Shown here piece after piece: positions 1-64,000 of a stretch of DNA of 64,000 bases. The position numbers and the translations under genes were made by a program. A model generated the notes under the pieces. The model had not been told where the DNA came from. It worked only from the letters and a program-made list of their open reading frames with translations, and ran no database searches. Origin of the DNA: a phage. Numbering within the stretch: the stretch's first letter is position 1; each line of letters starts with the position of its first letter. Location of the stretch: the sequence record PV357172.2; one strand, 5' to 3'.

Positions 1-119
1 GTATGGCTGAACGTCAATCAGGTATCCAGAAAATCTTTGATCTGTTAAATCGTGCTAATCCTAAAATTGATAACAGTAAAGATACTGTTCTGCGTACCTT
101 ACTGGCAATGGGTCTGTAA
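1..119 (+). CDS. 3' end of an upstream gene (partial)
   Basis: Open frame entering the window and ending at TAA 117-119; function unknown. Confidence 0.3.
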   Translation, partial: MAERQSGIQKIFDLLNRANPKIDNSKDTVLRTLLAMGL

Positions 120-171
120 TAGACCAACTTTAAACAAATTCAAATCTTAAACTTCATATAAGGAAGAAACA

Positions 172-810
172 ATGACTACTCGTATTTCTAAAACTCGCGA
201 TCTGGCAACTATCAAATCTCTGGAAGCTAAAATCCGTAAAGCTACTGAACAACAGCTTCTGATCGCTGTTGGTGAAGGTAAGGATAAAAATAAGGTTGTA
301 GTTGGCGCTGCAATCGAAGTAGACGATCTGTCTGCTCGTATTAAGGCAGATTTCCAATCTCTCCTAGATATGATGTCCCAGCGTGATCGTATCAAAGCTG
401 CTCTGATTAAGAGCAATGCGGAAACAGTAGTTGAGATTGGTTCTCGTAAAATGACTGTTGCAGAAGCAATTGAAGCTAAGCGTTCTATGGAGCTTAAAGC
501 TCAGTTGCTGGCTAATATGCGTAAGCAGTTCCATGCCGCTACGGTTAAGTTTAATACGCAGAAAGCACAGTTTGATGCTAAATATGAGCGTTTGCAGGAT
601 AGCATGGCTACCCGCGATAAGAAAACTTCCGAAGATGAAGTTAAAATGCAGCTCAACCTGCTGGAACTCAAGAATACTCCATTCTTGATTGATCCGCTGG
701 AGCTGGAGAAGCTGATCAAGCAGCACGACGAAGAATATCAGGACTTTGCAACTAATGTTGACTTTGTTCTGTCTGAGTCTAATGCCTCTACTTTCATTGA
801 AGTAGAGTAA
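172..810 (+). CDS. hypothetical protein (212 aa, helical)
   Basis: Track ORF with GGAAG SD-like motif upstream; no recognisable domain. Confidence 0.55.
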   Translation: MTTRISKTRDLATIKSLEAKIRKATEQQLLIAVGEGKDKNKVVVGAAIEVDDLSARIKADFQSLLDMMSQRDRIKAALIKSNAETVVEIGSRKMTVAEAIEAKRSMELKAQLLANMRKQFHAATVKFNTQKAQFDAKYERLQDSMATRDKKTSEDEVKMQLNLLELKNTPFLIDPLELEKLIKQHDEEYQDFATNVDFVLSESNASTFIEVE

Positions 811-1193
811 TAATTTAAAAGCTAGTAAATCGGTAGACGAAAGCCCAAGCATCTTACCTCGCAGCAGCGGTTGAAATACGAGGTTAAATAAGACCGCTGA
901 CCATACTATAAAGTATAATCTATTGGAGATTATGTTTATTACATCAGACATTTAATCTGACACGTAAAAACAAAGAGTCGTTGATATTACCGACACAACT
1001 TCAAAGATCAACATTTAAGTATGAAAGCTGAAAAGTTTAAAGAACTCAAACTTCTAAACTTCTAAAGCTAAAAGATGCAAAGTATTCGTTGATGATTCAA
1101 ACCCTAGATCAAAGGTACATGGCTCATAAGATATGGCCTGTGGCGCCTCTAGGCTGTTTATCGGTTTACTAGTTTCACAATTTAAAAATGTAT

Positions 1194-1222
1194 TTGCTAA
1201 TCTACTAAATTATATGTATAAT
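1194..1222 (+). promoter_or_regulatory. sigma70-like early promoter (TTGCTA, 17-bp spacer, TATAAT)
   Basis: -35 TTGCTA 1194-1199 and -10 TATAAT 1217-1222, upstream A-tract; first member of a repeated promoter family. Confidence 0.6.
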
Positions 1223-1252
1223 ATATTTTTAAATTGATGAAACGAGGCTATT

Positions 1253-2074
1253 ATGGGTAAATTACAAAAACAAATACTACCACATATAGATTATATTCGA
1301 GAAATTATAGAGTATAATCCTTATACTGGTAAATTATTTTATAAGCCTAATAAATACAAGAATAAAACTTGGCACACCCTATATGCTGGGAGAGAAATAT
1401 GTAGTAAGAACTCTGATGGGTATATCAGAGTTAGTTTGCTCTTAGATAATAAACCCACAATTATTTATGGACACCGAATAGCGTGGTTGCTCCATTATGG
1501 TGAAGAGCCTCCTTATATGATCGACCATATAAATACCATACCGTGGGATAACAGAATTGTTAATCTAAGAGAGACAAATTTTAAGTTAAATAGGATTAAT
1601 ACTAATAAAACCGTAGGTGTAGAACTCCTCCCCGAGGGTTTTGTGTATAGCATTACATTAGGTGGAAAGTTTTTCGTATCTCCTGGCTTCACCACTTTCG
1701 AACAAGCTAAAGGGGAAAGAGAAAAACTAGTAAATGGTTTATGTAATGCAGAAATTGGGAAGCAGACCAATATTCTAATAGACGATGTTAGAGATCTACC
1801 TGAAATGTCCATTATTTGTCGTACAGTTATAGGTGCGCTGGAACTATCAGATATGTTTAGTTTTACTGGTTCCTACCTATTTATGGACTCAGATCTAGGA
1901 GACCCAGAAGTACAAGGAAAAGACTTATTAGATTATATACTCTTTTTAGGTCAAAGACCTTTGAAAGTAGTTCTAGTAACATCCAACCCTGTTGACGCAG
2001 AGTACATGAGAGGTACTCTTACGTCTTATGGTTATCGAGAAAATCCCAATAGGTTAGAATATGACCTATTTTAA
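1253..2074 (+). CDS. HNH homing endonuclease
   Basis: Motif GHRIAWLLHYGE...IDHIN...DNRIVNLRETN typical of the HNH family; sits beside the tRNA cluster. Confidence 0.8.
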   Translation: MGKLQKQILPHIDYIREIIEYNPYTGKLFYKPNKYKNKTWHTLYAGREICSKNSDGYIRVSLLLDNKPTIIYGHRIAWLLHYGEEPPYMIDHINTIPWDNRIVNLRETNFKLNRINTNKTVGVELLPEGFVYSITLGGKFFVSPGFTTFEQAKGEREKLVNGLCNAEIGKQTNILIDDVRDLPEMSIICRTVIGALELSDMFSFTGSYLFMDSDLGDPEVQGKDLLDYILFLGQRPLKVVLVTSNPVDAEYMRGTLTSYGYRENPNRLEYDLF

Positions 2075-2086
2075 GGAGTAAAAAGA

Positions 2087-2536
2087 ATGAAGGCAGCTTT
2101 GCTTTTAGTAGCTGCCCTTACCTTCAGCTTTAGTAGTCAGGCATCGCACGATGCAAAAGAAATAGATTGCATTGCTAAAAATATCTATTTTGAAAGTCGT
2201 GGTGAGGGCATAAATGGAATGATGGCGATTGCACATGTTACTAAAAACCGTGTAAACTCCGGTAAATTCCCAGATTCCTACTGTAAAGTAGTATATCAGT
2301 CTACCCAGTTCTCTTGGGTATCTAAGAGACCAAAAGTTGATAAAACGGATGAGGCTTGGCAAACCGCTAAGAATTTAGCTAGAGTGATATACTACGTTGA
2401 TTTACCACAAGATCCAACACATGGAGCACTATACTTCCATAGTGGTAAAGATAAACCTTACTGGACAAAGAAGTTTAAGAAAACAACGAAGATTCAAGGC
2501 CATACGTTCTACAAGCCTGCGGTCACTAAAACTTAA
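2087..2536 (+). CDS. SleB-like cell wall hydrolase with signal peptide
   Basis: N-terminal signal peptide; pattern NIYFESRGE...AIAHVTKNR...QFSW resembles the SleB / Hydrolase_2 family. Confidence 0.6.
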   Translation: MKAALLLVAALTFSFSSQASHDAKEIDCIAKNIYFESRGEGINGMMAIAHVTKNRVNSGKFPDSYCKVVYQSTQFSWVSKRPKVDKTDEAWQTAKNLARVIYYVDLPQDPTHGALYFHSGKDKPYWTKKFKKTTKIQGHTFYKPAVTKT

Positions 2537-2544
2537 AAATTTAT

Positions 2545-2573
2545 TTGCTTAAATACTTAAACTTCTGTATAAT
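2545..2573 (+). promoter_or_regulatory. sigma70-like early promoter
   Basis: TTGCTT 2545-2550, TATAAT 2568-2573, 17-bp spacer. Confidence 0.6.
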
Positions 2574-2604
2574 ACTTTCATAAATTAATGAGAGGAAGCG
2601 AAAT

Positions 2605-2775
2605 ATGAAGAACTTGATCGTCATTGGTGTTAACACTCGCGGTATTCGTACTACGAAAACTATTAAAACTTCTAACGTTGCTGAAATCACTACGAACCCT
2701 AAAAAGTTTGATTTCGCCAAAGTCTCAGCAGTTATGACGGAGCAATCTTTTAACCAAGCGTTAGGACTGAAATAA
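2605..2775 (+). CDS. small hypothetical protein (56 aa)
   Basis: ATG 2605 after promoter and GAGAGGAAG SD; stop overlaps next start (TAATG); below the track length cutoff. Confidence 0.4.
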   Translation: MKNLIVIGVNTRGIRTTKTIKTSNVAEITTNPKKFDFAKVSAVMTEQSFNQALGLK

Positions 2776-3218
2776 TGGAAGAGAATATTTTAGATGTTTT
2801 GCGTAGAGCTTTGCAGGATTCTAAGTTTAATGGTTCTGATAAAGAAGTCGCTAAAAGCTATCAGACCATAATCGGGGATCTTCAGCGTATTGATAAAGAT
2901 TTCATCACTTCTGAACAATTTGTGTCTTATCTCAAAGCTCAACTAAAAAGCATTAACCAGATGAAAGCTAAACTTCATGGTCAAGATCTTGATAGTTATA
3001 GCTTGCAGTCCGCTCAGTATGAATACATTCTAAATAAGTGGTTGCAGGAGTATCTGCCTCCTCAGTTATCTGATACTGAGATTCGTAAATACTTTGCAGA
3101 ATTAGTTAAGCTAAACCCTGGAATTACAAAAGGTATGCTGATGAAAGCGATTAAGGAAGAATTTCCTGGGCGTTATGATGGTGGTACTGCTGCTCAGATT
3201 GCTGGCGAATTTAATTAA
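2775..3218 (+). CDS. GatB/YqeY-domain protein
   Basis: C-terminal pattern EYLPPQLS...G...GMLMKAI......DGG matches YqeY/GatB-like domain proteins. Confidence 0.6.
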   Translation: MEENILDVLRRALQDSKFNGSDKEVAKSYQTIIGDLQRIDKDFITSEQFVSYLKAQLKSINQMKAKLHGQDLDSYSLQSAQYEYILNKWLQEYLPPQLSDTEIRKYFAELVKLNPGITKGMLMKAIKEEFPGRYDGGTAAQIAGEFN

Positions 3219-3226
3219 AAATTTAC

Positions 3227-3255
3227 TTGCTAAATGCTTATAAATTCTGTATAAT
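3227..3255 (+). promoter_or_regulatory. sigma70-like early promoter
   Basis: TTGCTA 3227-3232, TATAAT 3250-3255. Confidence 0.6.
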
Positions 3256-3262
3256 ATATTCA

Positions 3263-4050
3263 TAAATTAGGGAACAGCGAGCCGATTACGCTGAGTGCAG
3301 AATCCCAACCGGAGCGCATTGAATAGAGTCGGTGGGTTAGTTGTAAAACTAGTACACAGGGGGCGGCAATCCCGGTTAGTGGCTAGAACGTGTAAAATGA
3401 GGCGTCTGAAACCTCTCCCCTAAACTCTTCTCTAATTTATAAATAGTGGGGTGTGGAAATCACTTATGTAGTAACACTGCCGTCCTAGTATAATTGGTAT
3501 TATCAAGCCGTAACTGGTGGAAGATGTAGGTTCGAATCCTACGGTCGGTAAGAACTGGATAACTGATGCTTTTAACGTAAAAGCTTCCGAGGTTAGTTGC
3601 GCACTGCCTAAACCACGCGGTAGTTGGTTCCAGACTAACCAACCAGTCTGCTGAATAGTTTTATTACGATTTAACTATGCCCAGGCTAAAGAAGAACTTT
3701 AGAAGGTATTCTAGGATAGTGAAGTTCTTTCTCCATATCGGAGTAGTTTTTCAAGCTATCCACAAAGTGGGAAATGCTGACATGAGAGATGTCACTAATG
3801 GTGCACAATAGCACAGGTAATTCGCGATAACCCCTGTTGAGTAGCAGCAAAAGGCGGGAAGTCATGACCCCAAGCCTAACCGAGTCCTCAATATACCGCA
3901 GGACATAACCACTAAGTCCCCCTGACTTAAACTGGAAAATAATAGACGTTACTGTATTTTGTCTTGAAATACTTAATGAGTGAGACTTATGACTCTCCCG
4001 GTATCGTCTGTATTTTTAAGAGTTTTTACGAGAGTTCTTAAAAATACTTA
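3263..4050 (+). ncRNA. promoter-driven untranslated region upstream of tRNA-Arg; candidate structured RNA(s)
   Basis: About 790 nt between a consensus promoter and tRNA-Arg with no plausible ORF; contains one tRNA-like T-arm. Confidence 0.3.
3479..3550 (+). tRNA. tRNA-like element (T-arm and acceptor stem only)
   Basis: GTAGG-TTCGAAT-CCTAC T-arm with 6/7 acceptor pairing; D and anticodon arms weak. Confidence 0.25.
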
Positions 4051-4052
4051 AA

Positions 4053-4124
4053 CGGGGTGTAGTCTAAGGGAGAGGCAGGAGTCTTCTAAATTCCTTTATG
4101 CAGGTTCGAATCCTGTCACCTCGG
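4053..4124 (+). tRNA. tRNA-Arg (anticodon TCT)
   Basis: Acceptor CGGGGTG/CACCTCG, anticodon loop CTTCTAA, T-arm GCAGG-TTCGAAT-CCTGT, encoded CCA. Confidence 0.8.
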
Positions 4125-4161
4125 CCAATTTTATTAACTGTAGCTAAAACAAAGGAAATAT

Positions 4162-5109
4162 ATGTTTAATACTAAAAATATGAAAGAACTGACTTCTGAG
4201 CAGAAAGTAATTCGTACTATTAAACGTTGGGGTATTGGTGCTGTAGTTGGTTTAGCAGGTTTAATCCTAGCTTTTAATTCATATACTGTTGTTCAAGACG
4301 GTACTGTTAAAACCCAGACTTTCCTGGGTAAAGTTGACCCTAGCCCAGTATTACCCGGCTTTCATATTGTAAATCCTTTTGCTTCTTTCGATACTTTTAG
4401 TACTAAAGATATTGCCCTAAAATTAGATAAACTTCAGGTTCCTAGCCAGGATAAGTTTAAATCCACTGTTGACCTGACTGTTATGTTGCAGTTTGATGGT
4501 TCTAAGGCACCAATTAACCGTATTAACGCAGGTACTCAGGATCAGGCGTTAGACAAGTATGTAACTGAAAAATTACTGTCTACTATTCGTGAGTTTGGTA
4601 AGTCTGTACCTAAAGCACAAGATTTGTTTGATGCTAAAATTCAGGCTCAATTGCAAACTGCAATTCAACAGGAAGTTGAAGAGTATGCACGCCCATATGG
4701 TTACACAGTTAAGCAGGTATTCCTTCAGGATATTACTTTGCCACCGGTAATCATGGAACAGGTACAGAATACCAAAGTTCGTGAAGAGCAAGTTAATGCT
4801 GCGAAAGCTGAACTGGCCCGCGTTGAACAAGAAGCGCAGCAAAAGGTTAAACAAGCAGAAGCAGACCGTGAAGCTCGCAACAACCAAGCTATTGCTAATG
4901 AACGTGACGCAGATGCTAAACTGTACGCAGCTAAGAAAGAAGCTGAAGCTAACGCCGCATTGCAACGTACCATTACTCCTGAGATGATTCGCTGGAAGCA
5001 ACTGGAAGTTGAAATGCTTCGTGCTGAAAAATACCAAGGTGGTGTACCGCAAACAGTAGTGGGAACTGGTTACGATGGCCAGATGATCATGGATATGCGT
5101 AATAAGTAA
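4162..5109 (+). CDS. SPFH/band-7 (prohibitin-like) membrane protein
   Basis: N-terminal TM segment then long Ala/Glu/Gln-rich coiled coil; overall SPFH-like architecture. Confidence 0.55.
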   Translation: MFNTKNMKELTSEQKVIRTIKRWGIGAVVGLAGLILAFNSYTVVQDGTVKTQTFLGKVDPSPVLPGFHIVNPFASFDTFSTKDIALKLDKLQVPSQDKFKSTVDLTVMLQFDGSKAPINRINAGTQDQALDKYVTEKLLSTIREFGKSVPKAQDLFDAKIQAQLQTAIQQEVEEYARPYGYTVKQVFLQDITLPPVIMEQVQNTKVREEQVNAAKAELARVEQEAQQKVKQAEADREARNNQAIANERDADAKLYAAKKEAEANAALQRTITPEMIRWKQLEVEMLRAEKYQGGVPQTVVGTGYDGQMIMDMRNK

Positions 5110-5133
5110 TATCCGCATGTAATCTCTGAAGTA

Positions 5134-5168
5134 AGCCCTGTGTTCCCTGGAGAGCGCAGGGCTTTTCT
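5134..5168 (+). terminator. rho-independent terminator
   Basis: GCCCTG...CAGGGC hairpin followed by TTTT. Confidence 0.6.
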
Positions 5169-5314
5169 GTATTTAAGGCAAAAGAAAAAGCCCATAAGTT
5201 ATTCAACTAAGGTCTTTAGTATTTAATTCTTTAGAATCATATAATATTATTGCAGCAACAACGTGCTAACCTTAAGTGCCCTGCAATTTTCCTCTAAAAA
5301 GTTAAAAAATTCGA

Positions 5315-5343
5315 TTGCTTGAATGCTAAATTCTCTGTATAAT
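5315..5343 (+). promoter_or_regulatory. sigma70-like early promoter
   Basis: TTGCTT 5315-5320, TATAAT 5338-5343. Confidence 0.6.
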
Positions 5344-5373
5344 ATATTTATAAATTTGAGAGAGGAATCAAAT

Positions 5374-6429
5374 ATGATTAAGACTGGTCTAGTAATTGGT
5401 AAGTTCGCACCATTAACGCGTGGTCATATTAACCTAATAAACACAGCAGCAACTATGTGTGAACGAGTTATTGTTGTAGTTAGTCATGATAATCGTTGGC
5501 TGGATAAGCAGAACACACGTGATCAGGAAGTATTACAGTTAAAGAATCGACTTCGTTGGTTAGAACAAACTTACGCGGATATTGAGCACATTTCGGTAGA
5601 GTACATTATTGAAGATGATATTCCTGAATATCCGAATGGTTGGCCGGAATATGCTAGAATCCTTAATGAAAATTACGGACATTTGCCTGAGATCACCGTT
5701 TTCTCTAGCGAACTAGACTATGATGCAGAATATAAGAAATATCTGCCGAAGTTTGGTCATTATATTGTAGATTCTGATCGGACTCGTGTTCCAATCTCAG
5801 CTACAATGATTCGTAATGATCTTATGAAGTATTGGGAGTTTCTTCCTAGCTTAGTTCGTAAAGATTACGTGCGTAAGGTTGTAATCATTGGGACTGAAAG
5901 CTCGGGAAAGACTACTTTAACAAAATACCTTGCGAAGCTATACAACACTTCGTGGGTAGAAGAATATGGCCGAACGTATTGTGAAGTTGATCTAGTTGGT
6001 AACGAAAATCTACTTACCAGTGAAGATTACAGTAAAATTGCGTTCAGACACAAAGAGCTAGAGTTTGAAGCAGAACGTACTGCAAATAAGATCATGTTTG
6101 TGGATACAAATGCTTTTATTACTGAGTTCTACCACAGACTTTATGAACATAGTAAGAACCCTGTGGTTACAGCAATTGCAAAAGTAGAACATTACGATTT
6201 AGTAATTGTTCTAGCGCCTACTGTCAAGTGGGTAGATGATGATTTACGTATTAACTCCGATCGTTCAATTACTTCTGAACTGTTCGAGCAGATGAAGAAA
6301 GAATTTCCAAATCAGTTCCCTGAAGGGCGTACTGTTTACATCGACTCTCCGGACTACAAAGTTCGTATGGACGAAGCAGTAAACGCAGTAGACTGGCTGA
6401 TTCATCACTTTAACGTTGGAGAGTTTTAA
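5374..6429 (+). CDS. nadR: NadR-like NMN adenylyltransferase / ribosylnicotinamide kinase
   Basis: N-terminal nucleotidyltransferase motif (GKFAPLTRGHINLI) plus C-terminal Walker A (GTESSGKTT); ATG 5374 after SD AGAGGAA. Confidence 0.7.
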   Translation: MIKTGLVIGKFAPLTRGHINLINTAATMCERVIVVVSHDNRWLDKQNTRDQEVLQLKNRLRWLEQTYADIEHISVEYIIEDDIPEYPNGWPEYARILNENYGHLPEITVFSSELDYDAEYKKYLPKFGHYIVDSDRTRVPISATMIRNDLMKYWEFLPSLVRKDYVRKVVIIGTESSGKTTLTKYLAKLYNTSWVEEYGRTYCEVDLVGNENLLTSEDYSKIAFRHKELEFEAERTANKIMFVDTNAFITEFYHRLYEHSKNPVVTAIAKVEHYDLVIVLAPTVKWVDDDLRINSDRSITSELFEQMKKEFPNQFPEGRTVYIDSPDYKVRMDEAVNAVDWLIHHFNVGEF

Positions 6430-6430
6430 T

Positions 6431-7108
6431 ATGACTAACTATCTCGTAAATGACTTTAAAAACTGGAAACCTCTGGAATATCTGTGGCTGCTCATAGCGG
6501 TTGTCTTCATTAGTTTAGCAAACTATAATGGTACAGCTCTAGATTGGGCTACTGCAATAACCAATGTGGTTTGTGTTATTCTGGTTGCAAAAGGACGTGT
6601 TTCCAACTATATTTGGGGCTTAGTGGGTGTTCTTACATATGGTATTACAGCTTTAAACGCAGATCTTTATGGTAACGCTGCACTAAACCTGCTATACTAC
6701 GTTCCTATGCAGTTTTATGGAATGTACTTATGGCATAAAAATAAACCAAGTAATCTGCCAGACGTTCCAACTAAGGTTCTGACTAAAGCTCAGGCTTTAT
6801 TAACTCTTGGGATTCTAGCAGTAGCTACTCTAGGCTATGGCAGCTTCCTCGCTACCACAGCAGATCCGTTCCCAATGCTCGATGCATTTACTGCGGTTGG
6901 TAGTGTAATTGCTATGTGGCTTATGGTCAAGCAGTATGCTGAACAATGGCTAATCTGGATTGCCATTAATATTGGTACTGTATACATTTGGTTTGTAACT
7001 GCTCAGTCTACAGGTGCTTCTTATGCAATCCTAGCAATGTGGCTGGTATTCTTTGGTAACTCTGTACTTGGAGCCTATAAAGGGTACTTTGTACGCGTTA
7101 ACAAATAA
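6431..7108 (+). CDS. pnuC: PnuC-like nicotinamide riboside transporter
   Basis: About 225-aa polytopic membrane protein immediately after the NadR-like gene, Trp-rich helices as in PnuC. Confidence 0.6.
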   Translation: MTNYLVNDFKNWKPLEYLWLLIAVVFISLANYNGTALDWATAITNVVCVILVAKGRVSNYIWGLVGVLTYGITALNADLYGNAALNLLYYVPMQFYGMYLWHKNKPSNLPDVPTKVLTKAQALLTLGILAVATLGYGSFLATTADPFPMLDAFTAVGSVIAMWLMVKQYAEQWLIWIAINIGTVYIWFVTAQSTGASYAILAMWLVFFGNSVLGAYKGYFVRVNK

Positions 7109-7115
7109 AATAGTT

Positions 7116-7138
7116 ATAGCCCTCAAAGCGAGGGCTAT
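7116..7138 (+). terminator. terminator-like hairpin
   Basis: ATAGCCCTC-AAAGC-GAGGGCTAT hairpin after the PnuC-like gene. Confidence 0.45.
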
Positions 7139-7155
7139 TATCCAGAAAATTTCAC

Positions 7156-7184
7156 TTGCTAAATGCCGAGATTTTCTGTATAAT
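7156..7184 (+). promoter_or_regulatory. sigma70-like early promoter
   Basis: TTGCTA 7156-7161, TATAAT 7179-7184. Confidence 0.6.
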
Positions 7185-7198
7185 ATATTTATAAATTC

Positions 7199-7290
7199 GG
7201 AAGATTAACCCTAATTGGTAAGGGAGCATCTTGCTAAGTTGCCAGTAGCTGTGGAAACACGGTGTATCGGTTCAAGTCCGATATCTTCCT
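7199..7290 (+). tRNA. tRNA-Ser (GCT), long variable arm
   Basis: Perfect acceptor GGAAGAT/ATCTTCC, anticodon loop TTGCTAA, T-loop TTCAAGT, encoded CCA. Confidence 0.75.
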
Positions 7291-7298
7291 CCAAATTT

Positions 7299-7373
7299 GG
7301 TTCTCAAGCTCATTTGGTATGAGCCGTCGCCTCATAAGCGAAAGGTAGGTAGGTTCGAATCCTCCGGGAGCCA
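7299..7373 (+). tRNA. tRNA-Met/fMet/Ile2 (CAT)
   Basis: D-stem GCTC/GAGC, anticodon loop CTCATAA, T-loop TTCGAAT, encoded CCA. Confidence 0.7.
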
Positions 7374-7393
7374 CCAGATAACTAGGAGACTTT

Positions 7394-7582
7394 ATGTCAC
7401 GCTTTCACGAAATTAAGCAAGAACTGGAAGAACTCGCCTGTCCTGAATGCTTTGGGACAGGTGAATGGAATGATGCTGAACCCGGGGATACGCGGTTTAA
7501 CACTTACGTTTGCACTCACTGTGAAGGTACTGGTGTAAACCCTCTTTACACTATTTCTCTTTTTGTAGGGGTTGCTAAATAA
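7394..7582 (+). CDS. small zinc-ribbon protein (CPEC...CTHCEG)
   Basis: 62-aa ORF with two CxxC pairs and AGGAG SD. Confidence 0.5.
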   Translation: MSRFHEIKQELEELACPECFGTGEWNDAEPGDTRFNTYVCTHCEGTGVNPLYTISLFVGVAK

Positions 7583-7588
7583 TGCACT

Positions 7589-7936
7589 TTGAAGATGATG
7601 AAAAAAGAAGCGTTCTACACTGTCCCAGCAATTAATCTGCTCGGTACTGTACTATTTCAGATTAAGTTCTACCTGCGAGACGACTACACTGAAGTGGTAA
7701 ACGCTATTGTACCTGAGTTCTTCGTAAATAATTTCCAAAAGGACTTTAAGTTCTTTATTGATGATGTTTACGATGGTGTGGTTGATCCGGCAGTAGCTCC
7801 AGCTATATACAATGTATTTAATTCTCTGCCAGATCTAGATTTTGATCTAGGACTTATTGAGTCTGGTGAGATTATCTGGGCACTTAATGTTCCAGTGACT
7901 GGATTCCCTGGTTGGCTGCAAGGTTACGAACTCTAA
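7589..7936 (+). CDS. hypothetical protein (115 aa)
   Basis: Track ORF; alternative start codon; no domain recognised. Confidence 0.45.
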   Translation: MKMMKKEAFYTVPAINLLGTVLFQIKFYLRDDYTEVVNAIVPEFFVNNFQKDFKFFIDDVYDGVVDPAVAPAIYNVFNSLPDLDFDLGLIESGEIIWALNVPVTGFPGWLQGYEL

Positions 7937-7944
7937 CAAAATTT

Positions 7945-8027
7945 GGATCTGTGGTGGAATTGGCAATACACACCATGCTTAAAACGTGGCGCTTAAATGA
8001 TTGAGGGTTCGAGCCCCTCCAGATCCA
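7945..8027 (+). tRNA. tRNA-Leu (TAA), long variable arm
   Basis: Acceptor GGATCTG/CAGATCC, anticodon loop CTTAAAA, T-arm GAGGG-TTCGAGC-CCCTC, encoded CCA. Confidence 0.7.
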
Positions 8028-8182
8028 CCAAATTAAGGAAGTAAAAATGAAATCTATTAAGAAAGCACTGCGTAAATTTATGTATTGTCGTTTTCATAGC
8101 ATCAAGGCTTCAACTAATGGTACTACTTACGATCGCTATGATCCTAAGTTTGGCTTACATTCTAAATAACTGGAGAAAACAA

Positions 8183-8389
8183 ATGGCTAATCCTGAAATT
8201 ACGGCACAACGCTTTATGCTGAAAGGAATTATTGCTGAAGCAGGCATGACAGAAGAAGTTGCAGATTTTCAAAAGCAATTCCTCAATATTCTCACTCAAG
8301 CCAAAGAGCTAGGAGAGAAAGAACATGGCGCGGCTATTATGGCAATCACATTGGTTGGGCTTGATCTGGCTGAAGAATCAGGAGTTTAA
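8183..8389 (+). CDS. hypothetical protein
   Basis: ATG 8183 preceded by GGAG; in frame with track ORF 8117-8389. Confidence 0.45.
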   Translation: MANPEITAQRFMLKGIIAEAGMTEEVADFQKQFLNILTQAKELGEKEHGAAIMAITLVGLDLAEESGV

Positions 8390-8419
8390 CTCCTCCAAGC
8401 AGAAATTTTAAAAATGTAC

Positions 8420-8449
8420 TTGCTTTTTACTTAAGATTTCTGCTATAAT
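8420..8449 (+). promoter_or_regulatory. sigma70-like early promoter
   Basis: TTGCTT 8420-8425, TATAAT 8444-8449. Confidence 0.55.
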
Positions 8450-8478
8450 AGTTATATAAGTTGATGAGAGGAATCAGA

Positions 8479-8754
8479 ATGTTAAAACGTTTTGCAGCAA
8501 CTGGTATTGAAAGCTCAGTATGTAAATCCTGGGGTGGTTGGGAAGGTGAGATCGAGTGGCTTTATTTCTACAATGTAGAACTTCTTCCAGAGATCAAAGC
8601 TCAATGTATTGAGGCTGGTATGGCTCCTGATGCTACGGCTGATGTTGAAATCAGCATGAATAAGCTAGAGGGTCGAGTAGTCACTGTTACTGATGAAGGT
8701 GAAGAGGTATTCGAACTTCCATTCACTTTGAAAGTCACTCCTTCATTTGATTAA
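8479..8754 (+). CDS. hypothetical protein
   Basis: ATG 8479 after conserved GATGAGAGG leader; in frame with track ORF. Confidence 0.5.
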   Translation: MLKRFAATGIESSVCKSWGGWEGEIEWLYFYNVELLPEIKAQCIEAGMAPDATADVEISMNKLEGRVVTVTDEGEEVFELPFTLKVTPSFD

Positions 8755-8785
8755 CTGATACAGCACTGAGCAAGTTCTTTAAAAT

Positions 8786-8819
8786 TTGACTTGCTCAGTA
8801 CCTTAAAACTTGGTATAAT
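8786..8819 (+). promoter_or_regulatory. sigma70-like early promoter
   Basis: TTGACT/TTGCTC 8786-8796, TATAAT 8814-8819. Confidence 0.55.
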
Positions 8820-8889
8820 AGTTATCTAATTTGGAAACATATTTAAAAGTATTCAAATACTAGTTTAAACACTTTTAAATGTACATCGT

Positions 8890-8963
8890 TGGCAGAATGG
8901 CTATTGTAGCGGTCTGTAAATCCGTGCCCTTCGGGATTGGTGGTTCGAATCTTACACGGCCCG
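8890..8963 (+). tRNA. tRNA-like element with Tyr-type anticodon loop (CTGTAAA); possible pseudogene
   Basis: GGTTCGAATC T-loop and CCA end are present but acceptor and T-stems do not pair canonically. Confidence 0.2.
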
Positions 8964-9068
8964 CCAAATTCTGTGTAGAGTTAAGTAAACCGGTAGCCAA
9001 CCAGCTATCATTGCTGACATCGAATTCAGCCACAGATACCATTTTCATTAATAACTGAGGAAATAGAT

Positions 9069-9254
9069 ATGACAACTCGTGCAATTGCTCGACTAGAAGC
9101 TGATCGTGATAATCTGATTAATAATATTAAGGTTCGTGGTAATATTATTAAGGCTCTGAAAGCTGAACTTCTTGAAGAACTTCAAGGTCAAGTAGAGCGT
9201 CGTGAAGCTCTAAAAGAGGTTGAGGAAGCTATCGAAAAACTCAAAGCTGAGTAA
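9069..9254 (+). CDS. small coiled-coil protein (61 aa)
   Basis: Track ORF with GAGGAAATAG SD-like sequence. Confidence 0.45.
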   Translation: MTTRAIARLEADRDNLINNIKVRGNIIKALKAELLEELQGQVERREALKEVEEAIEKLKAE

Positions 9255-9257
9255 ATT

Positions 9258-9839
9258 ATGCACGGAATATCCTTACCAATTCCAGGGTTTGAGGAGTACT
9301 TAGTAAGTTTGGATGGGTTAGTATTTAGTATCAAATCAAACAAAATACTAACCCCAATAACCAGTAATTACGGATACTTATCTATACGTCTCCATAAAAA
9401 TGGTCAACAGAGAAATACCGGTGTACATAGGATTTTAGCATGTGCATTTAAGAAATTACCAAGTCTAGACTCTGAACTAGAAGTTGACCATATTAACACA
9501 GACATTACTTATTGGGGTCTTAATAACTTACAAGTGCTCACAAAAGAGCAGCATCTAGAAAAGACTTTAAAAGATAAAGGATTTAGTAAACTAAACCATG
9601 ATAATTGTTGTAAGGATTGTGGTAAAGCTATTTCTTTAAAAGCTGAAAAATGTCAGGAGTGCTCTTCACATAAACCAAAAGATATCTCTATAACTAAAGA
9701 AATAATCGAGGTTACAGTAAGAGAGCTAGGCTGGTCAGGTGCAGGGAGAAAGTTAAGTTATTCAGATAATGGGTTGCGTAAAAGATACACTTCTTTAGGA
9801 GGCAATCCTAAAGAACTTAAAAAGTTAAAGGTACTATAG
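9258..9839 (+). CDS. HNH homing endonuclease
   Basis: LEVDHINTD...NNLQVLTKEQH HNH motif plus C-terminal Cys-rich region; stop codon overlaps the start of tRNA-Asp. Confidence 0.8.
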   Translation: MHGISLPIPGFEEYLVSLDGLVFSIKSNKILTPITSNYGYLSIRLHKNGQQRNTGVHRILACAFKKLPSLDSELEVDHINTDITYWGLNNLQVLTKEQHLEKTLKDKGFSKLNHDNCCKDCGKAISLKAEKCQECSSHKPKDISITKEIIEVTVRELGWSGAGRKLSYSDNGLRKRYTSLGGNPKELKKLKVL

Positions 9840-9901
9840 TCTAACGGTTAGGATACTCCCCTGTCACGGGAGAGGTAGGGTTTCGATTACCCTTAGTACC
9901 G
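9830..9901 (+). tRNA. tRNA-Asp (GTC)
   Basis: Perfect acceptor GGTACTA/TAGTACC, anticodon stem CTCCC/GGGAG, loop CTGTCAC, T-arm AGGGT-TTCGATT-ACCCT, CCA. Confidence 0.85.
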
Positions 9902-9910
9902 CCAAATTAT

Positions 9911-9984
9911 ACATCCATAGCTCAATTGGTTAGAGCTACCGCCTCTTAAGCGGTAGGTTCTAGGTTCAAGTCCTAGTGGGTGTA
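9911..9984 (+). tRNA. tRNA-Lys (CTT)
   Basis: D-stem GCTC/GAGC, anticodon stem ACCGC/GCGGT, loop CTCTTAA, T-arm CTAGG-TTCAAGT-CCTAG, CCA. Confidence 0.85.
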
Positions 9985-10114
9985 CCAAACATCAGAGCAG
10001 CGTGATGTACTGCAAAGACCCAAAGTCCGGGGTGGACTTCTTGATTCAAAGGAGCAGGCACTAATTATCATTCTAGCGTGGTGGAGAGGGGACACCAGCT
10101 TGCCGAGGGTAGAA

Positions 10115-10191
10115 GCTCGTTCGATTCGAGTGAAAGAATGGTTCTCGTAAATCCGCACAAGTGATAGCAGGTTCAAGTCCTGCCTAGATTG
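10115..10191 (+). other. two tRNA-like T-arm elements without canonical acceptor stems
   Basis: GCTCG-TTCGATT-CGAGT and GCAGG-TTCAAGT-CCTGC; no complementary 5' acceptor found. Confidence 0.2.
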
Positions 10192-10200
10192 ACTTATTAT

Positions 10201-10271
10201 GCGTTCGTAGTTAAAAGGTATAATTTTTGGTTGCCAACCAGAAGTTGAGGGTTCGATTCCCTCCGACCGCA
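10201..10271 (+). tRNA. tRNA-Gly (GCC)
   Basis: Anticodon loop TTGCCAA, T-arm GAGGG-TTCGATT-CCCTC, acceptor 6/7 paired, CCA. Confidence 0.75.
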
Positions 10272-10527
10272 CCAAATTTAGGTTTCTGCTTCCTAGAGAA
10301 CGGACTCCTAGATAAACAAGGCGATGAGTTTCCGGCCGGTTCTAGTCGCTGAAAATCCTCCCGACCAGGTAGGTGTAAGTAAATGAAAGTTTACTTATTG
10401 AGTAGGTTCCGATAGACCGGCGGGTCTATTCTGGCATTTAAGAGAGGTCTCGCAAACTTCTTTGTCAGCCGTGGGGTTGGTAGCCTCCAGGTGGCCTACA
10501 CAATAAGTAAATTTATTAAAAATTCAT

Positions 10528-10556
10528 TTGCTATTCTGCTTAATTCTCTGTATAAT
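10528..10556 (+). promoter_or_regulatory. sigma70-like early promoter
   Basis: TTGCTA 10528-10533, TATAAT 10551-10556. Confidence 0.6.
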
Positions 10557-10587
10557 ATATTTTATAAAGTGAGTTAACAAAAATTAA

Positions 10588-10660
10588 CAGTGCGTAGCGC
10601 AGTTGGTAGCGTGGGAGCCTTGGGTGCTTCGGGTCGCAGGTTCGAGTCCTGCCGCACTGA
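10588..10660 (+). tRNA. tRNA-Pro (TGG)
   Basis: Perfect acceptor CAGTGCG/CGCACTG, anticodon loop CTTGGGT, T-arm GCAGG-TTCGAGT-CCTGC, CCA. Confidence 0.85.
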
Positions 10661-10669
10661 CCAAACAAT

Positions 10670-10744
10670 TGCGGGTTAGATCTCTGGTAGAGATCGCTAG
10701 TCTCATAAGCTAGAAAGAGGTAGGTTCGATTCCTGCACCCGCTT
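10670..10744 (+). tRNA. tRNA with CAT anticodon (Met/fMet/Ile2)
   Basis: Anticodon stem CTAGT/GCTAG, loop CTCATAA, T-loop TTCGATT, 1:72 U-U mismatch, CCA. Confidence 0.75.
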
Positions 10745-10921
10745 CCATTTTAATAGAGGATTTCGAAATGAAAGTATTTCGATTAGTAGTAAGTGACAAA
10801 CGGTTAGGTAAGAATACATCAAAATCCTTACTTGCTCATTATGGTAAAAATTGGGATGAAGTAATGGCAGAGTTTAATACTAATCACCCTTACTTGAAAG
10901 TTCACTCTATTAAGGAAGTTT

Positions 10922-11395
10922 ATGCTTATTAACAGGGTGCTTCAAGCTCTAGATCTTCCAGAGCTCTTTACTATTACCGACCCCTTAATACATCGGTATA
11001 TGGAAAAGTATAATGAAATCTCTGGTAAAAAAGGGAAACTAAAATCCTCAGAATTTAAGTTCTGTTATAGAATGGCAGCATTAAACCTCTTAAAGTACAA
11101 GAGGGAGCATAAAATCCCTATAACAGAAGGATTTGTCTATGTAATAGGTAGTCCAGCATGGCCTGGACTATATAAGATAGGTATGACAGTAGATGTGAAT
11201 GAAAGACTGTCTAGTTATCAAACATATTCGCCTTATCGTGATTACAAGTTATACCATTTCAGATTCTCCTCGGACAAGAGAAGAACTGAAAAAGCATTAC
11301 ATAACCTTCTGAAGGACTACAAAGTATCAGGAGAATGGTTTGAAGTACCTCTGTTAGACGCCTTCAAACTATTAGTAGAAAATTTGGATTGCTAA
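10922..11395 (+). CDS. GIY-YIG-like (T5orf172-domain) homing endonuclease
   Basis: GFVYVIGS...YKIGMT...ERLSSY...EWFEV matches the T5orf172 pattern; stop overlaps tRNA-Lys start. Confidence 0.65.
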   Translation: MLINRVLQALDLPELFTITDPLIHRYMEKYNEISGKKGKLKSSEFKFCYRMAALNLLKYKREHKIPITEGFVYVIGSPAWPGLYKIGMTVDVNERLSSYQTYSPYRDYKLYHFRFSSDKRRTEKALHNLLKDYKVSGEWFEVPLLDAFKLLVENLDC

Positions 11396-11460
11396 CTCAA
11401 CTGGATAAGAGTACCGGACCTTTAATCCGTCAGTTCTGGGTTCGAATCCCAGGCAATCCA
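11386..11460 (+). tRNA. tRNA-Lys (TTT)
   Basis: Perfect acceptor GGATTGC/GCAATCC, D-stem ACTC/GAGT, loop CCTTTAA (unusual C33), T-arm CTGGG-TTCGAAT-CCCAG, CCA. Confidence 0.75.
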
Positions 11461-11481
11461 CCAATTTCAAGAAAAACTCAG

Positions 11482-11511
11482 TTGCTTGATGCTTAATTTC
11501 TTGTTATAATA
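11482..11511 (+). promoter_or_regulatory. sigma70-like early promoter
   Basis: TTGCTT 11482-11487, TATAAT 11506-11511. Confidence 0.55.
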
Positions 11512-11748
11512 TTTATATAAATTGATGAGGAGAAATCCTCATCATAGTTCACTAAGGTATTAGCTCGACCTAGGACTGGCTGCCAAAAAGCACGATCCCT
11601 ACGATTTGGGAGAAGTTCTAGATTAGTCCACTAGATTCAGCGGCAACTGAATAGTGTATCGGTTTTGCGAGATGACGCGGTTCCTTCCGCTCGAAGCGAA
11701 GGTGCTGTAGTTACGCCGAGCTAATAGCCTTAGTAAACTAAGGAATTT

Positions 11749-11819
11749 GGGGATATAGTTTAATGGTAGAACATCTGCTTTGCACGCAGAAGACGAGGGT
11801 TCAACTCCCTCTTTCTCCA
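11749..11819 (+). tRNA. tRNA-Ala (TGC)
   Basis: Anticodon stem TCTGC/GCAGA, loop TTTGCAC, T-arm GAGGG-TTCAACT-CCCTC, CCA. Confidence 0.75.
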
Positions 11820-11827
11820 CCAAATTT

Positions 11828-11909
11828 GGGGCTATGCTGGAACTGGTAGACAATACGGCCTTAGATTCCGTAGCTTAAATGCGTGGGAGTTCGAGTCTCC
11901 CTAGCCCCA
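11828..11909 (+). tRNA. tRNA-Leu (TAG), long variable arm
   Basis: Perfect acceptor GGGGCTA/TAGCCCC, anticodon TAG in the loop, T-arm GGGAG-TTCGAGT-CTCCC, CCA. Confidence 0.65.
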
Positions 11910-11928
11910 CCAACTTATAGGGTAATGT

Positions 11929-12513
11929 ATGCAGTTTGTACCAATAAAAGATGCACCAGGGTATTTAGTAAATGAAACAGGGGATGTGTTATCTACATTT
12001 ACTAATAAAATCTTATCAAGATATATAGTTGATGGGTACCCTGCTGTAAAATTACAGATAAATGGTAAGCAAACTTCGGTACTTATACACCGAATTATTT
12101 CTCATGTATTTGGGGACTTATATAATCTATTTGACCCTGAATTAGAAGTAGATCACAAGGATAGAGATAGGCTGAATCTATCTAAAGATAATCTTCAAGT
12201 TTTATCAAAAATAGAACATCAGAAGAAAACTAATAAAGATAATGGATGGTCTGATAGTAGAGTACCTTGCCCCTTATGTGGAAATCTAATGCTTCAGAGA
12301 TCAGTAACATGTACAAATTGTAAGCCAAAACCTACAGGAAAGTTAATAAAACCAGAATTGTCCTTAGAAGACATAACTGAAAAGGTTTTATTAATGGGGT
12401 GGGTTAAGGCAGCTAAAGATCTAGAAGTATCAGAGTCCACTTTACGTAGACGATATACTAAACTAACCGGATTAAGCCCGAAAGTATTAACAGAACAACG
12501 GAAAAGCAAATAG
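11929..12513 (+). CDS. HNH homing endonuclease
   Basis: HRIISHVFG...LEVDHKDRDRLNLSKDNLQVL HNH motif plus CxxC pairs; 3' end overlaps tRNA-Ser. Confidence 0.8.
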   Translation: MQFVPIKDAPGYLVNETGDVLSTFTNKILSRYIVDGYPAVKLQINGKQTSVLIHRIISHVFGDLYNLFDPELEVDHKDRDRLNLSKDNLQVLSKIEHQKKTNKDNGWSDSRVPCPLCGNLMLQRSVTCTNCKPKPTGKLIKPELSLEDITEKVLLMGWVKAAKDLEVSESTLRRRYTKLTGLSPKVLTEQRKSK

Positions 12514-12590
12514 ACTGGTGACTAAACCCGATTGGAAATCGGTTGAGTGGTAGCAATACCGCCTTATGGGTTCAACTCCCATCTTTTCCG
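12500..12590 (+). tRNA. tRNA-Ser (GGA), long variable arm
   Basis: Perfect acceptor GGAAAAG/CTTTTCC, anticodon loop TTGGAAA, T-arm ATGGG-TTCAACT-CCCAT, CCA. Confidence 0.7.
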
Positions 12591-12605
12591 CCAAACAATT
12601 TATAT

Positions 12606-12697
12606 GGTAGGTCAATCCAATGGCTGGCGCTGGACTCCGACTTGAAATCGGTTGATCGTAGTGATACGGTGTAAGGGTTCGATCCCCTTACCTACCT
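12606..12697 (+). tRNA. tRNA-Ser (TGA), long variable arm
   Basis: Perfect acceptor GGTAGGT/ACCTACC, anticodon loop CTTGAAA, T-arm AAGGG-TTCGATC-CCCTT, CCA. Confidence 0.7.
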
Positions 12698-12712
12698 CCA
12701 AATCTTGAAGTA

Positions 12713-12837
12713 TGCCGGAATCGGTAGACGGGGCTGCCTAAAAGGTTTATAGGGAACATCCACTCCCTGCAACATACCTCATAAAGCGGCTGAGATAAAT
12801 GGTCTATCTCGTGAAGGTTCAAGTCCTTCTGCTTCTT
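12713..12837 (+). other. tRNA-like element (type-II D-arm and a T-arm, no canonical acceptor stem)
   Basis: GGAATCGGTAGACGG D-arm-like segment and GAAGG-TTCAAGT-CCTTC T-arm separated by about 80 nt. Confidence 0.2.
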
Positions 12838-13066
12838 GATACATCTATGGCTCAAAGTGTAACGGTGCTATTTGATGCTCTTGGTAAGACTTCCCCGACA
12901 TGCGTTCGGGAGTAAGCTGCTAAGACTAGAGTAGAAGAGTTTCTGAGAGCCGCCACAATTGAAAATTCGTACTCGTCTTGAGCTGCGTGCAATAGGAGAT
13001 AACTTGATTAGTATTCTAGAACATGCTAATTGAGGATGGTTTCGCTAACCCTGCGAGTTTTCAATT

Positions 13067-13140
13067 GTGGCTATATCATAATTGGTTAATGATCCTGATT
13101 GTGAATCAGGCCTATGTGGATTCGAATTCCACTAGCCACC
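13067..13140 (+). tRNA. tRNA-His (GTG)
   Basis: Perfect acceptor GTGGCTA/TAGCCAC, anticodon stem CCTGA/TCAGG, loop TTGTGAA, T-arm GTGGA-TTCGAAT-TCCAC, CCA. Confidence 0.8.
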
Positions 13141-13168
13141 CCAAATTAACTTAAATAGGAAATAAAAT

Positions 13169-13369
13169 ATGGCTGATTTCTGCAAGCAATGCTCCCTTGA
13201 TATGTGGGGCAGAGATACTGGTGACTTATCTGGTCTGATTACAGAAGCCGAAGTCAAAGAAGGTTATAGTGCAGTTGTGATTTGTGAAGGCTGCGGTGTT
13301 ATCCGTGTAGACCACACCGGTAAGCGTTTGGAAGAACCAGTTCCAATTGCGCAAGTTCCTGTAGAATAA
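13169..13369 (+). CDS. small zinc-ribbon protein (66 aa)
   Basis: CKQC ... CEGCG Cys pairs. Confidence 0.5.
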   Translation: MADFCKQCSLDMWGRDTGDLSGLITEAEVKEGYSAVVICEGCGVIRVDHTGKRLEEPVPIAQVPVE

Positions 13370-13377
13370 AAAATTAT

Positions 13378-13450
13378 TGGAGTGTAGCTCAACTGGCAGA
13401 GCGACGGTTTCTGACACCGTAGGTTTCTAGTTCGATCCTAGACATTCCAG
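13378..13450 (+). tRNA. tRNA-Gln (CTG)
   Basis: D-stem GCTC/GAGC, anticodon stem ACGGT/ACCGT, loop TTCTGAC, T-arm TCTAG-TTCGATC-CTAGA, CCA. Confidence 0.85.
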
Positions 13451-13459
13451 CCAAACAAT

Positions 13460-13534
13460 TGGGGATTAGCTTAGCTTGGCCTAAAGCTTCGGCCTTTGAA
13501 GTCGAGATCATTGGTTCAAATCCAATATCCCCTG
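13460..13534 (+). tRNA. tRNA-Gln (TTG)
   Basis: Anticodon stem TCGGC/GTCGA, loop CTTTGAA, T-arm ATTGG-TTCAAAT-CCAAT, 1:72 U-U, CCA. Confidence 0.75.
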
Positions 13535-13545
13535 CCAAACAATAA

Positions 13546-13618
13546 GCGATTAAGCACACGGGTTGTGCCGCAGGCCTTCCAAGCCCCGCTGAGTAGGGTT
13601 CGATTCCCTCTAGCCGCT
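13546..13618 (+). tRNA. tRNA, anticodon uncertain (possibly Trp CCA)
   Basis: Good T-arm (TTCGATT), acceptor with one mismatch and CCA end; anticodon stem pairs poorly. Confidence 0.5.
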
Positions 13619-13638
13619 CCAACTTTAAGGAAACATTT

Positions 13639-13860
13639 ATGCACGTTTTTGAGTTTCGTGATAAAAGTAACAATAAACGAGTTATTGTTATTGGAGAAAC
13701 ATACCTAGCATACGAACAAACTGATGGCTCTGTTATCTTGAATGATGAGAAAGCAAATTTTAGCTTTTATCCAGAAGAACCTTATGAAGAGTTTCGTACT
13801 AAGTTTCTTTTACCAGACTGGCTAGCAGTAGCCGAGCAACGAGAATCCGAAGATGGCTGA
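13639..13860 (+). CDS. hypothetical protein (73 aa)
   Basis: Track ORF with AAGGAAA SD-like sequence. Confidence 0.5.
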   Translation: MHVFEFRDKSNNKRVIVIGETYLAYEQTDGSVILNDEKANFSFYPEEPYEEFRTKFLLPDWLAVAEQRESEDG

Positions 13861-14025
13861 TAACCTAAAATTAAGGGTTGACAAACAAAAGAAATACGTT
13901 GAGGTTGAATTAGGCGAAGAACGCTTAAAGCTAACTTTCGAGTTTCTTCAGCAGTTGGCTATGACAGTCATGACTGATAAGTCTCCTGTTATTGAAAAAG
14001 AAATCCCGTTGAAATAGGAAGCAAC

Positions 14026-14418
14026 ATGGAGTTTACTTGTTTAAATTGCGGAATCACAAAACCTAAAAGTAGGGGTTCCGCAGGTAAGTATTGTGGTGCT
14101 GCTTGTCAGCAGGAGTACCAGACAAAGCAAAAAGTATTAAAGTGGCTGGCAGGTGAAGAACCTGGTTATACTGGTAAAGCTGCACAATTAAAACCTTTTG
14201 TTAGGAAGTGGCTGTGGGATACTCGTGGTACTGCTTGTGAAGTATGTGGTTGGGATGGGAAACATCCAATTGACGGAGCAGTTTTAACTGAGGTAGATCA
14301 TATAGATGGAGATGCAACTAACTGTTCTCCAGAAAATCTAAAGATTCTCTGCCCTAACTGTCACTCTATGACACCTACGCATAGGGCCAGAAATAGAGTT
14401 TCAACAAGACAACGATAG
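14026..14418 (+). CDS. HNH endonuclease (zinc-binding)
   Basis: VDHIDGD...NLKILCPNCH HNH motif plus N-terminal CxxC pairs; stop TAG supplies G1 of tRNA-Thr. Confidence 0.75.
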   Translation: MEFTCLNCGITKPKSRGSAGKYCGAACQQEYQTKQKVLKWLAGEEPGYTGKAAQLKPFVRKWLWDTRGTACEVCGWDGKHPIDGAVLTEVDHIDGDATNCSPENLKILCPNCHSMTPTHRARNRVSTRQR

Positions 14419-14489
14419 CTCTTAAAGCATTGCTGGCGATGCAACGGTCTTGTAAACCGTGGAACCGGGTTCGATTCCTGGTGGGAGCA
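14418..14489 (+). tRNA. tRNA-Thr (TGT)
   Basis: Acceptor GCTCTTA/TGGGAGC, anticodon stem ACGGT/ACCGT, loop CTTGTAA, T-arm CCGGG-TTCGATT-CCTGG, CCA. Confidence 0.8.
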
Positions 14490-14507
14490 CCAAAATTAAA
14501 AAATTCA

Positions 14508-14537
14508 TTTGCCTTCTCTCTTATTTCTTGTTATAAT
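14508..14537 (+). promoter_or_regulatory. sigma70-like early promoter
   Basis: TTTGCC -35-like 14508-14513, TATAAT 14532-14537. Confidence 0.5.
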
Positions 14538-14567
14538 ATTTATATAAATTAATGAGAGGGAAACCAA

Positions 14568-14861
14568 ATGAAACGTTATCTTTCTGTCGTGTTCCAAACT
14601 GGTGGTCAACGCTACACTTATGAATTTCCTGAGTCCTGGAAAATTAAAGAAGGTGATCAAGTTGTTGTATTAACACCTCGTGAAGGCTTCAAAGTAGTAA
14701 CGGTTAAACAAGTATTTCCAAAAGATCACGAACCATCTAAGGCTATTCAGTACAAGATGATTCATGGTCTGGTACGAAAAGTACCTAGAACAGAAGTCGA
14801 AGTAGATAAAACTGGGGAAGCTAAATACCAGTATACCTCTTACTTAGATGAAATGATGTAA
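14568..14861 (+). CDS. hypothetical protein (97 aa)
   Basis: Track ORF after promoter and GAGAGGGAAACC leader. Confidence 0.5.
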   Translation: MKRYLSVVFQTGGQRYTYEFPESWKIKEGDQVVVLTPREGFKVVTVKQVFPKDHEPSKAIQYKMIHGLVRKVPRTEVEVDKTGEAKYQYTSYLDEMM

Positions 14862-14862
14862 T

Positions 14863-14935
14863 GCTCTGATAGTTCAACAGGTTAGAACAGACGACCGATA
14901 ATCGTCAAATCTTGGTTCGATCCCAAGTCGGAGTA
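14863..14935 (+). tRNA. tRNA-Ile (GAT)
   Basis: Anticodon stem GACGA/TCGTC, loop CCGATAA, T-arm CTTGG-TTCGATC-CCAAG, CCA. Confidence 0.8.
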
Positions 14936-14944
14936 CCAAATTAT

Positions 14945-15017
14945 AGTTAGTTGGCAGAGTGGTTATGCACCTCCTTCATACGGAGCGACTACAGTGGTTC
15001 AAATCCACTACTAACTA
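14945..15017 (+). tRNA. tRNA with CAT anticodon (Met/fMet/Ile2)
   Basis: Perfect acceptor AGTTAGT/ACTAACT, loop TTCATAC, T-arm AGTGG-TTCAAAT-CCACT, CCA. Confidence 0.8.
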
Positions 15018-15023
15018 CCAAAC

Positions 15024-15062
15024 AGAGGATCTGGTCATTGTACCAGATCTCTGTGTTTATTA
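15024..15062 (+). terminator. rho-independent terminator closing the tRNA cluster
   Basis: AGAGGATCTGGT...ACCAGATCTCT hairpin followed by a T-rich run. Confidence 0.6.
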
Positions 15063-15203
15063 AACTGAATGGGACTATCAATCCACAAGCCGGACTACGA
15101 GCGATTATCGGGTATTCACTTAATAAACAGCCTGCCCCCCAGTTTTTATCTTGCTTCTGGGTTAACAAAAAGCTGAGCCAAATTCTAATATCAGGGAGAT
15201 CTA

Positions 15204-15572
15204 ATGAAAGCATATCAAAATCTTAAATCCGGCGTAATTAACCTTGTTCATGAAAATCAGATCATTCAGCTATACTCTAAAGACGGTGAACTTAAACAGA
15301 AAGTTCTAGTTGAAGATCTAGAAGGTATCACACCTCACTTTGACCCTGAAGCCTTTCGCATTGTAGATGTGGAAGTGGTTCCCCAAGTCGAGGGTGGTCA
15401 GCACCTAAATGTCAATGTGTTAAGCCGTGATCAGCTTTTAGATGCACAGAAACATCCTGAAAAATATCCTCAGTTGACCATCCGTGTCTCTGGCTATGCT
15501 GTTCGATTTAACGCATTGACGCGTGAACAACAGAACGACGTTATTAGTCGTACATTTACTCAGGCGATATAA
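15204..15572 (+). CDS. grcA: GrcA-like autonomous glycyl-radical cofactor
   Basis: C-terminal [12 protein letters not shown]...[20 protein letters not shown] matches the glycyl-radical motif of E. coli GrcA/YfiD and the pyruvate formate-lyase C-terminus. Confidence 0.8.
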
Positions 15573-15653
15573 TGGGGTTTGGATACGATTTCTCCCAGCT
15601 ACGCAAGGTAGTCGAGCAAACTCCGTTTATCTCCCAAGTTTTAGGAGAAATGT

Positions 15654-15968
15654 GTGGATCGAGCATTAAGACGCCATCACCGGCAACGTGTGAAGAACAA
15701 CCGCAAGAAGTATTGGACAGTCTTTCCACATGAAGAAAGCCCTAAGCGATTAGGTATTATCACTACTACTCCTTGCATCTGTTCTTGCTGGATGTGTGGG
15801 AACCCTCGCAAATATTATAAGAATAGTAAAGCAGGTATGAAAACCTCGGAGATCAGGAAAATGGGAGCAATGATTATGGGCATCTCAAATGATGAATTTG
15901 ATGGCTTTGTAGGATTCGGAGAAGGAACTAGCTCAGGCTGTTTCGAATATGAACTCCCCGATCTGTGA
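15654..15968 (+). CDS. hypothetical Cys-rich protein (104 aa)
   Basis: Track ORF with CICSCWMC cluster. Confidence 0.45.
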   Translation: MDRALRRHHRQRVKNNRKKYWTVFPHEESPKRLGIITTTPCICSCWMCGNPRKYYKNSKAGMKTSEIRKMGAMIMGISNDEFDGFVGFGEGTSSGCFEYELPDL

Positions 15969-15976
15969 TTAACAAC

Positions 15977-16014
15977 AAACCCCAGCTATGGAATAAGTAG
16001 TCTGGGGTTTTTCT
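15977..16014 (+). terminator. rho-independent terminator
   Basis: AACCCCAG...CTGGGGTT hairpin followed by TTTT. Confidence 0.6.
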
Positions 16015-16089
16015 ATATACAGGTAAATAATTTATGTATAATAAAATTCACCCACATTAGGTTAATTCAAAAGACTTAATGGAGGTAAT

Positions 16090-16437
16090 ATGAGCCGTAC
16101 TTATCGTAGACAAACTGGTGATCAGTGGTGGAAGTCTAAAGCTAATTACACCCAGGGGTATACTTTCCTCAAAGCAAGTGGCTACTGGATTCGTGTTATT
16201 TATGCTAAATCCTGGGATGATGTAGAACAGGAAATGAAGGAAGCAACTGTTCGTAATGAGAAAAAGGATGGTTATAACTGGAATTCTATTAGTAAGAATG
16301 TTAAGTGGCATTCTAATAAAATGGTTCGTCAAGGGAATCGTCAAGAACTCCACCGCGTGATGAAAGATCCAGAAAATTATGATTATAATCGCGATCATGA
16401 CATGCGTAAGCGTGGATTATGGTGGTGCTATGACTAA
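16090..16437 (+). CDS. hypothetical protein (115 aa)
   Basis: Track ORF with GGAGG SD. Confidence 0.5.
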   Translation: MSRTYRRQTGDQWWKSKANYTQGYTFLKASGYWIRVIYAKSWDDVEQEMKEATVRNEKKDGYNWNSISKNVKWHSNKMVRQGNRQELHRVMKDPENYDYNRDHDMRKRGLWWCYD

Positions 16438-16454
16438 ATTCTGAAATAATTCAT

Positions 16455-16483
16455 TTGCTAAACCTCTCTTTTCTTGCTATAAT
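16455..16483 (+). promoter_or_regulatory. sigma70-like early promoter
   Basis: TTGCTA 16455-16460, TATAAT 16478-16483. Confidence 0.6.
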
Positions 16484-16513
16484 ATATTTATAAATTGATG
16501 AGAGAGGTTTGAA

Positions 16514-16795
16514 ATGAAAACTCGTCTAGACTGTGCTGTTCATGTTCTTGAACATGATGTTGTGGGAACCTGTATGTCTTACCACGAAGCAGGTCGTTTA
16601 ATTAAAGAACGTGTGGCAGATGTGTGCGGATTGAAGATTACTGCTGAGGAAGCTGATGATCTTTTAGGTCAAGCACTAGAGAAAACCGAAATGTTTCTCT
16701 GCGATTCTTGTTCTTGGTGGTGTGAAGCTCACGAACGTTCTTTCAACGATTATGATGTATGTCGTGATTGTAGTGGGGAGGATGAAGATGAATAA
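16514..16795 (+). CDS. hypothetical Cys-rich protein (93 aa)
   Basis: Track ORF after conserved GATGAGAGAGG leader; several CxxC motifs. Confidence 0.5.
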   Translation: MKTRLDCAVHVLEHDVVGTCMSYHEAGRLIKERVADVCGLKITAEEADDLLGQALEKTEMFLCDSCSWWCEAHERSFNDYDVCRDCSGEDEDE

Positions 16796-17087
16796 GTTTA
16801 TTATTGCACTGATGATCTCCGCAGTTAGTTTCGGTTCTCTGGCATCTACCAAAGTTTCTATGAAAAATGGTAATGTTAAAGTCCAACAGAACGGCATTAT
16901 TACTGAGTATGGTAAAGTTCGTGATGTTAAGGAACGTAACGGCAGAGTAGAAATATATACTAATAAAAACTTCTCTACTCCGGCTGTTACTGTTAGCAAA
17001 CGTGGTGAGATAACTACTCAACGTACTAATAGCTCTAGTTCTTTTACTTGTCGTTATGATTGCGACTTTGAAGGTGAAGATGAATAA
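16788..17087 (+). CDS. small secreted protein (signal peptide)
   Basis: ATG 16788 overlaps the previous stop; N-terminal MNKFIIALMISAVSFGSLA signal-like sequence. Confidence 0.5.
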   Translation: MNKFIIALMISAVSFGSLASTKVSMKNGNVKVQQNGIITEYGKVRDVKERNGRVEIYTNKNFSTPAVTVSKRGEITTQRTNSSSSFTCRYDCDFEGEDE

Positions 17088-17475
17088 TTTAGATCCTAGA
17101 ATTAAATTTGCAATTACAGAAATCCAAGATCAAATTGATGAGGATTTCACTGTTTGGTCAAGGTCTGGTAATGGAGAATATTGCCAGCTTTATAGCATGA
17201 AAATGGGTATCTCAATTGAGCTTAATATCAACTCTGAAGGTAGAGTAGAAGCCCAACCCATGTTCAGTGTTCCAGGCTTCTCTGGGTTTGTTGCGGGTAT
17301 GAAATTATGCCTACCAAATAACCATCTTCATCGAGTTATTTGTCAGCTAGAGACTATTAAGCATTTCTTGCCAGAAGATAATATTAATGACTACTATCAT
17401 GAAGTTGTAGCAGCTCATATGATGAAAGAATGCAAACGTCGGAGAGAAGAGCGTGAAAAAGCTAAACATCAATAG
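17080..17475 (+). CDS. hypothetical protein
   Basis: ATG 17080 with AAGGTGAAG SD; overlaps the previous stop. Confidence 0.45.
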   Translation: MNNLDPRIKFAITEIQDQIDEDFTVWSRSGNGEYCQLYSMKMGISIELNINSEGRVEAQPMFSVPGFSGFVAGMKLCLPNNHLHRVICQLETIKHFLPEDNINDYYHEVVAAHMMKECKRRREEREKAKHQ

Positions 17476-17749
17476 CACAGTGCAGATTCCAGCAACTAAG
17501 GACATCTTAACATTCCTGCGTAGTGAGAATGCACAATTTTGGCATGATCATGTTACAAAGAATGGTAGCACTCCAGATGTAGTTGCCTTTGCTAAAAAAC
17601 GTATCGAGGAGTATAAAGATCCAGAGATTAAAGATGGCATGATTACTATGCAGTTGTGGGTAGCTATGCAAACTTTTGGCCCCACCATGTGTTTAGGAAA
17701 TACTCCATTATTTACAAATATTTTAATTAATGAAAAGGATCTGAAATGA
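17453..17749 (+). CDS. hypothetical protein (98 aa)
   Basis: Track ORF, translationally coupled to neighbours. Confidence 0.45.
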   Translation: MKKLNINSTVQIPATKDILTFLRSENAQFWHDHVTKNGSTPDVVAFAKKRIEEYKDPEIKDGMITMQLWVAMQTFGPTMCLGNTPLFTNILINEKDLK

Positions 17750-18030
17750 TTGTTTCTCCATTTGCTCTTTGGTTCGTCATTGGATCTGTGGTTGCTATTT
17801 ACAGTCTAATAGATGATTTATTCATCTCCAAGAATAAAGATGTAATATTATACGTTATACATAAAACTCGACCGTTAGATCTGCCACCTCTTGATGACAA
17901 AACATTACTCAGATGTGCTAGATCTGTGATATTTATTGTGGATATTCTTCTAGGCCCAACATCTGTGTTTTTCTTTTATAGAAAAACTCGTAATATGAAA
18001 AAATTTAAAGCTGAAATGCAGAATACTTAA
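17746..18030 (+). CDS. small membrane protein
   Basis: Two hydrophobic segments. Confidence 0.45.
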   Translation: MIVSPFALWFVIGSVVAIYSLIDDLFISKNKDVILYVIHKTRPLDLPPLDDKTLLRCARSVIFIVDILLGPTSVFFFYRKTRNMKKFKAEMQNT

Positions 18031-18140
18031 AGAACTCGCGTAGGACCGAGTTGCGTCACCTGCAACTGTTACGGATAAGGGAGTCGTGCCCCTTAGTGCG
18101 GTAAGTGGTGAGGTGGCTGCTAGCCCTAACTGGAGATAAT

Positions 18141-18485
18141 ATGACTATATTACTAATTCTTGTTACAACTTGGTTTTTAATCGGTGCTGGATATGCAATA
18201 GCTATTATTAGACATTTGGATGAACATTCTGCTGAATGGTTTGTTAAATATCTACGCATTGATGATCAAGAACAGAAGTTTAAAGATGAAAAGCAGAAAA
18301 AAGCAGTAAATAATATGACAGCCAAAGAATGCTTGTTCTACATGCGTATTGTAGGGTTCTTTGGACTATTAGTTGCTGGCCCAATTGGTTCTACCATTGC
18401 TCCATATAAAGAAACAGTTGCTGACATCAAGTTGTGGAGAAATGCAGGGGTACTACGCAAAGCTAGAGAAACTAATATTACATAA
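18141..18485 (+). CDS. small membrane protein
   Basis: ATG 18141 after GGAG; hydrophobic helices. Confidence 0.45.
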   Translation: MTILLILVTTWFLIGAGYAIAIIRHLDEHSAEWFVKYLRIDDQEQKFKDEKQKKAVNNMTAKECLFYMRIVGFFGLLVAGPIGSTIAPYKETVADIKLWRNAGVLRKARETNIT

Positions 18486-18579
18486 GATTGACACTAAGTC
18501 AGCTTACTAGCAAAAGCAAATAATGACAAAGCCCAGCCTGCACTTTTGCGACTGGGCTATTTTTATAATAAAATTTTAG

Positions 18580-18608
18580 TTGCTTAGATGCCCAAACTTT
18601 TGTATAAT
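18580..18608 (+). promoter_or_regulatory. sigma70-like early promoter
   Basis: TTGCTT 18580-18585, TATAAT 18603-18608, preceded by a terminator hairpin. Confidence 0.6.
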
Positions 18609-18639
18609 ATGTTTATAGATTGAGGCAAGAGGATTAAAT

Positions 18640-19338
18640 ATGAGGATTATTTCTAAGTTCGCCGATGTGTATGATTTGCAGAACAGTTTGTTCGACCCAG
18701 ATCGTGTGTGGGAACGTAAAACTGAGGAGTTGCTGGTTAAAGTAACCGATGATGCAGAAAAGAATATTGTGCATACTCGCCAGGTATTTCGTGATGGTTC
18801 GCTATCTTTCCGTGGTGATTTCGAATACTTCGTAAACCCCCTATTTGTTGCAGGTGAAGTTTACTGGTTACATGAGCTGTACTGCTGGCATCCAGCATTT
18901 AGCTTCAAAACGTTCGACCTCGACACTATGTTCGATAAAATGGAAGAGATGGGATTGCATGCTCGCTCTTACTTAATGGATAAGAGTCGTGGAGATGTTC
19001 GTGAAACAATGCGTGATCTGCTCGCTGAAGCAAAACCTAAAGCAGAACGTATCTTATCCGAACTGCGTGTACCGATTGCATATGTGAAAGGTATTAAAAA
19101 GAACGATAACGATGATGTTCGTAACTTCGTAATTCAGACTAACATTCGTTTCCATCAGTCCGGTATTCCGTGGCAGGAAATTGAAAGTAACTTATACCGT
19201 TTACACCAAGTTCTCGAACAGTATATCTTCGGTGTACTAGGAACTGGTGAGCCTGATATGATTAAAGTATCAGATAAAGACAGGTTAGCAGCGCATGGAT
19301 TTGATACAAAAACTTCTTTCAGGAATATGGCACGGTAA
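18640..19338 (+). CDS. hypothetical protein (232 aa)
   Basis: Track ORF with GAGG SD. Confidence 0.55.
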   Translation: MRIISKFADVYDLQNSLFDPDRVWERKTEELLVKVTDDAEKNIVHTRQVFRDGSLSFRGDFEYFVNPLFVAGEVYWLHELYCWHPAFSFKTFDLDTMFDKMEEMGLHARSYLMDKSRGDVRETMRDLLAEAKPKAERILSELRVPIAYVKGIKKNDNDDVRNFVIQTNIRFHQSGIPWQEIESNLYRLHQVLEQYIFGVLGTGEPDMIKVSDKDRLAAHGFDTKTSFRNMAR

Positions 19339-19744
19339 GTGGTATATCCTGGGAGCAGGTCTAGCGATAGGCATCGGGTTCGGTGCTTATCACTTAGTAG
19401 ATAAAGTGGAGACTTTAGCAGGAGATCTTGCGGTAGCTACTAAAAAGATTTCTTCTCTAGAGACTTCCCTCAATAAGGTGAAAGCTGAAAGCGAACTTCG
19501 TGAGACTAGAATGAATCAGTATTTCACAATGAATAATATTTTGCAAGCAGATCTAGACAAAAAGATTAAGCAGTTAGACAAAGCTCTTAGTCGCCAAGAT
19601 ATTATAGCTGCAAAGCCTGGATTGGTAACATTAATTGCTAAAAAGCAGAGTAAAGAGTTCGAGGAAAGATTAGCGTGTTTAACTGGAAACTTGGAATACT
19701 GCTCGCAGCCGCAATCACAATCACAGGCTGTGCAGAAGAAATAA
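19295..19744 (+). CDS. membrane-anchored coiled-coil protein; i-spanin candidate
   Basis: N-terminal TM helix (WYILGAGLAIGIGFGAY) followed by a long coiled coil. Confidence 0.4.
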   Translation: MDLIQKLLSGIWHGKWYILGAGLAIGIGFGAYHLVDKVETLAGDLAVATKKISSLETSLNKVKAESELRETRMNQYFTMNNILQADLDKKIKQLDKALSRQDIIAAKPGLVTLIAKKQSKEFEERLACLTGNLEYCSQPQSQSQAVQKK

Positions 19745-20028
19745 AACCAGAGCCATCTCATGAGTTAAAGCAAGCTCATGTAGACTGGCCTAAAGGACTT
19801 CAGCCTTGTAGCTTTGATTTCAAATTCGAAAAGAAATTAGCTACAAATGGCGAAGATGGCGTAGTAGTTGTTGTACCATATAAAGATTGGAATGCAAAAG
19901 CAAAATGTGAGGAAGCAGTTTACTCTTACATTTCACGACTGACTGGTATGGTCTGCTTCTATCGTCAAGATTTACAAGAAAAACGTTGCTTAGTTTACTA
20001 TCCACCCATTACAAATAGGAAAGATTAA
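19675..20028 (+). CDS. lipoprotein; o-spanin candidate
   Basis: Signal peptide with lipobox ITGC; gene overlaps the 3' end of the preceding gene in another frame. Confidence 0.4.
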   Translation: MFNWKLGILLAAAITITGCAEEIKPEPSHELKQAHVDWPKGLQPCSFDFKFEKKLATNGEDGVVVVVPYKDWNAKAKCEEAVYSYISRLTGMVCFYRQDLQEKRCLVYYPPITNRKD

Positions 20029-20699
20029 TGTCAGTATTAGTCGGTTTACATGGTGAAGCTGGTTCGGGAAAAGATACCGTTGCAAAATTAATTATCGATT
20101 GGTGTAATGACACGTATCCAACGTGTTTACCCCGTCGTTACAGTTTTGCTAAGCCCGTTTATGAACTTGCATCCGTAATCCTCGGTGTAACTCCAGAGTT
20201 TCTAGGAGAGCGCAGGGGAAAAGAGATTGATCAATGGTTTACGGTCACACAATCTCAATTGGAGCGAGCCAGAGATGTGTGGTTTAAGTACGGTATCGAT
20301 AAGTTTGAAGACTTCTCGTACGTTTGGCCTATTTTTGAGGAAAAATATCTTAATCCCCAACAACTTATCTCAGAGAGTAAAGAAGACGGACTTTATAGTT
20401 TATTTATTTCTCCGAGAAAAATGTTACAGCTCGTAGGAACAGAGCTAGGAAGGCAGCTGGTGCATGAACGCATTTGGCTCATAATTCTGGAGCAATCCAT
20501 CGCTAAAGACGACCCAGACGTCGCCGTAATAACAGATGTTAGATTCCCCAATGAAGGAAAGCTACTCAGAGAAACAAACCATTTAGATATGGATTCTTTG
20601 ATAGTAAATGTAGTACCGCTGAGCAGAAGTTTACTATTAAATCAGATCATCCATCTGAAAGTGGTATTCCTGCAAATATATTACTCACGAATTAGTTAA
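20028..20699 (+). CDS. P-loop kinase, dNMP kinase-like
   Basis: Walker A GLHGEAGSGKDT at the N-terminus. Confidence 0.5.
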   Translation: MSVLVGLHGEAGSGKDTVAKLIIDWCNDTYPTCLPRRYSFAKPVYELASVILGVTPEFLGERRGKEIDQWFTVTQSQLERARDVWFKYGIDKFEDFSYVWPIFEEKYLNPQQLISESKEDGLYSLFISPRKMLQLVGTELGRQLVHERIWLIILEQSIAKDDPDVAVITDVRFPNEGKLLRETNHLDMDSLIVNVVPLSRSLLLNQIIHLKVVFLQIYYSRIS

Positions 20700-20790
20700 T
20701 AAATTCGATGGTATCAATAACCTTAAACTAGAAGTTTATAACTTCTGTGACTTAGAGCTAGAACCACTAGTTGGATAATCAAGGATCGCT

Positions 20791-21390
20791 ATGACTAATA
20801 AAAAAGAAGAAAAGACTAACCTGTTTCACTCCATTCGCCAATCTAACGAGTATACCTTTTTCTTTGATGAAGAGTTAGGCCCGCCGGATGAATACCGTGA
20901 TTTATCAATGGTACTTATGCAGGCACATGAGGACGACGAAATTAATCTGATGATTAATGGCCCGGGTGGTTATGTTGATACTGCTGCACAGTTATCTAAC
21001 TTAATTGCTAATTGCCGTGGAACAGTTATAGGACACCTGATTGGTCCTAGTGCTTCTGCTTACTGCACAATTTTCCTATCCTGTCATGGATGGGTAGTAC
21101 ATCCACATGCTACGCTAATGGGACACACGTTCTCTGGCGGATTCTGTGAGAAGGGTCAAGAAATCAAGAAAGCCTATGAATCTTACAACAAGTTCGTAGA
21201 AGATATGATGCTAGATGTCTACTATCCGTTCTTCTCAATAGACGAAATCGACGAGATGGTAAAAGACAACAAAAATATCTATCTAGATAGCAAAGAAATC
21301 CATAAGCGTATTGAAATCTTGGCAAAATATCGATCTGAGCAATATAATAAAGCCCAGTTACCTCAATCAGAGGAGCATAACGAAGAGTAA
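20791..21390 (+). CDS. ClpP-like serine protease
   Basis: INGPGG...AAQ...GHLIGPSASAY resembles the ClpP active-site region. Confidence 0.5.
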   Translation: MTNKKEEKTNLFHSIRQSNEYTFFFDEELGPPDEYRDLSMVLMQAHEDDEINLMINGPGGYVDTAAQLSNLIANCRGTVIGHLIGPSASAYCTIFLSCHGWVVHPHATLMGHTFSGGFCEKGQEIKKAYESYNKFVEDMMLDVYYPFFSIDEIDEMVKDNKNIYLDSKEIHKRIEILAKYRSEQYNKAQLPQSEEHNEE

Positions 21391-21400
21391 GTAATTTTAA

Positions 21401-21431
21401 GCCAGGGTTTAACGACCCTGGCTTTTCTTTT
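21401..21431 (+). terminator. rho-independent terminator
   Basis: GCCAGGGTTTAACGACCCTGGC hairpin followed by a T-run. Confidence 0.65.
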
Positions 21432-21546
21432 ATCTAAAATTCTTCTTGACAACGACAAAATTTTATGCTCCAGAAGTGATCTTTAAAAACACATTGTAAT
21501 TTTCCTCCAAAATTAGTATAATGGTACTGGTTAGAGGAGGTTACAA

Positions 21547-22203
21547 TTGGAAAAGTTCTTACAATTATTAACGGTACTGCTCCAAGAAGCGAAAGATCCA
21601 GCATCGCTTCTTAAACGTCTGCTAACTATCTTAGTTGCTGTCATTATTTTCTTATTTGTTAGTAATACTAGCGAGGTGATGTCATTCTTAAAGACTTTCT
21701 CCACGTCTGCGGTTCTACAGGATGTTCAAACTCAAAGGATAGATAACTTTCCTAATGTAGCTAGAGAAAAGAGCATGGTACTTTTTTCTCAAACGGGTGC
21801 GGATGCTGTTTTTGTCGTCAAGTATAAACCAGATGCTATTAATGATTATTCTAACATTATTGCATGGGAAAGCAATGCGCAATTAGATAGGGCTGACTTG
21901 GCCGATAAAGCGGTAAATAAAACGTCTGAGCTATATAGACGTCACTTGGAGGGCTTTAACTACGCATCGGATTTAAGTGTAAAAGTAAATAAATACATGG
22001 GGTTAAATATACCTGCGTTTAAGAACGTTACTTTTAATTACATATACACTTGTCCGTATTTCAATCTAAACAATATCTATGCTGGATATATTGGTATTGC
22101 TTGGAAAGATAACCCTGTAGATGCAGCCGATTCTGAGAAATTTAAGGAATATTTAACAAAGCTCTGTTCACCACAACAGAGATCTTTAGGTAGATCAATA
22201 TGA
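21547..22203 (+). CDS. holin (218 aa)
   Basis: TTG start 7 nt after GGAGG; N-terminal TM helix; immediately upstream of and overlapping the endolysin gene. Confidence 0.55.
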   Translation: MEKFLQLLTVLLQEAKDPASLLKRLLTILVAVIIFLFVSNTSEVMSFLKTFSTSAVLQDVQTQRIDNFPNVAREKSMVLFSQTGADAVFVVKYKPDAINDYSNIIAWESNAQLDRADLADKAVNKTSELYRRHLEGFNYASDLSVKVNKYMGLNIPAFKNVTFNYIYTCPYFNLNNIYAGYIGIAWKDNPVDAADSEKFKEYLTKLCSPQQRSLGRSI

Positions 22204-22613
22204 GTTTTAAATTTGGTAAAAATAGCGAAAAACAATTAGCTACCGTTAAGCCAGAGCTACAAAAAGTAGCTCGTAGAGCTTTAGAATTATCTCCATATGA
22301 TTTCACGATCGTACAAGGTATTCGTACAGTAGCACAAAGTGCCCAGAATATTGCTAATGGTACTTCATTTTTAAAAGATCCTAGTAAAAGTAAGCATATT
22401 ACTGGGGATGCCCTTGATTTTGCTCCATACATTAATGGCAAAATTGATTGGAATGACTTAGAAGCATTTTGGGCAGTTAAAAAGGCTTTTGAACAGGCCG
22501 GTAAAGAACTAGGCGTTAAACTTCGTTTTGGTGCTGATTGGAATGCTTCGGGAGATTATCACGATGAAATAAAACGTGGTACCTATGATGGCGGTCATGT
22601 CGAACTAGTTTAA
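22200..22613 (+). CDS. lys: endolysin, L-alanyl-D-glutamate peptidase (M15-type)
   Basis: 137 aa; sequence (MSFKFGKNSEKQ...DGGHVELV) matches the T5 endolysin as I recall it. Confidence 0.85.
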   Translation: MSFKFGKNSEKQLATVKPELQKVARRALELSPYDFTIVQGIRTVAQSAQNIANGTSFLKDPSKSKHITGDALDFAPYINGKIDWNDLEAFWAVKKAFEQAGKELGVKLRFGADWNASGDYHDEIKRGTYDGGHVELV

Positions 22614-22624
22614 TTAATAACTGA

Positions 22625-22647
22625 GGCGGGAATACTCCCGCCTTTTT
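22625..22647 (+). terminator. rho-independent terminator
   Basis: GGCGGGAATACTCCCGCC hairpin followed by TTTTT. Confidence 0.65.
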
Positions 22648-22690
22648 AGGCAAAGGGGGCTTTAATAATTTTTAAAGATAGGAGAAAGCC

Positions 22691-23107
22691 ATGTTTGCAG
22701 AACTATTCACTATGATGCTGCTAGGTATCTGGAAAATAAGTCTAGTAGTATTCGTTTTAATGATAGTCTTTACTATCCTTGCATTAACTACCCGAAATAG
22801 CTTATTAATAAAGGTTATTCACGGACTAGAGTATATAATTATGGGTTCATTCGGCGTTTGTAAATGCAATTGCCATAGAGATACGAAATATTGTTGGTTA
22901 TGGATGGAACTAGAGAATCCTATATCCATAGCTTTGGCTGTTTCATTCGGTATGATTCTTATGGCCCTTACTCTAGCATTAATACCTTTGATGTTAGCTG
23001 GGGGAGTTACAGCGTATTTCACCCTTTTCTCCCCGATACTTATGTACTCAATTTACCCAATAACTATGTATCTAGTTAGGAAAAGATTTATACATGCAGT
23101 AGATTAA
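22691..23107 (+). CDS. polytopic membrane protein (138 aa)
   Basis: Four hydrophobic segments; downstream of the lysis genes. Confidence 0.5.
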   Translation: MFAELFTMMLLGIWKISLVVFVLMIVFTILALTTRNSLLIKVIHGLEYIIMGSFGVCKCNCHRDTKYCWLWMELENPISIALAVSFGMILMALTLALIPLMLAGGVTAYFTLFSPILMYSIYPITMYLVRKRFIHAVD

Positions 23108-23120
23108 GATAAAAAAGTAG

Positions 23121-23149
23121 TTGACTTTTAGCCCTAGTTATTATATAAT
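23121..23149 (+). promoter_or_regulatory. sigma70-like early promoter
   Basis: TTGACT 23121-23126, TATAAT 23144-23149, 17-bp spacer. Confidence 0.6.
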
Positions 23150-23182
23150 ATATACATAAATTAGTTAAGAGAGGTATATATT

Positions 23183-23614
23183 ATGTCTGATCGTTTCTAT
23201 ACTCAAATGGCGGAACATTTTCGTATACCACATTACGAGCTAAACATTGCACTCCGTGATCATGACTCTCCTGAGTACAAAAAGCTCGAAAAGAAAGCGG
23301 AAAAATCTATTGATACAAAGGTAGGTGCATCTATGTCTAAGGGCAAAAAGTTAACTCGTCTTGATCTTAATAAAATTTTAACTGAACTTTTGGGTACTGA
23401 TATTGAAGGTGCTAAATTACCGCTTCTTGTACTAGAGACTATGATTAAAAAGGTCAAAAATAAAGAGTATAAAAAGGTAGAAGTCCCAGAAGGCAGATTG
23501 AAAGCTCCTTATCAGGAGGCATTAACCGAGTGTTTGGGTGTAAATCTTGATCTAAGCACCGCAACCGTAAAAACTATGAGAAACTTCTTAGAGGCCATTA
23601 ATAACTATGAGTAA
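23183..23614 (+). CDS. hypothetical protein (143 aa)
   Basis: Track ORF with GAGAGG SD. Confidence 0.5.
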   Translation: MSDRFYTQMAEHFRIPHYELNIALRDHDSPEYKKLEKKAEKSIDTKVGASMSKGKKLTRLDLNKILTELLGTDIEGAKLPLLVLETMIKKVKNKEYKKVEVPEGRLKAPYQEALTECLGVNLDLSTATVKTMRNFLEAINNYE

Positions 23615-23897
23615 ATTAGTATATCTATTAAAAGGTTCCACCTGTAACCCGTGTAAACTTTTCGAGCCAGTATTTGATAAAGTAGTCAATGAATATAATT
23701 TGGAAGTCCATAAAGAGACTGATAATACAGAATTAATGCAGAAATTTGGCGTACGCCAAGTTCCTGTAGTAGTTCTGGCGGATCGCTTACCTAATGGTCG
23801 AGTAGAAGCTAATCATATTTTGATTGGACGTCAGCTTCGTAAAGAAACTATGCACGAAGCTATTAAAAATTTCCTGGATGATAATCCAGAGGATTAA
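23607..23897 (+). CDS. thioredoxin/glutaredoxin-like protein (CxxC)
   Basis: CNPC redox-type motif near the N-terminus; 96 aa. Confidence 0.5.
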   Translation: MSKLVYLLKGSTCNPCKLFEPVFDKVVNEYNLEVHKETDNTELMQKFGVRQVPVVVLADRLPNGRVEANHILIGRQLRKETMHEAIKNFLDDNPED

Positions 23898-23902
23898 TAA
23901 AC

Positions 23903-23936
23903 CAAGCCTGATCTTAGCGGATCAGGCTTTTATTTT
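23903..23936 (+). terminator. rho-independent terminator
   Basis: AAGCCTGATC...GATCAGGCTT hairpin followed by a T-run. Confidence 0.65.
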
Positions 23937-23938
23937 AC

Positions 23939-23967
23939 TTGCTTTCAGCTAAAAATTTTGGTATAAT
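23939..23967 (+). promoter_or_regulatory. sigma70-like early promoter
   Basis: TTGCTT 23939-23944, TATAAT 23962-23967. Confidence 0.55.
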
Positions 23968-23994
23968 ACTTATATAAATTGATAGGAGGATTAA

Positions 23995-24240
23995 ATGTTA
24001 GCGGAACAAGCAAAACGTTTAGCTAGGATAAATAGAGCCGCGTCCCTCAAGAGCCGAAAGAAAACGTATAGATGGGTTAAGCGGAGGATAGTATCTTCTG
24101 TCGAGATTGGAGGTTCTTTTGTACAGCTTAATCGTGACGAAATTAGTTATGAAGCTATAAAAGCCCTCAATAAAGAGGGTTATACTCTCAAACTATCAAA
24201 TAATTATGGTACAACTATTTTAAATGTTATTTGGGAATAA
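23995..24240 (+). CDS. hypothetical protein (81 aa)
   Basis: Track ORF with GGAGG SD. Confidence 0.45.
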   Translation: MLAEQAKRLARINRAASLKSRKKTYRWVKRRIVSSVEIGGSFVQLNRDEISYEAIKALNKEGYTLKLSNNYGTTILNVIWE

Positions 24241-24242
24241 TT

Positions 24243-25106
24243 ATGAAAAAAGAATTTAATGTGCATAAAACACTAGTAGTACCTGATGATGTTAACTTAT
24301 TCTTTGTTGGTGATATTCATGGATGCAACGATTTACTAGAAGATGCACTACAATTAGCTGGCTATAACGGCAAGAAAGATTGCGTTGTATGCGTGGGAGA
24401 TTTAATTGATCGAGGCACGCAGAACCTACAAGTTTTAGCCAAATTCCTGTATAATCCACGCTTTATCAGTGTACGTGGTAATCATGACCAATTTATGATT
24501 GTGGGAGATTGGGCTAACTGGATGTATAACGGTGGTATGTGGGCCATGAATGAACTAGATGCAGATACCATTAAAAATATTGCTGAAGACATGGCTGAAA
24601 AAATGCCAGTATTTCTGACTGTATTGCATCGTGGTAAAAAGTATGGTGTTGTTCATGGTGGTGTACCTTTTACGTACAAAGAATGCGGTAACGAAGTAGA
24701 AACCCCAGTATGGGATAGCCTTATTGCACAAGTAGAAGCAGCTAAGGAAGACCCACATGACCATCCTGGATACCATGTTGAGCCATACTTATGGGATCGA
24801 GATGTAATCCAAGAAATAGGTTTTCACTTAGCTAAAAATGGTGAAGAACACTCACATTTCCAGCGTTATGCAGGGTTTAAAGAGAAATACATGGTAGAAG
24901 TACCTCCGGTTAATGGAGTAGACTTTGTATTTCATGGGCATACCGGAGTACCTTACCCGATTTTATACCAGAACCGTGTTTACCTAGATACTGGCGGTGT
25001 TTTCAACGGGCAGTTGACGGTTGCGCAGGTTAACGATGAAACTGGCAAAATCACCACATTTACCACAGACAAAAATGATAGCTGCGGTGTACAGAGGATC
25101 CTTTAA
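24243..25106 (+). CDS. serine/threonine protein phosphatase (calcineurin-like)
   Basis: GDIHGC, GDLIDRG and GNHD metallophosphatase motifs in the canonical order. Confidence 0.7.
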   Translation: MKKEFNVHKTLVVPDDVNLFFVGDIHGCNDLLEDALQLAGYNGKKDCVVCVGDLIDRGTQNLQVLAKFLYNPRFISVRGNHDQFMIVGDWANWMYNGGMWAMNELDADTIKNIAEDMAEKMPVFLTVLHRGKKYGVVHGGVPFTYKECGNEVETPVWDSLIAQVEAAKEDPHDHPGYHVEPYLWDRDVIQEIGFHLAKNGEEHSHFQRYAGFKEKYMVEVPPVNGVDFVFHGHTGVPYPILYQNRVYLDTGGVFNGQLTVAQVNDETGKITTFTTDKNDSCGVQRIL

Positions 25107-25393
25107 TGAATGATAGAATGAAAGAAGTACAAGAAGAATTACGAGCAATGCGTATTGATGCCCTTCGTTGGAGGGCATTAGTTAATGCTTTCGTCAAAGG
25201 AGATACCGGAGTAATATATTCTGGAATAGCAGTCAATTTTTGTTTTAATTCTCCTGCTGAAATAGAGATAGAAACAAGGCTTACTACCTACCTTAATGAG
25301 GTAGACCTTAAGGAAGGAGAGACTCCCGAGGAGTTTAAAACTAGAGTATTAACTACCTGGGTTGATAATTTAATACAAAAAAGGAGTAAGTGA
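25106..25393 (+). CDS. hypothetical protein (95 aa)
   Basis: Track ORF, translationally coupled. Confidence 0.45.
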   Translation: MNDRMKEVQEELRAMRIDALRWRALVNAFVKGDTGVIYSGIAVNFCFNSPAEIEIETRLTTYLNEVDLKEGETPEEFKTRVLTTWVDNLIQKRSK

Positions 25394-25983
25394 TGAAGGT
25401 TAAATTCTGGTCAGACTTGCACTTAGACCACCCTGGAGCACTACGTTTCCGTCCGTGGTTTAAGAACATGAAAGAGCACGATGAGTATATTCTAGATACT
25501 TTGTCCAAGCATATTGGTAAACGAACAAAACTTATTTTGCTAGGAGATATTGCAGTAGGTCGTGAAGGTCTGGCCAAATTAAAGTCGGTTATCCACAATG
25601 TCCCTAATCAACTCATTATGGGTAATCATGATGCGGAGCGTCAAGGACTGAGTATTAGGGACTTAGCGGAAGTTTATGATGATATTCAGGCTCTAGGTAA
25701 ACAGACTGGAGGTGGCAAAAAGTTTTGGCTATCTCACTGCCCTTTGCATCCCAATGAACTTCGTGGCAAACTAAATATTCATGGACACGTACATACTACT
25801 TCTCTACGTGATCCACGTTATATCAATGTTTCATTTGAAATGAGTAAAACTCCAATTCCTCTAGAGGATATTGTGTCTGGTAAGTTTACTAGCTATGATA
25901 AAGTAGTTAATTGTACTACCGGCGAGGTATTACAAATAGGGGAAGACGTAGCTGCTGTATTACGTGGGGATATAAATGTCTGA
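25393..25983 (+). CDS. metallophosphoesterase
   Basis: GDIAVG, MGNHD and HGHVH motifs. Confidence 0.6.
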   Translation: MKVKFWSDLHLDHPGALRFRPWFKNMKEHDEYILDTLSKHIGKRTKLILLGDIAVGREGLAKLKSVIHNVPNQLIMGNHDAERQGLSIRDLAEVYDDIQALGKQTGGGKKFWLSHCPLHPNELRGKLNIHGHVHTTSLRDPRYINVSFEMSKTPIPLEDIVSGKFTSYDKVVNCTTGEVLQIGEDVAAVLRGDINV

Positions 25984-26091
25984 GTATATAGCTGAGGCTA
26001 TTATTAAACGAATCATACAAGCGATAGCAATACTTATAATCATTTGTATTGCTATTGGTACAGGATTAGGCATTTTAATTAAAAGTTTTAT

Positions 26092-26120
26092 TTGCTAAAA
26101 TGCTTAAGTTTCTGTATAAT
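26092..26120 (+). promoter_or_regulatory. sigma70-like early promoter
   Basis: TTGCTA 26092-26097, TATAAT 26115-26120. Confidence 0.6.
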
Positions 26121-26150
26121 TACTTTATAAATTGATGAGAAGGAATCAAA

Positions 26151-26582
26151 ATGAACAAAGTTGATAAAGCTCTAGTTTTCGCAGCAGCAGATAAGTTTGA
26201 ACAAGTTAAGGCAACTTTCCGAACCTTGTTCCAGTCTTACGTTCAGGATAAGTCTAATCCTATCTCTGAACGTTTGATGGTCTGGGAATGTCATGCTTGC
26301 AATGCCCTATTAATTGCGGATTATCGTAGCGATATAGATAAAGATCTGTGCGAAATTCTTATCGCTGAGGAGGCAGAACGTTATCAGTTAATCTCTTTCC
26401 AAGATTTGGCGGAGCATATCATTCCTGATGATCTTTGGGATAAATACTACGGTGATCCTGAGGACGAAGGATTGACTCCAGAAGCCTGTATTGAGCTAAT
26501 CTGCAAAGATCATCCTGAAATTGCAGAGAAATTTGAAAAAGTTTTTGCTTCTGAGTTCTCCGGCGTTGTTAACGATTGGTAA
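26151..26582 (+). CDS. hypothetical protein (143 aa)
   Basis: Track ORF after conserved GATGAGAAGG leader. Confidence 0.5.
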   Translation: MNKVDKALVFAAADKFEQVKATFRTLFQSYVQDKSNPISERLMVWECHACNALLIADYRSDIDKDLCEILIAEEAERYQLISFQDLAEHIIPDDLWDKYYGDPEDEGLTPEACIELICKDHPEIAEKFEKVFASEFSGVVNDW

Positions 26583-26599
26583 GTAATTAAAAAATTCAG

Positions 26600-26628
26600 T
26601 TGCTTTAAGCCTTAAAATTCTGTATAAT
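26600..26628 (+). promoter_or_regulatory. sigma70-like early promoter
   Basis: TTGCTT 26600-26605, TATAAT 26623-26628. Confidence 0.6.
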
Positions 26629-26660
26629 AAGTTCATAAATTAATGAGAGAGGAAATTCTA

Positions 26661-26939
26661 ATGGAAAACATGACTAAAGACTTCGACGCCTCTAACCTTA
26701 CCAAGACTGAAATGGCCAATGTATTAGCAATTCTCCTCGACATGCAAGGATTTGAGGGGCAACTGATGAAAATGTCTATTCCGGCGATGAAGAAGATGTA
26801 TGATTCTCTTAACAAGAACGCTATGGCCTTTAACTTAGCAAAACAAGAGGCACGCTTTGCTAAGGAGCATCAAGCAGTGGCAGAACGCCGAGCAGCTAGC
26901 TTTGAGCGTGAAGTCAAGCAATTAAAGAAAAAATGCTAA
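26661..26939 (+). CDS. hypothetical protein
   Basis: ATG 26661 after AATGAGAGAGG leader. Confidence 0.45.
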   Translation: MENMTKDFDASNLTKTEMANVLAILLDMQGFEGQLMKMSIPAMKKMYDSLNKNAMAFNLAKQEARFAKEHQAVAERRAASFEREVKQLKKKC

Positions 26940-27346
26940 CACAAGAAAGATTAAAAGAGTTATTTGAATACCGCCCGGAAACGGGCGAGTTTATAAGGAA
27001 AGTCAGTAGAGGACGAGGTAAAGCAGGTAGTATTGCTGGTAGTCCTGATAGGGATGGTTATATATTTATTGGGATAAATAGAAAAAGATATGCAGCCCAT
27101 AGGTTAGCCTTTTTGTACATGGAGGGGTATATTCCAAATCTAGTACACCACTTAAATAATATAAGAAAAGATAATAGATGGTGTAATTTAAAAGATTGTA
27201 CGTCCCAAGAAAATAATCGTAGCAAAATCGCTCAATCTAATTCGGGGTACTTAGGAGTTACCTGGAAAAAGATCGACAACAATGGAGAGTCCAGGCCAGA
27301 AGCGCCGAAAGCATTACAGTACACGGAGGCTATTTTAGGTATCTAG
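26933..27346 (+). CDS. HNH homing endonuclease
   Basis: YAAHRLAFLYMEG...HHLNNIRKDNRWCNL HNH motif. Confidence 0.75.
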   Translation: MLTQERLKELFEYRPETGEFIRKVSRGRGKAGSIAGSPDRDGYIFIGINRKRYAAHRLAFLYMEGYIPNLVHHLNNIRKDNRWCNLKDCTSQENNRSKIAQSNSGYLGVTWKKIDNNGESRPEAPKALQYTEAILGI

Positions 27347-27464
27347 ATTTAGAGTTGGCAGTTCAAAGAGCTAATGAACTACGTTTAGAACTACATGGGC
27401 CTAATGCTGTTATAGAAACTTTTGATCATACAAAACCCTTACCTACTTTAGAGGACTTAAATAA

Positions 27465-27746
27465 ATGATTACAGAAATTCTCATTGGATTGCTAGTTCTT
27501 ACTACACTAGTAGCGATTGGCGGAGTTATTGGGATTGTGAATGCACGAAAAAGCATGGAAAATATGCTTATTACTAATGATGGACTACACCACCGTTTGC
27601 TAGAGCAAGAGCAGGATATTGAATTAGCACAAAGACGCTCGGATATTCTTAAGGAAAAATTAAATAATATAGAAGCAATAGTTGGGAATAATAAATTACC
27701 TGCTAAAGTAATGCGTACCCAGATAATCACGGAGATTAAAAAATGA
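27465..27746 (+). CDS. membrane-anchored coiled-coil protein (93 aa)
   Basis: N-terminal TM helix. Confidence 0.45.
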   Translation: MITEILIGLLVLTTLVAIGGVIGIVNARKSMENMLITNDGLHHRLLEQEQDIELAQRRSDILKEKLNNIEAIVGNNKLPAKVMRTQIITEIKK

Positions 27747-27988
27747 TGATGTTTATTCTAGCACTTTACCTAATCGTGGTGGGAGTTCTAGTTACTAAGT
27801 ATCACACATGGACACCAAAGAATATAGCTAAGGTAGCATTATTTGTTATTCCAGTACCACTTATTATCTTTTCTATGTTACTGGTGATGTTAATTGGTAG
27901 AGTAACAAAGACCGATGTTAAGCGCATTGCTGACGAATTGCAACAGTCCTGTGATATGATTGAGGATATTATTAAAGATGAAACTTAA
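27743..27988 (+). CDS. small membrane protein (81 aa)
   Basis: Two TM helices; overlaps the neighbouring gene. Confidence 0.45.
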   Translation: MMMFILALYLIVVGVLVTKYHTWTPKNIAKVALFVIPVPLIIFSMLLVMLIGRVTKTDVKRIADELQQSCDMIEDIIKDET

Positions 27989-28304
27989 TTTCAATGAGTT
28001 AAATACTTTGCATGAGCTGTTACAGTTTGTAAATAATAATATTAGTATTCCAGATGATACACTAGAAGTTCTCATGTTAATCGAGAAAAAGGTAGGGGTT
28101 GAAATTGAGGATTCTTGGAAACCACTTTCTACATTAACACCTCTTAATATGAAAGTGATTGTTAAAAATATTCATACTGGTGAAGAGTATGAAATGACTC
28201 GTAAAGAATTAGCTAACAGCTATTCACCAGAGTCTGTAGTGATGCACCATAGTGATACCCCTACGGTTCTACAGACAGCTAATTACGTATGGCGTCTCCC
28301 ATGA
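27978..28304 (+). CDS. hypothetical protein
   Basis: Internal ATG of track ORF 27960-28304. Confidence 0.4.
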   Translation: MKLNFNELNTLHELLQFVNNNISIPDDTLEVLMLIEKKVGVEIEDSWKPLSTLTPLNMKVIVKNIHTGEEYEMTRKELANSYSPESVVMHHSDTPTVLQTANYVWRLP

Positions 28305-28403
28305 TTGATTTAGTACCAATTACTGCGGGGCTAATAGCACTATTAGTGCTCACAGTTTTCATTATTGTGGAGCAGGCCAAAGTAATAAGGAGACTTAAAA
28401 ACA

Positions 28404-28604
28404 ATGATAAAACGTCTTGTTTATCAGGCACCAAAGATTGTAACTGAGTATTTTGTATTACTGCCTCAGATTGTATTTCTAACAGCGTTATTTAACATAC
28501 TTTTTCGACATCTAGGAATAACGGAAAATATATTCTATACTTCTGGGTTACTTCCTTTTATGTATGAAGGCATTATCATGGCAATTAACGGGGTTCGTAA
28601 ATGA
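28404..28604 (+). CDS. small membrane protein (66 aa)
   Basis: Hydrophobic core; GGAG SD. Confidence 0.4.
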   Translation: MIKRLVYQAPKIVTEYFVLLPQIVFLTALFNILFRHLGITENIFYTSGLLPFMYEGIIMAINGVRK

Positions 28605-29062
28605 CAGCACTACAACAACTACAGAATTACTGGTTTGATAACCAATTTAACGATCTTTTCATCCAGTTGTTTGTCGAAACGAACGGACGCTTCAACTACC
28701 GATTCTTTAATAAGTTTCATGAAACAAAATTCTCACATACGGAAATTAACGCAGCGATCCAAGACCTAACTGGTTCTAAAGTAGTTCAATATCGCGAAGT
28801 AGACTTTACTCCAGATTGTTTTGGATTTGAATTGTTTAAGAAAGCATATAAATTTGGTAAGTTTGAAGATGCTCGTCAATGGGTTCACGATTTTTGGTAT
28901 AACACCGATATTGTTCCTAGTCGCGTGCTGATTCTTAACTGGATTGCTAAGCAACATCCACCTAAAACGCAATCATCCTTCTTACCGACTGACACAGGAA
29001 ACCTCTACCATGACAGAAAAGAAAAATCCATTATTGGAGCAGATGAAGGAGTGGGAGAGTAA
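28601..29062 (+). CDS. hypothetical protein (153 aa)
   Basis: Track ORF. Confidence 0.5.
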   Translation: MTALQQLQNYWFDNQFNDLFIQLFVETNGRFNYRFFNKFHETKFSHTEINAAIQDLTGSKVVQYREVDFTPDCFGFELFKKAYKFGKFEDARQWVHDFWYNTDIVPSRVLILNWIAKQHPPKTQSSFLPTDTGNLYHDRKEKSIIGADEGVGE

Positions 29063-29381
29063 TATTGAAACTGGTCTAATAGACGGTGAAGATATTGTCA
29101 ACTCCATGCTAGAAGTAACAGTAGATAATATTAATCCTATTTTGGCCGGAGAAACCTCAGATCTTATAGGACTCTCTAGCACATTTGATTCTTTGGCTAA
29201 ATTAGCTTTAGACGATGAAGAGATAACCAAAGAAGATCTCGCTACAGCTATGAATATGGCTATTAATGCTTACATCAGTAAACGTACTGATGAACTTGGT
29301 AAACAGATCAATAAGCGTGATGCTACGCTAGGTCTTATGGAAACGGCCACTATGTTAAGAAGTGGTAAACAACTTCATTAA
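29010..29381 (+). CDS. hypothetical acidic protein
   Basis: Internal ATG of track ORF 28944-29381; start uncertain. Confidence 0.4.
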   Translation: MTEKKNPLLEQMKEWESNIETGLIDGEDIVNSMLEVTVDNINPILAGETSDLIGLSSTFDSLAKLALDDEEITKEDLATAMNMAINAYISKRTDELGKQINKRDATLGLMETATMLRSGKQLH

Positions 29382-29437
29382 TTTTAGGAGGCCAGGACTT
29401 ATTTGTTCTGGCCTTTTATGTTTTCAAGGAACTTCAA

Positions 29438-29641
29438 ATGCAAGTATATGTCCTTACCAGAGATATAAATGAGTATAATCAGGATGGTGAGTATTTTGTA
29501 AAAGTATTCGCTGAAAAGCCAAGTAAACAACAGTTATTAGATGCTGGAGTACCGGAAGACCAAGCTAAGTGTTTACTACAAGATAAAGAGTTTACTGGAG
29601 ATGCTTACGAATGCTTCTACCTTAACTGTGAGACTATTTAA
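29438..29641 (+). CDS. hypothetical protein (67 aa)
   Basis: Track ORF after a terminator-like hairpin. Confidence 0.45.
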   Translation: MQVYVLTRDINEYNQDGEYFVKVFAEKPSKQQLLDAGVPEDQAKCLLQDKEFTGDAYECFYLNCETI

Positions 29642-29642
29642 T

Positions 29643-30089
29643 ATGAGAGAGAAAGTAAATGAATTATTAATCGAGGAAGCTAACAACTTTCCAATAAATA
29701 GGTTCATTAAATCGGATGGTTCTATTAATAGAACTAAGATTAAGCAGCTACATCCCGACTTTCAACAAGAAGCGCTAAACCTTATATTTATCAAGAAAGC
29801 TGTTGCAGCTCATGGGGCTTTCTTCGGGTATGAGCGTGTAAATTATAAGACAATGCAACAGCAAGTCGAGATCTATTGTCCAGACCATGATGGCTATTAC
29901 TGGCAAACTGCTAGATCTCATTTAGAAGGGCATGGTTGTCGACTGTGTGCACACAAGGTTGTGCAGCGTGTCACGGATTATGGAACTTATACCGTACCAG
30001 CATGTTACCATAAATTTGTAATTGACGATAATCACATAGTTTGGTATAATAAGTTTTCAAAGCTAAGAATGGAGATAAGTAGTGAGTAG
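29643..30089 (+). CDS. hypothetical protein with C-terminal Cys/His cluster
   Basis: ATG 29643 overlaps the previous stop; CPDHDG...HGCRLCAHK motif. Confidence 0.45.
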   Translation: MREKVNELLIEEANNFPINRFIKSDGSINRTKIKQLHPDFQQEALNLIFIKKAVAAHGAFFGYERVNYKTMQQQVEIYCPDHDGYYWQTARSHLEGHGCRLCAHKVVQRVTDYGTYTVPACYHKFVIDDNHIVWYNKFSKLRMEISSE

Positions 30090-30372
30090 CTATATTATAT
30101 GGTCAAATCCATTAGCAGCACTTAGTAACAAACTATTTAAAACAACGTGGGGGTATAATGAAATAGACTTAGGTAGTCGCCCAATACCAAACAAACACCC
30201 CTTAGTTCCAGAGCTGTATAGGGTAGTAATAAATGACACAGAGTATTTGGTTGATAAATTTGACAGAAAACGTTTACTAGAGGGTATCTACGATAATTCT
30301 ATATCGATAAATGAATTAGTAGAACATGCCCAAATATACGATAAGAGCTGGATGTTAATATGGAGATCATAG
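30082..30372 (+). CDS. hypothetical protein (96 aa)
   Basis: Track ORF. Confidence 0.45.
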   Translation: MSSYIIWSNPLAALSNKLFKTTWGYNEIDLGSRPIPNKHPLVPELYRVVINDTEYLVDKFDRKRLLEGIYDNSISINELVEHAQIYDKSWMLIWRS

Positions 30373-30593
30373 TAATTATTTTAGCAGTTATGTTATTTAT
30401 TGTAACATTAGTATCGTTTGCTATTATGCGCAGAGCTAAAGAACTAGCGGAAGATCTAACAAAATTACGCGGTGAGTTAGCTGCTCTTAAATTACAGCGT
30501 GAGGCTTTAAAGTTGTTTGTGGTTCAGGGTAGCGTAGAACATACAACGGAAGACTTCATCACGTATCTCAAACGTTACATGGGAATTAAATAA
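30360..30593 (+). CDS. membrane-anchored coiled-coil protein (77 aa)
   Basis: N-terminal TM helix. Confidence 0.45.
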   Translation: MEIIVIILAVMLFIVTLVSFAIMRRAKELAEDLTKLRGELAALKLQREALKLFVVQGSVEHTTEDFITYLKRYMGIK

Positions 30594-30778
30594 TGGAAAC
30601 TCTTTTTCTTTTAATGCTAGTAGGTTCCTTGCTAGTTATATTAGCACTTCTACTGATCTGCAATATTCTTAATAATAAGAATCTAGAGCTAAAGTGTGAA
30701 AACCAAATCCTTAATCGTGAACTTAAACAATATAACATAGCAGCGCACAAGCTACTAGACAAATTGGAGAATAAGTAA
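30593..30778 (+). CDS. membrane-anchored coiled-coil protein (61 aa)
   Basis: N-terminal TM helix; same architecture as the upstream ORF. Confidence 0.45.
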   Translation: METLFLLMLVGSLLVILALLLICNILNNKNLELKCENQILNRELKQYNIAAHKLLDKLENK

Positions 30779-31383
30779 TGACTTTATATGCACAACAACC
30801 TGTTCAAGTAGTACCAGACCATGAATTAAATACATGGGATTATGATTTTAAAGACTTAACTGCCACTGTACAGTTCAAATCTATGAAATTAACCTTTGCG
30901 CACACTGATATTAAAGCCTGTAAAGATCTTGAGCATAAATTAAAAGAAGCTCGTAAGATCTTTGGCAAGGCTCGGATTCCAGCTGATAACCTTATTAACG
31001 CATTAATAGATGCTGGTTATAAACTCGTAAAGACTGAGGTGAACCGCCCTAGTACTCCTGTGACTGTTGGAGGTTCCTGGACCAAAAGTGGTATCGCATT
31101 TAATCCTAAAATAACGTCGGATTTGCACAATGTTCCATGTGGTGGCGTTATAGAAAATAATTCCTCATATCGAGTTGGTGAAGATTACGGCCCTTCTGTA
31201 CAGTTGCAACATACTCAAGAAGCTTTTGAATCTGATATGCGAAGCGTAGCACCTGTGGATACTGAAGGTTTTAGAAGTCCCAGCTATGTTACTCACTTTA
31301 ATAATCTTAGGCCTGGGAGTATAAATGATACTATCCTTGAGGCGTTGGGAGCTGCTCTTAACGAAGATAAGAGAGGTAGTTAA
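30778..31383 (+). CDS. hypothetical protein (201 aa)
   Basis: Track ORF. Confidence 0.5.
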   Translation: MTLYAQQPVQVVPDHELNTWDYDFKDLTATVQFKSMKLTFAHTDIKACKDLEHKLKEARKIFGKARIPADNLINALIDAGYKLVKTEVNRPSTPVTVGGSWTKSGIAFNPKITSDLHNVPCGGVIENNSSYRVGEDYGPSVQLQHTQEAFESDMRSVAPVDTEGFRSPSYVTHFNNLRPGSINDTILEALGAALNEDKRGS

Positions 31384-31460
31384 TCCTCTAATACATGAGC
31401 CTCTACAGAGGCTCTAAAATAAAAAGAAGGTCGTCCAGACCTTAAAAACGGGAGATAATA

Positions 31461-32345
31461 ATGTATAACTTTAAAGATAAACTAAGACAAAATGCTGGTA
31501 AAACAAAACCTAAAGAGAACAATAATGTTCCTAATGCCAAAGTATTACCATTTCCAGAACTATCCCAAGAAGAAAAAGATAAGTTAGCATTTATGTTTGA
31601 TGCACTTATAGGGCTAAATGGACGTTTATATTCCTCTCTCAATATTAATGAGAAACGTTTAGTAGAGATGTTTTGTAAACGTTACCAAGTTACTTCAAAG
31701 GGCAATTCTTATAAAGAAGGTGAGAAAGCATTTACAGTCTTAAAGATTAGCGCATATGCACATCGTTTCTTAGTTTATGGGTTGCAAATGGAATACTTTA
31801 CTATCCCATCATTTAGCTCTTTCCATATCTTTGAAGATGAACGAATGAATATTGATGATCTCTACGGGGATACATACAAATACTCAGGAAGTCCATTCCA
31901 CGATGCATTAAGGAGTTACCCATCTAACTATTTACCCATTAGAGCATCTCAAGGTAAAGCTAGCATCTTTGCTGTATACTCAGGATCTAAAGCATCGGAT
32001 CTAGAAACTTATATATTTAAAGAGCGTAAATCTGTGCTTCCAGATGAAGCATTGTATAACAATCCATTGCTTCCAGAAAAAGAACCAGAAAAAATTGATG
32101 TAACCCCACCAATACCGTCTGACTCTCAGTATTTAATTTATGAGAAACAAGTTAAGTTATCCCTAGAAATTGGATTAGTTACACCGCTTGCTGCAGCATT
32201 CATAAATAGATATCTAGAAATTCCTGATGAGTTCCACACACGTTATAATACGAATATTCAGATAACGGATGAACTAATTGCGTTAGCAAAAGATACACCT
32301 ACAGATACTGAGGCGTATCAAAAAGCATACCAAGAGTTACTATAA
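31461..32345 (+). CDS. hypothetical protein (294 aa)
   Basis: Track ORF with GGGAG SD; followed by a hairpin at about 32355-32385. Confidence 0.55.
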   Translation: MYNFKDKLRQNAGKTKPKENNNVPNAKVLPFPELSQEEKDKLAFMFDALIGLNGRLYSSLNINEKRLVEMFCKRYQVTSKGNSYKEGEKAFTVLKISAYAHRFLVYGLQMEYFTIPSFSSFHIFEDERMNIDDLYGDTYKYSGSPFHDALRSYPSNYLPIRASQGKASIFAVYSGSKASDLETYIFKERKSVLPDEALYNNPLLPEKEPEKIDVTPPIPSDSQYLIYEKQVKLSLEIGLVTPLAAAFINRYLEIPDEFHTRYNTNIQITDELIALAKDTPTDTEAYQKAYQELL

Positions 32346-32792
32346 TACTCTGCATGTCTCGGTGCACAATACCTGTACCGAGACTCAAATACAAACTCTC
32401 GTTGACAGATAGCTAAATGTATGTTATCATAACTCTATGAGTTAATAGAATTAACCATTTAGAGTTGCCACACAGAAGGTGTGGTGGTTCAGTAATTTAA
32501 AATTACTAACTTGTAGCGGAGGATACGGAGCGACAGGACAAGTTAATAAGTAATTTAATATAAATTACTAGAAACATCACGAGACCTTCTGGCGGGGGGC
32601 AAAGCTCTATATGAGAACCCTGGGGGATCTTATATTTAAAATAAAAGTAAAACTTTTGACCACATAATTTACATTCAAGATGATACACCTGTTGCCGCTC
32701 ATCTGCTAGGATGGCACAACACTTTCTTCTAGACTCCTAAGTTTCTAGGAAATTGATAAGCACAAATTCTAGAGATCACACAAAAATATTCA

Positions 32793-33529
32793 TCGGATTT
32801 GCACATATTCTAGGGCAGTTTTCACTGTTCCTAGAAACTCCAGCAATAGGCGGTTAATACAGGGCGGTTATAGGGAGGGCGGTTATTTCTAGGAGACATT
32901 TTTTGAAAACACATTTCCAGAAATTACTGTCGGATTTGCACATTGTGTTTCTAGAAATTTATGGTCGGATTTGCACAAACGCCTAAGTTTTTAGGAACTC
33001 TTACTCTCCTGAAAATAGCAGCATTATTTCGGGCCGAAGGCCCATGATTGCCTGAGTTTTTAGAGCCACAAGAATTTTCACTTGTCAAGCTATTTTGCCC
33101 CATTTTGCTAATAAAATTTTACTTTTTCTGCACCTATCTCAAATTTCCCCAAATTATCTCAACTCTTCCCCAAAATCCCCGCAAATCAGGTGCTCCGCAC
33201 CAATCCTGCGCCTACTTCCTTCTAGTCCCAAAATTTCTCTCACTCTCTCATCCTCTCCTCAAACCTATACAATCACACACCCTCTCATCGAAGTCATAAA
33301 AATCTTGTCGGATTCGCACATCTCAACACATGTCGGATTTGCACATACTCTAGCTAATCCCACAGGATTCGAACGCAGTTCGTGATTGCTGGAGTTTTTG
33401 GGAAAATTCATTGTCGGATTTGCACACTATAAAAATTTTTCGGGTCGGATTTGCACACTACCAAAAATTGTCGGATTCGCACATACACGCCCACGCGTAA
33501 TCCATGGGGGCAAATGTCGGTTTTGCACA
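32793..33529. repeat. dispersed array of 10 copies of GTCGGATTTGCACA in non-coding DNA
   Basis: Copies near 32793, 32928, 32964, 33307, 33332, 33413, 33444, 33470, 33516 (two as GTCGGATTCGCACA, one GTCGGTTTTGCACA); irregular spacing. Confidence 0.8.
33100..33300 (+). repeat. about 200-nt pyrimidine-rich (C/T) tract with strand asymmetry
   Basis: Plus strand almost lacks G across this interval. Confidence 0.7.
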
Positions 33530-33559
33530 AAAGCGCAGGGCAATTGCCCTGCTCGCCTG

Positions 33560-33735
33560 AATGCGAATAAAAATAAGAATCATTCTCATTTAAAAAGTGG
33601 AATGCGAATGAGAATCATTATCATTTAGAAAACGGAATGAGAACTATTCAAGAAGTGAAATGATTCTCATTTAAAAAGTGGAGTGATTATCGATTAGCTA
33701 GTGAAATGCGAATGATAATGATTCGCATTTAAAAA
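33560..33735. repeat. tandem about 35-bp repeats with Fur-box-like palindromes
   Basis: Four to five units such as AATGCGAATGAGAATCATTATCATTTAGAAAACGG; GAGAATCATTATC matches 12 of 13 positions of the Fur consensus. Confidence 0.6.
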
Positions 33736-33762
33736 CGGAAGTGAGAAACACTGCTATTTAAG

Positions 33763-33872
33763 TTATCCACAGACTTATTAACAGCACGATTTGACTTGAC
33801 AGAATCCTAGCCATTTTGAGGCGTTATCCACAGACTTATCCCCAGGTTATTCTACTGTATAAATATACAGTA
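33763..33872. repeat. left arm of inverted repeat carrying DnaA boxes
   Basis: TTATCCACAGACTTAT twice (33763, 33824) followed by CTGTATAAATATACAG palindrome. Confidence 0.7.
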
Positions 33873-33987
33873 TTCCTATGCAGTGAATAATTCTAATATA
33901 GGCTTAAAACGTCCTGAGTGGTGGTACTAAAACAAAGGGGTATTTATCTGAAGGACTGAAAAACTGGGATCTGCTCCCCGCTTGTTA

Positions 33988-34182
33988 TCAGTCCGGTAAT
34001 TGATGCGTGATCTTCTCCTCCTCCCCGTAGGAATCCACCAAATGCTGATAATACCCATCGTTATCATAAATCACTTTATCATAATCGCCACGCTCGACCG
34101 CTTGCCGATTTTCCAGCGTATCAGGCACAAAGAAAGTATCAACGGTAACAGTAGTTTTAGTTACAACAATTTTATCACTCAT
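33988..34182 (-). CDS. hypothetical protein (64 aa)
   Basis: Minus-strand ORF in the IR-flanked cassette; Fur-like motif in its upstream region (34196-34216). Confidence 0.45.
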   Translation of the reverse strand: MSDKIVVTKTTVTVDTFFVPDTLENRQAVERGDYDKVIYDNDGYYQHLVDSYGEEEKITHQLPD

Positions 34183-34308
34183 AACGCCATCGCCCCTAGA
34201 ATGAGAATGATTATTATTACCATTACAAGCCCGTTACTAAATCGTAAACGCTGGGAATGTTTACCAGCGGTATTATTAGATTTATGGGATTGCGTTTTAC
34301 GCCACCAG

Positions 34309-34509
34309 CTATTCACGGTAGACACGCCAGCCGTCTAGCTTCCATTCTTCCCCCTTGCGAATATTGAAAAACCAATCATTAAAATTGTAACCATCTTCTG
34401 ACATGATCACGCCGTTTTCTTTCATGTACAAAAATTCATTGCTAGTAAAATATTGATTACTAACTTTAAAACCTTGTTTCATTTTTTCTAGTGCTTCATC
34501 TTTAGTCAT
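34309..34509 (-). CDS. small protein with DUF2829-like pattern (possible Tad2-like sponge)
   Basis: EALEKMKQGFKV...DW...EEW...GW pattern resembles DUF2829 proteins as I recall them; AGGTGG SD. Confidence 0.4.
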   Translation of the reverse strand: MTKDEALEKMKQGFKVSNQYFTSNEFLYMKENGVIMSEDGYNFNDWFFNIRKGEEWKLDGWRVYRE

Positions 34510-34850
34510 TGCGCCACCTTTCGAAACGCTGTTTCAATACTATCCGCAGTGGATTGAATATACGCGCCTTTCATTATCAGGCGCTCGGTACATACCTTGC
34601 GGAAAATATTAATAAAATCATCTTCGTTTTCTGCAATTAATGCTTCACCCATAACCTGAACGTCACAAGATGCAAAGGTCAAAAATTGAAACGCTAGTTC
34701 ACGGGCAACGACCGCATTAATTTTATAGTGCGCCTTGCCCTCATAAATATTAATAACGCCCTTATATTCAGGGGAAAGCTGATTTAAATAGTTTGCTAAT
34801 AATGCCGGACGGCAATTAGCAACAAAACGATTGCCCTCATAAATTACCAT
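34506..34850 (-). CDS. hypothetical protein (114 aa)
   Basis: ATG at 34850 with GGAG SD. Confidence 0.5.
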   Translation of the reverse strand: MVIYEGNRFVANCRPALLANYLNQLSPEYKGVINIYEGKAHYKINAVVARELAFQFLTFASCDVQVMGEALIAENEDDFINIFRKVCTERLIMKGAYIQSTADSIETAFRKVAQ

Positions 34851-34851
34851 T

Positions 34852-35064
34852 TTATAACACTCCACGAAAGGCCGCGTAAAAGGTGGCAAAATGTTTAACC
34901 GTCTCAGCGATCACGTTGCCCCGTTTATCGAATTTCTTTTCTGTAACACGAAAGGCGTTTTTGTTGCGTGCTACATATTCGATTTTACAATCTGGACGCT
35001 CGAACGTGTTAACGTCCACCAGCTTAAAGCCTTTCGAACGTGTAAGGGAAACGTTACGGATCAT
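34852..35064 (-). CDS. hypothetical basic protein (70 aa)
   Basis: AGGAG SD; translationally coupled. Confidence 0.5.
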   Translation of the reverse strand: MIRNVSLTRSKGFKLVDVNTFERPDCKIEYVARNKNAFRVTEKKFDKRGNVIAETVKHFATFYAAFRGVL

Positions 35065-35066
35065 TT

Positions 35067-35255
35067 TTATTCTCCTTTACTAGTCATGCAGCCCAGCAGA
35101 TAAGAAAAAACGGCGATACCCGCGCCAATAATAACCATTGGTTTTGTATTTACTAAACCACAATAGGAATCCTGAATACCATAAGCGGTGGCGAAAAGAG
35201 TCAGAATAGCGCCCAAGATACCTGCTAGAATAGCTCGAAAAATAACCATTTTCAT
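35067..35255 (-). CDS. small membrane protein (63 aa)
   Basis: ATG 35255 after TTTCTAGGAGAATGAAA; two hydrophobic helices. Confidence 0.45.
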   Translation of the reverse strand: MKMVIFRAILAGILGAILTLFATAYGIQDSYCGLVNTKPMVIIGAGIAVFSYLLGCMTSKGE

Positions 35256-35296
35256 TCTCCTAGAAATTAGAGGCGAAAGTAACGCCCAGTTATTGG

Positions 35297-35524
35297 TTAC
35301 ATTAAAACGATTTTGGCGGCTTGTTTTTTGGTGCAATGTTCCGCTTTCAATTCATCCAGCAAAAATCCAGCTGTTTGCTGATCAATCTTGTCATTATTGT
35401 AAAGCTCCTGAATGGTAACATAAGTTTTAGCAATCCCAAATTCAGAAACCATAACGCTTACAATAGCGGGAACGGATACCCATTCCATACCATTAAAAAT
35501 TGCAGAAGATGATGAATGTACCAT
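35297..35524 (-). CDS. hypothetical protein (75 aa)
   Basis: AGGAGG SD after TTTCTAGG motif; first gene of the minus-strand cassette. Confidence 0.5.
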   Translation of the reverse strand: MVHSSSSAIFNGMEWVSVPAIVSVMVSEFGIAKTYVTIQELYNNDKIDQQTAGFLLDELKAEHCTKKQAAKIVLM

Positions 35525-35646
35525 TTTAACGCCTCCTAGAAATCAGGGAAAATTTTCAATCCACCGTTTTGGTGTAAAGGCATTATAACAAAAAAGGCCA
35601 CCATAAAAGGCGACCTTTACAAAACTTTACATTAGGTTAATTATTA

Positions 35647-35760
35647 CTCGCTTTCGGTGCTAACGGTAAAAGTAGAAATATCAATACCTTTCACCATTTC
35701 CAGCATTGCCGCCACCTGGCCGCCGCGTTGGGTCTTTACTTTAATATTACCCCACAGCGT
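35647..35760 (-). pseudogene. 38-codon gene remnant (3' end only)
   Basis: Open frame between stops encoding ...TLWGNIKVKTQRGGQVAAMLEMVKGIDISTFTVSTESE with no start or RBS; a hairpin and T-run follow on the minus strand. Confidence 0.3.
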
Positions 35761-35825
35761 TTAGCTCGTTAGAAAGCGATTTAGGCCGCTTATTTTGGGC
35801 ATCATTATAGTATGCTTCCCATTTA

Positions 35826-35935
35826 CCCTGTATATTTATACAGTGGAATAACCTGTGGATAAGTCTGTGTAAAAGTGCTGTAAAGCCTTCCTATTGTGTC
35901 AATCAAATTTACAAAATGTATAAACCTGTGGATAA
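35826..35935. repeat. right arm of inverted repeat carrying DnaA boxes
   Basis: Reverse complement of the left arm: CTGTATATTTATACAG palindrome and TGTGGATAA twice (35854, 35927). Confidence 0.7.
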
Positions 35936-36126
35936 CTTAAATGATAGTGGTTCTCACTAACTAATTTATACAGTTATTATATAACAAAATATAGTTAGTT
36001 GGCTAATAGGATTTTAAAGTGATTATGAGTCTGCTAAGTAAACCTGAAAAACTCATTAGGTAGTCTGCTAATGATTTTGATATAATATAATAGAGATTAA
36101 ACTAATAACATAAGGAAACAATAACA

Positions 36127-36645
36127 ATGGGTCTATTTAAAGATATAGATTATTCGCTTGCTAATGATAACTTTTATTATGATGAAACATCCCCATCATT
36201 TCTAAGATGGAAAGTACAGAAAGGTAATAGTAAGGTGGGGGATATTGCAGGGCATTATAGTAACACAGGTTACTATCGAGTAAAGTTAGCAGGCGAACAA
36301 TACGCAGTGCATAGAATAATATGGGTATTATTTAATGGTGAGATTGATAGCAATCTAACAATCGATCATAATGATCGTAACCGTGCTAATAATAACATTA
36401 ATAATCTTCGCTTAGTAGATCATAAGCAGAATACGAATAACAAGAAAGATTATAAGCGTGCTAATAAGTTGCCTAAGCATATCTATTATAATGGTTCTAG
36501 AGTTGATAATAACGGAAGAAACTATTTGCGCGCTATAGTTAAAGATCCTACTAGTAACAAAAGTGTTAGTAAATCAGGTTATGATTTACAAGAGTTATTA
36601 TTATGGGTAGAAACTAAAAAAGCTGAATTTGGGATTGTCAATTAA
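36127..36645 (+). CDS. HNH homing endonuclease
   Basis: HRIIWVLFNGEIDSNLTIDHNDRN...NNLRLVDHKQN HNH motif. Confidence 0.8.
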   Translation: MGLFKDIDYSLANDNFYYDETSPSFLRWKVQKGNSKVGDIAGHYSNTGYYRVKLAGEQYAVHRIIWVLFNGEIDSNLTIDHNDRNRANNNINNLRLVDHKQNTNNKKDYKRANKLPKHIYYNGSRVDNNGRNYLRAIVKDPTSNKSVSKSGYDLQELLLWVETKKAEFGIVN

Positions 36646-37033
36646 TTTATTTTATAAATTAACGCAATGCCACTTGATTTTAAAAAGTCAATACCTTTTC
36701 CAACTATTTTTCAATTTTGCTTTTGTTAAATATTTGTTAAATCGAAAATGGGCCGCCTAAAACGCCCTAGAAAGCGGTAAAATTTTCAGGTATGCCATTG
36801 CATTGCCTACCCTCGTTTATCGCTACCACGAGCTTTCTAGATTTTGTCAATATCCCCAAAGCAAATATAAATGAAAAAATTACTTGCCTATCTGCTTGGT
36901 TTTATGGTATTCACGCGCCCGTTCCTTTTAATTTAGGTGAGCGCCGCACGCCGTCCGGTGAAACTGTATTAGCCATATTGCTAATAATTTTGGTATAATA
37001 TAATAACCAAATGAAACTAATAGGAGAATATTA

Positions 37034-37375
37034 ATGATTGAGCTAACAAAAGATATTGATTTAGAAACTGTGCTAGATAATCTTTACTATGATGAAACTA
37101 GTCCCAGTTGCCTACGGTGGAAAGTATCCCGCCCCGGTTGCGCCCTTCATGGGGTAGCAGGTACTAAAAGAAAGGATGGTTACTGGTCTGTACAGCTCAA
37201 TAAAGAGCGTTACCTAGCGCATCGTATCGTGTGGTTATTATTTAATTATAAAATAGATAGCAAACTAGTAATTGATCATATTGATCGTAACCCTAGTAAT
37301 AATTTTATTGATAACTTACGGTTAGTAACTCAAGCCGAAAACAACCAAAATAAGGGAGGCTATAGAAAGGCGTAA
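37034..37375 (+). CDS. HNH homing endonuclease (short paralog)
   Basis: HRIVWLLFNYKIDSKLVIDHIDRN...DNLRLVTQAEN; upstream leader similar to that of 36127. Confidence 0.75.
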   Translation: MIELTKDIDLETVLDNLYYDETSPSCLRWKVSRPGCALHGVAGTKRKDGYWSVQLNKERYLAHRIVWLLFNYKIDSKLVIDHIDRNPSNNFIDNLRLVTQAENNQNKGGYRKA

Positions 37376-37616
37376 AACTTACGTTTCTTTACAAAAATAA
37401 GGTTGCGCCCTTTTCGGGAATCTCCTATTATTTATCACGTAGGGCGGCAATGACGAACTACACGGCGGGAAGTTTACCGCCGCGCTCTTTAAAAATTGGG
37501 TACATCTTAAAGCCTATCGGCGGTAAACTTATTCATTATAAGGAATCGACGATATGAAACAAACTTTATTGATCACTGGCAAGCCTAGCAAGGCACTAGA
37601 TAGCAAAACAAAAAAT

Positions 37617-37650
37617 TTGTTGACAGTAGCGCAAAATTCTGTAAAATGGC
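37617..37650 (+). promoter_or_regulatory. near-consensus sigma70 promoter (TTGACA, about 17 bp, TAAAAT)
   Basis: Lies inside track ORF 37554-37757, which I regard as non-coding; a second TTGACA-type promoter sits at about 37745-37775. Confidence 0.5.
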
Positions 37651-37986
37651 GATTCAAGCAATATTTGCAAGGTCGCCAGCAAGGTTTAGAAATGATCTGG
37701 CGAAACATTATGATTGACCTGAAGGAAAATCATAAAAAATCTCAAAAAATTGTTTGACAGCCTAGCCGATAGGTTTTAAGATGTACCCAGTTCGAAAAGA
37801 GCGATAACTTGATAAAATTTGACGGTCGGCACTTACCATAATGTGCCCCGCCCCCTAACGGGATATAGCGGCCTACGTGGAGTTCTTTAAATTGATTATA
37901 TTGGCGAGCGGATTGTTACTTATTACCTGCTGTTACTTTCTAGCAGGTAATGCGGAACAATCCCCAAATAACTAGGAGTTTATATT

Positions 37987-38238
37987 ATGAAAAACGTTAT
38001 TACCGCGCCTAAAATTGGTCAATCCGTTTTCATCCCTTTCGTTACTAAAACGGATGAATTAACCGGAAAAGCCGAGCGCATCAAAGGCGCAGCGCTTATG
38101 CCATTTGATACAATCGACGCGGTATACGCTGAAACGGAACGAAGTAACAACGGAAAAACTATTTACAGCGTTCGGGTTAAATCCGGCGACGTTGTAAAGG
38201 TTGTTCAACGCAACGAAAAATGGGAAGCTGTATTGTAA
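37987..38238 (+). CDS. hypothetical pre-early-region protein (83 aa)
   Basis: AGGAG SD; followed by hairpin ATCCCCC...GGGGGAT. Confidence 0.5.
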   Translation: MKNVITAPKIGQSVFIPFVTKTDELTGKAERIKGAALMPFDTIDAVYAETERSNNGKTIYSVRVKSGDVVKVVQRNEKWEAVL

Positions 38239-38336
38239 TTTAGTGTTAACTTTATATCCCCCAGTAGTTCGGGGGATATAACGATTAACATTATGTTAAT
38301 CTAATCCCTTAAATTAAACTAATAGGAGTTTTTACC

Positions 38337-38744
38337 ATGACTAACGCAAAAACCGCAAAATTCGCATGGAATGAAGAAAACACTCAGAAAGCTGTTACCA
38401 TGTACCAGCAGTTAATCAACGAAAACGGTTTAGATTTTGCAAATAGCGACGGCCTGAAAGAGATTGCAAAAGCAGTAGGCGCGGCTTCTCCTGTGTCTGT
38501 TCGCTCAAAATTGACCAGTGCAAAAGCCTATCAAAAAAGCGATAAGCCGCGTAAAGTTGGCGGCGGTAGTTCAATCCGTAAAGCGCATTATGTGCGAGTA
38601 ATTGCAAAACACGCTATCGATTCCGGCATTATCAAAGACGCCGATGATCTGGCAAGCCTTGAAAGTGCTAAACTGGAAACGCTGGACGCAGTAGCGCAAC
38701 TGTTAGGCGTTGCCGATGAAGTAAAACAGGCCGCAGGTGAATAA
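38337..38744 (+). CDS. hypothetical pre-early-region protein (135 aa)
   Basis: AGGAG SD; followed by hairpin GCCCCCT...AGGGGGC. Confidence 0.5.
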   Translation: MTNAKTAKFAWNEENTQKAVTMYQQLINENGLDFANSDGLKEIAKAVGAASPVSVRSKLTSAKAYQKSDKPRKVGGGSSIRKAHYVRVIAKHAIDSGIIKDADDLASLESAKLETLDAVAQLLGVADEVKQAAGE

Positions 38745-38832
38745 TTATATACCTTGCCCCCTTTAGTGAGGGGGCAATAATATAACTGTTTAGCGATAGT
38801 TGTTATCTTCCCTTAAATCAGGAGTTTTAAAA

Positions 38833-39030
38833 ATGATTTTCTTTCCTACTGAGTCATTAATTTTAGGCTTGTTTATTATGGCGGCCTCGTTATTGTTCGC
38901 TTATTTTCAAAATGATTTAGATTCATATTATTTTAAACGTAAATCTAAATTAGCAAAACGTTTAGGTCTGCTTTGTTTTATCGCTGCCGTTGCTTGTGGT
39001 GTTAGTTCTAGCCTAGTGCCTTTAAATTAA
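38833..39030 (+). CDS. small membrane protein
   Basis: ATG 38833 after AGGAG; hydrophobic. Confidence 0.45.
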   Translation: MIFFPTESLILGLFIMAASLLFAYFQNDLDSYYFKRKSKLAKRLGLLCFIAAVACGVSSSLVPLN

Positions 39031-39120
39031 TGTTGCAAATTATAACGCCTATTGTTCGAGGCGTTATATTTGGCAATATTGCCGTTATTAACCTAATCCC
39101 TTTAATGGAGCTTTATTACT

Positions 39121-40791
39121 ATGATTATTTCCGCAGAAAAACAAACCGTTATCCTGAAAATGGCCGCTGACTTTAATTTCTATGGTAAACGTCTGCGCGC
39201 TACTAAACTGGAGGTCTGCGACGATATATCAAAAGCAGTCTACGATACAACGAAACATTCCACCGCCATTTGTGATTGGCTGGAAGCAAACAAACCAGCG
39301 AAACCAAAAGCGGCAAAAGTAGCAAAAGCCATTAAAAACGATGAGCGCCCCGAAGCGGCGGGGATTGTTTCTAGCACGGTTGAACAGTGGGAAGTAAAAC
39401 AGGGTAAACGCTTTATTATTACGTCGATTCAGAATAATACTTTCCCGCATAAAAACTTTTTAGCCTCGCTTGAACAATTTGCTAAATATATCGGCGCTGA
39501 TTTGCTTGTTTCTAAGTATATTTATAATAAAAACGGTTTTCAAAATGGCGAGGGCGCGGATGGAATAAAGTATGATTCCGCGTTCGATAAATATATTTGC
39601 AGCAAAAACGTGTTTTTACATAACCGCCGTTTTGCTTTCATGGCTGAAATTAATGTTTTGCCAACCGCAGATTATCCGCTTTCTGGATTCGCAGAAACTG
39701 CTACCGCGCTCAATATTGAAGGGCTGGCAATTGGTCACGCTAAAATTACCGCCGAAAGCGTGCCAGCTTTAAAAGGTGAAGTAGTGCGCCGTATGTATTC
39801 AACCGGAACGGCAACGCTCAAAAACTACATTCAGCAGAAAGCAGGACAAAAGGCCGAGGCGCTGCATAACTTCGGTGCGCTTATTGTTGAGTTCGATGAT
39901 GATGGGGAATTTTTTGTTCGCCAGCTTGAAACAATGGACGAAAGCGGGGTGTTTTATGATCTGAATGTTTGCGCTACTCCTGCCGGATGCTATGAAACAT
40001 CGGGGCATGTTTTAGGCTTGCAGTATGGCGATATTCACGCCGAAAAATTAGATGAGGAGTGCGCCGCCGCATCTTGGGGGCATGGTGATACCTATGGGCT
40101 AGTAGATATTCTTAAACCAAAATATCAGTTTGTGCATGACGTGCATGATTTTACATCGCGCAATCATCATAACCGCGCATCCGGTGTATTCCTAGCGAAA
40201 CAGTATGCCGCCGGACGTGATAAAGTTCTGGATGATCTTATCGATACCGGTCGCGTGCTGGAATCAATGGAACGTGATTTTAGTCAAACAATCATTGTTG
40301 AATCGAATCACGATTTGGCGCTATCCCGTTGGCTTGATGATCGTAATGCTAACATTAAGGACGATCCCGCCAACGCCGAACTATATCACCGCCTGAATGC
40401 TGCGATTTACGGAGCTATTGCAGAAAAAGACGACACCTTCAACGTGCTAGATTATGCGCTGCGCAAGGTTGCAGGTTGTGAATTTAACGCCATTTTCCTA
40501 ACGACTGACCAATCTTTCAAGATTGCAGGTATTGAATGCGGCGTACACGGTCACAATGGCATTAACGGGAGCCGTGGCAATCCGAAACAATTTAAGAAAT
40601 TGGGCAAATTAAACACCGGACACACTCATACCGCCAGCATTTACGGCGGCGTTTATACCGCTGGCGTGGCTGGTAGTCTGGATATGGGTTACAACGTTGG
40701 CGCGTCAAGCTGGACACAAACGCATTTAATTACCTATGCAAACGGTCAACGCACTTTGATTGACTTTAAAAACGGTAAATTCTTTGCGTAA
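39121..40791 (+). CDS. A1: A1-like pre-early protein, Mre11/SbcD-type metallophosphatase nuclease (556 aa)
   Basis: Metallophosphatase motifs GDIHA, ESNHD, GHNG and GHTHT; length equals T5 A1 as I recall it. Confidence 0.65.
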   Translation: MIISAEKQTVILKMAADFNFYGKRLRATKLEVCDDISKAVYDTTKHSTAICDWLEANKPAKPKAAKVAKAIKNDERPEAAGIVSSTVEQWEVKQGKRFIITSIQNNTFPHKNFLASLEQFAKYIGADLLVSKYIYNKNGFQNGEGADGIKYDSAFDKYICSKNVFLHNRRFAFMAEINVLPTADYPLSGFAETATALNIEGLAIGHAKITAESVPALKGEVVRRMYSTGTATLKNYIQQKAGQKAEALHNFGALIVEFDDDGEFFVRQLETMDESGVFYDLNVCATPAGCYETSGHVLGLQYGDIHAEKLDEECAAASWGHGDTYGLVDILKPKYQFVHDVHDFTSRNHHNRASGVFLAKQYAAGRDKVLDDLIDTGRVLESMERDFSQTIIVESNHDLALSRWLDDRNANIKDDPANAELYHRLNAAIYGAIAEKDDTFNVLDYALRKVAGCEFNAIFLTTDQSFKIAGIECGVHGHNGINGSRGNPKQFKKLGKLNTGHTHTASIYGGVYTAGVAGSLDMGYNVGASSWTQTHLITYANGQRTLIDFKNGKFFA

Positions 40792-40847
40792 TTAAATTAT
40801 TCCCCTAGCGGCTTGAAATATAGCCGCTATTATAGGAGCTAAATTAA

Positions 40848-41105
40848 ATGAAAGTTACATTACCCAAAACATTGGACGAAAAAGTATTTATTTCACCGGA
40901 TGAAATGGAATCTGATAAAGTTTACAGCTTCGGGCCTATCCTAGCCGCCAAAACTAATACGGATGGTATTATTTCCGTCGATTCCCGTGATAACGATATT
41001 GTTCCTTTTGATGATGATGGCGCTTTTTATGAGTGGCTAAGCGATAATAATTTACCCGTAAACGGTGAATTAACGCCATACCAGATGCAGATTATTATCA
41101 AATAA
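40848..41105 (+). CDS. hypothetical protein (85 aa)
   Basis: Track ORF with AGGAG SD. Confidence 0.5.
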   Translation: MKVTLPKTLDEKVFISPDEMESDKVYSFGPILAAKTNTDGIISVDSRDNDIVPFDDDGAFYEWLSDNNLPVNGELTPYQMQIIIK

Positions 41106-41143
41106 ATTAAATCCATTATTAAACTAATTGGAGTTTTATAAAT

Positions 41144-41536
41144 ATGAAAAAGCAAAATATTCCCTTCGATCGCGCTCAGTCCTCAATTGTTCTGGTTTAT
41201 TCCAACGGCGAACGTTACCACGTCGAGGCTGGACACGTTATTGATGACCTATTAGATTTCAATGACGCTTTGCAGGTTACTACCTTTGCATATACGCAGG
41301 GCAAACTAACCAGCCATATTAAAGCAAAAGGCGTTTATGTTGACACGGTGAAACAAGAAACGATTATCATCGACGCCGTAAAATCCGGCCTAGCCTTTGC
41401 AGTTGTCGCGCCTTGCCTCGCTTGCCTTGATGATCAATTGATTAGTGCAAAGGTCTACACATGTGCGGGGATTCGTTCTAGCGTATCCGGTGAGGATGTT
41501 AGTTTTATCGCTGATGCGTTGGCTTATGGTCTTTAA
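41144..41536 (+). CDS. A2 candidate (130 aa)
   Basis: Size and position next to the A1-like gene only. Confidence 0.35.
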   Translation: MKKQNIPFDRAQSSIVLVYSNGERYHVEAGHVIDDLLDFNDALQVTTFAYTQGKLTSHIKAKGVYVDTVKQETIIIDAVKSGLAFAVVAPCLACLDDQLISAKVYTCAGIRSSVSGEDVSFIADALAYGL

Positions 41537-41616
41537 TAGTTGATTTATTATTGCCCGCTTATAAATAGCGGGTAATGCTGAATTAATCTAATCCCTTAAA
41601 TGGAGAACGTAACAAA

Positions 41617-42351
41617 ATGAATCAAGTTAAAACGAATATTACCCGTAATTTCCCGCATATTTCCCGCGTCATGATTTGGGATCTTGATGGCACTATCGTT
41701 AATTCATTCCATCGTGTCGCGCCTTGCTTTGATAGCGACGGGAATTTAAATTTAAATAAGTATAAAAATGAGGCTTGCAAACATGATTTAATAATGCAAG
41801 ATACTTTATTGCCTTTGGTGGAATATATGCGCCAATGCATGAATGACGCAAATACTTTAAACATTATTTGCACCGCTCGACTGATGAGCAAATCAGACTA
41901 TTATTATTTGCGTAAACAAGGATTGCGCGGGCGTGGTGATAGTAATATCCGTGTATTTTCCCGCGATACACTGCATAAATATTTTGAGGCTGATAAGGTT
42001 AGCGAAATATACCACAGCAAAGACGCAGTTTATAAATCGTATTATTTTGAGCTATTCAAACAACTATATCCGAACGCTGATTTTACAATGATTGATGATC
42101 ATAAAGGTGTATTATCAGCGGCAGCGTCATACGGATTTAAAACGCTGGACGCGCAAGCCGTTAATGATATTCTATCAATCGGCGTGGCATTGATAGGCGG
42201 AACCTTTATTGATGAATCTCTCGATGATGATAATGATTATCAGTTCCTAGCGGACCGATTGAAATTATGTTGGGAAAGTATGACCGAGGAAGAACGCGCA
42301 GAATATAGTTGCAGCCCGCAACAATATATTGAGAAATTAAAAGTTGCGTAA
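41617..42351 (+). CDS. dmp: HAD-superfamily phosphatase, Dmp-like 5'-deoxyribonucleotidase (244 aa)
   Basis: HAD motif I DLDGT and motif IV IDDH; same length as T5 Dmp as I recall it. Confidence 0.6.
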   Translation: MNQVKTNITRNFPHISRVMIWDLDGTIVNSFHRVAPCFDSDGNLNLNKYKNEACKHDLIMQDTLLPLVEYMRQCMNDANTLNIICTARLMSKSDYYYLRKQGLRGRGDSNIRVFSRDTLHKYFEADKVSEIYHSKDAVYKSYYFELFKQLYPNADFTMIDDHKGVLSAAASYGFKTLDAQAVNDILSIGVALIGGTFIDESLDDDNDYQFLADRLKLCWESMTEEERAEYSCSPQQYIEKLKVA

Positions 42352-42513
42352 TAATTAAAGTTGAAATAGTCACGGTGTGTAATGATAACATGCCGTGACT
42401 ATTAGCTTGCTAAGTACCGGGCGGTAATGAGACTCATTCTCATCTGGGGGGCCACTGCACCCACCCACGCGTACGTAATCCAAAGAATTTGGCAAAAGTC
42501 ATTTTAGTGCTAA

Positions 42514-43053
42514 TTAACTGTTTAATTGGGCAACGTCTGGTATACTTCCTTTGAACATCTCCTGTATTGCAAAGTCACCATGAAATGTCCTTCTTAGTAA
42601 ATTTGCATAATTTACGGCATCTTCTAATCCGCTATAGGGAAAGTACTTAGTAGTACCCCTTATCAGCCCCTGTTTATCATGTAATCTTACCATCCACTTC
42701 TGAAGTTCTTTATGCCATGTAACATTTAGATAGCCTGATGATGCTCTTGAGATTCTGCCATTATGATTATTCTCTGTAATTGAAGCCTCTCTTAAATTTG
42801 ACCATCTATTATTTAGTTTATTCCTATCTATGTGGTCTACACATTCCTCTGGCCATCTATTCTCCATAATAACAAAAGCTACTTGATGTGCATAAGCTTT
42901 AAACCCTCGATACTTAAGCTGCCTATATCCCCTATTTAAAGTACCTGCTTCTTTACCCTTACGATTGCCTCTTTTCCAGGTAAAAACTCCGGTTTCGGGA
43001 TCATAAGCAAATACTTCTTGTATTTCCTGTATGTTTAAATTATTCTTCATCAC
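42514..43053 (-). CDS. HNH homing endonuclease
   Basis: HQVAFVIMENRWPEECVDHIDRNKLNNRWSNLRE HNH motif. Confidence 0.75.
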   Translation of the reverse strand: MMKNNLNIQEIQEVFAYDPETGVFTWKRGNRKGKEAGTLNRGYRQLKYRGFKAYAHQVAFVIMENRWPEECVDHIDRNKLNNRWSNLREASITENNHNGRISRASSGYLNVTWHKELQKWMVRLHDKQGLIRGTTKYFPYSGLEDAVNYANLLRRTFHGDFAIQEMFKGSIPDVAQLNS

Positions 43054-43285
43054 TCACCTTTGCCCGAAATCTCTTCCGCGACGCCCGAGATCCATCCGAC
43101 CACTCCCGCTCAAACTCCGCACGTTTCTCGTCAAACTTCCGCTCCCTTTCCGCAATCTTCCGCTCCCTTTCCGCAATCTCCCGCGATACTTCCGCAGTAT
43201 ACTTACGATGCTTGTTAATAGCCGCAGTCATTCCGAAAACTCCCGCAAGTACCCCGATAATAAAAGCAATTATAATACTAAACAT
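43040..43285 (-). CDS. small membrane protein with charged repeat tail (81 aa)
   Basis: N-terminal TM helix then IAERERK repeated, encoded by a 21-bp tandem DNA repeat (about 43140-43185). Confidence 0.5.
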   Translation of the reverse strand: MFSIIIAFIIGVLAGVFGMTAAINKHRKYTAEVSREIAERERKIAERERKFDEKRAEFEREWSDGSRASRKRFRAKVSDEE

Positions 43286-43472
43286 CTAATTCCCTCTCAA
43301 TTTGCAGAATACGGGTACTATCACAACGTTGGAGTTCTACTAATTTTTCTAGAGCAAATTGTTGTTGTTTTACCTGAGCTTCTAGAGTTTTTAGGCGAAC
43401 ATACGCGTTATAAGAAACAATGAAAGTTGCCCAGACTAGTATTACTATTAGTGTAGCTACTACTTCCATCAT
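43278..43472 (-). CDS. TM plus coiled-coil small protein (64 aa), paralog family
   Basis: ATGATG start overlaps the upstream stop. Confidence 0.5.
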   Translation of the reverse strand: MMEVVATLIVILVWATFIVSYNAYVRLKTLEAQVKQQQFALEKLVELQRCDSTRILQIERELDV

Positions 43473-43576
43473 TTACGTTTCTCCGTTAGTAAAGTTTCAA
43501 TTCTAGCTAAGTGATTATCTAAAATACATTGCCCAATAATCATAATTCCCAGTAATGAAATAATTACCCATTCCAT
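43469..43576 (-). CDS. TM plus coiled-coil mini-protein (35 aa), paralog
   Basis: MEWVII...ARIETLLTEKRK, same N- and C-terminal signatures as the 61-aa neighbour; below track cutoff. Confidence 0.4.
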   Translation of the reverse strand: MEWVIISLLGIMIIGQCILDNHLARIETLLTEKRK

Positions 43577-43761
43577 TATTTACGCTCCTCTAATAAAGTT
43601 TCAATTCTAGATAACCTATTACTCAACTGCATTAATTTAACCTCTACTTGGGTTACAGAGGTATCTATTACACGTAAGCCTACAAAGAGAAGTATCAGTA
43701 GGATGAATATGCCAATAATTACCCATTCCATTAAATCCACCCCGCCATAGCTGCTAACCAA
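43576..43761 (-). CDS. TM plus coiled-coil small protein (61 aa), paralog
   Basis: ...MEWVIIGIFILLILL...RIETLLEERK. Confidence 0.5.
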   Translation of the reverse strand: MVSSYGGVDLMEWVIIGIFILLILLFVGLRVIDTSVTQVEVKLMQLSNRLSRIETLLEERK

Positions 43762-43922
43762 AAACCTACGAAGATTAGGAATAATACAAAACCAAATCCG
43801 TAAATATTAATCCACGCTTCGTACACTTCTCCGCGTCTGTTCTTTCTTTTGTTTGACATATCTTTCCTGCTCCTATAAATATAGTATTTGGAATATTTTA
43901 TAATTTGCGCATAGCCAACCAT
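43731..43922 (-). CDS. small protein with C-terminal TM helix (63 aa)
   Basis: Basic N-terminus, hydrophobic C-terminus; first gene of the minus-strand array. Confidence 0.45.
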   Translation of the reverse strand: MVGYAQIIKYSKYYIYRSRKDMSNKRKNRRGEVYEAWINIYGFGFVLFLIFVGFWLAAMAGWI

Positions 43923-44035
43923 GCTCGTGATTTCCTAGAAGGGCTTTTCACTTTCTTGCATAGTGTTTTCTGCTAGTACACCATCCAAGAAATAAAAAAT
44001 TTAGTTTACTTGGATGTCTTTTTGCTTTATACTAA

Positions 44036-44302
44036 TTACAAGTAATTAGATTGCTCTAGTTTAAATTTACAATCACCATATTTAAGGTCAAACTGACTGA
44101 GATCCCACCATCCAAACTTAGTACGGAGCTGTACTACTGGAAAGCGATCTCCCTTAATACGAACTTTTTGAACCTTGAGACCGTAATGTTCTTCTCCCTC
44201 ACCACCAAAAGATTTTACAAATCCAGTACAAAATGGTTTGGGAGCAGGTGCACAACCAGATAACATAACTGCGGCAACTAGTGTAATCACAAACTTTTTC
44301 AT
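44036..44302 (-). CDS. llp: Llp-like lipoprotein (receptor-blocking candidate)
   Basis: Signal peptide with lipobox LSGC; divergent from the RBP gene as llp is from oad in T5. Confidence 0.6.
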   Translation of the reverse strand: MKKFVITLVAAVMLSGCAPAPKPFCTGFVKSFGGEGEEHYGLKVQKVRIKGDRFPVVQLRTKFGWWDLSQFDLKYGDCKFKLEQSNYL

Positions 44303-44387
44303 ATTTATCTCTCCATTTCTAATTTATGAATATATTATAGCAAAATAGAGAGATGAAAGCAAATACATTTTTATAATAGGAGATTAT

Positions 44388-46145
44388 ATGGGTTTTTTCG
44401 CTGGAAAATATAGCGATGGTAAGACCGTACTATCTTTAAATACTGAATCTGGTGGTGACATTAATCGTCACTATAGTCCAAATACCAATAGTATTTTTCA
44501 TAGTGATATGCCATTTGTCCTAGTTGATGGTACTTATGAGTCTGGGTTAGGTGATGCCGGTAATGGGTTTTTTGTATGTCAGATGCCCTCTGACATAATA
44601 AATATTAAATCCAATGACCCCGGTAGAGTTATATTAACTGCTATTGAGATTAATGGTACTCACAGAGCTTTTCTTAATGGTACTCAGAGTAAGGTGGGTC
44701 AAACTATAGTTGCCACTCAAGCAGATCCTTTTAGATCTTTTGCTAGTGTTTCCCAGACTAGTGGATTTGCATTTGGTAATAGCCTGGCATCTGGTACATA
44801 TAACTATAATCCATCTATAGGGCATGAAGAATCTATTTCTAGGAATGGTACAGGGGGTACTACCTTACATAGTACGTATCATGGTATAGTTAGGCCGGGT
44901 GCAGGAGCTCCAGTAGGTATTACTGTTGCAGAAGCTTTTGCACAGTTAGGATTCCCTACTAATAGTAGTACAGTACCTATAGATGGTAATAACCAATATT
45001 ACTGGGACCCAGGATGGATGTCTCCTTTAGGATCAGCACACAGAGGGCACGATTGGTTTTATGTTTGTAACTCTAACATACGTGGGTATGGTGGGGTAAG
45101 ACAAGGTCTTCCTGGTAATGTAAATACTATGTATCATGATGGAGGTAACAGATTTGTTTGTAGGGGGTCTACAACTAATTTAGCTAACCAATCTGGTAAC
45201 GCTACAATATTACAGGATTGGTATAACATAACCCCTACTAAAGTTATTTGGTATGTTCTGAATTTAAGATACTCAAATGGTGGTATGAGTATCTCTGGTA
45301 ATCCTTTTACTGGTTCAGATATTCTTATATCTCCTTCTAATTTCATAATTAAAGGGGTTAGTCTTCCCAATACTGGATACAAGTTTATTAACCAGAACGC
45401 TTTTGGTAACTTAGGTTATAGACCAGATATGGAGTATATAGGAAATAACGCAGCGTATACCGGGGTTTTTGGGGATACCACGGCAAGGTGTGAACTTGTA
45501 GGATCTAGTAATGGGGGTTTGTGGTCTCCTGTAGATTATGGAGGGGCTAAATCTCAAATTAGTATTTATAAATTCGGAGCTGGTAAGCAATGGTATGTAA
45601 ACTCTAGGGATAATACTATCGGTAATGAACACGGGGTTGTTTGGGGACCATCAGCAGTTCCATTACGACTTTTTGGTGGAAATGTAGGTAGCTCTTACAT
45701 GGGGGATGATATTACTCCCAGCTACCCGGGAACAGGGGATAGATACGTTGGTTTATCAACTATTGGGCTAGGTATACCGGGTGGCAATGCTACAGTAATT
45801 CTTACCACTGAAGTTATATCAGGTAACCTTAACTGTGCAGGTGTTCCTGCTAATACATGGAATAACGGTGTGTTTCAAGTGCAAGGAAGAAGAGCATATA
45901 GCTATAGTAATGGAGATGCAATATTCCACCAGATTTTAACATTACCAGTAGGGTATTTAGTACCTTTTCATACTACATCTGCTTTTAGATACACACCTAA
46001 CAATGCCCTAAGTAGAAATAGTTTTATATACACTGCTAAAAATCTGGGGAATGGAAATGTAGAGTTAGGGGTAGTTATGCACGTAAGTTTAGGTAGTGCA
46101 GTTTTCCTACCGAGATTAAGAGTAACAGTTCAACGCCTTACCTAA
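44388..46145 (+). CDS. receptor-binding protein, pb5-like (585 aa)
   Basis: N-terminus [17 protein letters not shown]...SGGDINRH...IFHSDM resembles T5 pb5 as I recall it; position upstream of terminase. Confidence 0.6.
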
Positions 46146-46155
46146 AGGAGGAAAT

Positions 46156-46638
46156 ATGGCAAATGATGTATTAGTACCAGATCTTATGTCCCCTGAAGGG
46201 ATGGATGTAATTGAAGCATATTTACAGTGTGGGAGTGATGTGCCTTCTGCCGCACGTAGTCTTGGAATGTCCGAAATTGCTTTTAGAGATATTATGAATC
46301 GTAGTGAAGTTAAGAACTACTTAAATGATATTTTTATGGAGAGTGGTTTCCGTAACAGAGATCGTTTATTTGGTGTTCTGGATGAAGTTATCAAGCGTAA
46401 ACTAGAGGAACTAGAAGAAACTGGCATGGGTTCTGACCAAGATATTATGGATATTCTCTGGAAAGCACATAAAATGAAAATGGAAGAAATGAAAATGATG
46501 GTAGAACTGGAGAAAGTTAAGGCAGCAGCCCGTACTCCAGCTAACCAGACCAACATCCAGAATAATATTATTGCTGGAGCTGGGGATCAAAACTACATGG
46601 ACTTAATTACTTCCCTAGCTACTGGAGGTAAGAAGTAA
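46156..46638 (+). CDS. terminase small subunit (160 aa)
   Basis: Directly upstream of and overlapping the large terminase gene. Confidence 0.55.
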
Positions 46639-47954
46639 TGGAAGTATCAAGACCTTACGTTAATACAGTAGATGTTATTGATTTCGGAATAGATAAACGT
46701 TTCTTTCGTCTACCTGTTTCGGGAATACTAGCACAAGAAGGTATTACACCTAATGGTCCTCAAATAGCGATTATTAATGCTCTAGAGGATCCTAGACATC
46801 GTTTTGTAACGGCGTGTGTATCACGCCGTGTAGGTAAATCCTTCATCGCATATACTCTTGGGTTCCTAAAATTGCTGGAACCTAATGTGAAGGTGTTAGT
46901 AGTTGCTCCTAACTATTCACTGGCCAACATCGGATGGTCTCAGATTCGTGGTCTTATTAAAAAATATGGCCTACAAACTGAACGTGAGAACGCTAAAGAT
47001 AAGGAAATTGAGTTAGCTAATGGTTCTCTGTTTAAACTAGCTTCCGCTGCTCAGGCTGACTCCGCAGTTGGACGTTCATATGATTTTATCATCTTTGACG
47101 AGGCGGCAATTTCCGATGTGGGTGGTGATGCCTTCAGGGTTCAGCTGCGTCCTACCCTAGATAAACCTAATTCTAAGGCTCTATTTATTTCCACCCCTCG
47201 TGGAGGTAACTGGTTTAAAGAGTTTTACGCCTACGGATTTGATGATACGTTGCCTAACTGGGTATCTATTCATGGTACATATCGTGATAACCCTCGTGCT
47301 GACCTGAATGATATAGAAGAAGCACGTCGTACGGTTAGTAAAAACTACTTCCGCCAGGAATATGAAGCTGACTTCTCTGTATTTGAAGGTCAGATTTTTG
47401 ATACTTTCAATGCTATTGACCATGTTAAAGACCTTAAGGGTATGCGTCATTTCTTTAAAGATGATGAAGCATTCGAAACGTTGCTTGGTATCGACGTTGG
47501 TTATCGTGATCCTACAGCAGTTCTTACTATTAAGTATCATTACGATACGGATACTTACTATGTATTAGAAGAGTACCAGCAGGCGGAGAAAACTACAGCT
47601 CAGCATGCTGCTTACATTCAGCACTGTATAGATCGTTATAAAGTTGATCGTATTTTTGTTGACTCCGCGGCAGCTCAGTTCCGTCAAGACTTAGCTTATG
47701 AGCATGAAATTGCATCAGCTCCAGCTAAAAAATCTGTCCTAGATGGCCTAGCATGCCTGCAAGCACTGTTCCAACAGGGTAAGATTATTGTAGATGCCTC
47801 ATGCTCCTCCTTAATTCATGCACTGCAGAACTATAAGTGGGATTTCCAAGAAGGTGAAGAAAAATTATCCCGTGAAAAACCACGTCATGATGCTAACTCT
47901 CACCTTTGTGATGCGCTGCGCTACGGAATTTACTCTATTTCCCGTGGTAAATAA
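46638..47954 (+). CDS. terminase large subunit (438 aa)
   Basis: Walker A-like VSRRVGKS and Walker B FIIFDEAA, with a C-terminal nuclease-type domain. Confidence 0.8.
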   Translation: MEVSRPYVNTVDVIDFGIDKRFFRLPVSGILAQEGITPNGPQIAIINALEDPRHRFVTACVSRRVGKSFIAYTLGFLKLLEPNVKVLVVAPNYSLANIGWSQIRGLIKKYGLQTERENAKDKEIELANGSLFKLASAAQADSAVGRSYDFIIFDEAAISDVGGDAFRVQLRPTLDKPNSKALFISTPRGGNWFKEFYAYGFDDTLPNWVSIHGTYRDNPRADLNDIEEARRTVSKNYFRQEYEADFSVFEGQIFDTFNAIDHVKDLKGMRHFFKDDEAFETLLGIDVGYRDPTAVLTIKYHYDTDTYYVLEEYQQAEKTTAQHAAYIQHCIDRYKVDRIFVDSAAAQFRQDLAYEHEIASAPAKKSVLDGLACLQALFQQGKIIVDASCSSLIHALQNYKWDFQEGEEKLSREKPRHDANSHLCDALRYGIYSISRGK

Positions 47955-48125
47955 ATAAGTATAGGATGGGATACTACTCAGTTGGTATCCCATTCCTGCA
48001 TTTTAAAATCCCCTTTACAAATTCGATATGATTATGTATACTATATTCATTGATCGGGAGAACTTCTCCCATAATAGAACGTAAACAAGAAAAATTAATG
48101 CTCTACATGAGGTGTAGGAGATTCT

Positions 48126-48764
48126 ATGGGTCGACAAAAGCTAACAATAAAAGATATAAATACTAGATTAGCTGATCGTGGAATCCAAATTGTCGGTGAA
48201 TATGTAAACCAGCGTACAAAAACAGTATTTAGATGCCAGAGAGCACACGTTTGGGAAGCAACACCACATTCTGTACTTCATATGAGGAGAGGTTGTCCAC
48301 ACTGCTCCAATAATACAATATCGTTAGATGAAGTTAGTAACAGAATATCTAATATAGGGTATACTCTGTTAAGCAGCTATACTAATGCTAAAACAAAACT
48401 ACATCTACGTTGCAATAATGGGCATGACTGTTTCATTACCCTAGATGGATTGACTCAAGGTAAAAGATGTCCTTATTGTTCTCTTAAATGGGAAAATGGC
48501 GGATTCCTCTATATCATGTCCTCCTGCAGAGGTACTAAAGTAGGCATAAGCTTATACCCTGAGAAGCGGCTGAACGAGGTTAAAAGAGAATCTGGATTTT
48601 CTGACATATACTTGTTCACCGTGTATTATCTGCCGGATAGAGAGACTGCTTTAGATTTAGAGAAGGAAGTTCACAGAAAATATTATAATAAAAACTGTGG
48701 GTTTTCTAATTTTACAGGAAGTACGGAATTTTTTAATGTTGCTCCTGAAGATGCTTTCAAATAG
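48126..48764 (+). CDS. T5orf172/GIY-YIG-like homing endonuclease with zinc-ribbon N-terminus
   Basis: CPHC and CPYC pairs then GGFLYIMSS...KVGIS...KRLNEV...TEFFNV. Confidence 0.6.
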   Translation: MGRQKLTIKDINTRLADRGIQIVGEYVNQRTKTVFRCQRAHVWEATPHSVLHMRRGCPHCSNNTISLDEVSNRISNIGYTLLSSYTNAKTKLHLRCNNGHDCFITLDGLTQGKRCPYCSLKWENGGFLYIMSSCRGTKVGISLYPEKRLNEVKRESGFSDIYLFTVYYLPDRETALDLEKEVHRKYYNKNCGFSNFTGSTEFFNVAPEDAFK

Positions 48765-48990
48765 GGAAGCATTCTACAAGAAATATGAGCATGAGTTAGT
48801 TAGGGACGTGGTAACATTGTGCCAGCACCATCACCAATTATTACATAAGGTTTACACAAAAGAACCTCCTTTATTTTCTGCTAATAAGCAAAAAGTGTGG
48901 GTTCAAAAGCAGAAAGACAAATTACAGAATCCTCAAGAAAAGACACAAGTCAAGACTGAAACAAAATCAGGATTCGCAAGGTTCTTATAA
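48697..48990 (+). CDS. hypothetical small ORF; possible frame-shifted C-terminal remnant of the endonuclease
   Basis: Overlaps the endonuclease 3' end in another frame; contains LCQHHHQLLH. Confidence 0.3.
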   Translation: MGFLILQEVRNFLMLLLKMLSNREAFYKKYEHELVRDVVTLCQHHHQLLHKVYTKEPPLFSANKQKVWVQKQKDKLQNPQEKTQVKTETKSGFARFL

Positions 48991-50090
48991 TGGGTTTTAA
49001 AAGCTGGATTACTGAAAAGCTAAATCCGGGTCAACGTATTATAAGAGACATGGAACCAGTTAGTCATCGCACTAACCGTAAGCCTTTTACCACTGGACAA
49101 GCCTACAGTAAAATTGAGATTCTCAATAGAACTGCTAATATGGTTATAGATAGTGCGGCGGAGTGTTCTTATACTACTCTCTTAAATGTACGACCTAATC
49201 CATTCATGGATATAAGCACATTCCGTAGACTTGTAGTCACTGACCTACTTTTTGAAGGTTGTGCATACATCTATTGGGATGGCACATCGCTTTACCATGT
49301 CCCTGCTGCACTGATGCAAGTAGAGGCAGATGCCAATAAGTTTATCAAAAAATTTATATTTAATAACCAGATAGACTATCGCGTAGATGAGATTATCTTT
49401 ATAAAAGATAACAGTTACGTGTGTGGCACAAATTCTCAAATTTCTGGACAATCTCGCGTTGCTACTGTTATTGACTCTCTTGAGAAGCGTTCTAAGATGC
49501 TTAACTTTAAAGAGAAATTCCTCGATAACGGAACTGTGATTGGTCTTATTCTTGAGACGGATGAAATCCTGAACAAGAAATTGCGTGAGCGTAAACAAGA
49601 AGAATTACAACTAGATTATAATCCTAGTACTGGTCAGTCCTCTGTCCTGATAGACTTTAAGGAAGACATCGAAGGATTTAATAAATCCATCTGTCTAGCC
49701 TTTGGTGTTCCGCAAGTGCTACTTGATGGCGGTAATAATGCGAACATTCGACCAAACATCGAATTGTTCTACTATATGACTATCATTCCTATGCTGAACA
49801 AGCTGACTAGTTCTCTTACTTTCTTTTTTGGTTATAAGATTACTCCTAATACTAAGGAAGTAGCTGCATTAACACCAGATAAAGAAGCTGAGGCTAAACA
49901 TTTAACCTCATTGGTTAATAATGGTATTATGACTGGTAACGAGGCTCGTTTAGAGCTGAACCTTGAACCTTTAGATGATGAGCAGATGAATAAGATTCGT
50001 ATTCCTGCTAACGTTGCTGGTTCTGCAACAGGTGTATCTGGTCAAGAAGGTGGTAGACCTCAAGGTTCCACCGAGGGAGATAAAGAATGA
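48990..50090 (+). CDS. portal protein (366 aa)
   Basis: Position between terminase and prohead protease. Confidence 0.65.
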   Translation: MGFKSWITEKLNPGQRIIRDMEPVSHRTNRKPFTTGQAYSKIEILNRTANMVIDSAAECSYTTLLNVRPNPFMDISTFRRLVVTDLLFEGCAYIYWDGTSLYHVPAALMQVEADANKFIKKFIFNNQIDYRVDEIIFIKDNSYVCGTNSQISGQSRVATVIDSLEKRSKMLNFKEKFLDNGTVIGLILETDEILNKKLRERKQEELQLDYNPSTGQSSVLIDFKEDIEGFNKSICLAFGVPQVLLDGGNNANIRPNIELFYYMTIIPMLNKLTSSLTFFFGYKITPNTKEVAALTPDKEAEAKHLTSLVNNGIMTGNEARLELNLEPLDDEQMNKIRIPANVAGSATGVSGQEGGRPQGSTEGDKE

Positions 50091-50581
50091 TTGATTATAA
50101 TGGTCTAAAGACCATTTTTGGTGAAAAACTGCCAGAATCTCATATCTTCTTTGCTACGGTTGCTGCGCATAAATATGTTCCTAGCTATGCTTTTCTGCGT
50201 AGAGAACTAGGGCTTTCATCTGCGCATACTAACCGTAAAGTATGGAAGAAATTTGTAGAGGCTTATGGTGAAGCAGTTCCTCCGGCCCCACCGGCCCCAC
50301 CATTAACTCTTTCTAAAGATTTAACTGCTAGCATGTCAGTTGAAGAGGGAGCAGCATTAACACTTTCTGTTACTGCAACTGGTGGTACTGGTCCATATAC
50401 TTATGCATGGACTAAAGATGGTTCTCCTATTCCGGATGCTTCAGGAGCTACCTATACTAAACCTACAGCAGCAGCTGAGGATGCCGGCTCTTATAAAGTA
50501 ACTGTAACAGATAGTAAGCAAGTAAGTAAGGATTCTACTGCATGTGCTGTGACAGTTAATCCTACTGTTCCTGGAGGCTAA
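50087..50581 (+). CDS. capsid decoration protein with C-terminal Ig-like domain (164 aa)
   Basis: PPAPPAPP linker then Ig-like beta-rich domain; same length as T5 pb10 as I recall it. Confidence 0.55.
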   Translation: MIDYNGLKTIFGEKLPESHIFFATVAAHKYVPSYAFLRRELGLSSAHTNRKVWKKFVEAYGEAVPPAPPAPPLTLSKDLTASMSVEEGAALTLSVTATGGTGPYTYAWTKDGSPIPDASGATYTKPTAAAEDAGSYKVTVTDSKQVSKDSTACAVTVNPTVPGG

Positions 50582-50584
50582 TAA

Positions 50585-51217
50585 ATGACACAAGCTGCTA
50601 TTGACTATAACAAGTTAAAATCAGCACCCGTTCATTTAGATGCTTATATTAAATCTATTGATAGCGAATCCAAAGAGGGCGTTGTAAAAATCCGTGGATT
50701 CGCTAATACAATTAGTAAAGATCGCGCTGGTGATGTAATTCCTGCTTCTGCGTGGAAAACATCTAATGCACTTGCTAACTATATGAAAAACCCGATTATT
50801 CTTTTCGGACACGATCATCGTCGTCCAATCGGCAAGTGTATTGATCTTAACCCTACTGAAATGGGTCTCGAAATCGAATGCGAGATCTATGAAAGTTCTG
50901 ACCCGGCTATCTTTTCTCTAATTAAAAACGGTGTACTGAAAACTTTTAGTATCGGATTCCGCTGCCTAGATGCAGAGTGGGATGAAGCTACTGATATATT
51001 TATTATTAAAGATTTAGAACTATACGAAGTTTCGGTAGTTTCTGTACCTTGTAATCAGGACTCAACGTTCAATCTCGCTAAGAGTATGAATGGTCATGAT
51101 TATACTGAATGGCGTAAATCTTTTACTGCAATAAGTTCTAAAGCTGTCCCAGCTCAAGAACGTAATCTTTCTGAACTAGAAAAACTTGCGATAGCTTTAG
51201 GCTACGTTAAAGAATAA
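50585..51217 (+). CDS. prohead protease (210 aa)
   Basis: Immediately upstream of the capsid gene; length matches T5 pb11 as I recall it. Confidence 0.6.
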   Translation: MTQAAIDYNKLKSAPVHLDAYIKSIDSESKEGVVKIRGFANTISKDRAGDVIPASAWKTSNALANYMKNPIILFGHDHRRPIGKCIDLNPTEMGLEIECEIYESSDPAIFSLIKNGVLKTFSIGFRCLDAEWDEATDIFIIKDLELYEVSVVSVPCNQDSTFNLAKSMNGHDYTEWRKSFTAISSKAVPAQERNLSELEKLAIALGYVKE

Positions 51218-51234
51218 CGGAGAATTATTTAAAA

Positions 51235-52468
51235 ATGACTATTGATATTAATAAGCTGAAAGAAGAACTTGGTCTGGGTGATCTGGCTAAATCTCTGGAA
51301 GGTCTGACCGCTGCTCAGAAAGCTCAGGAAGCTGAACGTATGCGTAAAGAGCAGGAAGAAAAAGAACTGGCTCGTATGAATGACTTGGTTTCTAAAGCAG
51401 TTGGCGAAGATCGTCAGAAACTGGAACAAGCTCTGGAACTGGTTAAGTCCCTGGATGAAAAATCTAAGAAGAGCGCAGAACTGTTTGCACAGACTGTAGA
51501 AAAGCAGCAGGAAACTATTGTTGGTCTCCAGGACGAAATCAAATCTCTGCTGGCAGCTCGTGAAGGGCGTTCCTTCGTCGGTGATAGTGTGGCTAAAGCA
51601 CTGTACGGTACTCAAGAAAACTTTGAAGACGAAGTGGAGAAACTGGTTCTTCTGTCCTACGTGATGGAAAAAGGTGTATTTGATACCGAACATGGTCAGA
51701 GACACTTGAAAGCTGTAAACCAGTCTTCTTCTGTAGAAGTTTCTAGTGAAAGCTATGAAACTATTTTCTCCCAGCGTATCATCCGTGACTGAGGTTAAAG
51801 GTGCTCTGACTGAAATCCACTTCAGTACTTACAAACTGGCTGCTAAGTCCTTCATTACTGATGAAACTGAAGAAGATGCAATCTTCTCCCTGCTGCCGCT
51901 GCTGCGTAAACGTCTGATTGAAGCACACGCTGTTTCTATCGAAGAAGCGTTTATGACTGGTGATGGTACTGGTAAACCTAAAGGTCTATTGACTCTTGCT
52001 AGCGAAGATGGTGCTAAAGTTACTACTGAAGCTAAAGCTGATGGTTCTGTTCTGGTAACTGCTAAGACTATCTCTAAACTGCGTCGTAAACTGGGCCGTC
52101 ATGGTTTGAAACTGTCCAAACTGGTACTGATTGTATCTATGGATGCTTACTACGATCTGCTGGAAGATGAAGAATGGCAGGATGTTGCTCAAGTTGGTAA
52201 TGATGCTGTTAAACTGCAGGGTCAGGTTGGTCGTATTTATGGTCTGCCGGTTGTAGTTTCTGAATACTTCCCAGCTAAAGCGGTTGATAAAGAGTTCGCA
52301 GTTATTGTTTATAAAGATAACTTCGTAATGCCACGTCAGCGTGCTGTTACTGTTGAACGTGAGCGTCAAGCTGGTAAACAGCGTGATGCATACTACGTTA
52401 CTCAGCGTGTTAACCTGCAACGTTACTTTAGTAATGGCGTTGTATCTGGTGCTTACGCTGCATCTTAA
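51235..52468 (+). CDS. major capsid protein precursor, reading frame interrupted by an apparent +1 frameshift
   Basis: Frame 1 (51235-51792) encodes a coiled-coil scaffold-like domain; frame 2 (from 51737) encodes the HK97-fold body with GDGTGKPKGLL; the frames overlap only at 51737-51789. Confidence 0.7.
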
Positions 52469-52489
52469 TACAGGCTTTTCAGCCGATAA

Positions 52490-52512
52490 GGAGAGCTTCG
52501 GCTCTCCTTTTT
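52490..52512 (+). terminator. rho-independent terminator
   Basis: GGAGAGCTTCGGCTCTCC hairpin followed by TTTTTT. Confidence 0.7.
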
Positions 52513-52527
52513 TATTGGGAAAAATAA

Positions 52528-53040
52528 ATGCAAATAATCACAGCTGAAGACTATAGATTATATGGCGGGTTAAAACGACCTGAACTAGAATCTGGAGTAG
52601 AGATGATGATTACTGCTGCCAATGCGCTGATTACTAGCCTTTTAGGTATGGATGATGCTGATGCGGTAGACCAGTTAATCAATACAAAACCTACTCGTAA
52701 AAAATACTTTTTAAGTTCTCCCTCGGCTACTTCAGTAACCAAAATGACTATTAACGACAAGGAGATAGATCCTGAACAGTATAAGTTGTATTCTGATGGG
52801 GTTATACTTCTTAAATTTAACCCTCCAGAAGGTTATATGGACGTAGAATATACACAAGGTGGATTTAATCCAATTCCTGAAGATCTCAAACTTGCAGCAT
52901 GTATGTTAGTAGATCATTGGCACAAACAGGATTATCGCCAAGCTAAAACAATTGGCGGAGAAACAGTTACTTTTAATAATACTAAGTCTGGTATTCCAGA
53001 GCATATTCGTACTATTATTGAAGTTTACAGGAGAGTATAA
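52528..53040 (+). CDS. head completion / head-tail adaptor candidate (170 aa)
   Basis: Position after the capsid gene. Confidence 0.45.
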   Translation: MQIITAEDYRLYGGLKRPELESGVEMMITAANALITSLLGMDDADAVDQLINTKPTRKKYFLSSPSATSVTKMTINDKEIDPEQYKLYSDGVILLKFNPPEGYMDVEYTQGGFNPIPEDLKLAACMLVDHWHKQDYRQAKTIGGETVTFNNTKSGIPEHIRTIIEVYRRV

Positions 53041-53807
53041 TGTCTCTTTCTGATTTAGCTACACAAATTATTAAGGAGCAGCTAGATAATGTTGGGCGTT
53101 CCGAGAACAATAAGAATACTGTTGTATATTCTGTTGAAACAGGACTGAAAGATCCTACTAGAGATGGTACTGTTGCTCAGGTATCTTTTAAATTCTCAAA
53201 ACCTGTATCCCAAGACCTCCTTAATGTTAGGACCGCTTCTATTCTAAAAGCAGTTTCTTCTAGCTTAGATCTAACAGGAGACTTAGGTGCTTTAGAAAGT
53301 CTTATTCAAGCAACCGCCGGTAAAAAATCCTCTGTAGGTAAAAAACGTTCTACTGGTAGAGTTCAAGTAAACTTTGGGGATCCTAGAGATGTAGAAGATG
53401 GATATTCTGGTGCAGTAACAGGTGCTTCTGGTCGTTTTGTATCTAATAGCAATATGAAGGTTATTCTGGAGTTGGTTGCTAAAGAATACTTAATAAAGGA
53501 TATGAAAAAAGCAGGAGCTCCACTTAAATTTAGAACAGGTCGTTTTGCAAATTCTCTGAAAATTAAGGATGTTATGCTTAGAGATGCAGAGACTAGTAAA
53601 GGTGCTCCTGAACTAAACGTGACATATAAGTATATGGTACGTCCATATTCTGTATTTAATCCAGCAGTATCTACATATCGAAGATTATCTCTACGACCTT
53701 ACCCAGGCGCTAGAAACCCCCAAAAACTTATTGGTGAGGCTATAGCAAAAGCTGCAAGAGACCTGATTCACTCTAGATATAAAATCAAGGTTAATCAAGG
53801 AACCTAA
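53040..53807 (+). CDS. head-tail connector / structural protein candidate (255 aa)
   Basis: Position; translationally coupled. Confidence 0.45.
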   Translation: MSLSDLATQIIKEQLDNVGRSENNKNTVVYSVETGLKDPTRDGTVAQVSFKFSKPVSQDLLNVRTASILKAVSSSLDLTGDLGALESLIQATAGKKSSVGKKRSTGRVQVNFGDPRDVEDGYSGAVTGASGRFVSNSNMKVILELVAKEYLIKDMKKAGAPLKFRTGRFANSLKIKDVMLRDAETSKGAPELNVTYKYMVRPYSVFNPAVSTYRRLSLRPYPGARNPQKLIGEAIAKAARDLIHSRYKIKVNQGT

Positions 53808-53810
53808 TAA

Positions 53811-54296
53811 ATGGATCATAGAACAAGTATTGCACAAGCTCTGGTTGACCGTATATCTAAACAGTTGGACGGTTCTCAACCCGACGAATATTTTAATAAC
53901 CTATATGGAAACGTTTCTCGTCAAACTTATAAATTTGAGGAAATACGAGAGTTTCCTTATGTGGCAGTTCATATCGGAACTGAAACTGGGCAGTATCTTC
54001 CTTCGGGCCAACAGTGGATGTTTTTAGAACTTCCAATCCTGGTGTACGATAAAGAGAAAACAGACATTCAAGAGCAACTTGAAAAACTCGTAGCGGATAT
54101 AAAAACCGTTATTGACACAGGTGGAAATTTAGAATATACTGTTAGTAAACCTAATGGATCGACCTTCCCATGTGAGGCAACTGATATGATCATTACATCA
54201 GTTAGTACAGATGAGGGTCTACTGGCCCCATATGGTTTAGCAGAAATAAATGTAACAGTGAGGTATCAGCCTCCACGTAGGTCACTTCGCAGATAA
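53811..54296 (+). CDS. tail completion / tail terminator candidate (161 aa)
   Basis: Immediately upstream of the tail tube gene. Confidence 0.45.
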   Translation: MDHRTSIAQALVDRISKQLDGSQPDEYFNNLYGNVSRQTYKFEEIREFPYVAVHIGTETGQYLPSGQQWMFLELPILVYDKEKTDIQEQLEKLVADIKTVIDTGGNLEYTVSKPNGSTFPCEATDMIITSVSTDEGLLAPYGLAEINVTVRYQPPRRSLRR

Positions 54297-54322
54297 GTTA
54301 CAGATTAGGAGAAAATAATTAA

Positions 54323-55720
54323 ATGTCTTTACAACTATTACGTAATACTCGAATCTTCGTGTCTACGGTTAAGACTGGTCATAATAAGACCAACACGCAA
54401 GAGATTCTAGTTCAGGATGATATTTCTTGGGGTCAGGACAGTAACTCAACAGATATTACTGTTAATGAAGCTGGTCCGCGTCCAACTCGTGGTTCTAAAC
54501 GTTTTAACGACTCTTTAAACGCGGCTGAGTGGAGTTTCTCTACTTATATCCTGCCATATAAAGATAAAACTACTAACAAACAGATTGTCCCTGACTATAT
54601 GTTATGGCATGCTCTTTCTAGTGGTAAAGCTCTTAACCTAGAAGGTGCTACAGGAGCACATAATAACGAAACCAATTTTATGGTTAACTTTAAAGATAAC
54701 GCGTACCACGAACTGGCAATGCTGCATATCTACATCCTGACTGACAAAGCATGGAGTTACATCGACTCTTGCCAGATCAACCAGGCAGAAGTTAACGTTG
54801 ATATTGAGGATATTGGTCGTGTAACTTGGTCAGGTAATGGTAACCAGCTTATTCCTTTGGATGAGCAACCATTTGACCCTGATACTGTAGGTATTGATGA
54901 TGAAACTTATATGACTATTCAGAGTTCTTATATCAAGAACAAGTTGACTATCCTGAAAATTAAGGATATGGATTCTGATAAGGCATATGATATCCCTATT
55001 ACTGGGGGTACTTTCACCATTAATAACAATATTACGTACCTAACCCCGAATATTATGTCTCGTGTTAATATTCCAATTGGTTCTTTTACTGGTGCTTTTG
55101 AATTAACGGGTTCATTAACTGCTTATCTGAATGATAAATCTCTTGGTTCTATGGAGCTGTACAAAGATCTTATCAAGACTCTGAAGGTAGTTAACCGCTT
55201 CGAAATTGCTCTAGTACTTGGTGGTGAATACGATGAAGAACGTCCTGCTGCTATTCTGGTAGCTAAACAAGCACACGTTAATATTCCTACTATTGAAACT
55301 GATGATGTACTTGGTACTTCAGTAGAGTTTAAAGCTATTCCATCTGATCTGGATGCTGGTGATGAAGGTTACTTAGGCTTCTCTAGTAAATATACCAAAA
55401 CAACTATTAATAACTTGATTGTTAATGGTGATGGTGCTACTAATGCTGTAACCGCAATTACTGTTAAATCTGCTGGTGATGCTACTACAGTAAACAACTC
55501 GGCTACTCTTCAAATGAGTGTTGAAGTTACTCCTCCTTCCGCAAAGAATAAGGAAGTTACTTGGGCTATCACCGCCGGTGATGCAGCCACAATTGATCCA
55601 GAATCTGGCCTATTAACTGCGGACACCACTAAAACTGGTGAAGTAACTGTAGAAGCTACTGCTAAAGATGGTTCTGGAGTTAAAGGTACTAAACAGATTA
55701 CTGTAGCAGCAGGTGGCTAA
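54323..55720 (+). CDS. tail tube protein pb6-like with C-terminal Ig-like (Big_2-type) domain (465 aa)
   Basis: Length close to T5 pb6 as I recall it; C-terminal 110 aa show an Ig-like pattern (TVKSAGDATTV...TWAITAGDAATID). Confidence 0.7.
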   Translation: MSLQLLRNTRIFVSTVKTGHNKTNTQEILVQDDISWGQDSNSTDITVNEAGPRPTRGSKRFNDSLNAAEWSFSTYILPYKDKTTNKQIVPDYMLWHALSSGKALNLEGATGAHNNETNFMVNFKDNAYHELAMLHIYILTDKAWSYIDSCQINQAEVNVDIEDIGRVTWSGNGNQLIPLDEQPFDPDTVGIDDETYMTIQSSYIKNKLTILKIKDMDSDKAYDIPITGGTFTINNNITYLTPNIMSRVNIPIGSFTGAFELTGSLTAYLNDKSLGSMELYKDLIKTLKVVNRFEIALVLGGEYDEERPAAILVAKQAHVNIPTIETDDVLGTSVEFKAIPSDLDAGDEGYLGFSSKYTKTTINNLIVNGDGATNAVTAITVKSAGDATTVNNSATLQMSVEVTPPSAKNKEVTWAITAGDAATIDPESGLLTADTTKTGEVTVEATAKDGSGVKGTKQITVAAGG

Positions 55721-55724
55721 TTAA

Positions 55725-56624
55725 ATGTACTACTCTCTAATGAGAGAGTCAAAAGTTATAGTTGAGTATGATGGTAGGGCATTTCATTTTGATGCCCTAT
55801 CAAACTATGATATACAGACTTCCTACGAGGAATTCAAGACTCTTCGTAGGACTGTTCATCGTAGAACTAACTATGCAGACTCTATTATAAATGCTCAAAC
55901 CCCCTCTTCTATCTCTCTAGCAGTAAATTTCAGTAATACTCTTACTGAGGCTAACTTCTTTGAATGGTTAGGTTTTGATAGAAAAGGTAATACTTTCTTA
56001 CTCCCGCTATATAGTAGTAATATTGAACCTATTATGTTCAATATCTATATAGTAAATAAAGATAATAACTGTGTATATTTTGAAAACTGTTATGTATCTA
56101 CAGTAGATTTTTCTTTAGATAAGAACATACCAATTCTTAATGTTGGTATTGAGTCTGGGAAATTCTCAGAAGTATCTACGTATAGAGAAGCAGCTTCTAT
56201 TATACAGGGTGAAGTAATGTCTTACAGCCCAGTAATAGCTTCTACTAATGGCAGCATCTTACCCGGTCTTATTTCTGCCTCTTTATCTTTCCAGCAGCAG
56301 TGCTCCTGGAGAGAGGATAAGAGTGTTTTTGATATAAATAAAATTTATAATAATAAAAGAGCCTATGTAACTGAAATGAATGCTTCGGCAACCATTTCTC
56401 TGTACTACTTAAAACGTTTTGCAGGAGATATGGTTTATAATATAGAACCGGAGACAGATGTACCTTTAATGATAAGAAATAATAATATTTCTATAGATTT
56501 TCCTTCAGCACGTATTACAAAACGCCTAGAGTTCTCAGATGTGTATAGAGTTGAGTGGGATATTATACCTATTGCTTCTTCAGACCCAGTGAGAATAGAT
56601 TTCTTTGGAGAAATTAAAAAATGA
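55725..56624 (+). CDS. tail structural protein (collar p140-like candidate, 299 aa)
   Basis: Position between the tube gene and the chaperones. Confidence 0.4.
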   Translation: MYYSLMRESKVIVEYDGRAFHFDALSNYDIQTSYEEFKTLRRTVHRRTNYADSIINAQTPSSISLAVNFSNTLTEANFFEWLGFDRKGNTFLLPLYSSNIEPIMFNIYIVNKDNNCVYFENCYVSTVDFSLDKNIPILNVGIESGKFSEVSTYREAASIIQGEVMSYSPVIASTNGSILPGLISASLSFQQQCSWREDKSVFDINKIYNNKRAYVTEMNASATISLYYLKRFAGDMVYNIEPETDVPLMIRNNNISIDFPSARITKRLEFSDVYRVEWDIIPIASSDPVRIDFFGEIKK

Positions 56625-57025
56625 TTAATTTAAAAGATATTACTCTTGATACTCGTACTATTACTCTTTCCTACCCAGGTATGCCGAACTTTAAACTAGA
56701 ACTTAACTATATGTCTCGTGCTACCTCTAAACGTGTTATTTCTTCTGCTAAACGCGATGAATGGGTTAATGGTACTTTGGTTCAGGTACAGGATGATGAT
56801 AAGTTCATTGAAGCCTTTGTTGACGCAGCTATTAAAGGTTGGACTGGTTTGACTGTAGGTGACGTTGAAAAACTGATGCTGATTGAAACAGACGCTGATC
56901 CTGCTACTGAAGTTCCATTTAGTCGTGATAATGCTGTAATGCTTATGCAGAACTCTGCTGCGTTTGATTCTTGGATCAACCAGACAGTGTTCCATTTAGA
57001 CACTTTTCGTAGCTCAAAAGCGTAA
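56621..57025 (+). CDS. tail assembly chaperone candidate (134 aa)
   Basis: Position upstream of the tape measure gene. Confidence 0.5.
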   Translation: MINLKDITLDTRTITLSYPGMPNFKLELNYMSRATSKRVISSAKRDEWVNGTLVQVQDDDKFIEAFVDAAIKGWTGLTVGDVEKLMLIETDADPATEVPFSRDNAVMLMQNSAAFDSWINQTVFHLDTFRSSKA

Positions 57026-57035
57026 AGAATTACTA

Positions 57036-57455
57036 GATGCTGTTGCTGACTTTGCTGATAAATGTATTAAAAGCTCAGCATCTAAAATGACTAAACAACA
57101 ATATTTAATACTTTGTGAATCAATGGGTATAGAACCTGATCCTAAGGCTATGCCTGTTGAACTTGAAGACTTTCCACCTATTGTAGCTATTAGTATGAAT
57201 ATTTATAATAGTCTAGTTGACTGTTTCATACCTGGCGACTTTCCTATATTTATAGGTAAAGACAAGGCTGCTTTAGGTGTTTTATTCGATATTTATGGGA
57301 TTACTGATCCCATAGAAAAAGAATTTGTTCTACACATTATCAATATATTTGATTCTAAAGCTGTAGACGCTGCACGTAAACGTGCTGAGAAGCATAAGCC
57401 GCAAAACGGTAGAATACCTAACGTTAAGCCACATGCTAAATCTCGAGCACGGTAA
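57036..57455 (+). CDS. second tail assembly chaperone candidate
   Basis: Frame is open from ATG 57036 (track start 57087); directly upstream of the tape measure gene. Confidence 0.45.
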   Translation, partial: DAVADFADKCIKSSASKMTKQQYLILCESMGIEPDPKAMPVELEDFPPIVAISMNIYNSLVDCFIPGDFPIFIGKDKAALGVLFDIYGITDPIEKEFVLHIINIFDSKAVDAARKRAEKHKPQNGRIPNVKPHAKSRAR

Positions 57456-57490
57456 AAGTTTCCTCCAATGGGCGTTCCACGATGAGGCTT

Positions 57491-57521
57491 GGCTCTGGGT
57501 GATTTGCCCAGAGCCTTTTTT
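57491..57521 (+). terminator. rho-independent terminator
   Basis: GGCTCTGGG...CCCAGAGCC hairpin followed by TTTTTT. Confidence 0.7.
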
Positions 57522-57538
57522 ATTGGGAAAAATAAAAT

Positions 57539-60500
57539 ATGACTGATAAGCTAATACGAGAATTACTAATAGACGTTAAACAGAAGGGGGCAACCCGTAC
57601 TGCAAAGTCTATTGAAAACGTATCTGATGCATTAGAGAACGCTGCTGCTGCTTCTGAACTAACAAATGAACAGTTAGGTAAAATGCCCAAAACTCTATAC
57701 TCCATTGAGAGGGCAGCAGATAGAGCAGCGAAAAGTCTTACTAAAATGCAAGCTAGCAGAGGTATGCTTAGTATTACTAAATCTATTAATGATATAGGAG
57801 CTAAGTTAGATGATCTCGCTATTACAATGATTGAAGTAGCAGATAAATTAGAAATCGGATTTGATGGAGTTTCTAGATCTGTTAAAACAATGGGCAATGA
57901 TGTTGCAGCTGCAACAGAGAAAGTTCAAGATAGGCTGTATGATACTAATAGAGCCTTAGGTGGTACAGCTAGAGGTTTTAATGATACTACTGGTGCCGCT
58001 GGTAGAGCTTCTAGAGCTATCGGTAATACCTCTGGCTCAGCACGCGGTGCAACTCGTGATTTCGCGGCAATGGCTAAGATAGGGGGTGGTTTACCTATCC
58101 TGTATGCTGCAATTGCATCTAATATATTTGTTCTTCAGTCCGCTTTTGAGGGCCTAAAAGTAGGTGATCAATTAAACAGACTGGAACATTTTGGCACTAT
58201 CGTTGGGACTATAACGGGTACACCAGTACAGACGTTAGCTCTGGCACTACAAAACGCTACTAACGGTGCTGTATCCTTTGAAGAAGCTATGAGACAAGCG
58301 TCTTCTGCTTCAGCTTATGGATTTGATAGTAAACAATTAGAACAGTTCGGACTAGTAGCCCGTCGTGCTGCTGCTGTTCTTGGTGTTGACATGACCGACG
58401 CACTTAACCGTGTAATTAAAGGCGTATCTAAGCAAGAAATAGAACTTCTAGACGAACTTGGTGTTACTATTCGCCTTAACGATGCGTATGCAAATTATGT
58501 TAAACAGCTAAATGCTACCAGTACAGGCATTAAATATACTGTAGATAGCCTGACTACCTACCAGAGACAACAAGCATATGCAAATGAAGTTATAGCAGAA
58601 TCTACTAGACGTTTCGGATACCTAGATGATGCTCTTAAGTCAACTTCTTGGGAGCTATTTGCTGCTAATGCTAACTCTGCCCTAAGAAGCCTACAACAAA
58701 GCGCAGCAACATACTTAACCCCTGTTGTAGACACCATCAATGCTTTCTTATATCAAACTAAATCTTCTCAGATGAGGATTTCCGCAATGGCACGCAGTGC
58801 CTCTGCTAAAACCACTCCTACTGAAAATGTTACGGCTCTCATAGAAAACGCTGTAGGTGCACAAGAAGATCTAGATACTTACCTTAAAGAAAGTGATGCT
58901 CGTGTTAAGAAAGCTCAAGAGATTAAACAGCAGTTAGATGATCTCAAGGCAAAACAAGCTGTTACTGCTCCAGTAGCTAACGCACTTACTGCTGTGGGCA
59001 TTGGAGGCGATGAAAGTAATAAATTAGTAGTACAACTTACTAATGAACTGGCTCGTCAAAACCAAGAAATAGCAGAACGCGCTAAAACCGAAAAAGTTCT
59101 CAAACAAGCAGTGGAAGATACTGGGCAAGCCTTACTGCGTAATAGTAATCTAGCTAAGCAATTAGGAGCCAATATGCAGTATGCTGCCACTGCTATTCCT
59201 GGAGAGACCGGGGTATTTAAGATTGATCCTAATAATCTTAAAGCGGCTGCAGAGGTACAGAAGAACTATGACCAGCTAAAGAAAAGCTCTAGTGATACTG
59301 CAAATAATATAAAAATGGCAGCTACTAACATTACCACTGCCAAAAAAGCATCAGGTGACTTAGTTAGCATTATAAAAGCAGTAGGAGATACTGCTAAGGT
59401 AACAGGGCAAAATACAGATACTCTAGTTAAAAATCTGAATCTAGGCTTTGAAAATCTAGATCAAATGAAGGCTGCGCAGAAAGGTCTATCAGAATATGTA
59501 ACTGCTATGGATAAGAATGAGCAGAATGCACTGGAAGTAGCTAAACGTAAAGACGAGGTTTATAACCAGACTAAAGACAAAGCTAAAGCGGAGGCAGCAG
59601 CTAGAGAGGTGCTACTACGTCAGCAACAGGAACAGCTCACAGCAGCAAAAGCACTACTGGCTGTTAATCCAAACGATCCAGAGGCTCTAAAGCAGGTAGC
59701 TAAGATAGAAACAGAGATTCTTAATACTAAAGCTCAGGGATTTGAGAACGCTAAGAAAACTAAAGATCTGACAGATAAAATTCTTGGTGTAGATCGTGAG
59801 ATAGCTCTCCTGAATGACCGCACTATGACGAGTACTCAGTATCGTCTAGCACAATTAAGGCTAGAGCTACAATTAGAGCAGGAAAAAACGGAATTATATT
59901 CTAAACAAGCGGATGGCCAAGCTAAAGCAGAACAGTCTAGACGTGCCCAAGCACAAATAAGTAGAGAACTGTGGGAAGCAGAGAAACAAGCTACTGCCTC
60001 GCATGTGTCAGCTCTCATGGATGCCTTAGAAGTTAACCAAACTCAGAGAAATGTCACTGGTCAATCCCAGATTCTTACTGAAAGGTTATCCATTCTGCAA
60101 CAACAGCTGGAGTTGTCTAAAGGTAATACTGAAGAAGAAATTAAATATCGTAATGAGATTTATAAAACTTCAGCAGCCTTAGAACAGCTTAAAAAGCAAA
60201 GAGAGAGTCAGATGCAGCAACAGGTAGGATCTTCATTAGGTGCTGTGTACACTCCTACAACTGGTCTATCTGGGGCAGATAAAGATTTTGCTGATATGCA
60301 GAATAAGATGGCTTCTTATGACCAGGCTATTTCTAAGCTGTCTGAGTTAAATTCCGAAGCAACAGCTGTAGGTCAAAGCCTTGGTAATTTAACTAATGCT
60401 ATGATTCATTTCTCACGGGGATCTCTAGATACTACGTCTATGATTGCGGCAGGTATGCAAGCTGTATCTTCCGTAATTCAGTATAGTACTAGCCAGCAGG

Positions 60501-61198
60501 TAAGTGCTATTGATGCAGCTATTGCAGCAGAGCAAAAACGTGATGGTAAATCCGAGGAGTCTAAAGCTAAACTCAAGAAACTGGAAGCGGAAAAGGTTAA
60601 GATCCAGCAGGATGCAGCTAAGAAGCAAATCATTATTCAGACGGCAGTAGCAGTAATGCAAGCGGCAACAGCTGTACCATACCCGTTCTCTATTCCTTTG
60701 ATGGTGGCGGCAGGTTTGGCAGGTGCGTTGTCTCTTGCTCAAGCATCTTCTGCATCGAGTATGTCAAGTATTGCTGATTCTGGAGCGGATACAACAAGTT
60801 ATTTAACCTTAGGAGAGCGTCAAAAGAATATAGATGTGTCCATGTCTGCTAATGCAGGTGAACTATCTTATATCCGAGGCGATAAAGGAATAGGCGGTGC
60901 TAACTCTTTCGTTCCTCGTGCTGAGGGTGGTAATATGTACCCAGGGGTTAGTTACCAAATGGGTGAACATGGTACAGAAGTAGTTACCCCTATGGTTCCT
61001 ATGAAAGCTACACCTAATGATGAGCTAAAAACCTCATCTAACTCAACTTCAGGAAGACCTATCATCTTGAATATTAGTGCTATGGATGCTGCAAGTTTCA
61101 GAGAGTTTGCTTCTAGTAATAGTAGTGCTCTAAGAGACGCAGTAGAATTAGCTCTGAATGAGAACGGTGCTAGTCTGAAAACATTAGGAAATTCTTAA
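57539..61198 (+). CDS. tail tape measure protein pb2-like (1219 aa)
   Basis: Very long helical ORF with a hydrophobic segment and C-terminal metallopeptidase-like region; length equals T5 pb2 as I recall it. Confidence 0.8.
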   Translation: MTDKLIRELLIDVKQKGATRTAKSIENVSDALENAAAASELTNEQLGKMPKTLYSIERAADRAAKSLTKMQASRGMLSITKSINDIGAKLDDLAITMIEVADKLEIGFDGVSRSVKTMGNDVAAATEKVQDRLYDTNRALGGTARGFNDTTGAAGRASRAIGNTSGSARGATRDFAAMAKIGGGLPILYAAIASNIFVLQSAFEGLKVGDQLNRLEHFGTIVGTITGTPVQTLALALQNATNGAVSFEEAMRQASSASAYGFDSKQLEQFGLVARRAAAVLGVDMTDALNRVIKGVSKQEIELLDELGVTIRLNDAYANYVKQLNATSTGIKYTVDSLTTYQRQQAYANEVIAESTRRFGYLDDALKSTSWELFAANANSALRSLQQSAATYLTPVVDTINAFLYQTKSSQMRISAMARSASAKTTPTENVTALIENAVGAQEDLDTYLKESDARVKKAQEIKQQLDDLKAKQAVTAPVANALTAVGIGGDESNKLVVQLTNELARQNQEIAERAKTEKVLKQAVEDTGQALLRNSNLAKQLGANMQYAATAIPGETGVFKIDPNNLKAAAEVQKNYDQLKKSSSDTANNIKMAATNITTAKKASGDLVSIIKAVGDTAKVTGQNTDTLVKNLNLGFENLDQMKAAQKGLSEYVTAMDKNEQNALEVAKRKDEVYNQTKDKAKAEAAAREVLLRQQQEQLTAAKALLAVNPNDPEALKQVAKIETEILNTKAQGFENAKKTKDLTDKILGVDREIALLNDRTMTSTQYRLAQLRLELQLEQEKTELYSKQADGQAKAEQSRRAQAQISRELWEAEKQATASHVSALMDALEVNQTQRNVTGQSQILTERLSILQQQLELSKGNTEEEIKYRNEIYKTSAALEQLKKQRESQMQQQVGSSLGAVYTPTTGLSGADKDFADMQNKMASYDQAISKLSELNSEATAVGQSLGNLTNAMIHFSRGSLDTTSMIAAGMQAVSSVIQYSTSQQVSAIDAAIAAEQKRDGKSEESKAKLKKLEAEKVKIQQDAAKKQIIIQTAVAVMQAATAVPYPFSIPLMVAAGLAGALSLAQASSASSMSSIADSGADTTSYLTLGERQKNIDVSMSANAGELSYIRGDKGIGGANSFVPRAEGGNMYPGVSYQMGEHGTEVVTPMVPMKATPNDELKTSSNSTSGRPIILNISAMDAASFREFASSNSSALRDAVELALNENGASLKTLGNS

Positions 61199-61205
61199 AA
61201 CTGGA

Positions 61206-61232
61206 GGAGGACTTTGAGTCCTCCTTTTCTTT
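61206..61232 (+). terminator. rho-independent terminator
   Basis: GGAGGAC-TTTGA-GTCCTCC hairpin followed by a T-run. Confidence 0.7.
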
Positions 61233-61307
61233 ATGGAAAAATAAAAATTTCTTGATAAAATTTTCTAATACTATTATAATATTGTTATTAAAGAGGAGAA
61301 ATTAACT

Positions 61308-61922
61308 ATGAGATTACCAGACCCATACACGAATCCAGAACTTTCAGGCTTAGGATTCGAAAGTGTTAACCTGATTGATAATGACCCAGTAATTCGTGAT
61401 GAGTTACCAAATGGTAAAGTTAACGAAGTTAAGGTATCTGCTCAATACTGGGGTATAAATATTTCTTATCCAGAATTATTTCCAGATGAATATAGTGTTC
61501 TAGATGCTTTTATTCTAGAATACAAAAGGACTGGTGGTTATATAGATGTTATATTACCCCAATACGAAGCTTTTAGAGTTAGAGGTAATACTAGTCTAGT
61601 AAATATACCTGCTGGACAGAAGGGTTCTAATATAACTATGGATACAAAAGGGCTTCTTACAGGTACTCCAAAACCGGGGGATCTATTTAAGCTGTCTAGC
61701 CACCCAAAAGTATATAAAATAACATCATTTAACAAATCAGGTAATACATGGTCTATAAACTTATACCCTGATTTATTTATAACTACTACTGGAGCGGAGA
61801 AGCCAGTATTCAATGGAATACTATTTAGAACAAAACTCATGAATGGTGATGCTTTTGGATCTACACTAAATAATAACGGAACATACTCCAACATCTCATT
61901 AAATTTACGGGAAAGTCTATGA
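61308..61922 (+). CDS. distal tail protein pb9-like (204 aa)
   Basis: Position after the tape measure gene; same length as T5 pb9 as I recall it. Confidence 0.65.
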   Translation: MRLPDPYTNPELSGLGFESVNLIDNDPVIRDELPNGKVNEVKVSAQYWGINISYPELFPDEYSVLDAFILEYKRTGGYIDVILPQYEAFRVRGNTSLVNIPAGQKGSNITMDTKGLLTGTPKPGDLFKLSSHPKVYKITSFNKSGNTWSINLYPDLFITTTGAEKPVFNGILFRTKLMNGDAFGSTLNNNGTYSNISLNLRESL

Positions 61923-64000
61923 AAAAAATATTAGATAGTGCTAGAAACTACTTAAAAAATAATAGCAGAATAAAAACTGCTAGTCTAATTTCTCTAGAAT
62001 TACCCGGCTCTACTGGTACTAGTACTGCTTTTATTTACTTAACTGACTATTTTAGAGATGTACTATATAATGGTATTTTGTACCAGGCCGGTAAAGTTAA
62101 GTCTATTAGCACACATAAACAAAATAGAGATTTATCTATTGGCAGCCTATCTTTTACTATTACAGGTACAGCGCAGGATGAAGTACTGAAATTAGTGCAG
62201 AATGGTGTGTCTTTTTTAGATAGATTAGTATCAATTCACCAAGCAATTATTACAGAAGATGGTTCTATTTTACCTGTAGACCCAGACACAAATGGGCCTT
62301 TATTATACTTTAGAGGTAGAATTACTGGTGGAGGTATTAAGGATAATATTAGCACTTCGGGAGTTGGAACCTCCACAATTACTTGGAATTGTTCTAACCA
62401 ATTCTATGATTTTGATAGGGTTAATGGTAGATTTACTGATGATGCTTCTCATAGAGGGCTTGAAGTTGTAGCAGGGCAATTAGTTCCATCTAACGGGGCT
62501 AAAAGACTTGAGTATCAAGAAGATTATGGGTTCTTTCATGCCAATAAAAGTATCTCTATTCTAGCAAAATATCAGGTACAGGAAGAAAGATACAAGCTAA
62601 AGTCTAAGAAAAAGCTATTTGGCCTATCTAGAAGTTATAGTCTTAAAAAGTATTATGAGACTGTTACTAAAGAAGTAGATATAGATTTTAACCTTGCTGC
62701 TAAGTATCTACCAGTAGTTTATGGTGTACAGAAAATACCGGGAATACCTATTTTTGCGGATACGGAATTACACAATCCTAATATAGTTTACGTAGTATAT
62801 GCTTTTGCTGAAGGAGAGATAGACGGTTTTCTTGACTTTTCCTTTGGGGATAACCCTATGATTTGTATGGACTCTAATGATAGCTCTGCTAGAACCTGTT
62901 TCGGTGTTAAAAAAGTAGCCGGAGACACCATGCAAAGAATAGCATCAGGAACACCTTCTAGTAGTCCTTCCGTGCATGGGCAGGAGTATAAGTATAATGA
63001 TGGGAATGGTGACATAAGAATTTGGACGTATCATGGAAAACCTGACCAAACGGCTTCTGAAGTACTAGTAGATATAGCTAAAGAACGTGGGTTCTACCTT
63101 CAGAATATGAATGGCAATGGACCGGAGTACTGGGATGCTAGGTATAAACTACTAGATACTGCATACGCAGTGGTGCGCTTCACTATTAATGAAAATAGGA
63201 CTGAGATTCCTGAAGTTAGTGCTGAAATTCAAGGTAAAAAAGTAAAAGTCTATCATTCTGATGGTAGAGTAACTGCTAATAGTACTAGTTTAAATGGTAT
63301 TTGGCAAACACTTGATTACTTAACCTCTGATAGATATGGCGCTAATATTACCATTGATCAGTTCCCCCTTCAGCAATTAATACAGGAAGCAGATATTTTA
63401 GATATTATAGATGAATCCTATCAGGTATCTTGGCAGCCATATTGGAGATACGTTGGGTGGACTGATCCACTAGCAGAAAATAGACAAATAGTACAAATGA
63501 ATACTATTCTGGATACATCTGAATCAGTATTTAAAAATGTGCAAGGTTTGTTAGAGTCCTATGGTGGGGCTATTAACAATTTATCTGGCCAGTATAGGGT
63601 TACTGTAGAAAAATACTCTAATACTCCATTAGAGATTAATTTTCTAGACACTTACGGTGATTTGGAGCTATCTGATACTACCGGTAGAAATAAATTCAAC
63701 TCAGTTCAAGCATCTATTGTGGATCCCGCCCTTAGCTGGAAAACTAATTCCATTACCTTCTATAATTCCAAGTATAAGGAACAGGACAAAAACCTGGATA
63801 AAAAACTACAATTATCTTTTGCAAATATAACTAACTACTATACTGCTAGAAGTTTTGCAGACAGAGAACTTAAGAAATCTAGGTATTCTAGAACCCTCTC
63901 ATTCTCTTTACCATATCAATTCATTGGTATTGAGCCTAACGATGCTATTGCATTTACATACGACCGTTACGGATGGGATAAGAAGTACTTTTTAGTAGAT
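61919..64000 (+). CDS. baseplate hub protein pb3-like (5' part, runs off the window)
   Basis: ATG 61919 overlaps the upstream stop; frame appears open to the window end on manual reading. Confidence 0.6.
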   Translation, partial: MKKILDSARNYLKNNSRIKTASLISLELPGSTGTSTAFIYLTDYFRDVLYNGILYQAGKVKSISTHKQNRDLSIGSLSFTITGTAQDEVLKLVQNGVSFLDRLVSIHQAIITEDGSILPVDPDTNGPLLYFRGRITGGGIKDNISTSGVGTSTITWNCSNQFYDFDRVNGRFTDDASHRGLEVVAGQLVPSNGAKRLEYQEDYGFFHANKSISILAKYQVQEERYKLKSKKKLFGLSRSYSLKKYYETVTKEVDIDFNLAAKYLPVVYGVQKIPGIPIFADTELHNPNIVYVVYAFAEGEIDGFLDFSFGDNPMICMDSNDSSARTCFGVKKVAGDTMQRIASGTPSSSPSVHGQEYKYNDGNGDIRIWTYHGKPDQTASEVLVDIAKERGFYLQNMNGNGPEYWDARYKLLDTAYAVVRFTINENRTEIPEVSAEIQGKKVKVYHSDGRVTANSTSLNGIWQTLDYLTSDRYGANITIDQFPLQQLIQEADILDIIDESYQVSWQPYWRYVGWTDPLAENRQIVQMNTILDTSESVFKNVQGLLESYGGAINNLSGQYRVTVEKYSNTPLEINFLDTYGDLELSDTTGRNKFNSVQASIVDPALSWKTNSITFYNSKYKEQDKNLDKKLQLSFANITNYYTARSFADRELKKSRYSRTLSFSLPYQFIGIEPNDAIAFTYDRYGWDKKYFLVD

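What the first reader, a model, noticed from the sequence alone, without database searches (positions are those of the whole stretch)
32700..33530. Iss-like non-coding block: 10 copies of GTCGGATTTGCACA plus TTTCTAGGA-type motifs and a pyrimidine tract
About 1.4 kb without credible ORFs carries ten copies of a 14-bp motif, several TTTCTAGGA/TTCCTAGAAA palindrome-like motifs, multiple palindromes and a 200-nt C/T-rich strand-asymmetric tract. The TTTCTAGGAG motif recurs just upstream of two minus-strand start codons (35255 and 35524) and as ATTTCCTAGAAG near 43940. This density of repeats suggests a protein-binding array, for example injection-stop or A1/A2 binding sites, or an origin.
Basis: seen in the sequence. 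Interest (0 to 1): 0.65.

Follow-up and report, generated by a model that had tools for sequence, protein, structure and literature searches.

The report
T5 injection-stop region repeat array
This non-coding block is the already-described repeat region at the end of the left terminal repeat of a T5-like phage (the "injection stop signal" region); the 14-base repeats are real, one-directional and conserved across the whole phage family, but what they do is still unproven.

Summary
GTCGGATTTGCACA occurs 10 times at one mismatch or fewer, all on the + strand, against 0.25 expected. Nine copies lie at 32792-33529; the tenth is at 31116, inside an ORF. The window is a Tequintavirus, reverse-complemented relative to T5, and this block is 95% identical to T5 9.3-10.9 kb. 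There the copies are already annotated as "direct repeat D copies 1-10" (AY587007), and part of the block as "injection stop signal" (AY543070).

Three things go beyond the annotation:
- **The array brackets the genome end.** The right boundary of the terminal repeat falls at 33062|33063, at the same nucleotide in five records. Three copies lie outside it and six inside.
- **Motif, polarity and layout are family-wide.** They recur in Klebsiella, My1-like and Vibrio demerecviruses, with 57 of 58 copies on one strand.
- **The innermost copy abuts the 7.9% nick.** It sits 3-4 nt from the nick motif R/GCGCRGG in five of the six lineages compared.

The TTTCTAGGAG copies near 35.2-35.5 kb are Shine-Dalgarno sites and are unrelated. 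Function cannot be settled here. The leading readings are a landing pad for the pre-early protein A2 (restart of DNA transfer) and a terminase or terminal-repeat-end processing signal. The feature is already known and of moderate interest.

The parts
31116..31129 (+). D repeat copy 10 (exact GTCGGATTTGCACA), inside ORF 30778-31383 (T5 ORF019 homologue)
   Evidence: Annotated 'direct repeat D copy 10' in AY587007.
32356..32384 (+). Hairpin (likely terminator) that ends the early operon converging on the block
   Evidence: Inverted repeat I18, immediately after the stop codon of ORF 31461-32345. The terminator role is inferred: the scan did not report it.
32402..32430 (+). Conserved sigma-70 promoter (TTGACA, 17 nt, TG-n-TATCAT) pointing into the array
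   Evidence: 11 of 12 consensus positions. The -35 and extended -10 are kept in 21 genomes while the spacer varies freely.
32437..32650 (+). Candidate structured small RNA of about 200 nt: 5' hairpin, long imperfect hairpin, terminator-like 3' hairpin
   Evidence: MFE -65.6 kcal/mol, z = -5.8. At least 5 non-alignable sequence types give the same fold, and the + strand is more stable than the - strand in 8 of 8 types. No Rfam hit.
32706..32954 (.). Cluster of CTAG-centred palindromes (TTCTAGR, TTCCTAGAA, TTTCTAGGA)
   Evidence: CTAG is about 2x enriched in the same non-coding region of IME260, the My1-like contig and BBMuffin.
32792..32977 (+). D repeat copies 9, 8 and 7 (32792, 32929, 32964), outside the terminal repeat
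   Evidence: They sit at -271, -134 and -99 nt from the terminal-repeat boundary in T5.
32849..32885 (+). Three GGCGGTTA repeats
   Evidence: Column conservation is 0.99 at 32870-32890. GGGCGGTT pairs are also present in IME260 and the My1-like contig.
33010..33130 (.). Most conserved core. It holds the hairpin GGGCC-gaa-GGCCC (33031-33043), the terminal-repeat boundary and mature right genome end at 33062|33063, and the terminal box GAGCCACAAGAATTTTCACTTGTCAAGCTATTTTGCCCC
   Evidence: Conservation is 0.93-0.99. The last base of T5 aligns to 33063. The boundary is at the identical nucleotide in T5 (two records), Elw, EscoHU1 and HASG4. The box is recognisable in IME260, the My1-like contig and BBMuffin.
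33095..33300 (+). C-rich, G-poor tract (C 74, G 13 of 205 nt) with CCCCAAA repeats (T5 'direct repeat A' copies 2 and 3)
   Evidence: The same composition bias is seen in the first 260 nt of the terminal repeat in IME260, the My1-like contig and, more weakly, BBMuffin.
33307..33529 (+). D repeat copies 6 to 1 (33307, 33332, 33413, 33444, 33470, 33516), inside the terminal repeat
33532..33552 (+). Nick motif A|GCGCAGG (the T5 major 7.9% nick falls at 33532|33533) plus palindrome J
   Evidence: AY543070 and AY587007 features mapped onto the window. Motif scan. The consensus R/GCGCRGG is from PMC3517423. The motif sits 3-4 nt after the last D copy in five of the six lineages compared.
33560..33740 (.). 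T5 'direct repeat C' palindromes, which resemble Fur boxes
   Evidence: The site at 33604 matches the Fur consensus at 16 of 19 positions.
33763..33832 (+). Two consensus DnaA boxes TTATCCACA (33763, 33824) inside the T5 IRC'/IRD' repeats
   Evidence: Davison 2020. Also present in Vibrio phage BBMuffin.
38337..38744 (+). Gene A2 (pre-early DNA-binding protein): candidate reader of the D motif (inference only)
46156..46638 (+). Small terminase subunit gene: alternative candidate reader (inference only)
   Evidence: phrog_3802. At least 95% identical across most T5/Epseptimavirus-type relatives listed. The N-terminal helix-turn-helix part of the model has pLDDT 73-82.

Best explanation
**What it is.** The block is the 'Repeat Region 3' or injection-stop region of a T5-like phage. 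It lies at the junction between the left terminal repeat, which is the DNA injected first, and the rest of the genome.

**Proposed mechanism.** The 14-bp D repeats form a one-directional array of binding sites for a phage-encoded, sequence-specific DNA-binding protein. I commit to the pre-early protein A2, working with A1, as the most likely reader. The steps would be:
1. The first 8% of the genome enters and transfer pauses. The pause point lies next to the innermost D copy and the 7.9% nick.
2. A2 is made from the injected DNA.
3. A2 loads on the successive, same-oriented D sites as they become accessible.
4. This releases or ratchets the DNA, so that second-step transfer resumes.

**Shown here:** the identity of the region; the reality, polarity and family-wide conservation of the motif; its position relative to the terminal-repeat end and the nick; and the helix-turn-helix architecture of the A2 model.

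**Inferred:** that any protein binds the D motif, that the protein is A2, and the restart mechanism.
For: **Identity.** The block is 95% identical to T5 9.3-10.9 kb, which is annotated as iss and as direct repeat D copies 1-10.

**Non-chance.** 10 copies against 0.25 expected.

**Selection on the motif itself.**
- Motif columns are 0.91 conserved against 0.84 for spacers in 21 genomes (P = 0.0016).
- The motif persists where the flanks no longer align: Klebsiella IME260 has 11 copies, a 122-kb My1-like contig has 8-10, and Vibrio phage BBMuffin has 8. Overall 57 of 58 copies are on one strand.

**Position.**
- The innermost copy lies 3-4 nt from the nick motif GCGCRGG in T5-like, Sugarlandvirus, Eos, Stitch and Vibrio phages, but not in the My1-like contig.
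- The literature places the first-step-transfer shear point at about 9618, immediately next to this copy.

**The candidate reader.**
- A2 is required for second-step transfer and is a DNA-binding protein (Davison 2020; phrog_1725).
- It is conserved family-wide (42% identity to BBMuffin A2).
- That fits a non-palindromic GTCGG-ATTT-GCACA site.
Against: - No binding data exist.
- At the pause, most D copies should still be in the tail or capsid, out of reach of a cytoplasmic protein.
- Three copies (plus the one at 31116) lie beyond the terminal repeat, and the array brackets the terminase cut site. A restart function does not require that arrangement.
- The small terminase subunit is equally conserved family-wide (43% against 42% identity to BBMuffin), so phylogenetic profiles cannot separate the two readers.
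- The 7.9% shear point is an old, low-resolution estimate.
Confidence: 0.35

Rival explanations
1. **Terminus or packaging signal.** The two D arrays flank the site where terminase cuts concatemers to create the right genome end, which is the right boundary of the terminal repeat. The small terminase subunit, or another maturation protein, binds the D copies on both sides. It positions the nuclease on the highly conserved D-free core. The arrangement resembles the repeated elements that flank the cleavage site in phage P1 pac or SPP1 pacL/pacR. (These comparisons are recalled from the literature, not tested here.)
For: - The boundary is at the identical nucleotide (...GAGTTTTTA|GAGCCACA...) in five independent records and within 5-30 nt in three more. 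It always lies inside a D-free core flanked by D copies.
- That core (33010-33130) is the most conserved stretch of the whole region, at 0.93-0.99.
- It is also the only stretch that blastn still finds in the Klebsiella phages listed.
- Three to six copies lie outside the terminal repeat, where an injection-stop role is hard to see.
- Uniform polarity suits one-directional packaging.
- The small terminase subunit has an N-terminal helix-turn-helix domain. It is at least 95% identical across most T5/Epseptimavirus-type relatives, matching the invariance of the motif.
- The innermost copy abuts a nick that is made late in infection. An old T5 record labels the start of the small-terminase ORF 'putative sciB', a nick-formation gene.
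Against: - The array spans 500-930 bp, which is large for a pac site.
- The distance from the D copies to the core varies between lineages.
- The left genome end has no D copies.
- The other major nick motifs in the window (5153, 20209, 62170) have no D copy nearby.
- The conserved core alone could be the terminase site.
- All lineages descend from one ancestor, so 'the boundary lies inside the array' counts as roughly one observation.
- The packaging direction of T5 is not settled. PMC3517423 states that the left end is packed first.
Confidence: 0.3
2. **Host-factor stop signal.** The D copies are weak DnaA boxes (ATTTGCACA against the consensus TTWTNCACA), or sites for another conserved host protein. 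Together with the neighbouring consensus DnaA boxes, they tether the entering DNA to membrane-bound DnaA and so halt transfer. This extends Davison's DnaA model.
For: - The motif is nearly identical in phages of Escherichia, Klebsiella and Vibrio hosts and in the My1-like contig. That fits a universal host reader.
- Every copy is within 0-2 mismatches of the DnaA consensus.
- Consensus TTATCCACA boxes lie 230-300 nt away and are also kept in the Vibrio phage.
- The stop occurs without new protein synthesis, so a pre-existing factor must read the signal.
Against: - Only 1 of the 10 window copies meets TTWTNCACA.
- The recurrent T-to-C variant (ATTCGCACA) and the Vibrio form (GCACC) change positions that are fixed in that consensus.
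- The strongly conserved 5' half, GTCGG, has no role in a DnaA box.
- The spacing of 25-137 nt is unlike DnaA oligomer arrays.
- Most copies lie beyond the pause point.
Confidence: 0.1
3. **Iteron-type replication origin.** Direct repeats, DnaA boxes and a nearby promoter would act as in plasmid or lambda-type origins.
For: - Same-oriented direct repeats, two or three DnaA boxes and a strong conserved promoter all lie within 1.6 kb.
Against: - Repeat spacing is irregular.
- No Rep-like initiator gene is adjacent; the neighbouring ORFs have no informative family match.
- There is no match to plasmids.
- Electron-microscopy studies cited by Davison place T5 origins near the genome centre, and the replication genes are not yet in the cell during the pause.
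Confidence: 0.05

Closest known systems
Bacteriophage T5 'direct repeat D' (DRD) array in Repeat Region 3, the injection stop signal region (GenBank AY587007 and AY543070; Davison 2020, bioRxiv 10.1101/866236)
   Same: It is the orthologous sequence (95% identity). It has the same ten copies in the same order and strand, the same neighbours (nick 1, palindrome J, direct repeats C and B, DnaA boxes), and the same position at the end of the left terminal repeat.
   Different: Nothing essential differs. The window is a related Tequintavirus assembled with a single collapsed terminal repeat, in reverse orientation, and three copies carry a different single-base variant. The published descriptions assign no function to DRD.
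Phage packaging sites with repeated elements on both sides of the cleavage point (P1 pac hexamers, SPP1 pacL/pacC/pacR, lambda cosB R sites). Recalled from the literature, not tested here
   Same: Short repeated motifs bracket a conserved, repeat-free core that holds the cut producing a genome end. The polarity is uniform.
   Different: The array is several-fold longer (about 740 bp). The cut makes an exact end of a 10-kb direct terminal repeat rather than a headful start or a cohesive end. No terminase binding has been shown.
T7 short repeat arrays (SRL/SRR) next to the terminal repeat. Recalled from the literature
   Same: They are arrays of short direct repeats next to the boundaries of an exact direct terminal repeat in a virulent phage. 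Their function is also poorly defined.
   Different: The T7 units are 7 bp and tightly tandem. Here the units are 14 bp, spaced 25-137 nt apart, and present at one boundary only.
Plasmid and phage iterons with DnaA boxes
   Same: They are same-oriented direct repeats near consensus DnaA boxes.
   Different: The spacing here is irregular, no adjacent initiator gene is present, and the replication origins of T5 map elsewhere.

Membership tests
T5 iss region / DRD repeats (Repeat Region 3) | Sequence homology to T5 coordinates of about 9.2-10.4 kb | tested here: met
   95% identity over 1566 nt to AY543070, NC_005859 and AY587007.
T5 iss region / DRD repeats (Repeat Region 3) | Copies of GTCGGATTTGCACA at the annotated DRD positions, all on one strand | tested here: met
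   The ten window copies map one-to-one onto 'direct repeat D copy 1-10'.
T5 iss region / DRD repeats (Repeat Region 3) | Location in the non-coding gap between convergent pre-early and early operons, spanning the end of the left terminal repeat | tested here: met
   ORF map, T5 annotation, and boundary at 33062|33063.
T5 iss region / DRD repeats (Repeat Region 3) | Acts in cis to halt DNA transfer after about 8% of the genome | not testable with these tools
   This needs infection experiments. The literature has positional evidence only.
Terminase recognition / genome-end (pac- or cos-type) site | Contains the physical end of the mature genome | tested here: met
   The last base of the T5 record aligns to window 33063. 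The boundary is identical in five records. This rests on the termini as deposited.
Terminase recognition / genome-end (pac- or cos-type) site | Repeated elements flank the cleavage point | tested here: met
   D copies lie at -271, -134, -99 and +245 to +454 in T5. The same pattern is seen in IME260, the My1-like contig and BBMuffin.
Terminase recognition / genome-end (pac- or cos-type) site | The small terminase subunit binds the repeats, and the site is necessary and sufficient for cutting and packaging | not testable with these tools
Co-distribution of the small terminase subunit and A2 is uninformative.
Iteron-type replication origin | Regularly spaced iterons next to the gene of their initiator protein | tested here: not met
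   Spacings are 137, 35, 343, 25, 81, 31, 26 and 46 nt. Flanking ORFs have no initiator-like family match.
Iteron-type replication origin | DnaA boxes present | tested here: met
   TTATCCACA at 33763 and 33824.
DnaA-box cluster | D copies match the DnaA consensus TTWTNCACA | tested here: not met
   One of ten copies matches (33516, TTTTGCACA). Seven have one mismatch and two have two mismatches (read from the matches). The Vibrio-phage form ends in GCACC.
Known RNA families (Rfam) | Covariance-model match in 32200-34200 | tested here: not met
   The only hit is a chance-level one (E = 0.06, 16 bits against a gathering score of 627).

The most novel reading that the evidence does not exclude
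The D arrays, together with the highly conserved D-free core they bracket, are not the injection stop at all. They would be the long-unidentified maturation site of T5-like phages, where terminase, guided by its small subunit on the D copies, makes the exact right end of the 10-kb terminal repeat. That same machinery might also place the adjacent 7.9% nick. In this reading, the conserved promoter and the hypervariable but iso-structural RNA of about 200 nt just upstream would be an unrecognised further component of the same junction.
Probability: 0.25. Interest if true: 0.6.

Novelty: already known. Interest (0 to 1): 0.33.

Why it matters
How T5 stops DNA injection after 8% of its genome and then restarts it has been open since the 1960s. 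How it makes exact 10-kb terminal repeats is also unknown.

The D array is one of the few conserved cis elements at exactly this junction. Three results here give concrete, cheap experiments that could assign it to injection control or to genome maturation:
- The array is family-wide, from Escherichia to Vibrio phages.
- It is strictly one-directional.
- It brackets the genome end and abuts the 7.9% nick.

The experiments are gel shifts with A2 and the small terminase subunit, and D-copy mutants. The finding as submitted, however, re-describes an annotated feature.

Tried and rejected
- **Plasmid homology:** none found.
- **Rfam on the whole block:** nothing real.
PHROG and Pfam give no function for them. 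The adjacent ORF018 family is confined to T5-like and Klebsiella phages, so it cannot read a family-wide motif.
- **Phylogenetic profiling to separate A2 from the small terminase subunit:** this failed. Both co-occur throughout Demerecviridae, with similar divergence.
- **A1 homologues outside the family:** Pseudomonas phage pf16 carries its A1 homologue in an unrelated gene context and has no D array, so it is uninformative.
- **TTTCTAGGAG near 35.2 and 35.5 kb as part of the system:** rejected. They are Shine-Dalgarno sites.
- **D copies at other nick sites:** none.
- **D copies at the left genome end:** none. A GGCGGTT link between the two ends did not hold in this window.
- **Consensus structure for the upstream RNA:** RNAalifold on a sequence alignment gave nothing, because the sequence types do not align. 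Per-type folding was used instead.
- **A2 model against solved structures:** Foldseek gave no significant hit. A sequence-profile search of PDB found nothing for A2 and only one marginal, unexamined hit (8vd6_A, 'CAP REPEAT', E = 5e-5, 26 bits) for the small terminase subunit.
- **Davison 2015 review:** it could not be read.
- **Literature on the 14-mer:** no paper in the library contains the full 14-mer or its reverse complement; the only hits were 12-base substrings in unrelated plant and Drosophila papers.

Full report
**1. The observation**

The motif GTCGGATTTGCACA has 11 hits at two mismatches or fewer in the 64-kb window, against 0.25 expected; none of 100 shuffles reaches 11.
- Ten hits have one mismatch or fewer, and all ten are on the + strand.
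- Nine lie at 32792-33529.
- The tenth is an exact copy at 31116, outside the stated coordinates and inside ORF 30778-31383.

The other claims also hold.
- **TTTCTAGGA:** three exact copies lie in the block. CTAG occurs 9 times in 460 nt against 2.1 expected, which is the window maximum.
- **Palindromes:** 22 inverted-repeat pairs.
- **C/T-rich tract:** 33095-33300 is 67% pyrimidine (z about 4.5) and is above all G-poor, with 13 G against 74 C in 205 nt.

The block is a 1.64-kb gap between convergent genes, and it holds only mechanical ORFs.

The two TTTCTAGGAG copies at 35258 and 35534 on the minus strand sit 7-8 nt upstream of ATG codons. They are Shine-Dalgarno sequences (AGGAG), not members of the array.

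**2. Identity**

The region 32350-33990 is 95% identical, in reverse orientation, to T5 9366-10931. It matches 449 T5-like phage records and no plasmid.
- In AY587007 the ten copies are annotated 'direct repeat D copy 1-10'. The neighbours are annotated as nick 1 (7.9%), palindromes C-J, direct repeats A, B and C, and inverted repeats C' and D'.
- AY543070 annotates 9140-10149 as 'injection stop signal (iss)'.
[quoted passage not shown] He gives DRD no function.

No paper in the library contains the full 14-mer or its reverse complement. The feature is therefore already described; its function is not.

**3. Anatomy relative to the genome end**

The window is an assembly with one collapsed terminal repeat. 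The gene dmp (41617-42351) runs on into the receptor-binding protein gene.

The last base of the T5 record aligns to window 33063.
- The right boundary of the terminal repeat is at the identical nucleotide, ...GAGTTTTTA|GAGCCACA..., in T5 (two records), Elw, EscoHU1 and HASG4.
- It is within 5-30 nt in Stitch, IME260 and K37.
- Three records (chee24, saus176N, K20) annotate other positions.

D copies 7-9 lie at -271, -134 and -99 nt, outside the repeat. Copies 6-1 lie at +245 to +454, inside it.

In a 21-genome alignment, the D-free interval 33010-33130 is the most conserved stretch, at 0.93-0.99. It contains a GGGCC-gaa-GGCCC hairpin, the cut, and the box TTTTCACTTGTCAAGCTATTTTGCCCC. D-motif columns score 0.91 against 0.84 for spacers (P = 0.0016).

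**4. Depth of conservation**

Among the Klebsiella phages listed, only about 79 bp remain detectable by blastn, and that stretch is the boundary box. IME260 nevertheless carries 11 D copies, six outside and five inside its annotated repeat.

A 122,024-bp IMG/VR contig of My1 type has five copies inside and three outside. Its end falls 14 nt before the homologous box.

Vibrio phage BBMuffin belongs to another subfamily; its A1 is 34% identical. Its non-coding gap is equivalent and holds:
- 8 copies of TCGGATTTGCACC, which flank the start of its repeat;
- a GCGCAGG motif after the last copy;
- TTATCCACA boxes further in.

Across six lineages, 57 of 58 copies are on one strand. In five of the six, the innermost copy is followed after 3-4 nt by GCGC, the nick motif R/GCGCRGG; the My1-like contig is the exception. 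The G-poor composition of the first 260 nt of the repeat is also kept.

In IMG/VR, multi-copy hits occur only in contigs of about 96-122 kb. Other contigs have single, chance hits.

**5. Who reads the motif?**

The motif is a non-palindromic 14-mer, GTCGG-ATTT-GCACA.

*DnaA.* Only one of ten copies satisfies the DnaA consensus TTWTNCACA. The common ATTCGCACA variant and the Vibrio GCACC form change positions that are fixed in that consensus. The conserved GTCGG half would have no role in a DnaA box. DnaA is therefore unlikely.

*Neighbouring ORFs.* They have no informative family and are not family-wide.

*A2 and the small terminase subunit.* These two DNA-binding proteins are family-wide.
- A2 (38337-38744) is 42% identical to its BBMuffin counterpart, and the small terminase subunit (46156-46638) is 43% identical.
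- Their distributions coincide, so profiles cannot separate them.
- The small-terminase model is poor overall, but it has a typical N-terminal helix-turn-helix domain. The protein is at least 95% identical across most T5/Epseptimavirus-type relatives.

**6. Mechanism**

I rank two readings almost equally.

(a) *A2 landing pad and restart, 0.35.* A2 is needed for second-step transfer, and the array begins at the pause point and nick. The A2 fold also suits the site.
- Against: most copies are not yet in the cytoplasm at the pause.
- Against: the three copies outside the repeat are unexplained.

(b) *Terminase or repeat-end processing, 0.30.* The arrays bracket the exact cut inside the most conserved core, and polarity suits directional packaging. 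The adjacent nick is made late in infection, and an old T5 record labels the start of the small-terminase ORF 'putative sciB'.
- Against: the array is long.
- Against: distances from the array to the core vary.
- Against: the left end and the other nick sites lack D copies.
- Against: the core alone may suffice as the terminase site.

The host-DnaA reading (0.10) and the origin reading (0.05) are weaker. The remaining probability goes to functions not considered here.

In vitro, T5 ejects its whole genome without the 8% stop. Virion proteins alone therefore do not read a stop signal.

**7. Other elements in the same gap**

*Promoter.* A sigma-70 promoter at 32402-32430 points into the array. 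Its hexamers and TG motif are kept in 21 genomes while the spacer varies.

*Structured RNA candidate.* The roughly 200 nt downstream exist in at least five sequence types that do not align.
- All types fold alike: a 5' hairpin, a long hairpin of 125-150 nt, and a 3' hairpin with a U-rich tail.
- Mononucleotide-shuffle z-scores run from -4.6 to -7.7.
- The + strand is more stable than the - strand in 8 of 8 types, and each fold has 3-9 G·U pairs.

This looks like an unannotated structured small RNA gene. It has no Rfam match.

*Fur-like palindromes.* The repeat C palindromes resemble Fur boxes, up to 16 of 19 positions. 24 of 25 Fur-like hits in the window fall in the first-injected DNA.

**8. 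Verdict**

As a feature it is already known. The added value here is its exact relation to the genome end and the nick, and its conservation across the family.

Noticed in passing
window 32402-32650 (+): A conserved strong sigma-70 promoter is followed by about 200 nt that occur in at least 5 non-alignable sequence types yet fold alike: a 5' hairpin, a long imperfect hairpin, and a terminator-like 3' hairpin. The window copy has z = -5.8. The + strand is more stable than the - strand in 8 of 8 types. Compensatory changes appear within the T5 type (read by eye from the sequences). The tail GGGGGaTCTTATATTTAAAA also appears to be present in Vibrio phage BBMuffin (read by eye). This is probably an unannotated structured small RNA of T5-like phages; it has no Rfam match.
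   Followed up: partly
window 33560-33740; also 34197-34215, 42223-42247, 42423: The T5 'direct repeat C' palindromes match the E. coli Fur-box consensus (33604: 16 of 19). The best match in the window (42223, 17 of 19) lies inside dmp. 24 of the 25 hits with five mismatches or fewer lie in the first-injected terminal-repeat DNA. T5 uses the Fur-regulated receptor FhuA. The Vibrio phage has different repeats at this place.
   Followed up: partly
window 5153, 20209, 33532, 62170 (+): The T5 nick motif AGCGCAGG occurs four times on the + strand. The only matches to R/GCGCRGG on the - strand are two GGCGCRGG sites (33212, 35126). This fits the known single-strand nicks. The copy at 20209 is immediately preceded by an exact TTTCTAGGA.
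   Followed up: partly
window 33045-33061 and 33383-33399: The 17 nt that end at the terminal-repeat cut (TGATTGCCTGAGTTTTT) recur 338 nt inside the repeat (TGATTGCTGGAGTTTTT), between D copies. A 20-nt inverted repeat (32828-32847 and 33385-33404) also spans the boundary.
   Followed up: no
window 42371-43064, 36127-36645, 37034-37375: Three HNH homing-endonuclease-like ORFs lie in or beside the terminal repeat. The one at 42514-43053 (-) sits in about 690 bp that replace about 190 bp of T5 at the left repeat boundary. The left end of this phage's repeat therefore cannot be placed by homology to T5.
   Followed up: partly
window 46156-46638 (+): The ORF now called the small terminase subunit (phrog_3802) is labelled 'putative sciB' at its 5' end in the 1991 T5 record M62847. 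sciB is a gene for single-chain interruptions, which hints that nick formation and terminase may be linked.
   Followed up: partly
window 38337-38744 (+): The A2 protein models with good confidence (pLDDT 84) as two Myb- or homeodomain-like three-helix modules joined by an invariant basic linker (KPRKVGGG..RK). No related solved structure was found by sequence.
   Followed up: partly
L004, L005, L009 (chee24, saus176N, Kenya-K20): These records annotate their terminal-repeat ends 210-420 nt away from the position shared by five other records. They are either imprecise coverage-based calls or real alternative ends.
   Followed up: no

What the first reader, a model, noticed from the sequence alone, without database searches (positions are those of the whole stretch)
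33487..42480. Short direct repeat bracketing the pre-early genes
CCCACGCGTAATCCA followed by a G-run (33487-33511) recurs as CACCCACCCACGCGTACGTAATCCA next to a G-run (42441-42480), about 9 kb apart, and a Fur-like motif lies next to each copy. Such paired sites could mark recombination or nicking sites, or boundaries of the first-step-transfer DNA.
Basis: seen in the sequence. Interest (0 to 1): 0.4.

Follow-up and report, generated by a model that had tools for sequence, protein, structure and literature searches.

The report
Nick-site box and terminal-repeat junction
A short motif seen twice around the first-injected genes of a T5-like phage is really there, but it is not a working pair: one copy lies in the recognition region of the phage's well-known DNA nick beside the injection-stop signal, the other is the first stretch of DNA outside the genome's terminal repeat, and most related phages lack the exact match.

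Summary
CCCACGCGTAATCCA lies at 33490-33504 and CCCACGCGTA[CGTA]ATCCA at 42464-42482, each near a G-run and a Fur-box-like palindrome.

The window is a T5-like phage, reversed relative to T5, with its terminal repeat (TR) collapsed to one copy at 33063-42460.

Copy 1 is the spacer between two DRD repeats of the T5 injection-stop region. It lies 36 nt upstream of the homologue of T5's 7.9% major nick (A^GCGCAGG, 33532^33533). All four annotated T5 major nicks carry a similar YGTAAY box 34-36 nt upstream, so copy 1 is probably the second half of a bipartite nick site.

Copy 2 starts 3 nt outside the TR outer boundary. It opens a roughly 55-nt junction element that is conserved as far as Serratia phage Slocum, where the boundary was called by PhageTerm.

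The exact 10+5-nt match is at chance level (36 such pairs in the window, about 26 expected). It is present in only 2 of 17 phages compared.

Whether both hold the same protein-binding box remains open (about 0.3).

The parts
33490..33504 (+). Copy 1, CCCACGCGTAATCCA. It is the spacer between two DRD repeats and holds the upstream box (GTAA at 33497-33500) of the 7.9% nick site.
   Evidence: Identical in T5 at AY543070 9791-9777 and AY587007 about 9696-9710, between 'direct repeat D' copies 1 and 2. GTAA is invariant in all 14 spacer variants from relatives.
33532..33539 (+). Nick core A^GCGCAGG, with the cut predicted between 33532 and 33533. Homologue of T5's major single-chain interruption at 7.9% (and 99.5%). 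It is followed by the palindrome GCAGGGCAATTGCCCTGC.
   Evidence: T5 annotation places the nick at 9748/9749 on the complement strand and AY587007 annotates 'major single-stranded nick 1, 7.9%'. Matches the consensus R/GCGCRGG (PMC3517423). No physical nick has been shown for this phage.
33470..33529 (+). The two DRD repeats (GTCGGATTCGCACA at 33470-33483 and GTCGGTTTTGCACA at 33516-33529) that flank copy 1. They belong to a 10-copy, same-strand array at 31116-33529.
   Evidence: 11 matches against 0.25 expected. Annotated as 'direct repeat D' in T5 AY587007.
42464..42482 (+). Copy 2, CCCACGCGTACGTAATCCA. It equals copy 1 plus a tandem CGTA duplication.
42461..42520 (+). Terminal-repeat junction element ('allele A'): CCACCCACGCGTACGTAATCCAAAGAATTTGGCAAAAGTCATTTTAGTGCTAATTAAC. 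It is the first unique DNA outside the repeat. Relatives have AGCGC where the window has AGTGC (42506-42510).
   Evidence: Records of JLBYU43 and GEC_vB_N3/N7 end at window 42460/61 or 42461/62. Slocum's PhageTerm-called boundary lies directly 5' of CCACCCTCACGTACGTAATACAAAGAA...AGCGCTAATAAAC. Alignment and table of 17 phages.
33063..42460 (.). Terminal repeat (9,398 bp), present once in the window because the assembly is collapsed. It is reversed relative to T5 and carries the pre-early genes (dmp, A1, A2 and others) and the injection-stop region.
   Evidence: Window 32000-42370 matches T5 11281-105 on the minus strand. T5 TR is 1-10219, with inner boundary |GAGCCACAG. The phiR201 record ends at GAGCCACAAG. 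Slocum's boundary is |GCCACACC.
42514..43053 (-). HNH homing-endonuclease gene directly outside the junction element.
   Evidence: ORF. Pfam HNH_3 PF13392, E = 7.6e-12. Present or absent among relatives. In SHSML-45 and HildyBeyeler it is flanked by junction allele A (TR side) and allele B (far side).
33572..34218 (.). Cluster of Fur-box-like 19-nt palindromes (33572-33590, 33607-33625, 33711-33729, 34200-34218) just beyond the nick. These correspond to T5's DRC repeats and palindromes E-I.
   Evidence: Conserved offsets from the nick in 15 phages. 33607-33621 is identical over 15 nt to the iucA aerobactin Fur operator. T5 annotation.
42426..42444 (.). Fur-like palindrome AATGAGACTCATTCTCATC, 16 nt inside the genome terminus. 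A perfect 7-1-7 Fur box, TGATAATGATTATCA, lies at 42228-42242 inside dmp.
   Evidence: The terminus-proximal copy is in 6 of 15 phages; the dmp copy is in 15 of 15.
20167..20216 (+). Homologue of T5's 18.5% nick: box TTGCATCCGTAATCC, then 35 nt from GTAA to A^GCGCAGG (20209^20210). It lies inside dnk.
   Evidence: Box and core are conserved in the distant phage Slocum.
5110..5160 (+). Homologue of T5's 32.6% nick: box TATCCGCATGTAATCT, then 35 nt from GTAA to A^GCGCAGG (5153^5154). It is intergenic.

Best explanation
The two copies are two separate features of a T5-like genome that happen to share 10+5 nt in this lineage. They do not act together.

(1) Copy 1 is the upstream half of a bipartite nick site.
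- T5-like virions carry site-specific single-strand interruptions on one strand, at R^GCGCRGG.
- Here, every site homologous to a T5 major nick also has a box (YRY-GTAA-YMY; at this site CCCACGCGTAATCC) 34-37 nt upstream on the same strand. That is about 3.5 helical turns.
- I infer that the nicking activity reads box and core together. This would explain why core matches without a box, and those on the other strand, are not among the known nicks.
- Copy 1 is that box for the 7.9% nick (33532^33533), set between two DRD repeats of the injection-stop region.

(2) Copy 2 is the opening of a conserved junction element of about 55 nt. It begins at the first unique base outside the terminal repeat (42461), directly next to where the left genome end is cut. 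It is most likely part of the cis signal used in end formation or packaging. In Tequintavirus relatives this version of the element ('allele A') usually sits next to an HNH homing-endonuclease gene.

Shown: positions, conservation, spacing, coincidence with annotated T5 nicks, and coincidence with record or PhageTerm boundaries.
Inferred: that the box is read by the nicking system, that the junction element is a terminase signal, and that the exact identity of the two copies is coincidental.
For: Mapping.
- The window is reversed T5-like DNA.
- Copy 1 is identical in T5 and lies between DRD copies 1 and 2, next to the annotated 7.9% nick and inside the annotated injection-stop signal.

Box.
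- All four unique annotated T5 nicks have YGTAAY 34-36 nt upstream: CACGCGTAAT, CATCCGTAAT, CACATGTAAT and CACGCGTAAC.
- In the window, GTAAY-N27-31-RGCGC hits the + strand exactly 3 times. These are the three nick homologues. The expectation is 0.74 per strand.
- The other three full core matches (62170 +, 33205 -, 35119 -) have no box.
- A box matrix trained only on the other three nick sites ranks copy 1 14th of 127,966 window positions. The commonest 7.9% variant scores above every window position.
- GTAA is invariant in a spacer that otherwise varies.
- The distant Serratia phage Slocum keeps a box 37 nt upstream at its 7.9% site and GCATCCGTAAT at its 18.5% site. That stretch is the only blastn-detectable part of its dnk gene.

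Junction.
- Records of JLBYU43 and GEC_vB_N3/N7 end at 42460/61-42461/62.
- Slocum's PhageTerm boundary lies directly 5' of the same element, although its neighbouring gene is unrelated.
- phiR201 has the element twice in tandem.

Not a pair.
- The match is at chance level.
- A 10-nt shared word occurs in 2 of 17 phages and 4-6 nt in 13 of 17.
- In IMG/VR only SHSML-45 has both motifs.
- A profile of the junction element does not find copy 1.
Against: The similarity may not be pure coincidence.
- CGTAATCC occurs only three times in the window: two nick boxes and copy 2, all on the nicked strand.
- CCCRCRCGTA occurs only at the two copies, against 0.13 expected, although the pattern was defined post hoc.
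- phiR201 shows an independent 9-nt match between its nick box and its junction.
- Every junction variant has YGTAAT, and 13 of 17 phages have AGCGC 31-34 nt downstream.

Other limits.
- The role of the box in nicking is inferred from only four sites plus homologues.
- The enrichment of conserved synonymous sites in Slocum's dnk is weak (8/11 against 8/20, p = 0.085).
- No physical nick or end data exist for this phage.
- I could not read the older T5 nick papers or Wang et al. 2005, so the box may already be described there.
Confidence: 0.55

Rival explanations
1. Shared-box hypothesis. Both copies are instances of one protein-recognition box (about CCCRCRCGTA..AYMC, minimal form YGTAAY). The junction element would then be a fifth, weaker nick-type site: box, then 31-34 nt, then A^GCGC. 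It would sit right outside the terminal repeat and link the enigmatic nicking system to the genome end.
For: - The junction box fits YRYGTAAYMY in allele A (TACGTAATCC), allele B (TGTGTAATCT) and Slocum (TACGTAATAC).
- AGCGC lies 31-34 nt 3' of GTAA in 13 of 17 phages, on the nicked strand. The spacing holds even where the spacer sequence is replaced. The chance of RGCGC in such a spacing range is about 0.005 (my estimate from base composition).
- Allele A resembles the 7.9% and 64.8% boxes (CACGCGTAA). Allele B resembles the 32.6% box (GCATGTAATCT). Each differs by a short tandem duplication.
- CGTAATCC and CCCRCRCGTA are confined to nick boxes and copy 2.
Against: - A box matrix trained on the 18.5, 32.6 and 64.8% sites ranks the junction poorly: 5179th for allele A and 1724th for allele B.
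- An nhmmer profile of the nick sites gives E = 8-12 at the junction.
- The junction core lacks RGG. In allele B it overlaps the last codons of the T5.162 homologue. In this window and three relatives it is AGTGC.
- The spacing is 1-5 nt shorter than at true nicks.
- Neither annotated T5 record marks a nick there.
- All these patterns were noticed post hoc.
Confidence: 0.3
2. Pure coincidence at both ends. Neither copy has a sequence-specific role. Copy 1 would be a drifting spacer and copy 2 a drifting intergenic stretch.
For: The match is at chance level in this genome. The copy-1 spacer is the most variable part of its neighbourhood.
Against: - GTAA at fixed spacing is invariant in all spacer variants and recurs at all four T5 nicks and in Slocum.
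- The junction element is conserved from Escherichia phages to Yersinia and Serratia phages, exactly at the repeat boundary.
Confidence: 0.1
3. The two copies would be partner sites for recombination or cleavage that excises or circularises the first-step-transfer segment, or the two cut sites that define the terminal repeat.
For: The copies bracket the pre-early genes. One lies at the terminus and the other within about 100 nt of the estimated first-step-transfer end. [quoted passage not shown]
Against: - The pair is not conserved: 2 of 17 phages, and absent in T5 itself.
- Copy 2 lies outside the repeat, so it is absent from the left end of virion DNA.
- Copy 1 is 427 nt from the inner boundary, whose sequence (GAGCCACA) differs.
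- No recombinase gene is adjacent.
Confidence: 0.05

Closest known systems
T5 major single-chain interruptions (nicks at 7.9, 18.5, 32.6, 64.8 and 99.5%; consensus 5'-R/GCGCRGG, GenBank AY543070 and AY587007; PMC3517423)
   Same: The core, the strand and the homologous position at 33532/33533, 20209/10 and 5153/4. Copy 1 is identical in T5.
   Different: The published consensus that I could access is the 7-8-nt core only. PMC3517423 states that additional sequences must be involved. The upstream YGTAAY box at -34 to -37 is my addition and has not been tested by experiment. Copy 2 has no GCGC core in this window.
T5 injection-stop signal, 'Repeat Region 3' (Heusterspreute 1987; Wang 2005; Davison, bioRxiv 10.1101/866236)
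   Same: Copy 1, the DRD repeats, the DRC repeats with palindromes E-J, and the DnaA boxes occur here in the same order as in T5.
   Different: Copy 1 corresponds to an unannotated spacer between DRD copies 1 and 2. Davison's paper does not discuss it, the nick, or any resemblance to Fur boxes.
Boundaries of long direct terminal repeats in T5-like and T7-like phages (termini called by PhageTerm)
   Same: Copy 2 abuts the outer repeat boundary, as defined by record ends and by PhageTerm in Slocum.
   Different: The motif is not found at the other boundary. No terminase recognition site has been defined for T5 in the literature I could read.
Nick sites of phiKMV-like phages and Pseudomonas phage tf (long consensus sites on one strand)
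   Same: Strand-specific nicks at sequence-defined sites. Those consensus sequences are 9-20 nt, which suggests that T5's short core is likewise only part of the site.
   Different: The sequences are unrelated, and those sites are contiguous rather than bipartite.
Fur operators of E. coli (19-bp GATAATGATAATCATTATC; 7-1-7 TGATAATNATTATCA; the iucA operator)
   Same: The palindromes beside both copies match at 13-15 of 15 positions. 33607-33621 is identical over 15 nt to the iucA operator.
   Different: They are not in a promoter of an iron-regulated gene, and Fur binding is untested. They could equally bind a phage protein such as A2.
HNH homing-endonuclease cassettes of T5-like phages
   Same: An HNH_3 gene shows presence/absence polymorphism, with duplicated flanking sequence in two relatives.
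   Different: The insertion point is exactly the terminal-repeat boundary. The flanking 'allele A' element also exists without the HNH gene in phiR201, Slocum, mar004NP2 and PMBT29.

Membership tests
T5-type site-specific nick site | Core 5'-R^GCGCRGG on the nicked strand (T5 complement strand, window + strand) | tested here: met
   For copy 1's site: AGCGCAGG at 33532-33539 on the + strand. For copy 2 the feature is not met in this window: TTTTAGTGCTAAT, with no GCGC.
T5-type site-specific nick site | Homologous position to an experimentally mapped T5 nick | tested here: met
   Copy 1's site aligns with the T5 nick at 9748/9749 in AY543070 and with 'major single-stranded nick 1, 7.9%' in AY587007. 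Neither T5 record annotates a nick at the junction.
T5-type site-specific nick site | A physical 3'-OH/5'-P interruption in virion DNA | not testable with these tools
   No read or end data are available for this phage.
Terminal-repeat boundary / terminase cut site of a direct-terminal-repeat phage | Coincides with genome termini determined for relatives | tested here: met
   Copy 2 starts 3 nt outside the boundary. JLBYU43 and GEC_vB_N3/N7 records end there. Slocum's PhageTerm repeat boundary is at the same place. Copy 1 is 427 nt from the inner boundary, so it does not meet the feature.
Terminal-repeat boundary / terminase cut site of a direct-terminal-repeat phage | The same recognition sequence at both repeat boundaries | tested here: not met
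   The inner boundary reads tttta|GAGCCACAAG (33062|33063). The outer boundary reads CCACTGCAC|CCACCCACGCG. The motif is absent at the inner boundary.
Paired recombination sites or target-site duplication flanking a mobile or excisable segment | Repeats conserved as a pair at the ends of a segment that is present or absent among relatives, with a recombinase nearby | tested here: not met
   The pair is present in 2 of 17 phages. The bracketed segment is the universal terminal repeat. The only nuclease gene nearby is an HNH homing endonuclease outside the pair.
Fur box | Match to the 19-bp or 7-1-7 consensus | tested here: met
   Five matches with at most 3 mismatches to the 19-mer, against 0 expected. 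Perfect TGATAATGATTATCA at 42228-42242. Family consensus TGA[G/T]AAT[C/G]ATT[C/A]TCA from 87 copies.
Fur box | Fur binding, or iron-dependent regulation of an adjacent promoter | not testable with these tools
   No binding data. The sites lie in an untranslated repeat region, not in a known iron-regulated promoter.
Homing-endonuclease cassette | An HNH-family nuclease gene with presence/absence polymorphism at one locus | tested here: met
   HNH_3, E = 7.6e-12. Present in the window, SHSML-45, HildyBeyeler, NR01, PNJ1902, ECOP18, JLBYU43 and VAH1. Absent in T5, K15, S131, SUT_E1520 and mar004NP2.

The most novel reading that the evidence does not exclude
T5-type nick sites are bipartite: an upstream box (about YRY-GTAA-YMY, here CCCACGCGTAATCC) lies 3.5 helical turns 5' of R^GCGCRGG. 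A variant of the same box plus an AGCGC palindrome forms the conserved element that abuts the genome terminus. The long-unexplained nicks and genome-end formation would then use a common recognition module, and nick sites would in effect be partial copies of the packaging or terminus signal.
Probability: 0.25. Interest if true: 0.6.

Novelty: new member of a known kind. Interest (0 to 1): 0.33.

Why it matters
As a direct repeat the finding is ordinary and should not be treated as a recombination or boundary pair. What lies under each copy is more useful.

- **Nick sites.** T5's site-specific nicks have been known since the 1960s, but their function and full recognition site are not established. 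PMC3517423 notes that the 7-nt core also occurs on the un-nicked strand. A conserved box at fixed spacing gives a concrete determinant that can be mutated.
- **Genome terminus.** The junction element gives a candidate cis signal for formation of T5's 10-kb terminal repeat. I found no defined site for this in the literature I could read.
- **Injection stop.** The Fur-box-like palindromes clustered exactly where first-step transfer stops offer a testable host-factor candidate, alongside Davison's DnaA-box proposal.

Tried and rejected
- **nhmmer profile of the junction element against the window.** Built from 15 relatives, it did not find copy 1 at E <= 100.
- **nhmmer profile of the nick sites.** It found the junction only at E = 8-12.
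- **Position matrix from three nick sites.** It validated copy 1 but not copy 2. Motifs this short, with an indel, cannot reach significance this way, so these negatives are weak.
- **IMG/VR scans.**
  - CCCACGCGTAATCCA gave 22 stretches. Only T5 and SHSML-45 are T5-like and the rest are chance.
  - CGTACGTAATNCAAAGAA added only one unrelated metagenome contig, L140.
- **'Copy 2 is merely cargo of the HNH cassette.'** I first held this view. I dropped it as the full explanation once Slocum and phiR201 showed the element without that gene.
- **DENT-seq/NickSeq papers.** I wrongly recalled that they mapped T5 nicks; they do not mention T5.
- **Papers not held.** The 1977 J Virol papers on T5 nicks and termini and Davison 2015 are not in the library. 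Wang et al. 2005 could only be consulted through its GenBank annotation.
- **Fur and T5 literature.** Searches linking them returned nothing relevant.
- **Synonymous-site test in dnk.** The result is suggestive only (p = 0.085).
- **Shared cut motif at the two repeat boundaries.** I looked for one. A GTGG lies just inside each cut, but I judged this too weak to claim.


Full report
**What is in the sequence**

Copy 1, CCCACGCGTAATCCA, lies at 33490-33504 and is followed by TGGGGG. Copy 2, CCCACGCGTACGTAATCCA, lies at 42464-42482 and is preceded, 12 nt upstream, by GGGGGG. The match is 10 exact nt plus 5 exact nt around a 4-nt tandem CGTA duplication. The G-runs are on opposite sides of the motif.

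Fur-box-like 19-nt palindromes do lie beside both copies: 33572-33590 and others near copy 1, and 42426-42444 near copy 2. In 64 kb this palindrome family occurs only inside the 9.4-kb terminal repeat: 5 sites against 0.03 expected.

**Chance**

Taken alone, the repeat is unremarkable.
- The window has 5210 pairs of exact 10-mers.
- It has 36 pairs of the same class (10-mer, 1-4-nt indel, 5-mer) against 26.2 +/- 4.7 in Markov simulations.
- The best local alignment of the two 101-nt neighbourhoods is reached by 4.3-4.6% of random segment pairs under two scoring schemes.
- The motif is unusually G+C-rich for this genome. By my own composition estimate, about 0.2 such G+C-rich pairs are expected per window. 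That is still not significant.

**Context**

The window is a T5-like phage. Window 32000-42370 aligns to T5 (AY543070) 11281-105 on the minus strand at about 91% identity. T5's annotation gives:
- the left terminal repeat (TR) at 1-10219;
- the injection-stop signal at 9140-10149;
- a major single-chain interruption at 9748/9749 on the complement strand.

In the window the TR is present once, as in a collapsed assembly. Its inner boundary is 33062|33063. This rests on T5's |GAGCCACAG, on the phiR201 record ending at GAGCCACAAG, and on Slocum's |GCCACACC.

Its outer boundary is 42460|42461.
- The JLBYU43 record ends with the reverse complement of CCACCCACGCGTACG....
- The GEC_vB_N3 and N7 records end one base further on.
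- T5's terminus aligns within 1 nt.

**Copy 1**

Copy 1 is identical in T5. In Wang et al.'s annotation (AY587007) it is the unannotated spacer between 'direct repeat D' copies 1 and 2, next to 'major single-stranded nick 1, 7.9%'.

Among 26 distinct homologous sequences, the flanking DRD repeats and the nick core AAAA^GCGCAGGGCAATTGCCCTG are nearly invariant, while the spacer varies. Its forms are CCCACGCGTAATCCATGGGGG, CCCGCACGTAACACCCGTGGAG (the commonest), CCAGCACGTAACCCTTGGAG and CCCGCGCGTAAYCCATGGTGG. GTAA never changes.

**A box upstream of every nick**

The published core consensus is R/GCGCRGG. PMC3517423 notes that it also occurs on the un-nicked strand, so 'additional sequences should be involved'.

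The window has four + strand core matches. The three that map to T5's 7.9, 18.5 and 32.6% nicks all have a related box 35-36 nt upstream:
- cCCACGCGTAATCC
- tGCATCCGTAATCC
- tCCGCATGTAATCT

T5's own four annotated nicks show the same arrangement, including the 64.8% nick (gTCACGCGTAACAC, 34 nt upstream).

Further support:
- The pattern GTAAY-N27-31-RGCGC hits the window's + strand exactly three times, at these sites, against 0.74 expected per strand. The other core matches (62170 +, 33205 - and 35119 -) lack a box.
- A matrix built only from the 18.5, 32.6 and 64.8% boxes ranks copy 1 14th of 127,966 window positions. It ranks the commonest 7.9% variant above every window position.
- In Serratia phage Slocum, the 7.9% site keeps DRD-ccatGTAACAt-DRD-A^GCGCAGG, with the box 37 nt upstream.
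- The 87 nt around the 18.5% site is the only part of Slocum's dnk gene that blastn detects. GCATCCGTAAT, GGTGTAACT and GGGAGAGCGCAG are conserved there.
- Four-fold degenerate sites in Slocum's dnk are identical to the window at 8 of 11 positions in the nick region, against 8 of 20 elsewhere (p = 0.085).

I conclude that copy 1 is the upstream half of a bipartite nick site. That the nicking system reads the box is an inference.

**Copy 2**

Two versions of the first unique DNA outside the TR exist:
- 'Allele A': CCACCCACGCGTACGTAATCCAAAGAATTTGGCAAAAGTCATTTTAG[C/T]GCTAAT. It is found in the window and nine relatives.
- 'Allele B': CACCTCCATGTGTAATCTTATGAAATTTGGCAAAAGTCAAATTAGCGCATAG. It is found in T5, Kenya-K15, S131, SUT_E1520, EC142 and others.

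In Tequintavirus relatives, allele A usually sits next to an HNH gene. In the window this is ORF 42514-43053 on the minus strand (HNH_3, E = 7.6e-12). In SHSML-45 and HildyBeyeler the HNH gene is flanked by allele A on the TR side and allele B on the far side. The gene, together with an allele-A element, was therefore inserted exactly at the TR boundary.

Allele A is nevertheless old and is not only HNH cargo.
- Yersinia phage phiR201 has it twice in tandem without the HNH gene.
- Slocum's repeat is annotated as 'predicted by PhageTerm', and it reads ...gggagc|CCACCCTCACGTACGTAATACAAAGAA...GATAGCGCTAATAAAC. The boundary is at the same place, next to an unrelated gene.

Copy 2 is thus the opening of a conserved junction element of about 55 nt at the genome terminus. 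The most economical reading is a cis signal for end formation or packaging, which is an inference.

**Are the two copies related?**

As an exact repeat, no.
- The longest word shared by the nick box and the junction box is 10 nt only in the window and SHSML-45. It is 9 nt in phiR201, 8 nt in mar004NP2 and 4-6 nt in the other 13 phages.
- T5 has copy 1 but junction allele B.
- In IMG/VR only SHSML-45 has both motifs.
- Profile searches do not link the two sites.

Several things keep a shared-box reading alive.
- CGTAATCC occurs three times in the window: two nick boxes and copy 2.
- CCCRCRCGTA occurs only at the two copies (the pattern was defined post hoc).
- Every junction variant contains YGTAAT.
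- 13 of 17 phages have AGCGC, often inside a TAGCGCTA palindrome, 31-34 nt downstream on the nicked strand. The window itself has AGTGC.

I give this rival about 0.3. It is not the leading explanation because:
- the junction core lacks RGG;
- the spacing is shorter than at true nicks;
- in allele B the GCGC lies within codons;
- neither T5 record annotates a nick there;
- the resemblances were found after the fact.

**Verdict**

The copies are not a conserved or functional pair.
- The underlying features are this phage's versions of known T5 landmarks.
- The upstream nick box, the terminus junction element and the resemblance of the stop-signal palindromes to Fur boxes are details I did not find in the accessible literature. 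Key older papers could not be read.

Noticed in passing
window 33572-33590, 33607-33625, 33711-33729, 34200-34218, 42228-42242, 42426-42444: Palindromes of consensus TGA[G/T]AAT[C/G]ATT[C/A]TCA, which is the Fur 7-1-7 box with G/T and C/A alternatives. They sit at conserved offsets (+29 to +669) from the 7.9% nick in all 15 phages checked, exactly where first-step transfer is estimated to stop. 33607-33621 is identical over 15 nt to the iucA aerobactin Fur operator. A perfect TGATAATGATTATCA inside dmp is present in 15 of 15 phages. They correspond to T5's 'direct repeat C' copies and palindromes E-I. No paper in the library links T5 with Fur.
   Followed up: partly
window 42461-43053; L035 (SHSML-45) 12337-12990; L037 (HildyBeyeler) 11762-12420; L141 (phiR201) 9960-10090: The HNH homing-endonuclease gene is inserted exactly at the terminal-repeat boundary, a natural double-strand cut site. 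In two relatives it is flanked by diverged duplicates of the junction element. mar004NP2 and PMBT29 look like HNH-loss recombinants (allele A left half, allele B right half). phiR201 has two tandem junction copies.
   Followed up: partly
window 33063-33072 and 42452-42466; L139 (Slocum) inner boundary; L141 position 1: Both repeat boundaries lie next to a CCAC/GTGG word. The inner boundary reads |GAGCCACA (|GCCACACC in Slocum). The outer boundary reads GCCACTGCAC|CCACCC (gggagc|CCACCC in Slocum). In T5 the outer word is inverted (GGCAGTGGACA|CACC). This may hint at the terminase cut preference, but it is too weak to claim.
   Followed up: partly
window 62170-62177 (+), 33205-33212 (-), 35119-35126 (-): Three further exact matches to the nick core R-GCGC-RGG have no upstream GTAAY box. 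If the box matters, these sites should not be nicked.
   Followed up: partly
window 31116-33529: Ten same-strand copies of GTCGGATTTGCACA (T5's 'direct repeat D') straddle the inner repeat boundary. The last copy directly abuts the nick core (GTCGGTTTTGCACAAAA^GCGC). Their function is unknown.
   Followed up: no
window 33740-33778 and 35920-35958: A 39-nt inverted repeat pair (85% complementary, 2.1 kb apart) carries DnaA boxes (TTATCCACA / TGTGGATAA). It corresponds to Davison's IRD'/IRC' and IRC/IRD elements.
   Followed up: no
window 20136-20216; L134 (Slocum dnk) 201-287: Within the dNMP kinase gene, the only stretch with blastn-detectable similarity to Serratia phage Slocum is the 87 nt that spans the 18.5% nick box and core. 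This suggests nucleotide-level constraint on top of the coding constraint.
   Followed up: partly
window 33533-33551 and 5154-5200: Nick cores are followed at once by palindromes or hairpins: GCAGGGCAATTGCCCTGC at the 7.9% site and GGGCTTTT...AAAAGCCC at the 32.6% site. T5 annotates the latter as a bidirectional terminator.
   Followed up: no

What the first reader, a model, noticed from the sequence alone, without database searches (positions are those of the whole stretch)
33560..33735. Tandem Fur-box-like repeats inside a phage genome
Four to five tandem units of about 35 bp contain palindromes such as GAGAATCATTATC and GATAATGATTCGC that closely match the E. coli Fur box (GATAATGATAATCATTATC). 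Related copies occur at 34196-34216, upstream of a minus-strand ORF, and at 42426-42440. A phage whose relatives use Fur-regulated outer-membrane receptors carrying an array of Fur-like sites could be sensing iron or titrating Fur to raise receptor expression.
Basis: inference. Interest (0 to 1): 0.7.

Follow-up and report, generated by a model that had tools for sequence, protein, structure and literature searches.

The report
Host Fur-repressor sites in T5 injection-stop region
The repeats are real, near-perfect binding sites for the host iron repressor Fur. They lie in the long-known but unexplained "injection stop" repeat region of a T5-like phage, which gives a 50-year-old puzzle a specific host protein to test.

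Summary
Window 33560-33735 holds three full 19-bp Fur boxes and several partial units. A Fur matrix built de novo from 13 E. coli Fur-regulated promoters scores them at 20.6, 24.7 and 22.6 bits (maximum 25.5; real E. coli sites have a median of 17.1), each with a weaker site offset by 6 bp. Shuffled sequence almost never reaches this.

The window is a T5-like phage. The array corresponds to T5's annotated direct repeat C and palindromes E/G/I in "Repeat Region 3". That is the injection-stop (iss) region at the inner end of the terminal repeat, about 25 bp from the 7.9% nick.

All 31 distinct arrays from enterobacterial T5-like phages keep 3-6 strong boxes, including a phage shown experimentally to use BtuB. 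Vibrio relatives lack the array.

Every window hit of 12 bits or more lies in the terminal repeat. None lies in the window's other 54 kb, and 49 kb of T5 unique DNA has none.

The halves of the palindromes do not covary, so a protein site is conserved, not a hairpin.

No paper I could search calls these sites Fur boxes.

Most likely host Fe-Fur coats the distal end of the first-step-transfer DNA. Its function there is inferred, not shown.

The parts
33572..33590 (.). Fur box 1 (AATAAGAATCATTCTCATT), 20.6 bits. A weaker overlapping site lies at 33566-33584 (10.6 bits).
   Evidence: PWM scan. Corresponds to T5 palindrome I / direct repeat C copy 4.
33607..33625 (.). Fur box 2 (AATGAGAATCATTATCATT), 24.7 bits of a possible 25.5. 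An overlapping site 6 bp away lies at 33601-33619 (14.1 bits).
   Evidence: Identical to T5 palindrome G.
33636..33694 (.). Three 23-bp partial units: AATGAGAACTATT, AATGATTCTCATT and AGTGATTATCGAT. These are half-boxes scoring below 8 bits.
   Evidence: Sequence, repeat families, PWM scan.
33711..33729 (.). Fur box 3 (AATGATAATGATTCGCATT), 22.6 bits. An overlapping site 6 bp away lies at 33705-33723 (13.5 bits).
   Evidence: Corresponds to T5 palindrome E. It is the commonest site sequence across phages (17 of 31 arrays).
33535..33552 (.). GC-rich hairpin GCAGGGCAATTGCCCTGC, equivalent to T5 palindrome J. On the minus strand it is followed by a T-run, so it looks like a terminator. The T5 '7.9% major nick' motif CCCTGCGC (T5 orientation) overlaps its end at 33533-33540.
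33763..33832 (+). Two consensus DnaA boxes (TTATCCACA at 33763-33771 and 33824-33832). They lie in the 131-bp inverted-repeat module IRD'-spacer-IRC'.
   Evidence: Davison preprint.
33853..33872 (.). TACTGTATAAATATACAGTA, equivalent to T5 palindrome D. It matches the LexA (SOS) box consensus at 19 of 20 positions.
32792..33529 (+). Ten copies of GTCGGATTTGCACA (T5 direct repeat D). They straddle the inferred inner end of the terminal repeat at about 33065.
34200..34224 (.). Isolated strong Fur box (34200-34218, 21.4 bits) with a site 6 bp away (34206-34224, 16.2 bits). It lies 17 bp upstream of the minus-strand ORF 33988-34182 and at the 3' end of ORF 34179-34325.
   Evidence: Present at 21-25 bits in most relatives but absent from T5 itself.
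35940..35958 (.). Fur box (AATGATAGTGGTTCTCACT, 18.7 bits) at the edge of the second, inverted copy of the DnaA/LexA-like module. This is T5 Repeat Region 2 (IRC).
   Evidence: Conserved at 16-20 bits in nearly all relatives.
42226..42244 (.). Fur box (17.4 bits) inside the dmp coding sequence, near the left genome end.
   Evidence: Also 18.8 bits in the Klebsiella phage.
42426..42444 (.). Weak Fur-like match (13.7 bits). It sits inside a separate conserved element downstream of dmp and is probably not a Fur site.

Best explanation
The repeats are a conserved cluster of operators for the host ferric uptake regulator Fur. They lie inside the known T5 injection-stop (iss) repeat region, about 500-660 bp inside the inner end of the terminal repeat. 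They are the last roughly 160 bp of DNA before the hairpin and the 7.9% nick, where first-step transfer (FST) ends.

Shown here by computation:
- The sites are of consensus quality.
- They have the 6-bp-offset overlapping layout typical of Fur operators.
- They are kept in every enterobacterial T5-like phage examined, while individual sites turn over.
- They occur only in the terminal repeat, that is, in the FST DNA.

Inferred from established Fur biochemistry: when the FST DNA enters an iron-replete cell, pre-existing Fe2+-Fur dimers occupy and polymerise over the array and the other 3-5 boxes in the FST DNA. Fur is present at thousands of copies per cell, and no phage protein synthesis is needed.

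Hypothesis: together with the adjacent DnaA boxes and the LexA-type box, the Fur-coated array forms a host-protein nucleoprotein block at the distal end of the FST DNA. That block would insulate or arrest the converging pre-early transcription, and perhaps stabilise the transfer pause or its A1/A2-dependent release. The pre-early phase would then respond to host iron status.

The array is not a device for raising receptor expression.
For: Site quality:
- An unseeded motif search on 13 MG1655 Fur promoters recovers the Fur motif.
- Window sites score 20.6-24.7 bits against a median of 17.1 for real sites. The matrix maximum is 25.5.
- The scores are far above shuffles.
- Secondary sites lie exactly 6 bp away, as Chen et al. 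2007 describe for Fur clusters.

Specific location:
- All 12 window hits of 12 bits or more lie in about 9.4 kb of terminal repeat; none lie in the other 54 kb.
- T5 42.5-91.5 kb has none.
- In T5 the boxes are palindromes E, G and I (19.2, 24.7 and 20.0 bits). The 7.9% nick lies about 25 bp beyond the last overlapping box.

Conservation:
- 31 distinct arrays each have 3-6 sites of 16 bits or more. They include Pectobacterium and Klebsiella phages with only 65-75% A1 identity.
- 47 distinct site sequences give a matrix that correlates with the E. coli Fur matrix at r = 0.95.
- Only 2 of the 47 are perfect palindromes, and palindromic complementarity equals the expectation from independent halves (7.11 against 7.22 of 9). 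So a protein-recognition sequence is selected, not a hairpin.

Other:
- No Fur-family domain was found in the ten plus-strand pre-early and adjacent ORFs scanned.
- The literature treats these repeats as unexplained.
Against: - No binding data exist; everything rests on sequence.
- The array does not overlap a recognisable promoter, so the classical Fur-repressor role is not evident.
- Vibrio T5-like phages keep the DRD repeats, the DnaA boxes and the LexA-like palindrome but have no Fur array. This is despite a very similar Fur box in Vibrio (my knowledge). So the array is a lineage-specific add-on, not a core part of two-step transfer.
- fur did not appear among T5 resistance genes in the genome-wide screen text I read. 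T5 grows on fur mutants as far as I know, so Fur is not essential to the phage.
- T5 has putative terminators upstream of the module, which weakens the transcription-roadblock idea for T5.
- A protein bound to DNA that is already inside the cell does not obviously stop further DNA entry.
Confidence: 0.6

Rival explanations
1. One reading: the array titrates Fur, or senses iron at adjacent promoters, so that Fur-regulated receptors such as FhuA or FepA are expressed more.
For: T5 itself uses FhuA, and the sites are genuine Fur-type boxes. Overexpressing FeoB or YdiE protects BL21 from T5. The authors explain this through Fur repression of fhuA, which shows that iron and Fur status matter to T5 infection.
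Against: - The array is equally present in BtuB-type phages. TrudiRoth is experimentally BtuB-dependent, and the window phage's receptor-binding protein is 69% identical to TrudiRoth's.
- btuB is not in the Fur regulon (my knowledge).
- Flanking genes converge on the array, and no promoter is adjacent.
- Host DNA is destroyed in the pre-early phase, and T5 masks its receptor with Llp (reference listed).
- About 10 sites on one FST molecule cannot titrate thousands of Fur molecules.
- More receptor on a cell that is already infected does not help the phage.
Confidence: 0.04
2. The palindromes act through DNA or RNA structure (cruciforms or hairpins that stall DNA transfer), or as cleavage sites for an A1/A2 nuclease as Davison proposed. 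On this view the likeness to Fur boxes is incidental.
For: The region is packed with palindromes and sits where transfer pauses. Davison lists palindromes E-J as candidate restriction-type sites. The iss mechanism is still unknown.
Against: - Only 2 of 47 distinct sites are perfect palindromes, and the two halves do not covary.
- Substitutions fall where the Fur matrix is degenerate (r = 0.95).
- Several sites reach 24.7-25.5 bits of a possible 25.5. That is not expected of an unrelated 19-bp specificity.
- Isolated copies elsewhere in the FST DNA, including one inside dmp, fit a diffusible-protein site better than a structural stop.
Confidence: 0.12
3. A phage protein binds the boxes, with or instead of Fur. 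An example is A2, the DNA-binding protein needed for second-step transfer. It could mimic Fur specificity or displace Fur to restart transfer.
For: A2 (38337-38744) belongs to a 'DNA binding protein' family (phrog_1725). Its model is all-helical with an HTH-like N-terminal part. A2 acts at exactly this stage, according to the literature quoted.
Against: - The pause happens without phage protein synthesis (classical result, my knowledge), so a pre-existing factor is needed for any role in the stop.
- A2 has no Fur-family domain, no significant match to solved structures and no beta wing.
- Vibrio relatives keep A2 but lack the array.
Confidence: 0.12
4. The match is a chance by-product of AT-rich repetitive DNA.
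For: The region is 71% A+T and repetitive.
Against: - Among dinucleotide shuffles, 0.06% give one site of 20 bits or more; three are observed.
- The boxes persist over lineages whose spacers have diverged.
- Non-repeat phage DNA of similar composition has none.
Confidence: 0.01

Closest known systems
T5 'Repeat Region 3' / injection stop signal region: direct repeat C copies 1-4, DRE repeats and palindromes E, G, H, I (Heusterspreute 1987; Wang 2005 record AY587007; Davison 2015 and 2020)
   Same: It is the same element. The window is 94% identical to T5 over 31001-33915. The order of elements matches the T5 annotation: direct repeat D copies, hairpin and nick, the array, DnaA-box inverted repeat, then palindrome D.
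   Different: [quoted passage not shown] They discuss only DnaA, IHF and Fis. Here palindromes E, G and I are identified as consensus-grade Fur boxes and palindrome D as an SOS-box consensus.
Chromosomal Fur operator clusters of E. coli, e.g. fepA-fes, fepB-entC, fhuA, fecI, ryhB (Chen et al. 2007, PMC2189734)
   Same: The same 19-bp palindromic motif and the same 6-bp-offset overlapping sites. Scores equal or exceed those of the chromosomal sites.
   Different: Chromosomal clusters overlap the -35/-10 of an iron-regulated promoter. The phage array has 3-6 separate strong boxes spaced 23-35 bp apart over 120-270 bp, between convergent gene ends, with no promoter.
Fur boxes carried by temperate phages in front of cargo genes: the sitABCD operon on lambdoid coliphages (PMC6969025) and the stx1 promoter of Stx1 phages (my knowledge)
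   Same: Phage DNA that carries binding sites for host Fur.
   Different: Those are single promoter operators that control a host-beneficial cargo gene in a lysogen. This is a multi-site array in the first-injected DNA of a virulent phage, and it is not attached to a cargo gene.
Davison's DnaA-box model of the T5 injection stop (bioRxiv 10.1101/866236)
   Same: The same logic: pre-existing, abundant, sequence-specific host DNA-binding proteins recognise the iss region.
   Different: A different host protein. The DnaA boxes are also conserved in Vibrio relatives, whereas the Fur array is confined to the enterobacterial branch.

Membership tests
Fur box / Fur operator (Enterobacterial Fur) | Match to the 19-bp palindromic Fur motif at the level of validated sites | tested here: met
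   Scores of 20.6, 24.7 and 22.6 bits against a leave-one-out median of 17.1 (maximum 21.2) for 13 E. coli promoters. 16/19 and 14/19 matches to the classical consensus.
Fur box / Fur operator (Enterobacterial Fur) | Clustered sites overlapping at 6-bp (or 3-bp) offsets | tested here: met
   Each strong box has a second site exactly 6 bp away, scoring 10.6, 14.1, 13.5 and 16.2 bits. The criterion comes from Chen et al. 2007.
Fur box / Fur operator (Enterobacterial Fur) | Overlaps the promoter of an iron-regulated gene | tested here: not met
   The array lies between the 3' ends of convergent gene sets, and no promoter-like site lies within the array; the nearest is at 33778-33805, about 50 bp beyond it. 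The single box at 35940-35958 lies just downstream of a promoter-like site on the minus strand, which is inconclusive.
Fur box / Fur operator (Enterobacterial Fur) | Metal-dependent binding of Fur in vitro or in vivo | not testable with these tools
   Needs EMSA, footprinting, a Fur titration assay or ChIP.
T5 injection-stop (iss) Repeat Region 3 | Non-coding repeat block at the inner end of the terminal repeat with this order: direct repeat D copies, palindrome J / 7.9% nick, DRC / palindromes E-I, IRC'-spacer-IRD' with DnaA boxes, palindrome D | tested here: met
   94% identity and collinearity with T5. Feature-by-feature mapping to AY587007. DnaA boxes at +33 in 26 of the 31 arrays, with a second box at +94 or +106 in most, and the LexA-like box at +123 in 26 of 31.
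T5 injection-stop (iss) Repeat Region 3 | Cis-acting arrest of DNA transfer at about 8% of the genome | not testable with these tools
   Only the literature supports this, and only for T5 and BF23.
Fur-titrating decoy (FURTA-type effect on the host regulon) | Enough copies of the site, and a live host Fur regulon that responds | not testable with these tools
   Inference only: a single FST copy, and host DNA degraded early. This argues against it.
Replication origin (DnaA boxes plus iterons) | Mapped origin activity at this locus | tested here: not met
   DnaA boxes are present. However, T5 origins map near the genome centre and replication genes are not expressed during FST (literature). No test for a DNA-unwinding element was done.
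Structured RNA (Rfam family) | Match to a curated covariance model | tested here: not met
   No Rfam match with E of 1 or less in 32000-36500.

The most novel reading that the evidence does not exclude
Host Fe2+-Fur is the long-sought trans-acting component of the T5 injection stop in enterobacterial T5-like phages. It would act with DnaA and a LexA-type box binder on the neighbouring sites. Fur polymerised on the array at the 7.9% position would hold the DNA until A1/A2 release it. Two-step DNA transfer, and with it the length of the pre-early host-takeover phase, would then depend on the iron status of the cell.
Probability: 0.12. Interest if true: 0.85.

Novelty: new variant of a known kind. 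Interest (0 to 1): 0.62.

Why it matters
T5's two-step DNA injection has been known since the 1960s, and its cis-acting stop region has been sequenced since 1987. Papers from 2020 and 2026 still describe it as an unexplained set of repeats, palindromes and DnaA boxes.

Three findings turn that descriptive puzzle into experiments that use standard reagents: fur deletion hosts, lexA(Def) hosts, dnaA(ts) hosts, iron chelators and purified Fur.
- The most conserved palindromes are consensus Fur operators.
- The neighbouring palindrome D is a consensus SOS box.
- Such sites occur only in the first-injected 8% of the genome.

This would also be a rare case of a virulent phage keeping an array of sites for a host global regulator in DNA that is neither a promoter nor cargo-associated. 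It would link iron physiology to the earliest step of infection in a phage group widely used for Salmonella and E. coli biocontrol.

Tried and rejected
- Rfam scans of 32000-36500 and 42000-44400 found nothing relevant.
- Promoter and terminator scans found no promoter within the array, only the palindrome J hairpin as a terminator-like site.
- A Pfam scan of the ten plus-strand pre-early and adjacent ORFs found only HNH endonucleases and DUFs, with no Fur family.
- A2 as a Fur mimic: there was no PDB sequence match. The AlphaFold model (pLDDT 84) is all-helical and has no significant Foldseek match; the best is E = 0.6, TM 0.34. This is inconclusive and I dropped it.
- Distant A1-encoding metagenomic loci (37-49% identity): 14 of 17 have no Fur-type site of 14 bits or more, and none has an array. 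Their genome organisation differs, so they are uninformative.
Many unrelated contigs have single boxes; multi-box loci were mostly T5-like. I did not analyse this further.
- Davison's 2015 review could not be read, and I did not try to obtain Wang 2005 or Heusterspreute 1987. I therefore cannot exclude that one of them mentions Fur. Searches of the held library for Fur together with T5 found nothing.
- A replication-origin reading was rejected on the literature mapping.

Full report
**1. What is in the sequence**

Window 33560-33735 reads as a series of related units. There are two 35-bp units: 33566-33600 and 33601-33635. Three 23-bp partial units start at 33636, 33659 and 33682. A final full unit covers 33705-33738. 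Tandem Repeats Finder sees only the first 2.3 copies, with a 35-bp period. The repeat finder groups the 19-20-nt cores at 33571, 33606, 33710 and 34199 into one family and shows that they are mutually inverted, that is, palindromic.

**2. Are they Fur boxes?**

I did not rely on the remembered consensus alone. I fetched 13 Fur-regulated promoter regions of E. coli MG1655: fepA-fes, fepD-entS, fepB-entC, fhuA, tonB, cirA, fecI, exbB, fiu, fhuE, fhuF, ryhB and sufA. I then ran an unseeded, palindromic, 19-bp hard-EM motif search on them. The best motif was AATGATAATCATTATCATT, the classical Fur motif.

- With this matrix, window sites score 20.6 bits (33572-33590), 24.7 (33607-33625) and 22.6 (33711-33729). 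The matrix maximum is 25.5 bits.
- Leave-one-out scores of the 13 genuine sites run from 9.2 to 21.2, with a median of 17.1.
- Each strong box has a weaker site exactly 6 bp away: 10.6, 14.1 and 13.5 bits. Chen et al. describe this layout for Fur clusters.
- Against the classical 19-mer, the best matches are 16/19 and 14/19.
- In 5000 dinucleotide shuffles of the 71%-AT region, the mean best score was 4.2. Only 0.06% of shuffles had any site of 20 bits or more.
- Shuffles of the whole window give 0.33 sites of 14 bits or more, against 8 observed.

**3. Where this is**

The window is a T5-like phage: 450 phage records match the region.

- Window 31001-33915 is 94% identical to T5 coordinates 12287-9366, in reverse orientation.
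- The 1.6-kb non-coding stretch 32400-33990 is T5's "Repeat Region 3". This is the injection-stop-signal (iss) region at the inner end of the 10-kb terminal repeat.
- The T5 record of Wang et al. annotates the elements. My matrix places Fur boxes on palindrome E (19.2 bits), palindrome G (24.7) and palindrome I (20.0). Direct repeat C copies 1-4 are the repeat units.
- Palindrome J is the GC hairpin. The "major single-stranded nick 1, 7.9%" lies about 25 bp beyond the last overlapping box.
- In window coordinates, DNA enters from about 42470 downwards. The order of entry is: LexA-like palindrome D (33853-33872), DnaA boxes (33824, 33763), the Fur array (33729 down to 33572), the hairpin and nick motif (33552-33533), then ten GTCGGATTTGCACA repeats.
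- The inner end of the repeat is inferred at about 33065, by homology with T5.
- Flanking genes converge on the block. There is no promoter-like site in the array, and the hairpin is the only terminator-like site.

**4. Distribution**

- All 12 window sites of 12 bits or more lie between 33572 and 42444, that is, in the terminal repeat. The other 54 kb has none.
- T5 42.5-91.5 kb covers the part of the genome not represented in the window, including the nrd genes. It has no site above 10.1 bits.
- Besides the array there are boxes at 34200-34224 (21.4 and 16.2 bits), at 35940-35958 (18.7 bits, at the edge of the second, inverted copy of the DnaA/LexA-like module in Repeat Region 2), and at 42226-42244 (17.4 bits, inside dmp).

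**5. Conservation**

Using the A1 protein I collected 57 loci from IMG/VR, plus Klebsiella, Vibrio and TrudiRoth records.

- Every enterobacterial T5-like phage with the region present has an array. There are 31 distinct arrays, each with 3-6 sites of 16 bits or more.
- A DnaA box lies at +33 in 26 of the 31 arrays, with a second box at +94 or +106 in most, and the LexA-like box lies at +123 in 26 of 31.
- This includes Pectobacterium phage DU_PP_V and a 122-kb relative (A1 65-67% identical), and a Klebsiella phage (75%). Their spacers have diverged, but the boxes still score 20-24 bits.
- The 47 distinct site sequences give a frequency matrix that correlates with the E. coli matrix at r = 0.95. 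This is partly circular, because the sites were picked with that matrix.
- Only 2 of the 47 are perfect palindromes. Complementarity between the halves is what independent halves would give: 7.11 against 7.22 of 9 pairs. Selection therefore acts on a protein-recognition sequence, not on hairpin or cruciform potential.
- Vibrio T5-like phages keep the DRD-type repeats, the GTTATCCACA boxes and a CTGTATATTTATACAG palindrome, but have no Fur array. Most of the 17 distant metagenomic A1 loci have no Fur-type site of 14 bits or more, and none has an array.
- The array is thus an addition specific to the enterobacterial branch, laid on an older conserved core.

**6.

- The receptor link does not hold. 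The window's receptor-binding protein is 69% identical to that of TrudiRoth and 30% identical to T5 pb5. TrudiRoth is experimentally BtuB-dependent, and most of the subfamily targets BtuB. TrudiRoth nevertheless has four array boxes of 19-22 bits.
- Titration is quantitatively implausible for a single FST molecule. It would also be pointless once host DNA is degraded, and T5 masks its receptor.
- Iron sensing by the phage remains possible.
- A published screen found that FeoB or YdiE overexpression protects BL21 against T5. The authors explain this by Fur repression of fhuA. A direct effect of more holo-Fur on the phage's own boxes is an untested alternative.

**7. Mechanism**

Shown: consensus-grade, clustered, conserved Fur-type sites confined to the FST DNA and ending about 25 bp from the 7.9% nick.

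Inferred from Fur biochemistry: Fe2+-Fur already present in the cell will occupy them as soon as the DNA enters.

Hypothesised: with the DnaA and LexA-type sites they form a host-protein complex at the distal end of the FST DNA. That complex would insulate or arrest converging pre-early transcription, and may modulate the pause or its release.

Counter-arguments:
- There is no promoter overlap.
- The array is absent from Vibrio relatives.
- Fur is apparently dispensable for plating.
- T5 has putative terminators upstream of the module.
- A cytoplasmic DNA-bound protein has no obvious physical way to stop DNA entry.

I therefore give high confidence to "these are Fur-binding sites under selection" and low-to-moderate confidence to any particular function.

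**8. Rivals**

- Structure or cleavage-site models are disfavoured by the covariation test.
- A phage protein such as A2 binding the boxes is not excluded. However, A2 has no Fur domain, no wing and no significant structural match.
- Chance is excluded.

**9. Novelty**

The repeats themselves are long known. In the literature I could read, no one assigns them to Fur or notes that palindrome D is an SOS-box consensus. Davison (2020) has no occurrence of Fur, iron or LexA and calls the functions "impossible to guess". A 2026 PNAS paper still lists only repeats, palindromes and DnaA boxes. Library searches for Fur together with T5 returned nothing. I could not read the 2015 review, and I did not try to obtain the 1987 or 2005 papers. 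Fur boxes on temperate phages in front of cargo genes are known. An array in the injection-stop region of a virulent phage is a new variant.

Noticed in passing
window 33853-33872 and 35829-35848: TACTGTATAAATATACAGTA (T5 'palindrome D') matches the 20-bp LexA/SOS-box consensus at 19 of 20 positions, against 0.01 matches expected by chance. A weaker inverted copy, CCCTGTATATTTATACAGTG, lies in Repeat Region 2. The box is at a fixed +123 bp from the Fur array in 26 of 31 phage arrays. A similar palindrome sits next to DnaA boxes in Vibrio phage BBMuffin. The iss papers I read do not mention it.
   Followed up: partly
window 32792-33529 (10 copies), plus 31116-31129: The GTCGGATTTGCACA repeats (T5 direct repeat D) contain ATTTGCACA, an 8/9 match to the DnaA-box consensus TTWTNCACA. 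They straddle the inferred inner end of the terminal repeat. The same motif (TCGGATTTGCAC, 6 copies) occurs at the equivalent place in Vibrio phage BBMuffin (L072 31-254). It is therefore far more deeply conserved than the Fur array. It could be weak DnaA sites or sites for a terminase or end-recognition protein.
   Followed up: partly
window 42414-42475; L072 8465-8530: GGCGGTAATGAGACTCATTCTCATCTGGGGGG..CACGCGTACGTAATCC lies just downstream of dmp, near the inferred left genome end. It is nearly identical in Vibrio phage BBMuffin (A1 only 33% identical) but absent from the T5 terminus. There is no tRNA or Rfam match. It may be a terminus or packaging signal.
   Followed up: partly
window 33135-33174 and 43132-43196: C/T-rich 20-21-bp tandem repeats (TATCTCAAATCTTCCCCAAAT x2; CAATCTTCCGCTCCCTTTCCG x2.5) lie near the two ends of the collapsed terminal repeat. 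The first pair corresponds to T5 direct repeat A copies 2-3, just before the end of the left terminal repeat.
   Followed up: no
window 36127-36645, 37034-37375, 42514-43053(-): Three HNH_3 homing-endonuclease ORFs lie in or next to the terminal repeat. The one at 42514-43053 lies between the T5-homologous genome end and the late genes.
   Followed up: no
window 32402-32430 (+): A near-consensus sigma-70 promoter-like site (TTGACA, 17-nt spacer, TG, TATCAT; 11/12) lies directly after the last early ORF. It points into the non-coding repeat block. No ORF or known RNA lies downstream.
   Followed up: no
window 34852-35064 (-): Homologue of T5.015 (phrog_4227), a nickase acting at abasic sites made by host Ung. 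It lies in the variable minus-strand pre-early operon, which is bracketed by the two inverted DnaA/LexA-like/Fur modules.
   Followed up: no
window 4053-15020: A cluster of 19 tRNA genes on the plus strand, typical of the T5 early region.
   Followed up: no
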